Assembly: GCA_002633005.1 (NCBI GenBank)
Contig: NMRA01000295.1
Location: 147,124-211,123 of the forward strand
Reading direction: 5' to 3'
From: Phoronis australis
Taxonomy: Eukaryota; Animalia; Phoronida
Length of the DNA stretch: 64,000 nt
In this document: positions 1-64,000 of the stretch, in pieces
Position numbering within the stretch: the stretch's first letter is position 1
Layout of the letters: every line of letters starts with the position of its first letter
Position numbers and translations under genes: made by a program
The notes under the pieces: generated by a model
The model's database searches: none
What the model saw: only the letters and a program-made list of their open reading frames with translations
What the model was told of the DNA's origin: nothing

Positions 1-197
1 ATTACCACTGTCTTTTTGTGGACGTATTATTCATAAAAAGTGCTGAATCTAAGATGTGTGTCTAACTATGAACTGCACATTGTTTATACTACACTGTGCT
101 CTTCATTGCACTTACTACTGCGGATGTACAGTATTCTCATACCAGATCAAAAACCTTTCACCACTTTTTCTCATCCAGTGTGTTTTCTATCTTATAG

Positions 198-2269
198 CAC
201 TGCCCCCTTCTCTTCAGTTGACAGTGTTTAACCCAGACGCACCTACCGCTTCCCTTAGTGGTCAATCAGCTATGACACCCAACAATGACGATTCACTGAA
301 TGTGCAGGATCGTGGAGATCTCACTCGTGCAGAGAAGTCAGCATCCGTCAAAGAGTTGTCGTCCATGTTTGCACACAAGTCCACAAGTTCAGTATTAGAA
401 ATGCCTGCTAAGATATCACAACCTAGGGACCAGTCACCGATAGTATCGTCAATGGAAGCTGACATGGACAACAAGAGACAACCTTGCAGTAATGCCAACC
501 CCAAACTAGTGGATCGATCGAGTGCTTTGTTAGATCATGAAACTAGTCTTCTTTCGAAGCAGGGTTCAAACCATGATGTACGGGAGAGTAGTGGGTCTCC
601 TGAAGCTGGGCAATCGTTGAAGAGTTCTTTTCAACAAAATAAAAGACCTGATGAAGTGGAAGAGTGCCATAGTTTCAAGAACGTGGCAAACACTTCTCCA
701 AACCATGAGTCAACACAAGATGCCTATGACTGGCCTGTCAATCAAGTGTCACACCCCTCTCTGCAACAGAATCAGCAACAACACGGCAGTGACACAAGAC
801 AACCTGTTGCTGCCAAAACAGGAATGAATAAGGCATCATTTGACAAGTCTGTTAGCATGGAAGGAGATGAGGTGTTTGAGCAGTCACTGTCCTATCTTAA
901 GTCTGCCTCACCTGAAGGTTACCAACGATTTGTGACGAGCACACCTGAGGTGACTACTGCACCTTCAAGTAAATGTTCAACTGTTGCTGTGACTCCTAAT
1001 GTTTTGCAAAAAAGATCAGAAAGAAAACCTTTTTCAAGTCCCTTGTTACACAAGAAGAACAAATCTGCACATAGCAATGTGTTCAGTATTGATGGAAGTC
1101 GTAGCCCTGTATTGACTCGTCAGTTAGTGAACAATCGCATGGATTGTGCAAACACTGATGATGTGTCACCTTTAGATTCAAGCAGATTGAGCCCAGCATT
1201 CAGTCAGAGTTCCACCAGTTCAACACCTCCAATACCTGATCTGGCACCACCCGTTGAGAGTGCACAGCTTGACACCAGCCTTGGGGAGTCCTTCGATGGA
1301 ACGGAAGGATCTGAAAGTGATTTGTCCCCCAGAAAATCGGCTGAGTCGACACCCGAAGACAGTCACATTATGCCAAGATTTGCGCGACCATTTGGCAGCA
1401 GTCTTGGAGTGTCGACAGGATTTGGTCTGAGTGGTGCGGGAGGAAGGCCAATGTTTGGATCTAATATTGTTAGTAAAAACTTGCAGAGAGAAGCCGAGAT
1501 TGTTGATCAGAAAATGCACTTGTATGGAAATGGTACAAATGATTTGATTATTGAGAAAGGTTCAAATTTAAAACTGGGAACTGCTGACAATGAGGTGTCA
1601 TTGAATACTGGGAAAAATACAAAAACTGACGTTACTTTAGACGATGGCGATTGTGATGACAATGGTGAAGACACAAGTCTGGCTGAAGGGGGAGCCTTCA
1701 CTTCTCCTCGTCAGTCTGCGGTTTCAATTAAAGATCGCATTAAGGCATTTAGCAGCAATGAGAAACTCAACCAACCAAATGTGCAGCCCAGTGTGGTGCA
1801 GCCAAAAAGTGTGAAGAACAAGTTTACACCTTCAGCATTTAAACCAGAGGCAGGTGATGTCAGTGTTAAACCGAGCAATGTCTCAGCCCGATGGCCATAT
1901 GGTGAGGACAGTCGAACTAAACCAACCAATGTGATGATCAACAGATTTACTGGTGAACCGGTGTTCCCTACATCACCACGATCACGCACCAGTAGCATGA
2001 CATCTGATGACCAAGCTAAACTAAACGAATCTGATGATTTTAATGATCAGATTGTGTCGGCCATGTATGGTGAGATTGTGTTTGGTAATCAGGGAAATCT
2101 CGGGAAAACGTACGGAGGCTATGTAGTGAGTGATGACGAAGAACTGGACTCCAGTACAGAAGAAGAGGATGAAGTTGAAGACACCAATCTGCTGTGCAGT
2201 CCAGCAGACGGAATTGACCTGGATGATGATTGGCCAGACTTACCTGACAATGGCGTCCCAAGTAAGTAG
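198..2269 (+). CDS. Large exon of an unknown S/T/D/E-rich low-complexity protein (5' part of the gene lies outside the window)
   Basis: About 2 kb stop-free frame. Candidate acceptors cttatag|198 (phase 1) or tcttcag|218 (phase 0). Donor GTAAGT at 2262, or in-frame TAG at 2267-2269. The first ~50 aa of the ORF-track protein read as intron. Confidence 0.8.
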
Positions 2270-3809
2270 TCTCATTTACAGCTGCTGTTGTCATTTAGGA
2301 AATATGTTATTTGGTAAACGTTTGAAGTATGCTTATTAGTTTTGATATAGATATAGATATAGATAGGTAATAGATAATTGCTGTGTTCTCTGTGATAATT
2401 ACCCCGTTTGCTGGCATTTTAGGGAAGGGGAAGAAGGCCATTTATTTGTTACTCAGCTGGGAAAAATTATCTAAAAAATACCAAATTTCTGTCATTTCTG
2501 AACTTTATGAAATTAAGCCATGGAGACAGAGATAGGTGTGTATTTTACACTCGCAAAACACGACTCCTTACATTGTCGCAATAATCTCTGACTAGATCAT
2601 TCCCTTCATTGATTATTCTTTTGTTTTGAAAAATTCTCTTGCACAAAGTTCCCTGATAGAAATTATGTTGTGTGGAAATCAACGAACAAAATAAAAGTAC
2701 CTCATCTTGAAAAGTGCTTGTATGGCAATTGGCGCTTAAGTCAGAGAAAATACGGTAACTGTTATACTTTATATTTAATCAATATGTCATTGAATGTTGT
2801 CACTGTTGCACATTAGGGGACATGAATGACTGTCTTTCATGCAGTGGCCATTTAGATTGGCATACAGCATGTCTTGGTTTCTGTTCAGGAAGTATCTTCT
2901 CTGATCATTCATGGCCTTACTCTCCACTGAACATGTTTCTCTCATAAAATTCCATGGTGGCATATATGGTGTTGATGTTGACAAGATTTCTGCTGTTCAG
3001 ACAGCTTTCACCATCTAATGTTTTAACAATACTAATTTTTTCTTTCTTCTAATATCCAAGGTTCACAAGCTGCCAGGTATATTGTGTTTCTTGTTTCCAT
3101 TTCCTGTTGGCTTGCTTTCAAGTGCACTTGATAAATATTTACTACAACACCACTTGTGTTTCTAAGATGTCACTTACCATTTCCTGTTTTTTAATGCTGT
3201 ATTTGGATAACTACTAACACAAGTACAATTACTCTTGTTATCACTTGCTCACCATTTGTGGTAGGTGTGAACTAAGTAGCTTGTATTTATGTATGTGCAT
3301 AAGAACTTGAGAAGTGATCCTTTTTAGCTTGGCAAAGAAGGTTAGCTGTTTAAAATAGTCATGTTCCAGGTATAGCCTCGACATGTTAAAATTAAAATTA
3401 ATTTTGTTTTTGTCGCTAGATGGCGATGCCATCTATGACTTACATGCAAACTGGATTGAGATCTTAAGAAGTGGAATTTTTCTTGGTGGGGTTTAAATTA
3501 TTATCTATCACCAAGCTGCCAATAACCACTCACAATGTTAAATGATTTACGTACAAAATCTGTCTTTTTAACTGTTGCAGATTGAAAGAAATTACATTTT
3601 GCTGTGTTCAACCCTGTCTGTCTTGGCCACCAAATTTCAAATTGGGTCATTCAGAAGTTGCTTTTGTGCTCGCATAACAATAAGAAGTTCCATGTTAAAT
3701 GTTTCCTATTAAATCTTGTTGTTGTTATTGTGAAGTAGCAATAAAGATATGAAATTTGGACCATGGCAAGTCATCCGGTTATGTTGACATTGTGTTGAAA
3801 ATTATTTAA

Positions 3810-4328
3810 GGCCCTTTCACACAAATGTCGATGCGTCAATGTTTTGAGAAATTGCGGTCAGTGTGAACGGTTTACTTCAGTCCTGGATCGAAATTAACGG
3901 CGCCAGTCAACTGCGCAGTACTAAAACAGGTGAATTTAACAGCGGAGCGTCAACGCTGCGGTACAGTATGAACGGTCAATTTCGGTCCCATTGAAGTTTA
4001 TTGCCAGGGGACACTGTTATTGCCAACAATTAAAGAGCGGTGTCATCGCTAGTAGTTGCTTATATTTTGCTCGAATAATTACCAATAGAATAAGACATAA
4101 GTTTTATGTCAATTAGCACATGTATATGTTCCCTAATTGTCACTTGTCACATCAAAAGAATATCTTGGTGTACCCACGATGCATCAGTGCTTCCTTGCCA
4201 TTACTTTCAAAGTAAAGACAACAGCGTCACCAACCGTTTACTTTGATGTCCATTAACTACTATGAATGGTTCAGCTAACTTCACAGTTTATGTCAATGCT
4301 CCCAGACCAAAGTCAGTGTGAAAGGGCC
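3810..4328. mobile_element. MITE with TTAA target-site duplication
   Basis: TTAA|GGCCCTTTCACAC ... GTGTGAAAGGGCC|TTAA. Internal recurrences of a CAGT(G/A)TGAACGG motif at ~3859 and ~3964. Confidence 0.85.
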
Positions 4329-5105
4329 TTAAGAATTGTTAAAAAATCAATATAGATTTACTGATCGAGATTTGATGGTCTGAAATGTGGTGATTTCGAT
4401 GATTGATTTTATCAAATTTTAACTACATGTTCTTTATCTTTTGCTTTAATAACATGATTGTTATCCGCATACTTAAAGGTTGCAGAGGTATCTCCTGATT
4501 TGTGGTTTCTAACATAAGGGTATGTGAGCTATTTTGTTATGTGAACTCCTAACTACTTCATCCCAGACTGTGCTGTAGCTAATGTGACCCTAATGGTGAC
4601 ATTACACCTGTCATAAATACTTAATTGGCAGGTTTTATTTAATTAATGTACCCTTGGTTGTTCTGCAGGTACTCACAGCAGTGGTCGTGTTTTCCAGCTT
4701 TGTAATGAGGTGGGTGAACCTGTCTATGTTAAGTGTTGTAACATGATTTAACCTGCTCAAATTGATGTCATTGTCTTTTTATTACCTGTATTTTATTAAC
4801 TTTAGACTCCCAGGCTTACTTTTAAGTGAAACAGGTAATGATGTGATACTAATTGTGATGCAAATAGTCTGCACATCTGTTTGGGTTGGGTTAGAGACCC
4901 TAACTTTTGGGCTCCAGCAGGCTCTTTTGAGGCACTCAGTGCAAATACTGCCAGTCAACTGATAACCTTGGGTTGACATTTGACTTTAGTTTTAGCAGTA
5001 TCAGCAAATTAACAGTCAAACCACTCTGGTACTTTTATTTTTATACAGGTTGTCTTTGGGTCATGTCTGCAGTACTGTTTTGTTGGTTTATACTTTTACT
5101 TTAAT

Positions 5106-5228
5106 TTGTGATTGGTTTTATTGGCGTGTAAACGACTATGAATATTGAATTGTCAAATAGTGAATGTTTGTGATGGGTTTGATTGGCGTGTAAACGACTA
5201 TGAATATTGAATTGTCAAGTACTGAATG
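5106..5228. repeat. ~61-bp tandem duplication just upstream of the terminal-exon acceptor
   Basis: Two copies of tttgtgat..attggcgtgtaaacgactatgaatattgaattgtcaa..tgaatg. Confidence 0.8.
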
Positions 5229-5247
5229 CCATTTTTTTTTGCTTCAG

Positions 5248-5619
5248 TCCCAACAGTCTAAAACTAGTCCATCAAAGCCCCCAAGAAAAAAGTCTGTCCC
5301 AGTTCCACCGTCTATGCCTCCCCCACCACCACCAGCTGCATTCTGTGATTCTGACAATGGCACCTATATCGTGAAAGATGATCCAGCGGGTAAAAATGAG
5401 CAAGAGCCACAGTCAGTGAGTAGACATGATCTACCACCACAGCCTAGACGACCAGCCCCGACTCTGCCACCTCCTGCTGTGCCAGCACCAAAAGAAGAGC
5501 ATGAGGAAATGTCTTATGTTATTCACAGTGTAACGAAAGATAGCAAGAAAGAGAAGAAAAAAGGGTTGTTTGGACTGTTCAAGAAAAAGAAAGGCAAAGA
5601 AAAGAAAAGTGGGACGTAA
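5248..5619 (+). CDS. Terminal exon of the same unknown gene: proline-rich (PxxP) with a polybasic C-terminus
   Basis: Acceptor tttttttttgcttcag|5248. Encodes SQQSKTSPSKPPRKK..PPPPP..KKEKKKGLFGLFKKKKGKEKKSGT*. Confidence 0.75.
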   Translation, partial: SQQSKTSPSKPPRKKSVPVPPSMPPPPPPAAFCDSDNGTYIVKDDPAGKNEQEPQSVSRHDLPPQPRRPAPTLPPPAVPAPKEEHEEMSYVIHSVTKDSKKEKKKGLFGLFKKKKGKEKKSGT

Positions 5620-6641
5620 TATTCCACTTTAAATTCACTTAAATGTGAAATCTTATCAATATTTTAAGTAGTCATTTTAGTACATCAGGCAATTGTGCTG
5701 TCACTTTCTGGGGTCCACCATTTTGAGAATCAGTTTTGTCCACTGAATACCTGGCATTGAACTTGCTTTCTAAAATCCAGGACTTCTGTAAATGACTATT
5801 GGCCATATTAGCATGCAGGTCCTCATTTTTGTGTCCATGACATATGGCTACCTGCACTGGGATTAAACATGCATTCCATGTTTTGTATCTTTATTTATGT
5901 TGAGCTTTAAGTGTTTTGCTCACATACCTATTCAGAATGCTTGGGCACAGTTTAATCTACGTTTTATTTTACGAATAGTTATGCGTGGTGAGGATGAACT
6001 ATACATTCCTTGTTTTGAGACATCAAATCTCACATGCTCATTTATTAGACCAACTTATGTAGTTTAGAATTTTGTAAACGGGTTGATCTGCTTAACAAGT
6101 ATTTGTTTTGAATTTTTAGCTTTTTACATTCCCACTTACTGGTATAAAACGAGTTTATCTAACATGTTACATTTTAATGGTTAAAGTCATCTGTGAGTAT
6201 TTCTTTGGATAGCAGCAGTAGTTTCGCAACTGAATGGTTTTTATGCAAGTTTATATCTGTCCTCTCATTAACATTCCAATATTAGTATTGTCAGTTCCAA
6301 AAGTTTCAGTATGTTGTTGATGGAAATGATAGTCTAAGACTACCTGACTGGGATACATGTTGGAATGCATTTGTTAGCAATTACATTTAGATGTGTACTG
6401 TGTTTAATATATATTTTTGTTATTTGAAATTATCAGTACAGCGTAGGAATTGTTCTCAGAATGTAGGAGTATCTATATGAGTGGATCCATTTAGTCAAGA
6501 TACGTACTTAAAAGTAGAGAAGAATGAATGGCTGTTTTGAGTCACATGGATGTAATCGGTACATTTTTATAGTATTAGTCTCCCAGCCAAGTGTTCGGGA
6601 AACCAGATATATACACTGTTTGTACTTTTATTGTTTTCAAA

Positions 6642-6647
6642 AATAAA
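6642..6647 (+). terminator. Likely polyadenylation signal of gene 1
   Basis: AATAAA followed by a T/GT-rich tract about 1 kb after the stop codon. Confidence 0.5.
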
Positions 6648-8238
6648 GTTTTTCTTGTTCAACTAGTTTTGTTGGTTAAAATTCACTCATTAGCATTTCA
6701 CATGTGCTGGTAGTCTTCACAGGTGCAGTTGGCTATCCTCATAGGTGGGGACTGGGGGCAATCTCAGATTGTGGCAGACACAAATAAAAATTCAGCCATT
6801 GCAGCACTCGGGGAAAACATGGAAAGACAAGATTACAGAAGTTGTATCGACAACGAAATATACAGAATATAAACTTTTCACATGGGGAGGAATTTCCAAT
6901 TTAATTTCCCCATACAATCGTGAGAATTTCATGCAAGATATTGTAGCATTATAAGGCAACCAAACATGTGACATGCTGCAGAATTGACTAGTACTACAAC
7001 AATGAAAGTTTGACAACTTGTAGACTGCTGTTTGTGGACCACACAAATAAATACAATAATCCTGCTTGTGTTGGTAATGTCAAGACTAGATATTTGCACT
7101 TGGAAGATGTTCGTAGGAAAGCATTAATGTGCAAAGTTGTAGAGATTCACTGTGTGTATCAGACTTTCTAACTAGGGATTCTTTTCAGAATTCTTTGTAG
7201 GCCTAGGTGTTACAGATTTCACGGTCCGCACAGAATCAAGTCGTAAACGAAGATTCCTGCAAGACTTGAATATGCATTAACATGCTACTTTTGGAAGGCA
7301 CTACAATTAACACCCAACTTCTGAAAATATAGGAAGGGCCCACTAAGGTCTTCACAAGATGACCAAATCAAGGCTTTTTGCGTTCCAATTTTCAAGTTTC
7401 TGCATCTACAAAAATCAAACATAAGTTCTTAATCAATTTTTTGTCAATTATAAACGAATCCTGTGAGGAATTTATGATGGATGAATTTTAGTGCATGCGG
7501 AAATTTGGGAAAATCTAGGTCATCAATTCCACTGATAATTCTGTCAGCCTGAAGTAACTTTTCTAGAAGTTGGTGTTTTGATGTATTGTGGCTTAGCTTT
7601 AATAGTAAAATTCGGGCAAATCTGTTGCTCCCATACAACAAAGTTCAGAAACGCTATCCTGTCACAACACAACAGATTTTATTAACGACTATAATTATCT
7701 GACATTAGTTATTGCAACAATTTTAAAGACTTTCTTCTACAATGACTATAGTTTCCTTTAGTTTATTTAACTAGCAAAAATTGATCAAGTTCATCTCATA
7801 AATAATGAATAAGTATGTTTTTTAACATCTCAAGAAAAAATTACCTGTAGCCTAAAATGCAAGTGGAAAATGATCTTTGTTGATTATACTATTAAATATA
7901 TTGAATAACAATCCTGCAAATGTAACAATAAGTTGCCAACTGAAAATAGGTAAATTGAATCAAATATTTAAGAAAGCACCAAACCAAATCAATAGTTCAC
8001 AACATAAGCCAAATAAAGATTAACCGTTGTCAAATAATTGCTCAGTTCTGACTATTACTACATTAAGCATTTCCCTTGTGGTGCAATATGACCCAATGAT
8101 AGTCAATAACATTAACAACAAATGATTATCACAAATATTAGGAACAAATGACAATAGGAAAATATACTCTGGAAGCGATCAATGATACTATGACAATCAT
8201 TGCAACATGGCACTACAGAAAACGGGCAACACTACAAA

Positions 8239-8364
8239 TTATTTATCTTTGACAATGGCAAGCAGTAATTTTGAGTAGCTGGCAGTGAACTCCTTGTCTA
8301 GCCTTTCTTCCAAAGAACTGCCATAGGTCTCCAAGTACTTTTGTTTTATATTGTATAGATCAAC
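8239..8364 (-). CDS. Annexin fusion gene, last exon (end of repeat 8)
   Basis: VDLYNIKQKYLETYGSSLEERLDKEFTASYSKLLLAIVKDK*; CAG acceptor. Confidence 0.9.
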   Translation of the reverse strand, partial: VDLYNIKQKYLETYGSSLEERLDKEFTASYSKLLLAIVKDK

Positions 8365-11300
8365 CTGAAAACAAAGTCGTTACTTAACCTTAAATCATTT
8401 CTCAACTCTGGAGAAATCCAAGTGGCATGATATTAAATTAAGACAGGTAAGTTTTGCATGAGAAAATATAGAGACACACGAAGTCTCACTAACTTCTGTT
8501 ATATGACCTCAGAAAAGCTTGGTACAAATCACTTAGTGAAGAATTTTCAAAATTGAAACCCTCAAGTAAACATGTTATTAAGTTGTAAACCCATAACTCG
8601 TTCTACAATTCATAATTTCAGCACAGAGCAGCAATGCCAAACAAAATGGCCAATGGATATTTTTCCAAAAAGAGGTAGTAAATTACCTGAAATTTGGCAT
8701 AGCCAATGTTTGTACAACCCAAGTAGTTAACAATCTTACCTCTGACCGTGACACAATTAGGCGTATTAGTGGTTTATCATCAGTCTCAACTGTGTCCAAG
8801 GCATTGTGGATTCTCTCCGTGTAGAAACTGATCGGGTCTTTCAGACTTTTCACTGAAGAAATCACATTTATATTGTTGCCAGAATATAAGTTTGCTACAG
8901 GTTAATGAGAAAACAAACAAAATTTCATTAAAAGCTTAAGATGTTTGGAGCTATAGCTCAGTGCCACTTTGATACCCCAAAATGGATGACTTTAAAGTGG
9001 AGGTAGGGAAGATGATGCAATCAGTGGACTTCATAATTCAGTCCACGGTGCCATCTGCAATTAGGAATGTTAACTAAATGAATAGTTCTATCCTATAACG
9101 CGAAACCAACACAATCATGGTTTTCAAACAAGAGCAATGCAGAGCATTGAAATGCGCCCATGAATGCAGCACGAATGGGGTGCCTTTAGGGTTAATTATT
9201 TGCATCATAAAAATGGCCACTAGATGGCGCAAAAATGTCCAACACACCCAAAAACGAGAAGTGCCATCATTTCTCTGATAGAATTCTATTTACCAAATTT
9301 CATAAAATTCTGTCAAGGAACTTCAGGGAAACAACGGAAAACAGAAAAAAATGAAATTGTCAGCAAATTCCTTGGCTCCGACTAAAATTCCTGGTTGTCT
9401 GTCGTTAGCTTCATTTAGATACACTTCCTAAATTTCATAAACAAAACCACCACTAAGAGGTGCCACAGTAGTTGAAGTCATCGCCAACTGTCCTCTTCAC
9501 ACTGAGAACATGTAACTAATTTTCAAAATCATCCTATAATGGATTGGTTGATAGAAGATGAATTCAAAAAAAGCAAAAATGGCCACCAAAAATGGGAGGA
9601 TAGCGTCATCTCACCAATAGATTCTTTTTTTCCAAATTTTATGAAAATCCGTTAAGGACCTTTGAAGATACAGAGGTAAATGTAAAAAATTAAAATTGCT
9701 ACTATTATAGGGGGCACTCCAGTAGTCAGATCCATCCTAAAGTTGTGGTCATCCGTTGTCAACATCACATAAATACACTTGCTAAATTTAGTAAAGATCC
9801 TGCAAATGGCTTAGGAGATACTGCTATGGGTGCAAAAAAACTGCCATTAGGAGGCGCCACAGCAGTCAAAGTCATAAAATCATCAGGAGCAGTCTTCTTC
9901 ATAGTAAGACCATACATGCCCATTTTCACGATCATCTTTAGAGCTGTTGGGTTGACGGGTGGACGCCAACAAACATACTCTAAAACAGTAAAAATGGCCA
10001 CTAGGTGGCACATACTACGTCGAATCCATCCAAAAACAAGACGATAGCGTCATCTCACTAATAGATGCCTACATGCCAAATTTTGTGAAAATACATTGAG
10101 TACCTTTGAAGATACAGAGGTAAAAGTAAAAAACTAAAATTGCCACTATGGAGCACAATGGTAGTCGAATCCCTCCTAAAGTTCGCTCATGCCGTCCCAT
10201 CCATGAAAGGAACACATGTTCAAAATTTCATGAACATTACGTCAAACGGTTTTGGAGACAGCAGCGGAGAGACGGACGGACGGAGATGACGCCATAATGC
10301 ATCCACATATGAATATGTGGGCGCATAATAAAATGAGTCATGCCACATTTAAAATTGAAATCTGTAACACGCTCATCAGAATCATGCATTCTGCCAACAA
10401 GGAAAATAACCATTTCAGAAGTGTCAGTTTGATTCCCATAAAGCAGTTATCATTGTCACACAAGTTATGGAATCCCAACAAAAATTGTCCAAACAAGGTG
10501 GAGCTGAGTTTTACTGTTTTGCAAGACTACTTGTCAGTAGACTCATTAACTGCAGACTCATTTGCATTTGACAGGCTAAAATAATGCCAGGTGTCATTTT
10601 TACAGTTACCTAAAGTTATGAGTGGATCCTCCAAGTCATCCAGACCAGAATTGTGTATTCCCTGTATGATTGTATGACCAGACAATCTCTGGTACTCTTC
10701 AAATATAGCATTCACTTGCCAACAGTTCCTCTTTGTGAGTATTTCTTGTAATAGTTTGTTGTTGGCCACTGTTAAAGAGCTCCCATCCTGAAGACAAGCA
10801 GAGTTGCACACAAAATACATAAAACACATTCAACAATTATATTGTGTATTTATTGCATTGCAGCAAAATAAAGAAGTACTTCCATTGAAAAAATGGCATC
10901 AATAACAGACAAATGTTTAAGATGAAATCTCAAAAACGCTAGTACAGTTTTTTTTTTAAATTGTGCTTCGCCGCATTTAGGTGGCAAAAACAATACTCAA
11001 ATTAGGCCTTGTATGGGCACAAAATTGGTCCTGTCACCAACAAGAACACTGAAACCATCATTGAATCAAGAAAGTTCATCAGAGTGACTTGTGTTGGACA
11101 ACTCTAAACTTACAAATTTATCAATGAATGCACAAGTGCATGTGTTGTTAGAGTTGGTAATATGAAATAGAATTATTATCACAGTAAGGAATATGAGACC
11201 AATTTTCTGAAAGCAGAAAGCCCTGTTCGATTTTTGTATTCAGCCAGCTAAACGGAGAGAAGGGGAGCTTTAAATTATTGTTTTCATAATACATACCACT

Positions 11301-14300
11301 TTAGAGTTTTCATAAAAATCATAGTTTCAATAGTCCCAAATGCAAAAGTGGGACATTTTAAAAATGATTCCTAACAGATTTTGGAGACAAGTGTATAAGG
11401 CATAGAATCTGAAGGTTTCATATGGATACTAATCCACCATTTCTGAGATATGACATAACAAATTTGGCCTAACTGAGGAGATTTCGATATAAGGGTACAA
11501 ATTCTGCTCACTCAACTCAATTTCAGACTTGAACATTTCAGACAATTATAACCACAGCCTCTCACTTGTTTATCCATGGGTGTATATATGTCAAGTTTTA
11601 GGACAGACTGATATGCATGCTGATCTCTTAAAATGGACAGCATACAATGAAAATAGTGTTGTAAAGAGACAGCTTGAACCAGTTTACACGGGACCATAGT
11701 TCAATGATTTACCAGTTCTTCAAAATCAGGACCACCAAAAGGGACTATTGACAGTTCATTTATTTTTATAAATGGGATATTTTTAATGAAAAGAATGTTT
11801 TGTATATTCCGGAAAAACTCAATTCTTAGTTATTTAATAGTTAGTGATATCAACCTACTGTAGATAGTGTTATGCATTTCAATTATGCCTAACCTTTTGG
11901 TAACAGGAAAGACCAAGAATGTTTGGGGTTATTTAAAAATTCCCAGAATGTATATGTAATATTTAAAGAATTTCTATGCCATTGCAGTTATTTTAGAATA
12001 GTGATCATTACTATGGCTAAGAACTGGAACATTCTGTCACCCAACTCCTGTTTGCTATGCACTACTCACATTGTACAATTTCTTCGCCTCCTCCTTAGCT
12101 TCTGCCAAGTGAACATAATCCGACTGGTCGCGACCCCCTTTGGTTAACTCTAGTAGTAATTCTGTAAGAAACCCACTGGAATCGCCTTTCAAATCTTCAG
12201 CAAGGTTTTTGCCATACGCTGAAACAAATTTGTAACTATTTGCTTGACATGATATCAGATAAGCTATAATTTTGATCAATGGAGACTGGCAGGTTTTTGG
12301 GCCACAAGAGAGAGCTATGAGCTTTACAATGATTTAAAAGTTTTGGTTAATACCAAAAATTTCCAAAAATAGGCCCACCCAAACATAACCCATGGGCGTA
12401 TTTCAGTAACTCTTTGTATGTGTTGAAAATCTGATGGATTGTTCTGAAATACACAATCATGTACTATTTTTATGTAAAATTTTGTGAAAACGTTTTATTT
12501 TGGCATCGCGGTTGCACTCAAATGACTGTCATTTAACAAGACATTGGGTGACTTTGTTGGTAATAGACCTTATTAGTATAATATGAAGGAAAGTCTTAAT
12601 GACACTATTTCCAAAAATACACCCCCTTTTCCGAAAATATGCCCAGATGTATATTCGGTTTCATTCGACATTTTTGAAAGGTTGTTTCTGAATATCCATC
12701 CATGGGCCAATTTTCGGAAATTCACGGAAAAAATTCGCTTACTACACAAATCAGAATTGTTTATCTTATGACTGCCAAAAACAACATTATAACAGTAAAA
12801 TCTCACCAATTTGGGACATGATATGGCCGACGGCTGAAATATTTTCTCATTTTTCACATACATTGCACAAAATTAATGCTTTACAATGTTCAAGTTGTGT
12901 ATATTTGATGCCATCTTCTGGGCACTCCCGACAATGTAAAAAGACATTTAAAAACAATAATATGGCAATTTCGGAAATTAGTTTTTACCAAAATATGTGA
13001 GATTTTACCCTACTTACCTTTTAAATATTGCTGATTAACCAGTTTCAACTCGTTTGCAGACCTAGTCGCTAATATAGCAATAAGTGTGGTGTCTCTTGTG
13101 CCAAGACTAACTATGGCCTCATGCAAGCAGTATGCATCATATCTAGACGGTGTCATCATCAGTGCTATAATGACTTCTTCAAAATCTCCACCCAGCTCCG
13201 ACTCAAGCACTGTTTTAAGGTCCTGAACAAGAAATATAATCATCATACATTGAAAAAAACACTGATGCCAGACCAATGCAGAGCATTGATATGCACTCCT
13301 TGTGATCATCACAAATAATTAAGGGTTGTTCATTTTCTCAAATATTCGACAGTAGTCAGATCCATTCAAAAGTCAACATCAGTTGTGCTCTTCTTATGAT
13401 AGACTTATAGGTCAAATTTCATGAAAATCTAGGAATTTGGTGGGTATTAATTCAAATGCAATTATGACAATTTGCCAGTAAGGGGTATCCAAGTAGTCAA
13501 ATCTATCCACATACTGACACTAGACATGCTTTCCTCAATAGGAACACAATGCTAAACTTGATGAAGACCCATCAAAGAGTGCTAGAGTAGATCTGTCTGA
13601 AAACTAATGTTGATCATACATTTTTCAATAGCACATCTGCCAACTTTTATGATGGTTCCTGAAGAAGGAGGCAGATGTCAACTGAGACACGAAAATAATG
13701 AAAGTGATCCTTGGAAGAGCAAAAAAGTCAAACTCATATCACTATAATATTAATTTGCCAAATTTCATAAAACTTCCGTCAAGAAATTGGAAGATAGAGA
13801 AGAGGAAAACGTAATGAATTAGCAATTGGATCCATTTCAAGTAGCTGCCCTGGTGAAACTCCTCACCAGTCATTACCTATGTGACTTTCATGAACCTAGC
13901 TGATATTTAACTTTGCACCATGTCTATGTATGCACGGCCAAAGAAAACTAAAGCTCACCTTCTTATATTTTTCCATGTATTTTCTTTTAATCTGCTGCCT
14001 TTGTTCATTATTCCTGCCAGATAGAATATCAATGAGGGCTTGTCCATCTATATGCCATTCTTTCAATGCTTGCTCGATATCCTGCAAGTCTTTATCAACA
14101 TTCATCTCTGACGCTGGCTTGACAGTTCCCATTGCTTTAACTCTAGGCTTGGAGACTGTTGTCTTCTTAGAAGAATCAGCTCCTTGTTTGTCCATTTGAC
14201 GAGACTGACCTCCATTAGCATCGTTAGTACTATGTCCCCAAGAATCATATTTTCCATTCTTTGCTCCATTTTTATCACTCACACCTGATTTGCCACTTGT

Positions 14301-17300
14301 GTTTCCACGTTTACCAGTGGCAACCACCTTTCCTTTTGATGGCACAACACCCTTGGTGTCTGTATGCTCAGATTTTTTTGTTTTGGTTTCAGCTTTTTTA
14401 CTAGTCTTTTTCTTAGGGCTGGTGGTGTGAACAGCAGACACTTTAGGCTTCTTCATAACTGGGTTCTGAAATGCATACAAAGCGACACTAAGTAATATAT
14501 TTCCTAATTATGTATCTGATCATCACGGATCAATAAACCCGCTGACTTTCATACTGATTCAAAAAAGTTTATGAGCATCATTATGATTTAAAAATATTGT
14601 ACATTTTGAAAAACTCTATTTTTAACGTAAAAATGTTTGAAGAGTATCATTCGAGCATGCTTGATATAACAGACTGTTTGGAAACATTAACAGATTGAAA
14701 ATTTTCCAATTATTTAAGACAACTATGTTTTGTACAATTACCACCACAAAGTAGCTTGTTTAACAAATCTTTTTGTCACCGTTTTTGTGTAAGCTTAAAT
14801 ATAATTCTCTGTACGGAAATGAGACAATTTTTAAGAATCGTCTTACCTTTTTATCTATTGGGGTGCCAGAGGCAAGAATGGACAGAGTATTGCCCAGCTC
14901 TCCTTTGAACTTGCTTTTAATATCTGTCGGCAGATCACGGCTGTATTTTTTCTTGTAGGATTTACGAACATCCTGTAAATCTACTTCAAACCTTGACAAC
15001 AGTAACTGGATAAACTTTGTTGGATTTTTGGGGTCCATCGTGTTATGTAGCTTCTCAGCATGAAACAGCAAAGGAGTTGAAAGGCATTTTTCTGTAATAC
15101 ACCATATTTCATAAACTTCAATTAATTGTTTACATGGACAGAAATCTCAAGTGAACTTTTTATAATCGATGTAGTAAATGGGTGTATTTTCAAGGGCACT
15201 TCTAAACTTTGAGCTGTATATAAAAAACAGCTTAAAATTTTCAATAATTGAGGAATTGTTGAACACTTAATGAAAACAAGCTTAAAGTAGATGTAAACCT
15301 GCTTTCTAAAAATCAACTTTGGATTCAGACCATTGCCATTATGAAACATGTCTCAAATTTTTCATTTTCCAAATTGAATCTGATTTCAAACACTTCGCAA
15401 GAACAGACAGTTTGTTATCACTTGAAATCAAGCTCCACAAGTTGGTTTGTCAATGCGTTTTTATTTCATGCTCCAAGAATGGTTGTTAACAAATATTAAA
15501 GTGAAGTGACAGGTCTTTGGAAATACACACATCCCTTGTCATCTGAGTAAATAAGGAAACGGACATCCATTGTCATCTGATAAGGAACTAACTTCGTGTT
15601 CTAAAAGTTTGCTTCGTGGATGGAACATATTTATAATAGCTTTAAATTTAGTGTTATAACCAGACATGAATACAACTTTCTTTTACAGATCTGTTGACCA
15701 TAAGTAGTTTCACTACATTTGCTACCAATCTATACTGTCATATCAACACAGTTGCATTGATATTGAGAGTCAAAAATAACCCTTTAGACATAAATATTGA
15801 AATGGCATTCCGATTTCCAGGTTCTTAAAACTGTATTCCATTTTCCGTCTCTGTGACACTAGGGTAGCCCCAATAATTTGCAAAGTTAACAATTTCTCCT
15901 AGAACAGTAATTTGAATGCATAATCCCAATTTTTTTCTATCTAAGACTAGTTTCTATGACATAGAGTAGGATTCCACCCACTCACTTCCATTATAGTGAT
16001 TATACAAGTATAGGACAAGAAGCTGACATCATTCCCAGATGAGAATTAGGTAGACCCTAGAATTCACTGAAGAAAACAAAAGTGAAGGACAAACTTGATT
16101 TTTTTTCATGACTATCAGTTAGAGAAGACGATTGGAACGCCACACAAACTTTAACCCATTGTGTTGTCTGCGGATCATGTCACAGGACAAATCAAGAGAT
16201 TAATTTTACAGAATGCGTTGCTATAGCCAATTGCCACTTTGGTCTAAAAAGTTTGGTTTTCAGTAACACAACTCTCAAACCATAGGAGTGTTTAACCTTG
16301 GATAAACGTGTGTGATCTTCATATATGGAACAAATGCAAAAAAGTATTCTTAGATCAAAGGATTTGACCAAGTTTATGGGCAGGGTGTAACGAATAGGGT
16401 GTGGAACATGATAGTGCATCAAATTTCTATTGACATGCCTTAGGACTAATTACCCATTCGTTTAACACCATTCGCAAACTCGGGTGAGCATTCGTTAAAG
16501 ACCACATTCCCAGCTCCAATTCCTCCATTGTACTGTTTGAATGACTCCAGAAACCCCTTCATGTGGTCCAAATTGTGTTCACCAAGCACTTTGAGAAAGA
16601 CCCCACTGTCACTTGTCCAGCGACCATCTCCAGATTCATACAAGGTGTGAGCCTCCTTCTGGACTACTGCTTCATCAACTTCAGATGAGTCTGAGTGGTG
16701 CTCCTTTAAATAACATTATTTTGTACACTATTATATTTAGTATATCATTTAAACAAATGGCGTTTCAACAAAGACATTATGCAAAATTAAAATTGTAAAA
16801 GCATCTTATATGAATAATTCATAAATGAATGCTACAAACAAAAAGCCCTTTGCACACACATTAATAATTATGCAATAGTCTCATGTTTTAGGATATCAGA
16901 AATGATGGAATTTCAGTAAAAAACAGTCTGCATATCAAAAACGTTCTAAATCAGTCTTATAATTCGGTATGTTTTATAAATGAATGGAGCAAACAGAACG
17001 CATTTTACACAACCATTAATATGAAATAGTCTCGTGTTTCAACCGAAGACATTCTGCACATGAAAAATATTGTAAATCAGTCTTATATGATTGAATGGTC
17101 CAAGCGGAAAACACTGCAATTTAATAACTATGAAACAGTCTCGTGTTTCAATTAATTAGTCGTATTTCAACAGAAGACATTCTGCACATGAAAACATACA
17201 GTAAGCCAGTGTTATAATATAGTATAAATGAATGGTATAGACAGAAGACATTCTGTGCATTTTCTCACCTTAGCAAGAGCTGTAAGGAGAAACAGGCTCT

Positions 17301-20300
17301 CTTCACCTTCAAACTGCAGTTTCAGATCATCTTCAATACTGTTAGTGTACTCTAAAATAAACATTCTCTAATTAGTTGTGTTGCCTCGTTTAAGCATGAA
17401 TCAAGTGACAGGACACTATTTGCAGTGTAGTAGGCATGTCCAAGTCCTGAGAGTGGCTACGTTGTACAAAAACACTTGAATACGGGAAAACTGAGATATA
17501 GACATGATGACTTGGCAGCAGATTCATTGTGTTCTCCCGTCTACCACTCTCTTTCTCACAGTAGTACTAATTCATCAATTTCTGATAGGTATTTAATGAA
17601 ATTAACTAGTAGACGTTAGTGCCTTAAAAAGGAAAAGGCAAAACAGGTCTGCAATATGTTCCATAGTTTCATACTCTTTGCCTTTACAAGTCAAGGTGAA
17701 ATCATACATTTCCAGGCAAAGACCAATTGCACTCTATTGCCTGTTTTCATTTTTAAAGGTCTTAACAATGTAACTGTTGTGAATGGCCACACGTTTTCAC
17801 AATAGTGTCTTTTGATAGCTAGCGATATGGCACAAAATTCTAAGTAACCACTGAGACCAGATACATCCATTACCTGTGGGGAAATGGGTGTTCTACTTAT
17901 ATCCTCCATAGTGTGTTACAGATAATCATGCTCATTCTAAAAATGTAACGTGATCAAAACATCATGTAAATAGGCTAGAGACTAGTGTAACTAGGCTAGT
18001 TAGTTTAAATAGGCCAGAGGCTAGTTTAAATACACCAGAGGTTACTGTAAATAGGCCAGATGCTAGTGTAAGTAGGCCAGAGGCTAGTGTAAATAGGCCA
18101 GAGAATAGTGTAACTAGGCTAGTTAGTTTAAATAGGCCAGAGGCTAGTGTAAATACACCAGAGATTACTGTAAATAGCCAGAGGCTAGCGTAAATAGGCC
18201 AGAGGCCAGGGTAAATAGGCCAGAGGCCAGGGTAAATAGGCCAGAAGTTGGTGTAAATAGGCCAGAGGCTGGTGTAACTAGGCCAGAGGCTAGTGTAAAT
18301 AGGTCAGAGGCTAGTGTAAATAGGCCAGAGGCTAGTGTAAATAGGCCAGAGGCTAATGTAAATAGGCCAGAGGCTAGTGTAAATAGGCCAGAGGCTAGTG
18401 TAAATAGGCCAGAGGCTAGTGTAAATAGGCCAGAGGCTGGTGTATAAAGGCCAGCAGCTAGTGTAACTAGAACAGAGGCTAGTGTAACTAGGCCAGCAGC
18501 TAGTGTAATTAGGCTAGATGCTAGTGTAACTAAGCTAGAGGCTAGTGTAAATAGGCCAGAGGCTAATGTAAATAGGTCAGAGGCTAGTATAAATAGGACA
18601 AAGGCTAGTGTAGCTAGGCTAGAGGCTAGTGTAGCTAGGCTAGAGGCTAGTGTAGCTAGGCTAGAGGCTAGTGTAAATAGAAATGGTGTTACTGCTTCAC
18701 TATGGTTTTAGAAAGTCATTATTAAGGCAAAAAATTTCATTAAGTTAAGACCCAATATATATGTTAACTTCATATTGATTTTGTTAATTTTGTCATCTTT
18801 TTCATAAAAAGTAGGCTGAAACAAATTGATGCCTTACCATTTTCAAGTTTTGCATCAAATATTTTGAAAATTTGTGTGAATTCACAATCTTAGGTCTTAA
18901 AAAATGAAAAGATTGTAGTTCTGGCAATCTTGTATTGGTCAAATTTTGGTGAAATGTGGTAAATAAGCACAGCTGCACCCATTGAACACCAAATCTCTTG
19001 AAGAACTCACTTTTCCTGTATGTATCCCTGATGTTTGACATTGATGCTTGACTTCTTGTACAAACAAACTCGACAATACCAATAATCTGAAACAATAAAT
19101 GTTATTTTCAGTGTCAGGTTGAAAAGCAAAATGTCACCACTTACTGAAATATCCTTAAAGTTACACAAGTATTATGTTACATAACTATCATGTACACATG
19201 CACATCTCTACACTCATGCGCTTACATCCGAAATATTAAAACTGAATTTCTAAATTTACATATCATGACAAATATTTCATATACAGCACATGCACTTCAG
19301 TTACACTTGAAAGCACAAGGTAATATTTCATGTCTACCTACACGTGCATGTCCTGAAATGCTTTTTTGAGCTTTGCATTTACTGTAGGTTTTACGATACA
19401 ATAAGTGTCTGTAATGACCAGCCTTGTGTGCCACTGAACCACAGTGTATCATTTTGCAATGCCATGCTGTCCATTAAATTTGTAATTAAAAACAAAATAC
19501 AAGGTTCACCAACTAAGGTCTATTTTGCACACTTTTTTCACCAGGTTGCAAAAAAATAAGAATTCAAAAGGAATGAACATTATGCTAAAAGTCTGATGTT
19601 AGTTAAAGTTATAGAATATAAATGTTGACTTGGTTAAAATTGTGTTTTTGTCAATAATTCGTGATTTCTGCATTAAGTTTTCACAAACACCTAATAAAGT
19701 GGACCACAACAATTATGAAAGGCCAATACTATAGTTTGAAAATATTAATCACTTACATCTTTTTGAACAATTGCAGTCTTCAACGTGATTGCATCTTCCG
19801 TTTTTCCATTTACAAAGAGAGCACCAATCAAACAATCATACTCGTTGCCTAAGGCAGTACGCAACTCCTCTTCTAAGTCAAGGTCATACAATAATCTGAA
19901 CTTGTCCTTGACCTGTTTTCGGTGGCTCTTTGACCTCTTTATTAATGTCCTATTGAGACTATCATTAGATGGAACTGAAAAACATAATAACATTTGTCAA
20001 TTAAATCTTCATACTTTTGGCTTGCTGTCCAAACAAAACAAAATCAAGATTAGACCACATAGTCTTGAAAATTCTTTAGATATAAATTTCTGCTTCCTCA
20101 AAAAACATTAAAGACATTTCCATGACAAAAATCGTCAGAAACTCACAAGCATGACCAGCCCCTTCAAAGTTCACCCATTAATTCAATTGTATGTCATCTT
20201 GCAATTCCAACTGAATCAAAGTGTCTTAAAACAATATTTTTCACATTTATTATCAGCTTACCTAAATTTTTCACTCCTTGAAACAGTAACTTGGCATCTT

Positions 20301-23300
20301 GATCCACCAAAATTTCTTTTTCAGACTAAAGAAAAAGTTATGGAAATATTACTTTAAAACAGAATATTTAAAAAAAATCCAGTGAAGATGTGTCCTAGCT
20401 CTGCAAGGAATGGCGTCAAGTGATGCTGGTGACAATCTGGGGACTACCAGAGTTAAGCATGAAATTTGAGATGGCTGAGGTTAAACTTAGCGGCAACCAA
20501 GGTGTTGACATTTGACAAAGTTGAATTTGCACTTACTGTCCCCTCCGGTAATTTTTACCTTCCTGCAAGCTTGCGGTACAAAGCTCATTTTGCAAAAAAG
20601 TTTACATAAGCCTGTCCATGATAACATACAGAAATTGCACAAGGGTTCAATTTTCACTAAATAATCTCACATTAGGGGAAATTTTTCTCGAAGACTTCCC
20701 ACAGTTTTGGGACAAAATATTCCAGAGAAATGTAGAAGGATCCAAGTATCAGTTATGATAACAAGACGGCCTGCCACCTGTTGGTGAAAACTCACGCTAG
20801 GCATATCTCCAGCAATACATCCATACACGACAATGGATTCAGTATCTAGAGTTACTATATGTACGGAATGTCGCAAAAACGCTCACAAAATTGCTGTGAA
20901 ATATGTACCAGGATATGGTGTTACTGAGATCTAATGATGTTTTATACATTCCAGAAATGCCAAAGTTGTTTTCCACTGAGTAAAAGTTCGAAAAATTGCG
21001 ATGAGTTTTGGAACGAAACACTTGTGCAGTTTCACGGTAGATATGGAGGATTTTCCACAAAGCTGATGTAGCAAGGTAGAGCGCAACCCAATCAAATTTT
21101 AATTCTAATTCAAAAAGAACAGTTTCCATGACTTCTGACTTCATTTAATTCAAGCATTAGACGCAGTCCTCATTTGACTGGGAAGTGCTAGTTTAGTGCA
21201 TAAGTCAGCTGTGGAGAGTCTGAACAAATTCTTTTTTGTTCATTTAGAATCAACTGTGACCTTTTCTAAATTTTGTGCCTTACAATTCAAATTTTGTGAT
21301 TCTTGAAACACAAAAACCATTATTAGTGCTCAATACAACCATTTTCTGATCTTCACATTTCAGTATATTTTGACACACCTTATACATATCCTTCTGCTAA
21401 AGAAAATGTTTATGAAATTAACTATTAGGTACACATTTTTAATTAGTAAGTTAAGACCTAAATTTCATTAATATGTATTGTCTGTCAATGTTAGATAGAA
21501 ACAATGTTAGTAAAATGTTAGTCACCTTAGGTTTAGTAGTTTTACTAATCTTTGGTAACCCAACTACCTTATCACTTGCGTCTATGTCAGTTGAAGTTGC
21601 AGATGAAGGCTGGAAATTCAAGAAAACATGGTATACACACTAACTGGTATGAATGGAATTGAGGGAAATTTACGCATTCAGCAAACACCCTTTCTTTCAA
21701 ACTTTTACAGTTAACAGCCTATAAAAGTTATTCGAATTTCAGTCATAGGGGAACTAATAAACGAGCATCTATTATGGTAAAGCACCTACCTCAGATGGTA
21801 AAACACCTACCTCAGATGGCGACGGTTCCTCGCTATTTGTACTCAGTCTGGATTTGCCAAACCTCTGGCTCTAAAAAGCATAACAACTCATCTACATATC
21901 TAGATTTACTGCCCAACGTAAAAGCAGATTTAACATTCAAGAGGCATTATGAATTTAGTTTTGCAAGGTGAAAGTAGCAAGTGTAAATTTCACTTGTCGT
22001 TATTACCCAAGCGTTAGGGCAAAAATGCATAACAGCAATTGGCTCTGTTCCACAGACCCTTGAGTTAATCTATTCCTCGTATCCATCCCTAGCACCAAAA
22101 CTAAATGTAATAAAATATGCTTGTTATATGGTTATGAGTCATTGAGAAATTCGTCTGTCTGTGCTCTGTTCTGTGTTTTGGGGAAAATCGAAGGGGCAGG
22201 ACTGCAACACAAAACAAAACCAGTTGCTTTGGAAACTTTGTTTTTATTCAGTTAAGGCCACAGAAGAGGCAATTGTCACTGCGTTAGCAAGTCACTGTGT
22301 CCCTAAAACTACCTTAGATGAAATTGTGTACCCTTTGAAACAAAAAGGAAATTCACTAAAGTGAGTCAGCAACTTCCTAAAACCACTTCGGCTGTAGTAA
22401 CATCATACCTTTCTTGGTCTATTTACAAAAAAGCTAAAGTTTGGAATAAATAAACCAAGAGATTTTAGACATGAGTGAGGTACAGGTTTCAAATGAGTCA
22501 GGCAGAGACCAGAACTAGTTGTGACTATTTTCTTTGGCCTAATTAATTGTTTTGGGCACTCTTATTGAGTGTCTTTCTGATAACTTACTATAAAATCATT
22601 CACATATCTAAAATGTCATGAAGGCAGTAACCACAGTGTAAAAGGGTAGACTATGTTGATTAATACCCAAAAATGGTAGTAAAATCGCCTCATTTTTTTA
22701 GCCATACAAAATTGAACTTCGTGCTCATTTAAACTACTACAAGCACACACGCACAGTACATAAACACTATCTACAGCTGCAGAATTTTAAGCCAATCGCA
22801 CACAAAATGTAAATGATACATACTTCAAGAAATTACTAAATCAGAAACTATAGTTAGTTTTTAGCAAGAATGTTCAACACCAGAAACTCAGTATTTTGAG
22901 GCTTTCAAAGTGTTGCACAGTACAATTCAAAACTTACGCTACATTTCTGGAGTCAAACCAGCATTGTCGTGTACACTATTTGTCTACAGTCATCATCCCA
23001 TACATAATTTTTAAGATTTTGTTTCATCTTTCAAGGCCCCCATGGTCTCCCCTAGATGCCAGCCAATGCCTTCCTGGATTCAACAGAACAATATAACCTG
23101 AAGTATACTTGAAAGTTTTTTAATACTATGTGCACACACGTGACGACAACGCAGTTTTCAAACAAATAGATATGCTTAAGCCATGATTCTTTTTACACTA
23201 CCAATCTTAATTTTTGTCAATAGATATACTAGGTGTACCAATACCTCTGGAAATGTCCTTGACCTTTGTGTGGAAGCCATAGCAGCATTGTAAGCTATTC

Positions 23301-26300
23301 CCCAGTCTTTTGTACTTTCACTCCACATGCCCTTGTAATATGCCTTCTTTTTATAGTCCTCTTCCTGTACACAAAGGGAAATGTGGGTATTAGGAACCAC
23401 ACACTAGTCAGAAAGACCATTGGTCTGAAGGTCATAGTCATTGGTCAGAAAGGTGTTACAAACAGGAAGGAGTGCAAAAAAGTTTCAGTCATACAGTAGT
23501 TTTAAGAATAAGTTGGCGAAATATCTTTTTATTGAAAATTTCAAAGCAAAATTTGCAGGCTAATTTTCTTACAATATACACATGTTTGGCCTGTTTCCCC
23601 AAGTTTGTCAAAAAGTCAATGACACCAGGCAAATTCCATTGAGCCTGTTCAACTTAATCCGAACTCCTGTACAACAAGGTATGGGGAACATTATGAGAAC
23701 ATTAATTCAACCTACACACAAAAGGTGAAGAAGAGTATATTTCTGGCCACTGTTAACCACCTGGTTGGTTTAAATTGTCACCTGTGTGTACCTGAGCTAA
23801 ACAACCACAAGGTACATTACATTAGTAGTAAAATTGTGATGAGCACCTACCCAAGCAGTCACACTGTATTTTGGGCGGACTTTCTGAAGATTCTTGGCAA
23901 TAACTGCATTTTGTTCGGCTATCTGCTCAAGTTCTTTTAACCGATGAGAGGAGTTTAGACTGGAATAAAGTCATTAATGACGTTTTACCAACACTAAGAT
24001 TTGTCAACACCAAAGTATGGTAGCATAATTTATACACCAGATAACAACAATAATGCCATCCTTTAGCATGTCCTGTTAGCTTGCTGGGACGAATAATGCG
24101 CAAAAAATCTATAAAACACCAATTGAAAATGAATTAAGGCTCTAATGAAGTTACCCAGTTGAAAGGTTTGATGCCATTTGACTTTGTAACATAAGGAATT
24201 TTCAGAGGTTTCTGAATTTAACGAGGTTTTCACTCTGAAAATTATATGCCTGAAAAATATAATGTAGAAAAGAATTTGTTGTTTTATATTAGTGATTCGC
24301 AATCCTTATAATTTTAAAAATGGCAACCATGACACTTTTTAGTGTACTTTACACAATCAGTGCTTCCTTTATTAGCTGCTTACATCTGTTACCTTTGGGT
24401 CCCATGTTACCTTTGGGTCCCATGTTACCTTTGGGTCCCATGTTACCTTTGGGTCCCATGTTACCTTTGGGTCCCATGTTACCTTTGGGTCCCATGTTAC
24501 CTTTGGGTCCCATGTTACCTTTGGGTCCTATGTTACCTTAGGGTTTCATGTTACCTCTGGTTCTCATGTTTTAAAATGGAATTATATCCTATTCTCACCT
24601 CCTTGATTCGTAACCGTTCCAATTGTCGACTTTTCCACGTCTTTTTAAGATAGATGACATCTTTTCTAAAAGCACAGTGTTACCATAGTCTATAAGTGCT
24701 TGCTTCTCCTCCTCTAACTGTAATGTACGGAGATTCACATATATAACAAAAGTTAAATTACTTGACTAAGAGTCACCAATTGCAAAGATAGAATAAAATA
24801 ATAAAATGTACAAAATTGCACAATAAGTCACAATATCGGAATAAAAACCTGCCATAATATTAAAAATGGCATAGCGAGAGTTCCATAAAATCCTTGATAA
24901 AAGCAATGTTTTCTACAGAAAGCCTGTTGTAAGGTAAACAATTATTAAAAAACATAATATGAAAAAGACATTTCATAGTGTGTAACTCACTCCACATGGG
25001 AGTGAGCGGAGACCATCCCAGGTAATCAGTGCTCACCTGCAGTTTCTTCAGTCTCAGCATGAGGTGTGGGAATTTTGGAGGAGATGCGGAGTCTATGGAA
25101 CTTTTCATAGAATTCATCTTGAATTGAAAACAAATTATGTTAAAGGTGGAATGGCTCACCTTGGTGATTAAACATGCATGCAAAGTAGTGCAACAGCTCA
25201 TTGTGGTCATAAACTATCTTAAGCCTCATCTTATCATCAGCTTAAATTGATGAATGGCAGTAATGATTTTATTTTGCTGTTGTTAATAGCAACAACGGTG
25301 GCAATTGAATATAACTAATCATCCTTTGTGTCATATAAGCCTACTTAAATTTAATAGGATTTCCAATAGCAAGCTGCACGCGCCGACACTGAGAATGCCA
25401 ATTTATATGTCCAAGGTCCCGGTTAGATAGGTAGTTGCCAGAGCAATCTGAACACACAAGCCATTTAACTTGGAGAGGCGGAGAAATTAACGTAACCGTG
25501 AAATGATCCACGACTATGTGTGAAAGAGGTGCGGGGTTATGATGTCAGGCTGTGGCTATTGGCATTATATGACTCATATAGAACAAATCTTTTTCTTTAT
25601 ATATTTCTACAACTTTTCAGACTAAATACGAGCAGAATCATTTAAATTACCATTTCAGCATTTTTCCAGACAGTTAGCCAAATTCGTTAAGTCAGCATAT
25701 GACTTTGGTAGGTCTACTGTTATAGGTCCTACTTGTGACTGATTTGTCAATTGTTATTTGCGTCATTCTTAAGTGACAAATAAGCCCGCTGAGTACAGAT
25801 TGTTATTACAATTCACATATTGTTGATACTAATGATCACTGAAGCACTACCACCACTTTAGTTCTTGTGCCGGGTGTTGTGTGAGAGAGTAACATAAAGT
25901 GACCTGGGCCAAACAGGCTATAAATACCTCGTCTGCCTCTCACTTTGATGGTCGACACTGATTAGATGGCTTTATTGACTTGCTAACAGTCAATTATAAG
26001 TCAAATAGCTGTGGACAGTACTCTCAGAGTCTACTCAGTCTTGAGTAGACTCTTAATCAATATAATACACTTTAAGAATACCCGAGTATTGATTGTATAT
26101 ACTTGGGTTCTAAAATGGAGAATTGTAGTATTTGGTGCTGCATCATCAATCCTCGAATGATATGATGGATATCGTCGTAACATGCTGTAATTGTTTACAT
26201 CATCAAATTAATTATCAGTGATGTCGTTCTTAGTTCCTATGCTAAGACTAGTTGTCATGGTAATGAATTAAAAAACGAGAAACGGTCATAAAATTAATGC

Positions 26301-27553
26301 TACATTTCGCCCTGTTTAGCTGACTAAAACAAAAATTGAAATAGGCCTTTTATTCCTATAAACTCGATGTGATTAAATTTCGTTATCTAGCCAGGATTGT
26401 CCTTTCGTTACCAGCTCATCGGGCAACGCCGACATGCGTTATTTTCCGTATTCGCAAGTCAAGGGTTGATCAACAGCAAAGAAATTCCGAAGCAATTTAT
26501 TGGGGCGCTAATGATTTCGATATTCTTGTTTATAACGGAAACAGAATCCTATCGTAGTAAAGACAAAGATATTACAGTTACACCTGAATATTATCGGACC
26601 AAATCATGAGAGACGTAATTAGATTTTCGTTTTATAGTCAAATCAACAGCGCGAAATGCAGCCTAAACAAACAACGCTTGGGAAGGAATAATTGAATAGC
26701 ACGAGTCGGCTCTTCCATGACTACTTCATGAAACGTCATTTGATTTGGCCCAGACTGTGAAGATTCACCGTTTATCTTTGAGCTACACCATATCACCTGA
26801 TTGTCAAAGAATAGATACCTTTGGTAAACAGACGGGGACTGTCGGGAAGATAGCATGATAAGAGAATTACTGTTTAATACTACCCCACAGTGTTGAAGTA
26901 TTTCTGTAGATATCGTAACACAGGATGGAATGAATGTGTCACTCTTTACAGAGATAAAATAAAAATGCTATTTTGAAATAGCTACGTTGTGCATGACTGT
27001 TTTTGTATATCTAAGCATGTTAAATAGCCGTTTTGTGATACTTCCAAAGCTATCGAATTCTCCATTACGTTAGGGATTGGTTTTAAAACATGCCTCGAAC
27101 ATTTCCCTGAAAATAGCAGAAAATGGTTTTTGTCTTCAAATCCCCATTCAAGGCACAAATAGGAAAAACAAAATGTCATCGATTTTGAGATAGTTAACTA
27201 ACTGAAGTTAGATCACTTCATTTCAATCACGTGGTACTCTCAGTCTCAATCGTTTTGGAAGTAGAACACTGCATTTGTTGGTACAATTTTGGACAAAAAT
27301 GATTACCCTATTGATCTTTTTACTTTTCTAACATTGGTGTAAATACCCAGAATTTCTGAAAAGATTGTCTGGTGTTAGCTATGCCATAAACGTTGAAAAA
27401 CTGTTACCATCTACTTTAATTGGTGGTACCTATGATGAGAACCTGATGTGATTTCACCAAGTGGTAATGAAAAATTTGAGACCTGTTTCATTGGAGTTTT
27501 CTTATTTCATGTTGAGACAGGTATAACAGGAAAAAATGGTCACAAAAATACCA

Positions 27554-27589
<36 letters not shown>

Positions 27590-27826
27590 TAAGAATATAA
27601 ATAAGTAAATATAAAGTAATAGGCTACGTAGGGAATAAAATACCAATTATCACGCTCGTGACTGAAACACATTCCTTGCAGAAGTAACAAATTTGAACAT
27701 AAAATTCATAATAACCACAAATTTTACTCAAGATGTGTATACCTTCTCTTGATGTGCCTTATAGTGTCGCTCTCTCCACCTCCTCTCTAACAGCTTACTA
27801 CACGACGGGAAGCTCATCTTGGGCAT
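8239..27826 (-). CDS. CFAP97D-like (KIAA1430/Hemingway) domain plus double (8-repeat) annexin protein, 18 exons, ~922 aa
   Basis: Exons 27826-27743, 25117-25037, 24717-24599, 23959-23851, 23364-23245, 21609-21568, 20325-20262, 19974-19757, 19086-19011, 17351-17269, 16703-16454, 15091-14847, 14465-13959, 13222-13018, 12218-12070, 10787-10610, 8852-8740, 8364-8239. All are GT-AG and phase-compatible, totalling 2769 nt with no internal stop. Confidence 0.75.
8740..8852 (-). CDS. Annexin fusion gene exon (repeat 8)
   Basis: KSLKDPISFYTERIHNALDTVETDDKPLIRLIVSRSE|gtaag, the classic annexin LIRxIVSRSE motif. Confidence 0.92.
9126..10333 (-). mobile_element. Helentron-associated non-autonomous element (HINE/DINE-1-like) with internal degenerate tandem repeats
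   Basis: On -, it begins in a T-run with an ATGCGCCCACATA..TATGTGGATGCAT inverted repeat and a (GTCC)n microsatellite, continues through ~140-bp degenerate repeats, and ends ATGGGCGCAT + short hairpin + CTTGTTT. Confidence 0.7.
10610..10787 (-). CDS. Annexin fusion gene exon (repeat 7)
   Basis: DGSSLTVANNKLLQEILTKRNCWQVNAIFEEYQRLSGHTIIQGIHNSGLDDLEDPLITL. Confidence 0.88.
12070..12218 (-). CDS. Annexin fusion gene exon (repeats 6-7)
   Basis: YGKNLAEDLKGDSSGFLTELLLELTKGGRDQSDYVHLAEAKEEAKKLYN. Confidence 0.92.
13018..13222 (-). CDS. Annexin fusion gene exon (repeats 5-6)
   Basis: DLKTVLESELGGDFEEVIIALMMTPSRYDAYCLHEAIVSLGTRDTTLIAILATRSANELKLVNQQYLK. Confidence 0.93.
13268..13870 (-). mobile_element. 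Degenerate copy of the same HINE-like family
   Basis: caatgcagagcattgatatgcac end motif as at ~9135, plus aaatttcatgaaaat and agtagtcagatcca blocks. Confidence 0.5.
13959..14465 (-). CDS. Annexin fusion gene exon (basic inter-core linker plus repeat 5)
   Basis: K/S/G/T-rich ~115 aa, then GTVKPASEMNVDKDLQDIEQALK..LIDILSGRNNEQRQQIKRKY; phase 0-0. Confidence 0.9.
14847..15091 (-). CDS. Annexin fusion gene exon (repeat 4)
   Basis: KCLSTPLLFHAEKLHNTM..FIQLLLSRFEVDLQDVRKSYKKKYSRDLPTDIKSKFKGELGNTLSILA. Confidence 0.88.
16454..16703 (-). CDS. Annexin fusion gene exon (repeat 3)
   Basis: EVDEAVVQKEAHTLYESGDGRWTSDSGVFLKVL, compare annexin repeat 3 LYEAGExxWGTDE. Confidence 0.88.
17269..17351 (-). 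CDS. Annexin fusion gene exon (end of repeat 2)
   Basis: YTNSIEDDLKLQFEGEESLFLLTALAK|gtgag. Confidence 0.82.
17965..18680. repeat. 21-bp minisatellite, >30 copies
   Basis: Unit aggctagtgtaaataggccag. Confidence 0.95.
19011..19086 (-). CDS. Annexin fusion gene exon (repeat 2)
   Basis: IIGIVEFVCTRSQASMSNIRDTYRK, compare LIEILCTRS. Confidence 0.82.
19757..19974 (-). CDS. Annexin fusion gene exon (repeats 1-2)
   Basis: PSNDSLNRTLIKRSKSHRKQVKDKFRLLYDLDLEEELRTALGNEYDCLIGALF..EDAITLKTAI. Confidence 0.85.
20262..20325 (-). CDS. Annexin fusion gene exon (start of repeat 1)
   Basis: ttttctttag|SEKEILVDQDAKLLFQGVKNL|gtaag; contains no Met. Confidence 0.8.
21568..21609 (-). CDS. Putative 42-nt linker exon between the CFAP97D domain and the annexin cores
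   Basis: ttttcttgaatttccag|PSSATSTDIDASDK|gtagtt, phase 0-0, so it could be skipped without a frameshift. Confidence 0.5.
23245..23364 (-). CDS. CFAP97D-like domain exon 5
   Basis: EEDYKKKAYYKGMWSESTKDWGIAYNAAMASTQRSRTFPE|gtattg. Confidence 0.75.
23851..23959 (-). CDS. CFAP97D-like domain exon 4
   Basis: (S)LNSSHRLKELEQIAEQNAVIAKNLQKVRPKYSVTAW, matching the KIAA1430 pattern SLN..R..E...I..EN..I..R....P.YS...W. Confidence 0.85.
24387..24560. repeat. 18-bp minisatellite, ~9 copies
   Basis: Unit tgttacctttgggtccca. Confidence 0.95.
24599..24717 (-). CDS. CFAP97D-like domain exon 3
   Basis: LEEEKQALIDYGNTVLLEKMSSILKRRGKVDNWNGYESRS. Confidence 0.88.
25037..25117 (-). CDS. CFAP97D-like domain exon 2
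   Basis: MNSMKSSIDSASPPKFPHLMLRLKKLQ|gtgag, matching the family motif D..PP....HL..KLKKLQ. Confidence 0.85.
26251..26264. promoter_or_regulatory. RFX X-box-like site in intron 1 of the CFAP97D-annexin gene
   Basis: GTTGTCATGGTAAT, with forkhead-type TGTTTAC at 26192-26198. Confidence 0.4.
27555..27588. repeat. (AAT)n microsatellite
   Basis: About 11 AAT units. Confidence 0.9.
27743..27826 (-). CDS. CFAP97D-like domain first coding exon
   Basis: accATG Kozak context with an upstream in-frame TAG. MPKMSFPSCSKLLERRWRERHYKAHQEK|gtatac, compare P..NKxLxxRW....Y..HxxK. Confidence 0.8.
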
Positions 27827-30129
27827 GGTAGTAGACTCACATGACACCAACTACAGTATACCACAGACTGAGTCACTTCAATTAGATGAAAAGCTCATTA
27901 GGAATACCAAAACTGACGACACGTTGGAGATAAAATCAGTGACTATATTCCATATTTCGGTTGGCACCAAGGCTTCAGCGCACAGTAATATATGTTCTGC
28001 GTACAAGTGTGTTTGACATTTAAATTTTGGTATTCCACTAATGTTCCCACGACACATTACAGTTCTGGATCAATTTAAGGTGTAAATATGATGTTGACAT
28101 GGTAAAAGAATCGAATACCGCAACACCACATGTTTTAGGGATTGATCCAGGCTCGCTAACGACTCTTGAGCTAAATTCCAAAGCTTATAAAAGACAGACA
28201 TTCACAGTGTCACATACCAAATGAGGCAAGTGACAAAACTACATTGTAGTATTGAATTTCACTTTACCCTCCAGCCACAATTTATGTTGACGTTTAGCAC
28301 GTACAATACATGCAAGTATTGTTGGCTTACAGCGTCCATCAGTAGTGAAAGCTTCACCACCACCAGACAGCTTCAACGCGTGATGGTAAAACGCATTACA
28401 CAATTTTGTCAGTTGAGAATATTGGCCAAAAGTTTTCACCAGTAGACTTACATTGTGGTATACTTACTTAGACACAAGCTGGTAGGCTTCTAAACGGGAA
28501 AGTCCAAATGTGTTTCTTACATTGCCTGACCGTACAAAGTAACAAAATAATACAATCGAGCCTTTCAACTCACCATACAAGGTTAAAATCTTCAAAAAGT
28601 TCAAGCGTGATAACCCATTGCAACCTTTTACTCCACTCTATTATGAATAGACGACGACATACAAGTTGGCCAACAGAAAAGAAATCACAACACACACACT
28701 ATATAATGTAAACCTGTATACTGCAACAACAATAGCAACGGCGAGCGGAATGCGTTCAACTCGGTCTGACGGTTGTTTCCCTAACGACGACCGAGTATTC
28801 TTGCCGGTCAACAAGGTAAATTGATATGCTAATACGCATCATGTAAGCTCTATACAAACACCAACCTTCCTGGGACACAGTGCGCGAGGCCTGCTTGAGT
28901 TGGTGTTGAGACGGGTAGCAAATTATTAGGACTGGAAACTTTGGCCGTTTTACTTTCTTAACATCATGGTTTTTCAATCATAAGCAAGCATTTCTGTTAA
29001 TCAATAATACATTAAGAAGGCCAACAGAAATGCCAAAGGTCGTGATGGGCTATAGAACGACCGGATTTTTCATAAAATTTGATGGGGAACTCACAATTCA
29101 CCAGGTTACCATTATATAGTGCCCAAACAAAATAGGTTAGTGCGGTAGAATTAGCGTTTTCTGCAATATAATTATGAGCTACCTTGAAGACGAACTGCAA
29201 TTTTAATTGTTGGTCTGTAATGATTGTGCAGACCTCCGTCAGGTATGAAAATTTTGATAAGCATAACCCTGTCCCATACTTCATCAAGCGAAGACTCCTG
29301 ATGCAAACATTGTTACGTTCGTACATTTAGCCACAGTGCATATAGAAAATTTGTTTAATTTCATGTTTTGAATTTAACCGTGCTTGTAGATGGCCTCGAA
29401 TGCAATAAAATATCGTAGGAGACTTGTGACACAACGGTCCCACACGTATGCATGCCTATCAGTATTTCAGGGCCGTGATCCGCAAATGAAGGACAACCGC
29501 GAGAAAAGTAGTGATGTCGTGTACTTTGCTTGTAATACATGGTGGTATCGGGGGAAGACTTACGTCAGCTTAGCTTTTAGGTCATCATCTCTCACAAAAA
29601 TACTCAACTATATACAAAACTCTCACAAAAAATTATCCACTGCCCGACGAACCTTGATTAACTGCATGACGTCAAAAAAGCATTGTTCCGCAAAAGCAAT
29701 TAATCGACAGTAACATCACGGTGATGTGCTACGGTGTGATGTCATTGTTGGTATCCAACTTTTATGCAACCGGTCTGTGATGATTTGTGATCCAGCCAGC
29801 AATGCCGAAAGATTTGTAAGGGGCCCTACGATACCGAGTTAATTAATATGGAAGAACAAACACAAAAAACAGAAAGAACGCAACAATTGGTGCTAATTTC
29901 GCGGAGGAGGTATTCAGGGTTGAGTAGCCTAATTGGAACAGGTCAATCATTTTCTTCGCAATCAGTACCAGATTATTTATTTTAAGCTAAATGACAGGGA
30001 ACCCGCCCAAAGCACAGAAGCGCCATGGAAGTTGTGTGTCGACCGGGCGACCGGTTGGGATGGGAGAAAATTGCGGCTACCTGGCAGCGTGGTAACTAGG
30101 CCTAAAGCCCAGTTTATAAGTAGCACTTT

Positions 30130-30430
30130 TATACCTGTATTTATCTTTTATTTATTGTGAATTTAGTAATTATTTTTTATTTAATTGTGTTTTCTTGTAC
30201 TTTTAGTATCTTTTATGTATTGAAATTTATTTTTTTTATTATTTATTTTGTTTCATCACTCCTTCTATCTTAGTTTCATATTCATCATTGATCATTTAAA
30301 TTTTGTCTTCCATTTTTGTAGGTCTTTTGTGTATCTTACTGTCTTTGTATGTTTTGAACGAGGGGCCCCATGGAGAGCAGTGAAAACTGAAGGAGTTACC
30401 CTATCACAATGAACAATAAATAAATAAATG
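30130..30430 (+). mobile_element. 3' end of a CR1/L2-type LINE
   Basis: T-rich 3'UTR, GC-rich stem-loop (ggggccccatggagagcag..ctgaaggagttaccct) and an (AAAT)n tail. Confidence 0.5.
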
Positions 30431-31139
30431 AGTCAATAAGCATTACTTGTGGAACTATCTGGCAAAAGACAAGTATCACGGCCCTATTAAGAGCGATTGA
30501 TGGAATGGTGGCAAAACACATTTAAATAATGAATTTTTTTTAAGACGAAGGGTGGTTTGAAAATTGTCAAATGACAGATGCCCTTCTAGGCCTACTCATT
30601 TTGCCAAGCATTCTTCGAACGTATTACAAACGAATAGGACAATCCATCCGTCAGGTTAGAGCCAAGTCGTAATGAATGCATACAGGATTTGGTAACCACA
30701 CTGTTTGTAGCCTGTCAAAGTTACGAAAGCAAGTGTTTTCGTGTTCTCAGTGCATACGTCAAACTTAGCACAGTCACTGGCGATTACTTAGTAGGTCATG
30801 CTGCGCAAAATTTCCACAAGGCCATAACTTGGAAAGATAAATTTGATATTTCCCCATTGCGTCGGTCTAGTAGTGGTGTCGATGAAAGTCGCATATCAAT
30901 GATCGCGTCCGAAATATTGTTCACGGTTTTTTTTCAACGACATGTATCAAGTATTCAAGTATTCGATCTATGCAGTGTAATTAGCTGCAGCTACAGAGCA
31001 ACAGTAGCAGTCACGACAGAAGCAGGAATAGGAGCAGAAACATTTCAATAAGATACCATACGTGACAACAAAAGATTTTTGGATGTTTAGATGAGATTTC
31101 AGAAATAATTTCGTAATGGCACTTTGACAGAGTGGTCTT

Positions 31140-31360
31140 GCTTTTACACCCGTGCGTGAACAGAACCGCGTTCACATGCGCCGGGTGTATGTCTGCATGT
31201 GTGTAAATTTACACTTGCACGACCTCTGGAGGTGATGTAATTAACCCCCCCCCCCGATTTTGTAGCTTCACACCCGGTGTACTTGCGTTTATACGGCTAA
31301 AACACAAACCGTACGTAAATATACACTCGGGTGTAAACACCATCGTATAAACGGAGCTTA
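31140..31360. mobile_element. Degenerate palindromic MITE
   Basis: Repeated tacacccg/cgggtgta motifs around a central acctctggaggt; right end cgtataaacggagct. Confidence 0.4.
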
Positions 31361-31958
31361 TGACGACTGGGGGAGCTCAAAATGCTCGAGAACAAAACAT
31401 TTTATGAAGCTCAGTGCCTCGCGAAGCCTTAATCCGACACTGCTTATAGCGGTTAGTGTGCAGGAAACTTTGAGAAAGTAACGTAAAGGTTTATCGGAGA
31501 AATGTTATGTTTCTCTCAAGATGGTTAATGTACGGGTACCACTACTATGTCAAAAGGTTTCTACAGAGTTCAAATTACAACAAAAGACAGGCTTTCAGTG
31601 AAATCTCAGTGCTTAACGGTGGGACTGTCTTGTACCTTTCTGCTCGTCTTATATGTCAAATGAAATTGAGCACTGATCTCAAACGTCAACAACTGACAAA
31701 CTACCACTTTCATGGACATTTACAGCCACATTTTTTAATACTGGGGGGGGGGGGTCATCTTGTCAAACAAGTCTCAACTGTAGTGTTTAATTTTGTTCTC
31801 TTTGCGCTGTCCATCCCTAAATTATTCATTACATAAGCTATTTTAGAAAGTACGACAGTTTTGGCTACACCAATTCTATCTAGCATAGAAATACTGCGGC
31901 TTTTCCAGACATGGAAAGACTTAATTTTAAGTTGTTTATAATCAATGTTTAGTCACGA

Positions 31959-32173
31959 TAGCGGTGGTCAGTTATCTAGAGACTACAGTTCATCATCATA
32001 TAGCGGTGGTCAGTTACTTTATCTAGAGACTGTAGTCCATCACCATCTAGCGGTGGTCAGTTATCTAGAGACTACAGTTCATCATCATATAGCGGTGGTC
32101 AGTTACCTAGAGACTGTAGTCCATCACCATCTAGCGGTGGGCAGTTATCTAGAGACTACAGTTCATCATCATC
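31959..32173. repeat. ~42-bp minisatellite, 5 copies alternating between two variants
   Basis: tagcggtggtcagttatctagagact(a/g)..; variants in ABABA order. Confidence 0.9.
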
Positions 32174-33278
32174 TTTAGACTTGGCCAGAAGATTCTATCC
32201 CCTTGTCTCTGTAACGCAGTAATTCCAACTGTATCAGTCCAAACGCTTCCTCACGTAAAGGCTTTTTGACATCATGCCAGAAACATTTATAGAACCCCAT
32301 AAAGCATTACCTGATAGAAGTCATAAGTTAACCTGTCATTTCCTGGAGAATTGTTGTTCTAACAAACTGTCGTAAGTTAACCTGTAATTTCCTGGAGAAT
32401 TGGTGTTCTAACAAACTTTTAAAACCTCAGAAAATTCATCCATGTTTTAGAGGTCATTATCAACTGACCATCATTATTTTTAAGGACACTTGTACATTTT
32501 TATAATTTCTAGTCTGCAACGAAGCAATAACATTGAGCTACTTTTCCCATCTTCGATTAAACGAGCCATGTTTGTAATCATAACATGTTTATGAATTCTC
32601 TATTTTTTAATAATTCCAGATCAGGTTTTGCTTTATCAAAATTCTGAACAGTTCCTTCACCAACCCTCATTAAATTCTCCTGTTAAGGTCGTGTAGGACC
32701 CTAGACAAATGTCCAGTTTTGGTCAACTTCGTAACATCGTGTCCCATTTACACACCCTTTCACCACAAACCTAATAGGAATTGTTTTTATAAAGTTCCAT
32801 TTTTTCCTGAGGGCCTATCAAAAATATGACTTGCATGCTTTTCATGAAAAATGTTTCATGGTGCATAACACGAAAGCAACACGATAAAAAGTTAGAAAAT
32901 TGTAAGAACGTTTTTGATATTTCAACCTGAACATTTACATAGTGCGAAATTTGACCATGTTACTGATCCTGATGTTTTGCTATGAATGTTGCACCTTTCT
33001 TATCGTCACGTGACTTATTAGTGATAGATTGATATAACGTCAAAAATCAAAGTCTGATGAATTTCTAATTTTAGAAAGTAATACTTTTGCTGAGTTAAAG
33101 TCGATAGTTTTACTAAATATTTGGCTATATGTGCAGGCTTGTCTATAAGGTGCTGCATAACTTTAAGTTATTTATACGTACAATCAACACTTTTACTGAA
33201 TTGTTCCACTGGTGTTGTCAAACTGGATACTGTACCAAGAAGATATGGTGTATGGAACATTTTAACTGTAGTCTTTTC

Positions 33279-33419
33279 CATGCGCGCACCCAGGGGGGGG
33301 GGGGNNNNNNNNNNNNNNNNNNNNNNNNNNNNNNNNNNNNNNNNNNNNNNNNNNNNNNNNNNNNNNNNNNNNNNNNNNNNNNNNNNNNCCCCCCATATTG
33401 AAGGCTGGATGTGCGCATG
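33279..33419. mobile_element. Small MITE spanning an assembly gap
   Basis: TTTTC|CATGCGCGCACCCAG ... CTGGATGTGCGCATG|TTTTC (5-bp direct flank). Ns at 33305-33388. Confidence 0.6.
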
Positions 33420-33613
33420 TTTTCGTATTGAAGAATACAAAAATTCAAATTGGGAAATAGTTAAAATAAAAATACGAGAACATACCATGAGGTACTCAAA
33501 GACGATCTTCCATTTTTTTAACCAGTTATCCAGTAGGCAATTTTACTTTGTAATCTGTAGGAACTAGTATGTCACGTATGCCCTTTAGCCAGAATTTTAA
33601 TGTCATGTGCAAT

Positions 33614-33935
33614 ATAGGTGGATTTATAGGGCCCAGGGGGCCAGCTCCCCCCCCCCCCTCGTTGGCTGCCGCAAGCAAAAGGAAACAACAACAGCGCGAA
33701 GTGTGAGGAAATATGGAGTTCAGCAGCTAGGGACCGGTAGCCGGATGTGGGGTGGGGCGGAATCGTGTTCCCGCCGTTTTTTTTTTTTTAGTCAAACAAT
33801 AGAGTTTCGGAACAGAAGGTCCACATCCCCGGTCCACACTATCGGGCCGCCTGTGCAGATACAATAGCGCTTTGTCCAATTCCCTGAGACAACATGTTGC
33901 CCCTCCCCCCTTATGGTATCCTAGATCCGCCACTG
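33614..33935. mobile_element. GC-rich MITE with a degenerate left end
   Basis: Right end CCTAGATCCGCCACTG; left end aggtggatttatagg. Confidence 0.4.
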
Positions 33936-34324
33936 CGTCACGCGTGAGATTAGAATTCTGGCTCAAGAAAACACGACAGTCTCTCTATCTTTTACATCTC
34001 TTGTTCCTTGTTTGTCATTTTTTCCTAACGGACAACTGAAAGCACACAAATATTATTTACATATCTTTGGAGGTGTCCAAAAGCATGTTGGCTCTATAAA
34101 AATGACATAGGTTGAGACCGTATGAAATTAGACAATGTAGAATCATGCAAAACACTTTAAAATCCGGATTATTTATTAAAAACCCACTAGCTTTCGAGCT
34201 TTCATAGATGGGTGTGACTCTTCACTCAGGTATACTAACCACTTGCCTGACGAACACCCACTCAACTGAGTAGCCCTACAATACATTGGTTTTGCTAATA
34301 GGCTAACCTTGACCTTCCACGACA

Positions 34325-34350
34325 TTTTCCCGCCGTTTGGAATTTGGCGA
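34325..34350 (+). promoter_or_regulatory. E2F-like sites upstream of UBR7
   Basis: TTTTCCCGCC and TTTGGCGA about 230 bp before the ATG. Confidence 0.4.
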
Positions 34351-34567
34351 GCATGATGATTCTTTGTAGCATAAGTTTAAAAGTTTATAAGTAGTAAAGT
34401 TTACAAAATCTCATTATTATAATTTAATAATAGTAAATAAGCATAGAAAATATATAGTTTGTTGTTTAAAAGGTTTATTTTCTACTTCTAACTTTTTCTT
34501 TTTGAATTAGCTTTTACTGTAGAGTTATCAATTTGCAACAAGCTCGATATCAGAAAGCAGAAGAAAA

Positions 34568-34699
34568 ATGTCGCACAACACCGAAGACGAAGAAAATGCT
34601 GTGTCTATGGTAGATGTATTGGAGGAAGAGAAACAGTTAGAGGCAGATGCAAATGCTGTATTGGCCGGCAGTGATGCGAAAAACTGCACGTACCCCTTG
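34568..34699 (+). CDS. UBR7: UBR7 exon 1
   Basis: MSHNTEDEENAVSMVDVLEEEKQLEADANAVLAGSDAKNCTYPL|gtatgt. Confidence 0.92.
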
Positions 34700-37600
34700 G
34701 TATGTTTTAAATACGTTGCATCTACAGAGGAAATCGGAAGGTTTTCTTTGTCGAGGTTTGTTGTGAAGTGGCTGTCCAGTCCAAGGGCCAGGTACACAAA
34801 TCGTCACCTTTTCAATGTTTCCACCTTATTTTGTACTTCCATATAATTTCTGTAGTATTTCTGCAAAAGCTTACCCAATGTAAACATATTTTGTCTTTTA
34901 AATGGTGTCACCCTAGGAAAAAAAAACGATTAAGAGGGTAACATTTTATAAGCGACAGTGATCGGCACTGCTCGGATAGCGGTCTAAATTGGGGACTGCT
35001 GTATCCGACGAGTGCCCAAAAACAAATACAACAAGTTTAAAAACATATACATAGGGGACATCACTTTAGAGATCGGTTAAACCGGCTAAGGCCGGTAGGG
35101 GTAATTGTTTATAATAAAGCGACATGACGCATATGATTTTGGTATCGTTCCATTCCTCGCATCGTTATCATCATTCCAAAAATACACAAAAATTTCTCTT
35201 ATCCCATTCCCTTAGCATTTTATCATCAAATTTCTGCTCGCACTATTTCCCGGTCAGCGTCAGTGATATCGCGAAATGTTGGATGGATGAATCGTCATCT
35301 GGCGACCAAAATTTGAACTAATCTACTGACACCCATGTTCTGCAGAGCGCATCTAGCTTCACTCTTCATTAGTTCAAATTGACTGAGGTCAATGTCGTCA
35401 TATTGTAAACAATTACCTGGCTAGATCGTTCACGTGAATTTCAAGGACCTGAACTAATATTATCTGTCCCTTATGCCTCCTGCATTTTAGTAATAAGGGA
35501 ATGGTCATTGAAACGATGGAGAACATCTTGGACTAGTAGTAGTAATAATAATCTTTATTTAAAAGTTGGTGAGATTTAACAATGAAACGTTAGCACAAGT
35601 GCTATTATCCGAAAAATTTAAAATCTACAAAATGAAGATACAGAACTAAAATACTAGCTAATTCTACAGTACGGAGAATATACAGAACATAAATATAAAT
35701 ACAAAGTACACATACATGTTACGGAGCATGTAGGCATCCATATCAGTTTTCACAAGAGCAGATATCGGAGAAAATATCATGAGCAAGAGTGGCAAATTCC
35801 TTTAAGGCAGTACATTGTCTCATTACTGATGGCAATGAGTTCCACAGCAAAGTACCTTTATGGGAGATTGAGTTACATCCGTAAGTCATCGTATCAAAGC
35901 GTTTCACATAGAGACAGTTCTCACCTCTGAGACCGTATCCAGACTCTCGAAATTCAAGCTTTCCTGACAAAGGACAGAGTCCAATAATATGAACATTTTT
36001 GAATACTTCAATAGATAAACATTTCATCCGCCAACTAGTTAGAGAGCAGCTACTAGCCTTATCTAAGAGTTGTGAGTAGCTGGACTCGCTGTCATTGAAC
36101 ACAAATTTTAAAGCACGGTGTTGTATCTTTTCCATTTTCCTACTTTTCTGTATTCCACATAGGTGCCAAATGAGGGGGCAGTGATTAAAATAGGATCTTA
36201 TAAATGCATAATGCATATTTTTGTTTCACAGATGGGACGGCATGAGTGAACTTTCGGATGGATTCAAGTACCGGTATACCTCCCAGTGGCAATTTTAGTT
36301 TTTTACGTTTACCTCTGTATCTTCAAAGGTCCTTAACGGGTTTTTATAAAATTTTGGAAATAGGTATCGATTAGTGAGATGACACTACCTTTATGTTTTC
36401 GGATGGATTTGCGGTATTTTGCGCCACCTAGCAGGGATATACCTAGGCCTCAAAACCCGGCTTGCCGGGCAGCAGCCCGAAAATCAAATGCTCAGCCCAA
36501 AGTTAAGTTGCCCACTTCGTCACGGTCACAACAGATAAACTCCCAAATTCAGGAACCGCCAGAAAGACGACAAAATTAACCATGTCCAAAATTCTGTAAT
36601 TAATGTGGTACGAAACAAGCTACGTATGTTTCAATATGCCTTTTACACTCTTTACATGTCACCAGTCAGAAACATTACCGAATTTGGTACCACGATTAAA
36701 AAAACTCCAAACATTCATGTTAGCAGGTTGAGTTAAATCACCCTTGGAGGGACGGAATAAATTTTGCAGCTGCGTAGATCTGTCACGATAATCGCTATCG
36801 ATTGTTCCACTCACGGCAAACTAAAACTCCTGATAAAACATTTCAAAATAGCAATGTTTTTACTAATTCTTAAATGGTCAACCTACCAAACTGTGTTGGA
36901 AAAAACATTTTTCATGTACCGGTAAGATATCCCTGATAGTATCTCACTGCGGAACTGATCGTTCCTGGTGTTAGCACGCTATATTCCAGCAGACGATATG
37001 ACTTGGAAATGTCGTCAAGTATGAGCCCGTTGATAATATTGTTCAGAATTGACGACATTGACTTGCACACATGATTTTGGTAGTGTCGATTCAACTGTTC
37101 CTCAGAAAAGGTTATTGAATGCCAATCTTATTGAGGGTAAATGTGAGCGACATGTTAATTCTCACCAGCAGATGGTGCTGTTTCTGTTGATGCTTTGATG
37201 GGACATCAGGAATTGAATGTTCAAAAACTAGTCAGAGATGCACATAATAATTAGAGTACTATACCATTACATACAATATTTACTAAATGGGACTAGTGGT
37301 ATGTAAACAATTCATACAGTTTTTACCCAAAATACTTCGAGTTAGTTTGACAGCCCTTTAAGGCAGTTTCAGTCGTCAATGAGGAATGAAAAGTTTTGGT
37401 GTTAGTGTGTTAAACAGGCTTAGTCTGGTTTGGTCATTAATAATATGTGACTCTACTAACTCAGTTAACTTGTGAATCTGTTCCGTCTGGTGTTAGTGAT
37501 ACAGTTCCTTTCTCCAGGGCTACATCCCCCGCCAGGCTGTCTATGCCTGTGCCAGCTGCGTGTTACCCATGATGGAACCAGCAGGTGTCTGTCTAGCATG

Positions 37601-40600
37601 TAGTCTTACCTGCCATGATGGCCATGAACTCTATGAACTCTACACAAAGAGGTAAGTATGTTGGATTGGATTGCTTGTAAGTTTTGATACTTTTGTTAAA
37701 GAAACCCGAAAAGTGGTATAAATAAGCTGTTGGTGTTACATTGCCGAATAGGCTGTATTGGGGTAGCGCTCTGATGTCTGAAAGATCCCAAGGTGTGGGC
37801 AGCCACAGATCATTCGTCGACACTCCTCCAATTTGGGGAGTCGTAGGTTGATAAAAATATTTGTGAACATGTCTTTGTCATACTGTATGATACAGTCGAA
37901 TCGTGTTGCAACGAAGCCTGTTTATAATGTTCACTCACTTTTAACGTTCCAAAATACTTTTTCCACGCTTCATTTTTAACGAACATGGATACAACGTCCG
38001 CATGTACCAGTTTTGTTGTCTCATTGGGTAACTTCACCAACTTAATAGCACCAGTTTTGATGTTTCATCGGGTAACTTCACCAACTTAACAGCACCAGTT
38101 TTGATGTCTCCTCGGGTAACTTCACCAACTTAACAGCACCAGTTTTAATGTCTCATTGGGTAACTTCACCAACTTTACAGCACCAGTTTTCATGTCTCAT
38201 CGGGTAACTTCACCAACTTTACAGCACCAGTTTTCATGTCTCATTGGGTAACTTCACCAACTTTACAGCACCAGTTTTGATGTCTCATTGGGTAGCTTCA
38301 CCAACTTTACAGCACTAGCTTTGATGTTGCATTGGGTAACTTCACCAACTTTACAGCACCAGTTTTGATGTCTCATCGGGTAACTTCACCAACTTTACAG
38401 CACCAGTTTTAATGTGTCATCGGGTAACTTCACCAACTTTACAGCACCAGTTTTGGTGTCTCATAAAGGTAACTTCACCAACTTCACGGCACCAGTTTAG
38501 ATGTCTCATCGGGTATCTTCACCAACTTTACAGGACACCAGCTCGCGCCGAAAATCACCCTGTTTTATTTTTCAAGGTCTTAACAATGTTGCAGATGCCT
38601 GCAACCTTGCAAGTTATTGACTGATCGTAGCTATTTTAACATGGTAAAGCATTGTTTTTTGTTTTGGTTATTACAAATAGCAAAAAAAAAATAAAATTTC
38701 ATCTTTCTGCCAAATTGAGCCCTATATTAATATACTTATTATCAGTTACTTAAAACAATTCAGAGTGTTTGTTTCTATATTATTTTGTAGGAATTTCAGA
38801 TGTGATTGTGGAAACTCCAAATTTCCAGATACTCCTTGTAAGCTGTCAGCTGTAAGTGCTTTGCTGATGTAGTTTTAAAGTATTCACCCAAACTGCACAG
38901 ATGAGTTATTAGAAGTAAACCCAGCACATTTGTTGTTGTCTCCATTGTGTATTTACAAAGTATACGTCCAACGTTTGAATGAAGTTCAATTCACCATCTA
39001 AGATCAACTAAACCAAAACTCACTTGTAAACAGTCACATGCGAGGATGGTGAATTGAACTTTAAAACGTTGGACATATATGTTTGTAAATACACAATGCT
39101 GACAACAATTGTGCTGGGTTTTCTACTACTAATTTGGCCCAAAACCAACATCGTCAATAGGGTAGTTATTGCCACTCAACTCACTTATACCATACGCACA
39201 AAGTACTGCATAAGTGCACATATTTTCTCATTGATGTATATGTCTGTGTTTTGCAAATGTCTTGTCGCGTTCCAGGATTAAATCTCATACAAATAATGCT
39301 CAGATATAATGCTCAGATATAATGCTTTCTAGTGCTTTATTATTGTACATTGTATTTTTCATAATAAACAAAAAGAAAAAAGAAAAATAATGCCCATAGC
39401 CTTTGTCAACTTGAGCTTTCTTCTAAGTTTTGAAACTGCTACAGTTTGCTTAATAGGCATGGGTTAGACAACATTTGAGGTCAAGAAATTTCAGTAATTG
39501 GGAAGACAAAGGAGCTGCTTTCTGACACATTTTAATGTCATTAAAAACACTTGTTTTAGCTCACTACTGTCTATCTCTTGGCTAGAGTACTGGCTGTGCA
39601 ATGAAGGTCACTACTGTCTATCTCTTGGCCAGAGTACTGGCTGTGCAATGAAGGTCACTACTGTCTATCTCTTGGCTAGAGTACTGGCTGTGCAATGAAG
39701 GTCACTACTGTCTATCTCTTGGCCAGAGTACTGGCTGTGCAATGAAGGTCACTACTGTCTATCTCTTGGCTAGAGTACTGGCTGTGCAATGAAGGTCACT
39801 ACTGTCTATCTCTTGGCTAGAGTACTGGCTGTGCAATGAAGGTCACTACTGTCTATCTCTTGGCCAGAGTACTGGCTGTGCAATGAAGGTCACTAGCGTC
39901 TATCTCTTGGCCAGAGTACTGGCTGTGCAATGAAGCTCACTACTGACTGTTTCTCTTGGTCAGAGTGCTGGCTGTGCAATACAAGATGACAAAGCCAGTC
40001 TGAGTTGAAATTATTAGGAACAGCCTTTAAAATAATGATGAATGCTTTTTTGGTTGGCAAGTACGTCTTCATATGACGATATGTTTTTTGGACTGATAGA
40101 AGCATAACTGGCATTTTATTGAGAATTTTGAGCTGTGTTTTCATTGATTATGTGATTTCCCAGATGCAGGAGTATTTTATATTCTTTACCTGTGTTGCAG
40201 ATCTTGTAGAATATACTGCGTACACATTCAGTGTACTCAAGTACCCAAACTCAAGTTTTTTTTAGTTCACAAGGTATTGGTTGACAGTTTTTATCAATAT
40301 TGAACAATTATTTTGTCACAGTGGTTCATCTGAAAGTGTTTCTCAATTAGTATTTTCCTGCTGATTGCTTCACTCGTCTTTGTTTGTCTATACTCATTGG
40401 TGTACGGTTAGTTTGGTATCTCACCATTTCAGTTGAGCCAGAGAGTTACTACACTCAAAACAAGAGACATGATGATCACATGGTTTATTTTCTTCCCAGG
40501 ACAAGGGTGCCACAAATGCTAACAACTCCTACAACCAAAATTTCCGAGGTCTTTATTGTACGTGCTCAAGGCCTTATCCAGATCCTGAAGATGACGTAAG

Positions 40601-43600
40601 ACTGTTGAGTAGTTATGTTGAGTCAATGACACCCTGAACAACTGTTTCAATGCATAATATTGAGTAACACTTTCCATGCATCATGTTTGTTATCTAGATG
40701 CATCAGTGGTCACCTTTGCTTTTTCACATGAAGTACAATGACATTACCTTGGTTACTAGAAAATCTCCCAAGTGGCTGATAAATAGTTGCCAACTGTCTC
40801 ACTTTTGATGTGACTGTCCCACGTTTTTCTGTGTGCGGTTTCAGGATCAGAGTGTTCCAGTGTTTGACATACAGTACAATATTTACATACTCATACCATT
40901 GTGTTTATGACGTACGGTACAATATTTACATACTCATACCATTGTGTTTATAGCGTACGGTACAATATTTACATACTCATACCATTGTGTTTATGACGTA
41001 CGGTACAATATTTACATACTCATGCCATTGTGTTTATGTGTGGCTGCAAATGTTTGTGCATGTCTGCTCTATTTACCTACATTCCACTCGACAATTTCAC
41101 GGGCACGACTAAAAAAACGCTGTTGGTGTGTTGTTTCTGAGTGTTCCGCAGGATATTGTCCCCCTGCAGTGTCTTACTTCCAGATATCCCGCTTTCTCAT
41201 TTTGGCACATTGGCAACTTTGCTGAGGCACAAGAAAAAAAAATTGCGTTTAATTTGATAACTATATGCAATCTTGCTTGCGTTTAATTTGATAACTACAT
41301 GCAATCTTGCTTGCGTTTAATTGGATAACTATATGCAATCTGTGCAATTGCATGATAAAACTTAATGTTTACAATTTTGAACTGTGATAGTAATAATACT
41401 TAACTGGATCGGGTTTATCTTTGCTTCAGGTAGAAGATGAAATGATACAGTGTGTGATTTGTGAGGACTGGTTCCATGGCAGGGTAAGTTGATAGCTTGG
41501 CCTGAACCCTAATTCATTTGTATGCTGTGAAACTAATTTCTAGGGTTTGAGTTAGTTGCCTAGTATGTAAACCAAGTTGTCGGTGACCATGTGGTTAATT
41601 GATGTACATATGTGTGGTGTGTTGTGAAGATGCACAAGTCAGGGCAATAGTTTGATATAACATTCCCACATTTTGGAAACCAGTTTGATGTCCGTTGTTC
41701 AGAGAAGAAAATGGTTCTTAAAATGCGGGCACGTTATTTACGACGATTAAGGAAATCAGTCCAGACGCTTTTACTTAATTCAAACCTTGAATTTTACTTT
41801 TAATTAAAACTAAATATGGGTGTAGTGGTTTTGCTTTGATCATTGCAAGATAATTGTTCACAGAAAACGTCAATGGAATAGCTGTCTTTGGTTTGAGCCA
41901 GCCAAGTGTTGAATTTAAGAGCTGTGTGAAACTTTAAATTACAATACACATTTCACAGTTTATTCTTAAATTTCTTTTTATAAATGTCATTTGACAAAAT
42001 TTTAAAACTTGGCGCAGAAGGTTCCAGTGATCTCAACTCACTGTAGCAAGATTCACTGTTTAATTGACATGTTTTTCAACCTTGTCTTTTCCAGCATGTG
42101 GGTACGAGCCCCCCTCACAATTTCGAAGAAATGGTCTGCAAGGATTGTATGAAACATTGTGAATTCCTCTGGGCTTATGCAGTTGTACTTCCTGGTAATT
42201 ACCCACTATTTTTATGTGCCCATATACAAATGTGGATGCATTTTGTTGTCATGCTATTCAGGCGTCTCATCCATATCTCAAAAACCACGTGGTCAGATCT
42301 TGGCCCCAGGGTGAAGGGCATTGCCAGGGCAGTGCATGCCACTTTTCAATCTTCCCTTCCCACAAGGCCAGAGGGGCAGAGCTTTTCAGTGTTTTTTAGG
42401 GGAAGACCATTTCCAGATGATTTGTAGAGATTTGTTGTGTGGGTTTCAATGAAACTTAACACAGGGATATGTGATGGCGCTGCTCAGGTGGCACAATCAG
42501 GTTTTGCGGCAAATTCGACCTCTGTAGCACCCTGTAGTGGCCATTTGGGCTTTTTCAGTATTTTGGAGAGGATGAGCGTTTTCAGACTATACCTAGAGAA
42601 CTGATTGACGGATTTCATTGAAACTTTGACATAGAAGCATGTGTTGTCAACGCGCTGGATTTGACTATTGTAGCGCTCCCTACTGCGCATTCCATTTTGA
42701 TATGATGACAACTACTGGTTTTGAGCAGATTCCAACGAAGGCTGTGCTCGTTATGTCATTTTGTGTCTGTCTTTGTATTTGCCAAATCTCATGATTGTTC
42801 TTCACAAAACAAAGTAGACTTGACCTGCTTTTTGGATGCATAGTGCCGTGTCCCTTCGTGGCATGTTTTATTTCTTTTTTGCAATTTCTTTGTTGCGATT
42901 TCTTTGTTGCAAAAAGGTTGAAAACGTCATTTTTTAAACTTTTTAAAATTGATGTCACCCCCAAAGCATACTGTTTGAGATGCACTCTGGGCGTTGCCTT
43001 TGTTTTCTCGAATGTCCTTATTATATCCATCCAAATTTGGTCAAATTCAGAATAAATTTTCCTGATTTCTTTCAGTCCTACAGAATTATCATGTGTATGC
43101 AGCATTATGCACTGCTGTGTTTTGTGGTAATTTATCCTCTATTCTTCACTTCAGTGTGGGTTGTTATACCCATCCAAACTTATCAGTCTTGATATTTCCT
43201 TTCAGTCTGACTGAGAATTATCGTTTGTGTGTGGCCTCCTTAACACCATGTTCGTCATATCAAGTGACATGTTGTGACGAGCTCCTTAATACTATGTTTG
43301 TCATATAGAATAACATGTGACAATTAGATATGTTCGTCATATAGAATAACATGTGACAATTAGATATGTTCGTCATATAGAATAACATGTGACAATTAGA
43401 TATGTTCGTCATATAGAATAACATGTGACAATTAGATATGTTTGTCATATAGAATAACATGTGACAATTAGAAAACGGACAATTGCCGCACAAGTAAAGA
43501 AGTTCATGTTAACTCAACGTTTCGTCTTATTCAACAAGACATCATCAGGATATGTACAGTAGGACAACAAGTGTCGATATTCTTTCAAGTCACATCCATG

Positions 43601-46600
43601 TGAAGCAATGTTGTGTATAAGGTTGAATGTGACAACTGTAAGGAATTCTATATTGGACTCGCCCAGAGACGCCTCTGTGACAGGCTGAAAGAACACAACA
43701 CATCTGACAAAAGTAACATTTATAGTCATTGTATTAGCAACAACCACCAAGCTAATTCAGGCAGTATTATTTGTAAAGAACATGCTTAGGAATTACTGTA
43801 TATCAAGGAGTCATTGGCCATTCAGGATCAGCATGCTACTGATTCTCTCAATAACGTGTAGAGCTCAGTGACCCTGTAACTATGGTGATGACCCACTTAC
43901 TTTCTCTGTATCTCTCATTTCACCACATGGATGTGACTTGAAAGAATATCGACACTTGTTGTCCTACTGTACATATCCTGATGATGTCTTGTTGAATGAG
44001 ACAAAACGTTGAGTAAACATGAACTTCTTTATTTGTGCGGCAATTGTCCGTTTTCTAATCGTACTTTGGCCAAAATATGATGTGATTAACATGTGACCAG
44101 CTCCTTAACACCATGTTCGTCATATAGAGTGACATGTTATTGTGAGCTCCTTAATACCATGCTGGTTATATAGAGTGACATGTTACGAGCCTTCTTGTAG
44201 AGTCTGATCTTGACCAATAACAGACTATCAGTTCTTTTGAAACCCAGATATCACCTCCAATTTGACATTTGACAAAGGAAAATTTTGAGACCAAATTCAT
44301 AACACTAAGTTTTCGAAATCAAAAGTTTGTTAATGTGATGGAAGACTGGTTCATAGCCATTTTAATTTCTCAGAGTTAAGTTTGGGAGATGCTTCTGGTT
44401 TAGGTATGATCCTACATTTGCATGTTTTAAATATTCTTTTACAACTCGCTCTTTACTTTGTTCAATTTTAGACACCAAGTCCGATCCATTGTCAGACACA
44501 CCTAATTGCAGCTTTGTTGATGTAGAGTCCTGCACTCCAGTAAAAAACAATGGTCCAGCTATCATTTCTAATGGAAAAGAAGTTGCTGATGCTTCAAATT
44601 CAGCTGAAACAGAATGTGAAAGTTGTGTTGAGGCAGCAGAATGCTCTGATGATAAGGGATCTAATAAGGATAGTACTAGCTCTGCGCTAGTGGAAGAATC
44701 TCCAGTCAAACAGAATGGTAGTAATGCTAGTGAAGGGAGCTGTCTGTTGAAGGAGTTGCAGACAAGAAGTGTGACATATCGTGATTGTGGTGTTTACTGG
44801 TCTGATGGATGGAGGAGCAAGTTGTGTACCTGTAACACCTGTAAGGTAGGGGACGTCACTTTTCTGATAGTGTTACATGAAATGTCAGCTTTTCTCAGTT
44901 TTGAAGAATTATATACTGATACTGTGAATTTCTTTTCTGTTCAGCAAATGTATGCAGAGAAGAAAGTAGACTTCCTCCCAGATGAGTCGGACAGTGTGCA
45001 GTCTTATGAAGCCAAGGGCCGGGAGACGACATCCTCTCAGTATGACCAGGGCATGCAAGCTCTAGCTAGTATGAATCGGCTCCAACAAGTGGAGGTACTG
45101 CAAGGTATGTATAGATGACGTTGCATGATATCTGCTCTGGATTAGTCACCTGAAGTCTGGTGTTGTTAAAATCACAGAACCTATATGGAAGAAAACATTG
45201 AGGTTATTTTTTGTGCGCTCTCAAAAATGCTACAAATCTTTGATATGTCAAAAAGCAATGTTTTGACTTTTGGCTTTGACTTTTGGCTACTCTTGAAATT
45301 TGGCAGATAGTGTGCTTGGTGCTGTGTGCCTGATGCTGTTTGTGCCAGGTGCTGTGTGTGCCTGGTGCTGTGTGTGCCAGGTGCTGTGTGTGCCAGGTGC
45401 TGNNNNNNNNNNNNNNNNNNNNNNNNNNNNNNNNNNNNNNNNNNNNNNNNNNNNNNNNNNNNNNNNNNNNNNNNNNNNNNNNNNNNNNNNNNNNNNNNNN
45501 NNNNNNNNNNNNNNNNNNNNNNNNNNNNNNNNNNNNNNNNNNNNNNNNNNNNNNNNNNNNNNNNNNNNNNNNNNNNNNNNNNNNNNNNNNNNNNNNNNNN
45601 NNNNNNNNNNNNNNNNNNNNNNNNNNNNNNNNNNNNNNNNNNNNNNNNNNNNNNNNNNNNNNNNNNNNNNNNNNNNNNNNNNNNNNNNNNNNNNNNNNNN
45701 NNNNNNNNNNNNNNNNNNNNNNNNNNNNNNNNNNNNNNNNNNNNNNNNNNNNNNNNNNNNNNNNNNNNNNNNNNNNNNNNNNNNNNNNNNNNNNNNNNNN
45801 NNNNNNNNNNNNNNNNNNNNNNNNNNNNNNNNNNNNNNNNNNNNNNNNNNNNNNNNNNNNNNNNNNNNNNNNNNNNNNNNNNNNNNNNNNNNNNNNNNNN
45901 NNNNNNNNNNNNNNNNNNNNNNNNNNNNNNNNNNNNNNNNNNNNNNNNNNNNNNNNNNNNNNNNNNNNNNNNNNNNNNNNNNNNNNNNNNNNNNNNNNNN
46001 NNNNNNNNNNNNNNNNNNNNNNNNNNNNNNNNNNNNNNNNNNNNNNNNNNNNNNNNNNNNNNNNNNNNNNNNNNNNNNNNNNNNNNNNNNNNNNNNNNNN
46101 NNNNNNNNNNNNNNNNNNNNNNNNNNNNNNNNNNNNNNNNNNNNNNNNNNNNNNNNNNNNNNNNNNNNNNNNNNNNNNNNNNNNNNNNNNNNNNNNNNNN
46201 NNNNNNNNNNNNNNNNNNNNNNNNNNNNNNNNNNNNNNNNNNNNNNNNNNNNNNNNNNNNNNNNNNNNNNNNNNNNNNNNNNNNNNNNNNNNNNNNNNNN
46301 NNNNNNNNNNNNNCCTCTGGTGACAGTGATTGAGATAACATTTACCTCTGGTGACAGTGATTGAGATAACATTTACCTCTGGTGACAGTGATTGAGATAA
46401 CATTTACCTCTGGTGACAGTGATTGAGATAACATTTACCTCTGGTGACAGTGATTGAGATAACATTTACCTCTGGTGACAGTGATTGAGATAACATTTAC
46501 CTCTGGTGACAGTGATTGAGATAACATTTACCTCTGGTGACAGTGATTGAGATAACATTTACCTCTGGTGACAGTGATTGAGATAACATTTACCTCTGGT

Positions 46601-49329
46601 GTTTGATTGCAATGACACCATACTGATCTGTGTTTGTTGTAAACAAAATATAGAAAAGGCGCTGTGCATTAGAAAAAATGGGAGGTTGATGCCGGGTTCA
46701 TTGTGACTTAGTAGCAGTATTCTGTTCTTACAGTTCTGCATCTGATGTGGGGGTTGAAGTTCACATTTGTGAAAATTGTTTCTTGGATATCTAGGTAACA
46801 GGTAACATTGCCTATGTGTGTACTTTTTCAGAGTACAACGAGTTAAGGACTGAATTGACAGATTACCTGAAGAAATTTGCTGAAAATAAGAAGGTAATAA
46901 ATACACAAAACGTATCGAGAGTGCCGTACATGAAGTAATATCCCACGAGACATTATTCCGTGTATCGACCGAGACCAAATTTATCCCATACGCTTCGAAG
47001 TTTCTTTCATTTTTTCCACAGATTTTTTAAATACTTCACTCACACACTGTTCACTAGGCAGATCACATCCTACATGTATGTACTTGTGCGTTAGGCTACA
47101 AGTTTTCTCTAGTAAAGGAAACAGTTTTAAATGTGAGGATTTATTACTTGAAAAGGGATAACAAAGATGAAAACAAGGGTAACATTTCATTGAACTTATA
47201 ACATCTCCTGAAAATAGTTAAATAACAACAATATTTGATATTGTAGTTACCAGGGAATCGGCGCTGAGTTGCAGACAATAAAATATTTAGTAAATGAAAA
47301 CTGAGACAGAACTGTTATATACAGGGCTTGGAATTTTCCGCGGAAACGCGGATTTCCGCTTTTTTCAAATGTGCCGTCCGCTTTTTTATAATATTTCTGC
47401 GTAAAAAAAATCGGATTTGATATAAAATTTCCGCGGCAAATTCCTTTTTTACCACAGCGTTGCAGACGACGTTCACCTCGAAAAGCGGAAGTTGCTCTTT
47501 ATGTTTCGGAGGAACGTAAATTGTCGGGGCACCTGGGACAGCGTGGTGGGATTTTCAATGGCGTCTCGTGTTATTGTTAAGCGCGACGACAAATACTACC
47601 GCTCTGCAGCCAAAAATGTGTGGGGGTTGGGAGTGGGTGGGCGAGCTAAAAGGACGCAGACGCATGCTACTGATGGTGGTAAGGTTTTTTTTGTTTTTTT
47701 ATTTAGTCTTCCCGATTTTTGTCGAGGAAAGGTTCACATTGACCATTTCAAGACTGGTTAGCGGGCATGATTTCGGCCGTAAAAGTTTCCGCGTTTTTTG
47801 TCATTGGTCATTCCAAGCCCTGTATATAATTAGCAGTCCTGTTCCATATGTTACGATTGAGACCTGATTGTATGTTGAGTGTTATTTACACTGCTGTAAT
47901 TGTTGAACTATTTGCCGAAAGTTTTGTGATCGAACCGGCTACCGACGTCAAGTCGACACTGACCTACCTGTTGAACTTTCCATGTCAGAGGTCGCTGTTA
48001 AAGTAGTGCAGGAGGTGAATACGGAAAACTTTATTACATGGACGTATTTCCCTCGACAGATTCAATGCGTAAGGGATAAAAGCATTTCACAAAAGTTCAC
48101 ATAACTTCTACATTATTTTGATAAAACGTGGGCTAATGCTCTAGTGTACAGAAGTCCTTCATCTTGGGCAACTGCAACCAACATACTTTCCAAAAGTATG
48201 CTCTTAAAGCCCTGTAGGTCATATCTTCAACATGTTGTGATTCACGTATTTTCCTGAATTTTGCCTGTATATGCTCTTCTGTTTGCATTTCTAGGAGGAT
48301 TTCAACTAAACTTTCTCAAAATTGTGCTTAAAAATTGCTGTAGTGCAGTTTTTCTGCATTTTGCATTTCAACTGCATTTTTTAATGCGCTCACATATTTA
48401 TGTTTACATGTCCATCCATCCGTCCATAGTCCGCTGCTCTTTCTCCAAAACCCTTTGGCACATGTTTATGAAATTTTGCTCTTGTGTTCTTTTCATGGTT
48501 GAAACTGCATGAGCGAATTTCTGGACGGATCAGACTACTGGTGTACCCCCTACTGGCAATTTTAGTTGTTTACGTTTCCCCATGTATCTTCAAAGGTCCT
48601 CAACGGATTTTCATAAAATTTGGCAAATAGGTATCTATTAGTGAGATGCTGCTACCATTCAGATTTGAGATGCATTCGAGGTATTTTGCGCCACTTAGTG
48701 GCAACTGTTTTTTAGTCGAACCACTTTAGGGATGATTTTGAAAATTAGCGTATCTGTTGCCACGGTAAAGAGGGCGGCTGACAAGGATTTTCCAACTACT
48801 GTGGCGTATTCTAGTGGCAGCTTTTTTTTTTGCACCGATCGCTGATGCCGATTTTTAGACGAGTCAGACTACTGTGGCGACTCCTTGTGACAGTTTTTTT
48901 TGTATCTTTCACTGTATCTCCCTAACCCTCTGCAGGATCTCTATTAAATTTGGCAAGTGTATTAATTTATTTATATGAAGTTGGCAAAGGACAGTGGTGA
49001 CCTTTGGACGGATCCGATAGCCACTGTCCCCCCTAGTGACAATGTTTTTCTGGTTGAATTGTGTCTGCACAGATGATCTCACTTTGCACAACATATCTCG
49101 TCACCTTTTCTTTGATCCCTGTTAAATGCTCATACTTGCACGCATAAAGTCGTTCCTTTTATCATGCTCTTGAAGGTCACCCAAGGTAAAATGCTCATTG
49201 TATAGTTACCTATTTTGTTTTTTGTCATAGGTTGTCCGAGAGGAAGATATCAAAGAATTTTTTGGGCAGTTGCAGTCAAGGAAACGCCAAAAAACTAACC
49301 AGCCATCCATGAGTTACTATTGCAAGTAA
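34568..49329 (+). CDS. UBR7: Putative E3 ubiquitin-protein ligase UBR7 (UBR-box plus PHD), 10 exons, 423 aa
   Basis: Exons 34568-34699, 37518-37651, 38791-38851, 40500-40595, 41430-41483, 42095-42194, 44472-44845, 44945-45104, 46832-46893, 49231-49329 (1272 nt). Motifs RQAVYAC..GVCLACSLTCHDGHELYELYTKRNFRCDCGN, YNQNFRGLYCTCSRPYPDPED, MIQCVICEDWFH, WRSKLCTC. Confidence 0.95.
35050..35475. mobile_element. Foldback MITE in UBR7 intron 1
   Basis: CATAGGGGACA...TGTCCCTTATG ends and an inner inverted repeat ggtaattgtttataat / attgtaaacaattacc. Confidence 0.45.
35533..36216 (-). mobile_element. 5'-truncated CR1/L2-group LINE (C-terminal ORF2 fragment plus 3' tail)
   Basis: YAFIRSYFNHCPLIW..EKIQHRALKFVF..G.LLWNSLP, followed on - by AATAAA and a (TAT/TAC)n tail. 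Confidence 0.85.
37518..37651 (+). CDS. UBR7: UBR7 exon 2 (UBR-box)
   Basis: GYIPRQAVYACASC..AGVCLACSLTCHDGHELYELYTKR. Confidence 0.95.
38006..38540. repeat. 44-bp minisatellite, ~12 copies
   Basis: Unit tgtctcattgggtaacttcaccaactttacagcaccagttttga. Confidence 0.95.
38791..38851 (+). CDS. UBR7: UBR7 exon 3
   Basis: NFRCDCGNSKFPDTPCKLSA. Confidence 0.93.
39562..39980. repeat. 47-bp minisatellite, ~9 copies
   Basis: Unit cactactgtctatctcttggccagagtactggctgtgcaatgaaggt. Confidence 0.95.
40500..40595 (+). CDS. UBR7: UBR7 exon 4
   Basis: DKGATNANNSYNQNFRGLYCTCSRPYPDPEDD. Confidence 0.95.
40858..41038. repeat. 43-bp minisatellite, ~4 copies
   Basis: Unit tgtgtttatgacgtacggtacaatatttacatactcataccat. 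Confidence 0.9.
41242..41341. repeat. 34-bp tandem repeat, 3 copies
   Basis: Unit ttgcgtttaatttgataactatatgcaatcttgc. Confidence 0.9.
41430..41483 (+). CDS. UBR7: UBR7 exon 5 (PHD)
   Basis: VEDEMIQCVICEDWFHGR. Confidence 0.95.
42095..42194 (+). CDS. UBR7: UBR7 exon 6
   Basis: HVGTSPPHNFEEMVCKDCMKHCEFLWAYAVVLP. Confidence 0.93.
43293..43472. repeat. 36-bp minisatellite, 5 copies, abutting the Penelope element
   Basis: Unit tatgttcgtcatatagaataacatgtgacaattaga. Confidence 0.9.
43466..44060 (+). mobile_element. 5'-truncated Penelope-like retroelement: inverted pLTR, GIY-YIG endonuclease remnant, pLTR
   Basis: ~135-bp inverted repeats (43466-43602 and 43924-44059) flank SNVVYKVECDNCKEFYIGLAQRRLCDRLKEH..KESLAI..SLN (43604-43888, with stops). 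Confidence 0.9.
43515..43549 (-). ncRNA. Penelope-type minimal hammerhead ribozyme core
   Basis: On -: cCTGATGAt GTCTT gttgaat AAGAC GAAA CGTTG. Confidence 0.55.
44472..44845 (+). CDS. UBR7: UBR7 exon 7
   Basis: Acidic linker, then CLLKELQ..VYWSDGWRSKLCTCNTCK|gtaggg. Confidence 0.9.
44945..45104 (+). CDS. UBR7: UBR7 exon 8
   Basis: QMYAEKKVDFLPDESDSVQSYE..GMQALASMNRLQQVEVLQ. Confidence 0.92.
45316..45402. repeat. 16-bp repeat running into an assembly gap (Ns ~45403-46312)
   Basis: gtgctgtgtgtgccag units. Confidence 0.85.
46313..46600. repeat. 31-bp minisatellite emerging from the gap, at least 9 copies
   Basis: Unit ctctggtgacagtgattgagataacatttac. Confidence 0.95.
46832..46893 (+). CDS. 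UBR7: UBR7 exon 9
   Basis: YNELRTELTDYLKKFAENKK. Confidence 0.92.
47322..47822. mobile_element. MITE with CAGGGCTTGGAAT terminal inverted repeats
   Basis: TATATA|CAGGGCTTGGAAT ... ATTCCAAGCCCTG|TATATA. Confidence 0.85.
48377..49050 (+). mobile_element. 3'-truncated HINE-like copy
   Basis: Starts ttttttaatgcgctcacatat..tccatccatccgtcc and has the same internal repeats as 9126-10333. Confidence 0.65.
49231..49329 (+). CDS. UBR7: UBR7 exon 10
   Basis: VVREEDIKEFFGQLQSRKRQKTNQPSMSYYCK*; AATAAA at 49650. Confidence 0.93.
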   Translation, partial: VVREEDIKEFFGQLQSRKRQKTNQPSMSYYCK

Positions 49330-49411
49330 CTGTCCGCAATCGAGGACTACCAAGTAACTGCCCACAACCGAGGATTACCAAGTAACTGTCCGCAACCGAG
49401 GACTACCAAGT
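49323..49411. repeat. 28-bp tandem repeat, 3 copies, overlapping the UBR7 stop codon
   Basis: Unit caagtaactgtccgcaa(t/c)cgaggactac. Confidence 0.9.
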
Positions 49412-50310
49412 TCACTAGGGTGCTGCTCTTAAGCAAGGCTTAAATTTTTGGAAAGTCACTTTGTCACTCATTCAATTTTTTGTTAAGTGTTTAATGTATT
49501 TCACATTTACACTTTTGTGTCTGTTTGAAAAGTTCTATGTATGTACCCAGAAAAGTAGGTGTGAATTTCTGTAGTTTGTCAAGAGTTTTAATATAACCCG
49601 AAATTGTGAAATTATTTCCATCAAAAATTGAGCCATCCGAAATCATGCAAATAAAGCCCATCTACTCAAGCTACTTTCAAGTAATCGGTACGGTAGCTCA
49701 TTTGGACAAGTACTTGTGTTTTCAATGGTCAACCTCAGTCTATCATATGTCGGGTGAATTTCTTGAGACACCGCCGAGTATTTACAACACATTGAATGTT
49801 TTTGACCGTGGTCATCCTCAGAATGATGTTGAGATAGACTTGCAGTGATGTGAAGTTCCTGCCTTGGGCCACCAAATACAGTGTCATCAATGTTAGAAAG
49901 AAGATACTGACCTACTTCACGGATTCCTCCTAAACAGTCAGTAGGCAGATCTTGTTAAGGACTATCTGAAGAGTGGCCTCGGTTTCTCGCCACGACTTGT
50001 GGTTCTCGAGTTATTCAAGACTTTCTTATGTCTGCACTTTTTCTGACTGGCTTCTTGTGCCATAGTTCCGACGTCCTTAGAGGAATATAACAGACAATTG
50101 GTATGTGAATAGATCTTGTTAAAGGTTATGTAGGATCTTTGAAAAATTTCAGAATTGGCCAACTTTGGAACATCATATCTCAGAAATGGCTGATCAGATT
50201 CACATGAAACATGGGTTCTAGACTTTTATCTTGTGCATGACACATACACTGTACCATTCTTTATCATTCAAATCAGTGACCATTTCCACACACAGTGCAA
50301 ATGGTTGCAT

Positions 50311-52130
50311 TTTTATGCCCCCACATATTTTTATGTGCGTGCATATTGTCATCATCTCTGGCTGGGCGTCCAATGTCCGCGACTGTATGTCCTAAATCCG
50401 TTTCAGGATCCTAATGAGATTTGGTAGTAAGATGAAGCTGACGACAAAACGATGACGTGTTTTGGATGGATTCTACAAATTCGACTACCCCCTACTGCCT
50501 ATTTTTTTACTTTTGTCTCTGTATGTTTGGAGTTCCTTGATGGATTTTCATGAAATTTAGCTAATAGGTTTCTATTAAATAGACCATGACTCGCATTTTC
50601 GAATGGATTTGACGTATTCTGCGCCACCTTGTGGCAATTTAAAAAAAATACCCAAACCGCTCAAGGGGTCATTATGAAAATTGGCAGATTTGTTCCTGAC
50701 GAGGATGAAACTGATTTTCAGACAGGTTCCGAATACTGTGGTGATGAAAGTTGGTGTATATGTTCCTATGTAGAGGGTAATGGATGACCACGAGTTTCAG
50801 ACCAATATGACTACAGGCGTACCCCCTAGCCGAACTGGAAGTTTTATTTCATAGGTAAGCCTCTGTATCTTTTTAGAGTTCATTGATGGATTTCATGAAA
50901 TCTAGCAAATGGGTTTCCATTAAACAGAATATAACACTGTCCTGTTTTCGGATAGATTTGAAGTATTCTGCACCACCTGGTGGCAGTTGAGTATTTTGAC
51001 ATCTGCCTTTCTATTGGACAAACTGTTCAAAGGATCATGAAAATTGGCAGATATTTTGCTGATGGCATGGTTGCAGCTGACACTCATTTTCGGACAGGTT
51101 CGACTATTGTGGCGACACCTGGCCCCAAGTTTTTGTTTTGGGTCCAGGGCTGTATCTTTTTTTCTTTGTGATATGTGGCAAATGTCAGATGAGAGGGGTT
51201 TCTGGCCAATTCGACTGCAGGTGTGCCCCTAGTTTTATTTTTAATGGGTTTGCCTCTGTATGGGTTTTTGTGAAGTTTGGCAGATAAGTTTTTATTTAAT
51301 AGCTGCCAAGTATGCCTTTGGACAGATTCAGCGTATTCTGCTCCACCTAGTGGCCATTTTATGATTTTGAGTTCGTTTTTTGGCATTTGCTTTTTTAAAT
51401 GTGCCAAACTATTCATTAGTAGTTGTGTTCCTGATGAGATGTCCAGGGCTGACATTGGTTTTTGAACGGATGTGACACCTGTGGTATCCCTTAGTGGTGA
51501 TTTTGTATTTGTTTGCGGCCATGACTGCAGCTACTGATTTCCTTGCGTGATGTTTATGAATTTGGCATGTGTTTTTCTGTAATGTGTCAATTTGTGTTGG
51601 ATTTGAGGTATTCTGCGGGACCTGGTGGCCATGTCAATTAAGCATTTTTTGCCGTCTTCTTTATCGGCCAAACTGCTGAGAGGATCGTTATGAAATCTGG
51701 AAGATGTGTTCCTACTGAAATGAGCACGACTGTCGTGCATTTTCAGATGGGTCCAACTACTGTGGTGCCTCTTAGTAACATTATTTTCGCATCTGCGGCT
51801 GTATCTACAAACCCCTTGCAAGTCAGATCACCCTTTGTCAAGTCTGGCCCTGTGCACTGTAACTTGACAACAGAGGGACGGATTCGACTACAGCTGTGCC
51901 TTCTAATGGCAATTTGTTTTTTATGTCTGCCTCTGTATGTTTGTAGTTTCTTGGTGGATTGTCATGAAAATTGACAGTTTTGTAATTGAGAGAGACAACG
52001 ATGCCTGCTCTATTTCGGACAGGTTTGGTCTATTCTGCGACATCTTATGTTATTAAAAACGCCATTAGGAGCACACCATTTGCGCTGCAGTCGTGGGTGC
52101 ATGTCAACGCTCCAAGTTGCTCTTATATTT
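50311..52130 (+). mobile_element. Full-length HINE-like element with ~10 degenerate internal repeats
   Basis: Head ttttatgcccccacatatttttatgtgcgtgcat; tail gggtgcatgtcaacgctccaagttgctcttatattt. Confidence 0.7.
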
Positions 52131-52391
52131 GAATCGTAGTTAAGATGGAACTGTGACCGCAATTATTCTTCAATTCCTTTTTACACAGCTCTAACTCACT
52201 CTAGTGTCACTCCTTTGAGGGATCTTTATGAACATTTGGTCATAGATAGTACCTGGTACCACTGGCCGTTCTTGAGTACTTTGAACTTTTCATTTTGAAA
52301 ATTTTGGTTTTTAAAATAATATTTATGGCATTTACTGAAATCATGTTTTCTCCCTAGGACAACAGTTTTTAATATCGGAAGATATATATAG

Positions 52392-53145
52392 ATTATTACT
52401 TGGCGAAGTCGTTATCCCCCGTATTCTAGAGCCAGAGTGGATTTTGGTGAATTATAATTCTACAAAATCCACGAGGGCTCTAGATAAGGGGGATAACGAC
52501 TGAGAACATGTAATAATTTATTTATACCACATACTGAACGAGAAGCAATGAATCGATCTACCTTTCTCGACTCGCCTCTGCTTTGTAACCACTTTCTGTC
52601 AGAGAGGCCTGGTGTCGGATTTTACTCAAAACCAATTGAACATTTTAACAAAATAGAAATAAAGTGAATCTATAAATTAAGGTTTAGCAACTATAATAGC
52701 TTACTTCACATTTTATCACGCTAAGCTTCGACCGGGTAAATATCGTCTGCTAAAGTAAGCTACCACTGGTAACCGAGTATAATGCTCAAGTCAAAGGATC
52801 CCGACGACACGATACCCGAATTCAAATTGGAGATCGGTGATTTACAAGTGAGAGAAAATGAGAGAAAAGTTTCACTGAATTAAAACATCGTTTTTATGGA
52901 GATTATGCGTTTTATTTTTCATAGCGTATAAATGTCGGTACAATGCCATTTGTTGAACATGCGATTGTTGCGGGTGCTCATTTAAGTATTCTATTTTCAC
53001 GTTCGATGACGTCAGCTGCTGAGTGGTGCAGTGGTAAAGTCGACGACTTGAAGCCGATTTCCCGCGTTATCTAACGCTGTTTAATAAAACTAAATGGGTT
53101 ATTACACGGTTGTATTGGCCATTCGAGGCTGATATTGTGGTATAA
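52392..53145. mobile_element. Non-autonomous element with a ~125-bp terminal palindrome and TTATACCACA/TGTGGTATAA inverted ends (possibly Crypton-like)
   Basis: Hairpin 52392-52517 centred on GAATTATAATTC; inverted repeat at 52522-52531 and 53136-53145. Confidence 0.55.
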
Positions 53146-53937
53146 GTATCAAAATATCCAGATGTTTAAATACAAATTATGTTTATTTTGGCAACTGGTT
53201 GGAAATAGGGTGCAAAATACAGAAGGAACAGTTTACTTTTTGAGTAGTTTATTTTATAACTACAAGCACTTAATTGTTTAAAGCACCGTCTATAAGATAT
53301 GATATATGATGATCAGTTATAAGGGAGCACATTTTTACTACTACAATTTTATGGATGATACAACCCAATTGGTCATATTGTTCACTGTGACGTTATTTCC
53401 CAACAATTCAGATCTATAAGTTGGATACAAGATGGCTGTTTTACTTTATTTACTCAGTCTTAGAAGTAACGGGAAAATGCTAATTAGCCTACCATTGAAT
53501 AATGAATAAATTCTGAAGCATTATCTTTCTGTATGAAAACAATTCACAAGTTTAGTTACATAATTATTCAACAAATTTGATAGATCCAAAATTACAACAG
53601 TAACATTTCTAAAATCTATTGGTCTATCAACACCAGCCTAAATTACGTCATGTCTCAAATCCCCTGTAAATGGGACGAATCCAACGTATTAACACCACCT
53701 AAACGACGTCATCTATCAAATCATCTGTAAGTGGGATGAATCCTATATATTCAAGGGAAAGGCAACATTTTTTCATGTCATTTTTAGCAAAAATAAGATT
53801 CTTTGATTATCCCAGACACATTTTTCACTTAATTACAGCTTTTCGTAATTTAATAAATTATTCGTCCTTTACTCCAGAAGTGGCGTTTTGGGAGGCAAGA
53901 ATTTCGCGCCAATTTCTTTTCATGTAGTCCGAGAGCT

Positions 53938-54111
53938 GTTCCAGGTTCAAAGCCCATCGTGCACCATCTCCACGTTCAAAGCCCATTGTCCACCAGTTCT
54001 AGGTTCAAAGCCCATCGTGCACCAGTTCCACGTTCAAAGCCCATCTTGCACCAATTCTAGGTTCAAAGCCCATCGTGCACCAGTTCCACGTTGATAGCCT
54101 ATCGTGCACCA
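53938..54111. repeat. 29-bp minisatellite, 6 copies
   Basis: Unit gttcaaagcccatcgtgcaccagttcca(c/g). Confidence 0.9.
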
Positions 54112-54386
54112 GGACAAAACAATCCACATGCCCACTATGCTGTACCGTGCCAGTAAGAACGCTGTGACATCGGAAGATGGCCGGAGAAATAACGGGCTAA
54201 AACGTGCCAATGAAAATGAGCTAGAGGCTGGTGTTGGTAGACCTAGAGATTTTAGAAGTGTTACATGACCATCCCGGTTAGGAAGTCAGAACCAGTAAGG
54301 CTTGAATATCGTGATTGAAATGCTGTTTTTAATAATTATTAAAAACAAAAACGACAATGTAAACGATAATAATGTGTTTCACACTA

Positions 54387-55886
54387 AGGAGAATGCCACC
54401 CAAAAACAACCTGTTTTGTATCAATTTAGATCGAGTAGTTTTCTATGACAGCAAGTTCAATTGTTTTACCTGACACCCAGCGGCAGACGGAGATGTTCAA
54501 ATTAACCAATGACGTAATCGGTTCGAACGCAATCTGTTCAGCCGTTCGCAACGTGCTTACTGGTGTCAACTTCTCGTTTTAATTCATCGTTTTACACCAA
54601 TAAATCATCAAAATTCGATGTAAACCCCTTACAAATACATCGACTTCTTGAACAAACGTGTTGTTTTATTTCACTGTTACCTATTTATAGGTATTTGAAC
54701 ATACCGTAGCCTACAGAGTTCGGTAGACCAGTTTACCATGGTCGATCGCGTGAGTTTGGGTCTGTTTGTTGATCAATTCGAATCATTCTTCCGTGAAATA
54801 CAGACGGGGAACATAGCTGTGTGTTGTACGAACATCAATCAGATTAAGTTGGAAACTAAACCTCGAGTCACGAAAAGACTAAAATAGTGAGCCAAAGAAA
54901 TGATGTGCACGTGAATTAGCCACGAAACTGAAAATCTTGTCGGGGGCCGCGAAGTCAGGGTTCCCCTTCCACAGACCGTCAGGGCAAAGGTTGTCACGGT
55001 AACAATGTTTTGAATAATGTATTTGTATATCTAAATAAAGATTTCCCTAACGTGTGACCATAGCATATAAAATCGAGTTATTGTTTCACAACAGCTTTCT
55101 GTCATCAAACACTGAATTAGCATGCGCTCACACGGCCTCGGTGCCAGGTCAATTATCTTTGTACGATTGCCTCTAAAGCCGGTAACGCAGTGGTTTATTC
55201 ATTGCTGGCTTCTCAAAACATTTGCACTCACGAATACTCCAAAGACATTACAAATTGTATCTAACGAGACAGACTTTGTTTCAGTTTTATATAAGCCTTG
55301 GTTAGGGTGAGAATAATTCATTGGCGCCAACCCCGACTTAGTCGAGAACTTATCCTTCGAAGACTACACGGGCCGGATCGTTGGGTTTCTCAGGCTATTA
55401 GTTCGAACCGGAATACACTGATAAAGAAATACTAGAGAGGCGCCGTGAACATGCACAGACAACGGAACGTTTGTATTGATAGTTTTTTTGTAAACCGTAA
55501 TTCGTCAGAGAAATCACTGTCGACGAAATGCCGGCCACAGACACGGAGATGTTTCATGGCCTCGCACTTGCTATTAACAGCGTACTTTTCATTCTTCACT
55601 ACCGCGAGCCACTTCCTAAGCATTTCGGGCTCTCGAGAAAGTCGAAAAAAACGATATACCCACTTTTTCCACAGCTTCATAGTTCGGACAAGCGGGAACA
55701 ATGCACCCCAATATAGCGGAATGCACTCTGCAGATGAACCACTAACGTCACTGCGTTGTTTGTCACCTTCCTCACAGGTTAACGCGACACCTCCCGGCAA
55801 AGTGAGGTCGATCGTATAAGAGGCGATGTGGATATAGACCGATTAAGACGATAAAAAAGACTTTTTAAATCGGGTGACATTCTCCT
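54387..55886 (-). mobile_element. Kolobok-like DNA transposon derivative with a frameshifted THAP domain
   Basis: TIRs AGGAGAATG(C/T)CACCC, right flank TTAA (left flank ACTA). THAP on - at ~55450-55710: CIVPACPN..GISFF /+1/ RLSREPEMLRKWL..HLRVCGRHFVDSDF. Confidence 0.7.
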
Positions 55887-56222
55887 TTAAGTTCATTATT
55901 GCGAACTTTATTTGCAACAAACGTAGATCCTAATATTTGTTGCTACCGCGGATTACGTAAACGGTTTTGACATATTTTTCAAGTTTCGTTGAAATATTTT
56001 CGTAATATGCCTTAAATCATCTTACGTCAGATTTAATGACAAGAAATGTGTGGGTGCTTGTTGCAGTTCACCATCTCTCAAGCGTCCTTTGTTGTAAATG
56101 CAGAAACACACCTGTGGGGGGTTAGTTATAAAATGGATATTTTCCCCCTTCATAAAATGTTTCCAATACTTTCAAAACATTCAGTAAAAATCAATAATTC
56201 GTGCTCGATCCGGATCATTGGT

Positions 56223-56419
56223 TCATCTCTGTCCTTGTGAAGTCAAACTAATGGCACACAGCGTAAACGGCTTTGGAGAGTTGATAAACCTTGCTGTTCC
56301 CATTAGAGATGGTGGAGCGTCGCCAAATGGCACTTCGAAGCGGAACTGCTGCATCATGGACGCGAAGAACAAAAATATTTCCATTCTGGCCATGTTCTCT
56401 CCCAAGCAAAGGCGTTTAC
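56223..56419 (-). CDS. CYP last exon (heme-binding Cys)
   Basis: GKRLCLGENMARMEIFLFFASMMQQFRF..PKPFTLCAI. Confidence 0.92.
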
Positions 56420-59400
56420 CTAGTGATAAGAATTGTGTGAAAGTTGAGGTGCTCGCATTACGGTGTAGTAGCCTATGTAGACCTACTAACGCCAAATAAA
56501 CTTTCACTAGGCATCCACTGGTAGATTTTGATGCCGCACTGCCATGGATGCGTCATTAGGCTTATTCGTTTAATTCTACTCAAACGACATGGCCTCGCAA
56601 CTCACCAATGACAGATTAGTATTCAGTCCAAAATAAACTTCTGAGCTTAATTCTAAATTGTTTTTAGGTATTTTGCTAAATGCGCACAGCTGACAATGCG
56701 TCTCACATAAACTTAAAGAAGAATGAAACTGTTTTTAACGTGCTTTGGGCAATGAAGAACAATCTGCTTAATTTGTTTTTAGACAACTTTGGAAATTAAA
56801 TAAGTAACGCAAATACTCGAAGTGACACCGATGAGTAGGATTCAACTGCCTCATCTAAACCTAAACATTTCTGTGGTGCATTCTATAATAACGTGTCTTA
56901 CTTTTTCCCTCTGTTCTTGTCTAGATTCTCGAAATAACGAAGTTTACAACTCACGCAAACATTGGCACAACTTCGGACCTTTTTTCATGTGGTCTATCGC
57001 TCGCCGATCCTACGGCTATTAAAGGCTCAGCAAAACGGGAGATTCGCAATGCGAATTGACAAAAAGAATATTGTCAATGAGGAAAATTGTCTATCTCGTC
57101 AAGTTCGAACCTTGCCTTACCGTGACTCGGGCATCATGACATTCGACTGAAGTGTGAAGTGAGCGATTCGGCCATTGCGCTGTACTCATTGACATCATTT
57201 TGATGTAAAAATGTTGAAGTTTACTATTCAATGAATTTCGGACTGCAATGAAGTGATTATTTAACTCTGCTTAAAATATAATTATCACAACTCCCAAAAC
57301 ACGAGAATGTTGATCCATCCACACTGTCGGCTTGCGACGCATAATAAGGTGAGTCAATCAAAACGTGCTCCCCCAACACATTTTAGGCGTCAGGATTAAA
57401 CCGTGGTAATCGGCAAAGGCTTGGGCCGGGGACAGTACAGAAAACGAAGTCGGCTAAAAAATTGTCAAATACTAATGCTCGAGTTGCCATTTCAGGGCCC
57501 TAGTCTGGACATTTAAAACACCAACTTAATCATTCATACATGTATTTCGAAGAAGTCAAAAAATTTAAGTCTTCTAATTCACTGGATTTTTTAATTTAAA
57601 AAAGCAATTTTAGGGTATGCAAAACTACTTCTCCAGGCACCCCACAAGAGGTAATGGAATTATCTGTCGCTCTCTTCCTTGATTTTTTCTCAAAATTGTA
57701 TGTCAGTTGATTATAAAATTTGAGAACCTTAATTGCTGCTTATTTCCTACTATTAAAATTAAATATCTTTTCATGTTTTGGACCCAGCTTTTGGAGGGGG
57801 CACGTTGATGGCATCCATGCTTTTCGTGTTTTTTATTGAGAACTTGAGGGGCCGCTAACTCAGAGAGGGCCCAATGATGGATCAATTGGCTGTAAATTGT
57901 CCCGTTTTTGTGCGATCACAGATACTTTTATGTCAAGCCTGGAAACTTTTCTTTACCATGACACCGTTTTTTAATTCCGCCTCTCACCTTATGGCGGCCT
58001 TGGATTGGTTTAAAATTAGCGACACTCAGAGAAAGAAGGGGCGATAGGAAATGTGGTAAAGGTTTGGCGAAGTCGAATTAGTTTGTACCCCTCCAATAAT
58101 CTGTCCCTTCTTACTGATTACCCTTAGTGTCCTACCCATGCTTAAGCAATACACTCGCAAACACAAAGCGGACGTCAAAAGCTGGTACGCTATATTGCTC
58201 CATCGTGACAGCAAAGAATGAAAGGCCAATAATAGCAATGGCAACCTTGTTGCGACTCACTTTTGGAGTCGTCGACAACTTGCCGATGGAAATAGTATGT
58301 CCGATATTACTCCAATTTTTTGTTGGAATTAAGCCCTGTACAACTATTTGACCACAGTCTACACTGTCCGATTAGCAGTAAAGAAAGTCAATACAAAGTT
58401 TACAAAGGGCTTTAGGTGTTTGAATATTTCTTACCGTGAGGTATATTTTAAACCTTTAAGTTTAAAAAACCTAAACCTTAGACCTAAAAATGACATCGAC
58501 GTGGTGCATAAAATGTCGTAAGGACAAACGGCACGAGTTACGTTTGGTGGCTTTTAAATTGCTCTCCCGTGTGTACTTAGAGTATATACATTTTAGTTGT
58601 GTCCAAAGACTTTGTTTACTAGTAAAAATGAACCGCATTCCATCTAAACCAATGTCACAAGGGAAATTTATTTGTCAATAGGTTCCTCACCTATGCCAAA
58701 CGACACTATCTTCTCTGCCAGTTCCTTGTTAAAATTCCCCTTTCCATCTATAAACCTTTCAGGCCTAAACACGTGCGGCTGGGGGAATTCCTTGTCGTTC
58801 AGATTGACTGCTGTCAAGTTTGGAATAATCGGCGTTTTGGCTGGAATCTTGTATCCACGAAGTTCTACGTCAGAAGACGTGCAATGCGGAACAGACTTGG
58901 AAACTATGTTACCTGAAATAGTATAATGATGACATTTCCATACAATTGAATTTTAAAGCTACATTTTCCCGTTTAGATAACCAAATATGAAAATCGAATT
59001 AGACACATTTCCCTTTATTCTTTACCGGGATAGAATTCTATTCCAGTTGCCAGTAAGAACATCGAAGCCGTCAGCCGGACTGAATGAGGAAACGTTTCCT
59101 TGCTTATTGGGATTGGCCAAGCCCGAAATTGCGAATTTGATAATGGCGAATACACGTATTGCCTGCATCTTGAGTAGGAATCCTATCACTATAAGAAATA
59201 TTTTGAAGTCACCTAGACAGGGGCAAATGCAGCTTTAAGTTTGAAAACGTACTGACTTTTCTTTGTGTTTTGAAAATGTACTTCCTCTGTCTACATTAAA
59301 TGTTAATATGACAGTCACGTCAGCATTTTGGAAAAGTGGCGTTTTCACCTCAAGAAGATTAGGATCAAGCTTGTGTTTCAGGCCAGAAATTTGATCTCTA

Positions 59401-59830
59401 TGTACATCATGCACGCACACGAAGACCTTCTTATACCTATACATATATCGTTTAAACCAAGTTGTTCAAAATGGCTATTACAATTAGAAGCGTAGTGTTT
59501 TGTATCATTTCATTCTAAATTTCAACTAGATTGCACGATGAATTGAAGGAAAACAGCTCTCAAACAACGTTTTTCGGGCATATTTTGTTAAGATAAACTC
59601 ATTACCTGTGCGGAGTACTTCGGTGATTACAGCTTGTGTGTAGGGTAAGTGCGCTTTGTCTGCTATACTTGGAAATCTTTCTTTTCCAATGGAGTCGTAG
59701 ATTTCACTTCGGACTTTTTCTTGAATGTCTGGAAAGTTCAACATATACACCAAGGCCCAAAGCAATAAGGTCGAAGTGGTTTCTGTACCAGCCGCAAAAC
59801 AGTCGTAAATCAGCCTTCCGATTTGGTCAT
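56223..59830 (-). CDS. Cytochrome P450, CYP2 clan, last three exons (5' exons not found in the window)
   Basis: Exons 59830-59606, 58912-58691, 56419-56223, all phase 1. I-helix AAGTETT, K-helix EVLR, PERF, heme motif FGIGKRLCLGE. Confidence 0.92.
58691..58912 (-). CDS. CYP exon (PERF)
   Basis: NIVSKSVPHCTSSDVELRGYKIPAKTPIIPNL..FRPERFID..VSFGI. Confidence 0.92.
59606..59830 (-). CDS. CYP exon (I and K helices)
   Basis: IYDCFAAGTETTSTLLLWALVYMLNFPDIQEKVRSEI..LPYTQAVITEVLR. Confidence 0.92.
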
Positions 59831-60268
59831 CTGGAAGAAGAAACAAAGTGCAGAAAATTGTATTTCTTTTGACTCAAGTCTGGACGCCCAGCGAAACTAC
59901 AAAGCTGGACTAATTTCTGGAACTTGCAGTTCCGCTGACAGATTATATGGACGTGCTGTTTTGAGCTCCTGAACCACACGGTGAGACACGGTATTTCAAA
60001 TTACAGAAATGTAGAAAAAGAATGCCGGTTGGCGGTGCTTCAATCACCGCCAGTAATAATAAAAGACGACTGTTTTTCGTCGAACAGCAACCGGAAGTGA
60101 AATAACCAAAAAAACGTACGAATAAAGTACACAAATAATGGCGCAACGTCTCTTTTACGTTAAATGGACAAAGTCCGTACGAGCTCTAGAACTATAACGG
60201 ACAAAGCCCATAGTACTTAAGGTCTATAAATACGAAAGGGGTATAGTGACGAACTAGAAGAACAAACA

Positions 60269-63200
60269 TTAATTCAAGACAAAGTCCTGAAGACGTGCTG
60301 GAAGGTGACGGGGCCTAGTAGAGCGTCGAGGAGAGGCATCACTAACTGCAGGGACATCAACTGCTTCAGACGTGACATCAAGTAAACCGGAGTTGATAGG
60401 CACAGCCGGATCTTCGGACGGTGTATGACCGTCAGGGGCCAACTCAGAGGGAACTTCGGGAGCGGGAGGCTCGAGTGGAGGTTGTGAGATGGGCGTCGGC
60501 CTTGAGGATAGTGGCGTAACAGGATCGTCATCATCAGCTGGTTCAAAGCTGGAAGAGGAAGTCCCGGGTCTAGTGAGAGGGACCATCTCGTGAGGGACTT
60601 TGTAGCACTCCGTACCTTTAACACGATAGGATGTTGAGCGAAGTTGGTTGCCAATATATTTCTGAATGTTGAGCCAAGAGCTGTCGCGACAAACCACGAA
60701 ATAGCGAGGGCGGGAGCGGGTCTTATAGCGATCACCGCACAGATAAACTAAATCCCCGGCTGTAGCATTGCTCGTGGGAGGGAGTCTAGCCATAGAAGTC
60801 ATAGATCTCGTTCATGTTTTCTTACATGTTTGAGTCGCTGTGCCTCGATCAGGGTGAGGTTGGTGATGGGTACTTGGTTGCAGGTAAATTGGTCACGTTG
60901 GAGTAGCATGTCTCGGGCAGATAATCCTCTTGAACGAAGCCGACTGTTAAGTCGGGCAACTGCGAGTGAAAGTAGCAAAGAAGTTACCTTGCCATAGACC
61001 AGTGTTCTAGTAGTAACTCATCGGAAAGCTCTTCAATAGCCTTTTCAACGACTGGGTTGTAATTGGGGTTCTTTACAAGCCCAACTTCAACTGTAATCCT
61101 GTGTCGTTTAAGAGATCATCGTCCTTCAAAGCACTGAAGCCATGAGCCTGATCCCTACGGATAACTGTTGGAGGACCATCCAGAGGACAAAGTTCTATGG
61201 ACAGTTGAAGAAGACAATCTCGCAAGTTGTCACGGTGTTCACTCTCGACAATGCGTGCGACGGTGTAGGAGAACACGCATTCTCGCAGCACGAGAATCAA
61301 CTGGCGACCACACGTCATGACATCTGCAGCGAAAGATAGACCGACGGTCGGGGGAGGGACAGACGAATCTTGAGTGATCAACGTCTTAGGTAATGTCTGA
61401 AGGGAGCAACACTGGTGGCAAGATTTGGAACATCTGTCAATGGCGGTGTCCAAGTCGAGGGCGTAGAAGTAACGTTGGATAACTAGCTTACCTGATTGGA
61501 TGAGGGATGATCCAAGCGGAGGTGAAGAGCCATGAGTAGACCGTCTAAGACAGAATGTGGAACAACTATGCATTCACGAATTGGAGCGAGGGGTGCATTT
61601 CTACGGACAACTAGTAAACCATCGCTAGCGAACTTGAAAATGTTTAGGTAACGCTGCACTTCCCGAACATCTATCAGCTTCCTACTGGAACGCGTACCCT
61701 GAGTGAGATGAGCATGACTACGGCGAAGGTCCGAGCACTCAGTTTGGATGCCAAGCAGAACTGGTAGTGAAGGAAAGCCTCGACACACCGGATAAGATGT
61801 CGTCCGTGGATGAACGAAAGACACACAATCTTCGGTAGAGGCCACGAAGGAGCATACCTGACACGCCATGTCTGAACATTCAATACCATGTCGGCTTGTG
61901 AATTCTGATACGATGTTCGTGGCACCTGAAATATGGAGGACAGTAGCTTGGAACCGAGATACAGCTGACAAAAATATAGACACTTGAGGACTCCACATAA
62001 GCGATCACAGGCCTGTACATATGGCCTACTGTCAGTGAGGACCGTAACACGAGGCTTGGACTGGATGAAGTATGGGCTGAAGAGCTTCAAGCCACGGCAA
62101 TTGCCAAAGTTTCAACCTCACAGGGGAACCAAAGTACTTGGCAGGACTTAAGCTTGGCACTGAAGAAGGAAGCAATCTTGGGTTTTCCTTCCCTCGTAAC
62201 ATATAGGGTGGCTGCTATCAATGACTGTTTGGCAGCGGCGTCTGTCACAATCCACAGGTTGTCCTCAGGTCGGGGAAGTGTGATGACCTTGTTGGACGAG
62301 AGTGCCTTCTGGGCAGCAGAAAATGCACTGACTAACTCATCAGACCTTGTCAATGGATCCTTGGAATCGTGGCCTGAAATAGCATCATCCAGTGGAGACA
62401 TATCGGCAGAGCAATTAGGGATAACCCTAGACAGAGCCTTGAAGGCAGCAATGAAGAAACGTATCTGACGCACAAATGTAGACCAGACTTAGCAAGGGCA
62501 GAAAGTAACAGAGACGGGATTTGATAAAAAGCACACGTGAGATCCGTCTTGGCGATAAATCGCCACAGGGTAATTTTGCGTAGGACCGAATCTACAGCGG
62601 GCATGAGTGATGGTTGGGGTTTGGCGTATCTTCCAACATCCGCAAAGGCTGTCACGAGTCGAAATCCGCCGCTGGGCTTTTTGATCAGGAAGGATGGGTT
62701 GAGATACTCAGCTTGGACCTTCACATCTTCGGGACGAACAAAGACACCGAGTGTCTCAAGGTAGTGGAATTTCTGTTGGAGGTCGTGGAGATTTGTCGGT
62801 GAGTACATAGGTAGACGACCCCTGCGTTGTGGCAGCTGAGTGGGACCCATGTTAACAGAGGCTTCAAATGGACTCGCGGATCCATTGTAACCGGTAAAAC
62901 TGGGGTTGTATATAGTAGGAAAGGACTCGTGGAGGCGTTCGAAAGCCTTCCGGGCAACATCCGGTAAAACTCCATCGGGATCGACTGAAGCGAAGAGAAA
63001 ATGCTGGACATGCTGCGTGGTTGGTGAGGATGTTTGGGAGGGTGCTACCATTGTAGGTACAGGTGTGAAGACGTGGTGAAGCTGACAAAAGTGTTCGTCC
63101 TTGCATACGAACCGGGGTTCGTTTGTCATTTAGTGGGTGTACCTTGCCCTGATCAGCAGTAATGATTTGCGGTTTGGGCCACAAGTCACTAGGGTCGCAA

Positions 63201-64000
63201 CATCGGGCACTTGCGGAATCTATTCGGGGTTCAATCACTATCTCCTGTTAATGTCCAAGTACATCAGCAGCGACTTCAATGTCTGGCCATTCTCCTGGCC
63301 ATACCACAGTGGCTGAAGGAGGGGAACACAGAACGTGTTCTACGGACAAGTGACTATCTTGACGAAGTGATTATAGCTGTAGACATCGACTTCTCCTACA
63401 CCAACCTCTTTCTTAGCTGTGTACACGGAGATGTTAATGGGTAGCACCAAGGACTTCTAAATCAAATGTCTTAATGACCAGGCCCTCGAAAACCAATTTG
63501 TGGCTGTCAAGCATGAAAGTGATCTTGGTTTCGCCGACAACATTGAGTGGGGAGGCACCATCAGCTTGGAAAGCATACTGTGTGTTGGGGACGATAGGTG
63601 TACCGAGTGATCGAGCGCAAGATTCGCGTACCATATTTCCTGTAGCACCACAATCGAGAGTAAGCCGGGCCAGTTGATCGTGGCACACAACGTCGATGAA
63701 AGGTGACTGGATAATTTGCACTCGGTTCGCTATGGACTCCTCGGGTTCACAAATCTCGTCGGGACACTCTGAAAGACTGGGATCACCAACCACGGAGAAG
63801 CGGGCCTTCATAAGATAGCGTTTGTCTTCTCCCTGCGGGTAGGTAGGGATACTGAGACAAGTAGTGATCAAACTGGGAGAGATGAGCCTGTTTACACCGT
63901 GGACATGACTTTGATGGGTTTCGGCGAGGGACAAAGGTTGCCTTGCGAGGGAGAGCCCGCAACGCCTTGGCATTTTCGAGTGTTTTTAACTCGTCAAGCA
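60269..64000 (-). mobile_element. Decayed Ty3/Gypsy LTR retrotransposon (gag knuckle, protease, RT, RNase H, integrase) continuing beyond the window
   Basis: CPRCKQ..H knuckle; protease LDCGAT; RT KKPSGGFRLV..DLTCAFYQIP; RNase H IVTDAA..CEVE..VLTDSRP; integrase H..H..C..C and core; C-terminal RRSTRP. Many frameshifts. No 3' LTR or polypurine tract recognised. Confidence 0.92.

Follow-up and report, generated by a model that had tools for sequence, protein, structure and literature searches.

A Phoronis australis gene model joining a CFAP97 domain to eight annexin repeats, and its relatives among invertebrates

Gene model and exon structure

The window, a 64,000-nt stretch of a Phoronis australis contig, carries on its minus strand (27826 to 8239) what is very likely a single gene for one protein that joins a CFAP97 domain to eight annexin repeats. 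In the revised model, 19 exons form one frame of about 956 aa that opens with the CFAP97 domain and a linker, continues with four annexin repeats and a basic linker, and ends with four further repeats; all modelled introns are GT-AG, phases are compatible and no stop falls in frame. A sequence-only reading of the locus had proposed 18 exons and 922 aa: five exons for the CFAP97 part, one of 42 nt (21609-21568) and twelve for the annexin part, the 11th from 8852. That frame was reproduced without a stop, but RNA reads add a 60-nt exon (21870-21811); with this exon and a probable extension of the 21609 exon, the model has 19 exons and 956 aa. A 17-exon model, also of 922 aa, was discarded on RNA joints and a clam alignment, its length match to the earlier model being coincidental.

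RNA data consisted of three raw-read runs (X1, X2, X3) and a contig set (X4), all taken by species label. About 18% of each run was read, with a threshold of 3 reads for a joint, and no record of X4 matched at the locus. Read counts for joints are given below as X1/X2/X3.

The five CFAP97 peptides proposed earlier all map to the minus strand, with positions 27826, 25117, 24717, 23958 and 23364. The first exon (27743..27826) brings the ATG start and the first helix of the domain (aa 1-28); it was placed by frame and by tblastn of homologous N-termini. The domain continues through exon 2 (25037..25117, aa 29-55), identified by frame, homologous N-termini and a Pfam Hmw_CFAP97 match at E 0.16, and exon 3 (24599..24717, aa 56-95), with a Pfam match at E 0.0036, an Atlas value of 0.94 to the Hemingway/CFA97 cluster and 3 loose read ends at its 3' end. 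Exon 4 (23851..23959, aa 95-131) is joined by 7/1/0 reads to exon 5 (23245..23364), where the domain ends and which closes at the predicted phase-0 donor, 23245. From this donor a direct junction to 21609 or 20325 had been expected; reads splice it instead to exon 6 (21811..21870, 4/2/0 reads), a linker exon with RNA joints on both sides, and from 21811 to exon 7 (21526..21609, 3/1/0 reads). Exon 7 has two possible donors, both in frame, and probably ends at 21526 rather than at 21568, because one run shows 25 nt of read depth beyond 21568 and the extension holds an LPKI motif. In 14 of the 16 homologues scored, this motif precedes the first annexin helix by 14-39 residues.

The first annexin exon, exon 8 (20262..20325), proved to lack a Met and to start at a phase-0 acceptor, 20325, as had been read from the sequence. 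Two reads each from X1 and X2 span it completely and end at the acceptor; these reads do not show its upstream partner. Exon 9 (19757..19974, repeats 1-2, Pfam Annexin E 1.8e-5) is joined to 19086 by 5/8/1 reads, that is to exon 10 (19011..19086, repeat 2, Pfam), of which 7+7 loose read ends match the next exon. Repeat 2 extends into exon 11 (17269..17351), placed by frame and loose-end consensus, and is followed by a degenerate repeat 3 in exon 12 (16454..16703), recognised by frame, clam alignment and repeat profile, and by repeat 4 in exon 13 (14847..15091, Pfam E 3.5e-12). Exon 14 (13959..14465) encodes a linker of 119 aa, rich in lysine (net +20), and the start of repeat 5, as judged by Pfam, frame and composition. 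The second half of the annexin part is completed by exon 15 (13018..13222, repeats 5-6, Pfam E 1.6e-13), exon 16 (12070..12218, repeat 6, Pfam), exon 17 (10610..10787, repeat 7, Pfam E 3.2e-7), exon 18 (8740..8852, repeat 8) and exon 19 (8239..8364), which holds the end of repeat 8 and a TAA stop (frame, Pfam). For exon 18, acceptor 8852 is preferred on the clam alignment and the 922-aa frame; an alternative at 8894 is in frame, but its 14 additional aa are missing from homologues.

RNA evidence around the CFAP97/annexin junction

Six of the 18 introns were supported by RNA reads, those from exon 3 to 4 and from exon 10 to 11 by loose read ends, and all reads lie on the expected strand. Read-through of exon 5 to a stop at 23176, an outcome that the sequence-only reading had set against a fusion, was ruled out by read depth: reads exit at donor 23245 and depth is zero in bins 22044-23135. 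The joint that bridges the CFAP97 and annexin parts, from exon 7 to exon 8 (21526/21568 to 20325), was not detected by two read placements in the sampled share of the runs at the 3-read threshold, nor was the joint from exon 8 to exon 9, at a depth of 2-4 reads.

The non-detection of the bridge would be expected if the main products in Phoronis were separate short isoforms, either annexin-only from about 20740 with the ATG at 20588 or CFAP97-only ending in the same intron, the fusion being minor or absent. A hint of shorter isoforms comes from two fragments in the 3' third of the intron between exons 7 and 8 (X2, about 20560-20735; X1, about 20394-20555), and from X3, which has no reads on exons 5-7, 2 on exon 8 and, outside the annexin exons, coverage of about 36 nt on exon 4 only. 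The region 20559..20740 may thus be an alternative first exon (ATG 20588, phase-0 donor 20559, near which one fragment ends) or unspliced intron RNA, and a frame check indicated that an acceptor at 20777 would bring a stop after 35 codons. The two fragments also fit pre-mRNA. Depth in X1 is similar on exons 4-5 and exons 9-10, the linker exons are spliced in with the LPKI motif at the family spacing, the coding strand has no AATAAA from 22248 to 20325, and fused homologues exist in nine phyla. Production mainly of short isoforms is consequently regarded as quite unlikely, and the single fused gene is retained in what follows.

Domain identity and family distribution

The N-terminal part had been assigned to the CFAP97/Hemingway (KIAA1430) family, and aa 1-154 indeed score 196.8 bits with a profile of 15 Pfam-positive homologous N-termini. 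The CFAP97 exons taken singly, in an exon-by-exon scan, fall below the Pfam cut-off, exons 2 and 3 at the E values given above; aligned clam homologues clear Pfam PF13879 at 60-61 bits. A close relative of the N-terminal domain also matches five PDB chains of the CFAP97 family, with E values from 3.4e-28 to 8.4e-14.

All eight annexin repeats claimed for the locus were recovered at 12.6-62.7 bits with a profile that drew on 480 repeats from other annexins, and they form two four-repeat cores (219-523 and 643-955). The AlphaFold model of the Mytilus homologue displays four separate long helices, a disordered stretch (147-257), an annexin core, a second disordered stretch (561-653) and a second annexin core. 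Both cores are helical in this model, with pLDDT mostly 80-95, and the predicted fold is that of an annexin: the best Foldseek match was annexin VI (E 6e-32), and matches to annexins had a target TM of about 0.9.

The canonical type II annexin Ca2+ motif consists of a GxGT loop and an acidic cap. Scoring of this loop with its D/E cap, at positions taken from the repeat consensus, gave no strict site among the eight repeats of the Phoronis protein; one site is a single residue off and acidic caps are kept in four of eight, which makes the protein an atypical annexin. Among first cores, 4 of 56 sites scored were canonical, all four in Nematostella and Oscarella, against 41 of 76 in later cores and 386 of 469 in other annexins. 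The proximal core is thus devoid of canonical sites in all bilaterian members scored, and the distal core nearly so in Phoronis, where the second core has lost more loops than in most family members; distal cores of most molluscs retain their sites.

A word-based protein search with exon 15 returned only two matches, both from clams and both with PF13879 and PF00191; when the query was exon 14 (308 candidates) or exon 3 (5 candidates), this type of search found nothing. Residues 5-953 of the model align end to end with residues 12-967 of a clam RefSeq protein (34%, E 5e-168), and the best whole-length match was with Lingula (38.6%). In a search of 50%-identity clusters, 19 of the 36 top matches scanned clear both Pfam cut-offs, 18 of them named. 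The nineteenth is a single ORF of 616 aa from a Logan contig of 4006 nt and, the gene being intron-rich, looks like an assembled transcript. With the clams, fused homologues cover nine phyla: sponge, sea anemone, molluscs, brachiopod, annelids, nemertean, echinoderms, hemichordate and tunicate. They include XP_060594031 (Ruditapes), XP_071159420 (Mytilus), XP_013406318 (Lingula), XP_070576684 (Ptychodera), XP_039249530 (Styela), XP_048586536 (Nematostella) and XP_065827027 (Oscarella). First cores of 23 bilaterian proteins grouped, with one other sequence, in one clade with a support of 100 (FastTree only).

Gene predictors, together with a coincidental agreement in phase, could have merged two neighbouring genes, since the bridge joint has no direct read and most homologues are automated gene models. 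Such an artefact seems highly improbable: the order and the collinear alignment are the same in 19 distinct 50%-identity clusters and in two clams, multi-isoform RefSeq models occur among the fused homologues, and reads exit exon 5 ahead of the read-through stop. The fusion that had been proposed from sequence is therefore supported by the exon 5 reads and by a CFAP97 domain and annexin core that lie in one stop-free frame, collinear with homologues in nine phyla, although the bridge joint itself was not seen. Of the two outcomes that the sequence-only reading had set against a fusion, neither occurred, with the reservation that two fragments lie close to the ATG at 20588.

Its supposed novelty holds in part. 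Searches at title and abstract level found no paper describing a CFAP97-annexin pairing (Fernandez et al. 2017, on novel annexin domain architectures, may list it), and no described function was found for any of the fused homologues listed; the architecture is however already present, unnamed, in automated RefSeq and UniRef models of many invertebrates, labelled 'annexin A6-like' or 'uncharacterized'. Many invertebrate entries named annexin A6-like, A7-like or A13-like, and one named 'DNA ligase 1', belong to the CFAP97-annexin family, and corrected labels bear on the reading of annexin markers in ciliary cells.

A possible doublet-to-membrane tether and its known counterparts

Little is known of the molecules that physically connect doublets and membrane over the length of a beating cilium; electron microscopy showed bridges of this kind in mollusc gill cilia decades ago. 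A direct candidate for such a bridge is a conserved protein whose opposite ends carry a doublet-binding domain and membrane-binding folds. Our main reading, to which we give a probability of about 0.5, is that this 19-exon gene encodes a protein of about 956 aa from a conserved invertebrate family, with its CFAP97 domain on the doublets and its annexin cores and basic linker holding the ciliary or flagellar membrane.

CFAP97D1 is an outer-surface doublet protein that keeps doublets in place (PMC13406575, PMC11779644, PMC13066092). By analogy with this and other family members, the fused domain would likely dock on the doublet microtubules of cilia, at their outer wall. From there, the two flexibly linked annexin cores and the basic linker may reach out and hold the membrane, so that an axoneme-membrane link is plausible. 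Loss of the canonical sites in the Phoronis protein weakens a simple Ca2+/phospholipid version of this link; membrane binding might be mostly Ca2+-independent in Phoronis, and the distal-core sites of most molluscs could make the tether Ca2+-sensitive.

The same losses suit a different role, in which the protein is fused and ciliary and its annexin cores serve as scaffolds that hold other proteins at the doublet surface, such as kinases, EF-hand proteins or neighbouring complexes. The loss of canonical Ca2+ loops from the first core of all bilaterian members scored, with the fold kept, and the complete lack of strict sites in Phoronis, point this way, and the TSSK6-CFAP97D1-EFCAB3 module of mouse sperm offers a parallel (PMC13066092). 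A tether is better matched by the later-core sites that are kept, by the first-core sites of Nematostella and Oscarella, by long flexible linkers fit for reaching out, and by core numbers from one to five, as avidity for a surface predicts. The scaffold role is accordingly held to be a serious but distinctly less probable explanation than the tether.

The part that annexins play in membrane trafficking and repair would also agree with a protein active only during the construction or repair of cilia or sperm tails, bringing membrane to the growing axoneme and absent from the mature organelle. Hemingway is required for flagellum assembly (PMC3982993) and is reported to have no clear localisation in mature Drosophila sperm (PMC10425847), so that possession of a CFAP97 domain does not imply a lasting place in the doublet. 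CFAP97D1-type domains are however resolved in mature doublet structures (PMC11779644, PMC13066092), and mouse Cfap97d1 is reported to serve maintenance rather than biogenesis (PMC7444823). A function restricted to assembly or repair is therefore considered unlikely.

If the tether is extended to the whole family, an animal-old lineage from sponges to tunicates might build the long-sought doublet-membrane bridges of motile cilia from a doublet-bound CFAP97 anchor and one to five annexin cores, ranging from Ca2+-switchable to Ca2+-independent through loop loss; this wider proposal is tentative. It could even include the 'annexin' of larval apical tufts and ciliary bands: in the larvae of sea anemone, sea urchin, oyster and flatworm, ciliary cells are marked by unspecified annexins, not tied to the Phoronis gene (PMC4300403, PMC10396302). 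Homologues are present in tractable animals, namely Nematostella, sea urchin, Capitella and mussel.

With CFAP97D1/CFAP97D2, CFAP97/KIAA1430 and Drosophila Hemingway (PF13879), the Phoronis protein shares an N-terminal domain of about 150 aa, predicted in its family, from the Mytilus homologue model, as separate long helices. The described members that were matched are stand-alone chains of 158-231 aa, whereas in the Phoronis protein two annexin cores lie within the roughly 800 aa that follow the domain. Vertebrate annexin A6 resembles it in having two four-repeat cores and in being the best Foldseek match of the Mytilus model; many database entries of the fusion family bear its name as a best-match label, a likeness of repeat number only, and the tree contained no named ANXA6. 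Unlike annexin A6, in which the linker between cores is short, the Phoronis protein has a 119-aa lysine-rich disordered linker there, together with a CFAP97 head, degenerate Ca2+ sites and a core number that varies in its family. The alpha-giardins of Giardia, annexins associated with flagella, can be likened to it by description only, and we know of no CFAP97 domain in them. The uncharacterized RefSeq and UniRef fusions share its architecture and domain order, and their bilaterian first cores fall in one clade with it; their cores number one in echinoderms, hemichordate and sponge, four in venerid clams and five in Nematostella, against two in Phoronis.

Gene model and transcript evidence

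The CFAP97 peptides quoted in the sequence-only reading were located on the minus strand, at the positions that it had given. Reading the DNA and joining exons by coordinates produced a gene model of 19 exons (27826 to 8239), in its revised form coding for 956 aa, with GT-AG borders at all introns and no internal stops. The version first proposed (18 exons, 922 aa) was reproduced by omitting a 60-nt exon at 21870, ending the 21609 exon at 21568 and starting annexin exon 11 from 8852, but the revised model differs from it. Pfam, run per exon on 18 stretches of the gene, matched Annexin on nine of the 12 annexin exons and Hmw_CFAP97 on exons 2 and 3, the latter both short of the cut-off (E 0.16 and 0.0036). 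With profiles made from other proteins, residues 1-154 scored as CFAP97 at 196.8 bits and the annexin part comprised eight repeats. Additionally, exon 3 adjoined a Hemingway/CFA97 cluster in the Atlas (score 0.94). In the model, some 64 aa make up the first linker, and the second, 119 aa long, carries a net charge of +20. Intronic tandem repeats at about 17970-18700 and 24390-24540 (units of about 21 nt and 18 nt) were a source of long spurious frames.

Three stranded raw-read runs of the same species label (X1, X2, X3), of which about 18-19% each was examined, placed 32, 20 and 6 reads on 18950-24380, an interval to which no record of a contig set of that label mapped. Counts in X1/X2/X3 were 7/1/0 for the joint of exons 4 and 5, 4/2/0 for 5 and 6, 3/1/0 for 6 and 7, and 5/8/1 for 9 and 10; loose read ends matched exon 3 (three reads) and exon 11 (seven and seven). 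Of the 18 introns, eight fall under this mapping, and reads supported six of them. Joints 7-8 and 8-9, inside the same interval, were absent from those listed in the examined fractions. The donor at 23245 was spliced onward, as anticipated, but its partner was exon 6 at 21870, and the proposed bridge to 20325 had no listed reads. The opposite possibility had been read-through of exon 5 to the stop at 23176; there was no read depth from 22044 to 23135, and therefore exon 5 does not continue to that stop and into a 3' end.

Finer-scale mapping of 10, 6 and 2 reads (X1, X2, X3), with read counts obtained by arithmetic on bin depths, showed exon 8 covered whole by two reads of X1 and two of X2, ending at its acceptor, and exon 8 is therefore spliced to some upstream exon. 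As this partner was not named by the mapping and joint 7-8 was unlisted, the bridge is without direct read support. X1 depth extended 25 nt past 21568, which could reflect unspliced RNA or a further donor, also in frame, at 21526. X1 and X2 each had one fragment within 20394-20739, that of X2 ending near the donor of a 10-codon candidate first exon (ATG 20588); shorter isoforms of the gene are possible. Single-base differences between reads and window at 19023 (exon 10) and 19823 (exon 9) are likely alleles.

Neighbouring sequence

Exons at 34523-45118 (+), in divergent orientation to the fusion gene and about 6.7 kb from it, read like a UBR7-type E3 ligase; Pfam gave no match on the two stretches of them that were scanned. 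A 738-codon low-complexity frame and the terminal exon, rich in proline and lysine, of a gene in convergent orientation occupied 53-5619 (+), where Pfam found no match in the frames. Broken retroelement pol-like frames lay at about 60270-64000 (-), with RT_RNaseH_2 at 62090-62488 (E 6.4e-9); part of a THAP domain was matched at 55435-55842 (E 2e-6). A weak Herpes_UL92 match at 42683-43138 (-), under the cut-off (E 0.00095), is probably due to chance.

Homologues, novelty and origin of the fusion

With exon 15 as query, two of 87 candidates matched, both of them clam RefSeq proteins (1654 and 1670 aa, 16 repeats) carrying PF13879 and PF00191, to which model residues 5 to 953 aligned at 34%. A HMMER search of the clam's first 562 residues against 1.84 billion cluster representatives returned at least 150 matches. 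Pfam was applied to 36 of those 150, the best 33 and three more matching the model N-terminus, a match seen in none of the remaining 114 listed; both domains were present in 19 of the 36. Eighteen of these 19 were named, from molluscs (Mya, Mytilus, Solemya, Haliotis, Batillaria, Plakobranchus, Biomphalaria) and from Lingula, Capitella, Ridgeia, Tubulanus, Strongylocentrotus, Anneissia, Holothuria, Ptychodera, Styela, Nematostella and Oscarella, spanning nine phyla. No vertebrate, arthropod or nematode was among the 18, which come from the best 150 clam-query matches and do not imply absence from those groups. Annexin cores numbered one to five across the family, and the closest whole-length match to the model was Lingula (38.6%). 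Of 16 homologues scored, 14 had an LPxI-type motif 14-39 residues ahead of the first annexin helix; the model, when given the longer exon 7, has it 20 residues ahead.

The same search yielded a 724-aa protein (P0026) in which Hmw_CFAP97 occurs six times in tandem and annexin is absent, and long annexins (P0024, P0034) whose 8-11 or more repeats accompany an N-terminal Fn3_assoc domain, another unusual arrangement among annexins. The sea urchin family member XP_030854399 (P0025) is labelled 'DNA ligase 1' at NCBI, its domains being CFAP97 and annexin only.

Both domains are known, and their pairing already stands in automated annotations under borrowed names, which narrows the apparent novelty noted in the sequence-only reading; a literature search, reaching a minority of subscription papers, found no description of it. 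Fernandez et al. in 2017 reportedly dealt with atypical annexin architectures. The CFAP97-annexin architecture is real and conserved, and apparently undescribed.

In a FastTree analysis of 171 annexin cores, with a comparison set drawn from the same cluster search as the family, 23 of 25 first cores grouped with one other sequence (support 100), those of Nematostella and Oscarella falling outside; the 25 proteins include P0021, P0022 and P0031, which have no Pfam CFAP97 match, and one near-duplicate pair. Likewise, 17 of 23 later cores grouped with two others (support 100), and all 48 family cores with six others lay on one side of a branch (support 80). On these sequences a single origin in bilaterians is well supported, and one reaching cnidarian and sponge would be allowed. 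The Oscarella protein, whose annexin core is more canonical and whose CFAP97 domain ends differently, may represent a merged model or have arisen by a separate fusion.

Predicted structure and possible function

AlphaFold, run on the Mytilus homologue rather than the Phoronis protein (16 sequences, mean pLDDT 72.7, pTM 0.40), predicted four separate CFAP97 helices followed by two annexin cores, each preceded by a disordered linker; best Foldseek matches were annexins, annexin VI first. The second linker or C-tail was net positive in 13 of 16 family proteins counted. A relative of the N-domain matched five PDB CFAP97-family chains. Published accounts locate CFAP97D1 at the outer surface of the doublets, next to TSSK6 and EFCAB3 (PMC13406575, PMC11779644, PMC13066092), and two others report that outer doublets become unstable on its loss, in mouse sperm (PMC7444823) and in sensory cilia of the fly (PMC10425847). 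With an anchor on the outer surface, the C-terminal part would face the membrane, and the linkers may be long enough for a gap of tens of nanometres. A tether between doublet and membrane is favoured because of this orientation and span, at about even odds (roughly 0.5); it would be Ca2+-sensitive where later cores retain their loops.

Annexins have been reported to mark ciliated larval cells: one study finds them shared by ciliary cells of oyster, flatworm and sea urchin (PMC10396302), and the Nematostella apical-organ set of another includes three 'Annexin A' models along with a KIAA1430 model (PMC4300403). These markers may belong to the fusion family.

Strict GxGT..D/E sites were retained at 41 of 76 scored positions of later cores; first cores kept 4 of 56, a count that leaves aside 44 loops with gaps. 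This loop loss is the main evidence against a tether and sustains another reading, less likely in our view, in which the annexin cores serve as a scaffold. The tether that we prefer would be largely Ca2+-independent in Phoronis, whose fusion protein keeps none of eight strict sites, whereas other annexins keep them in 386 of 469.
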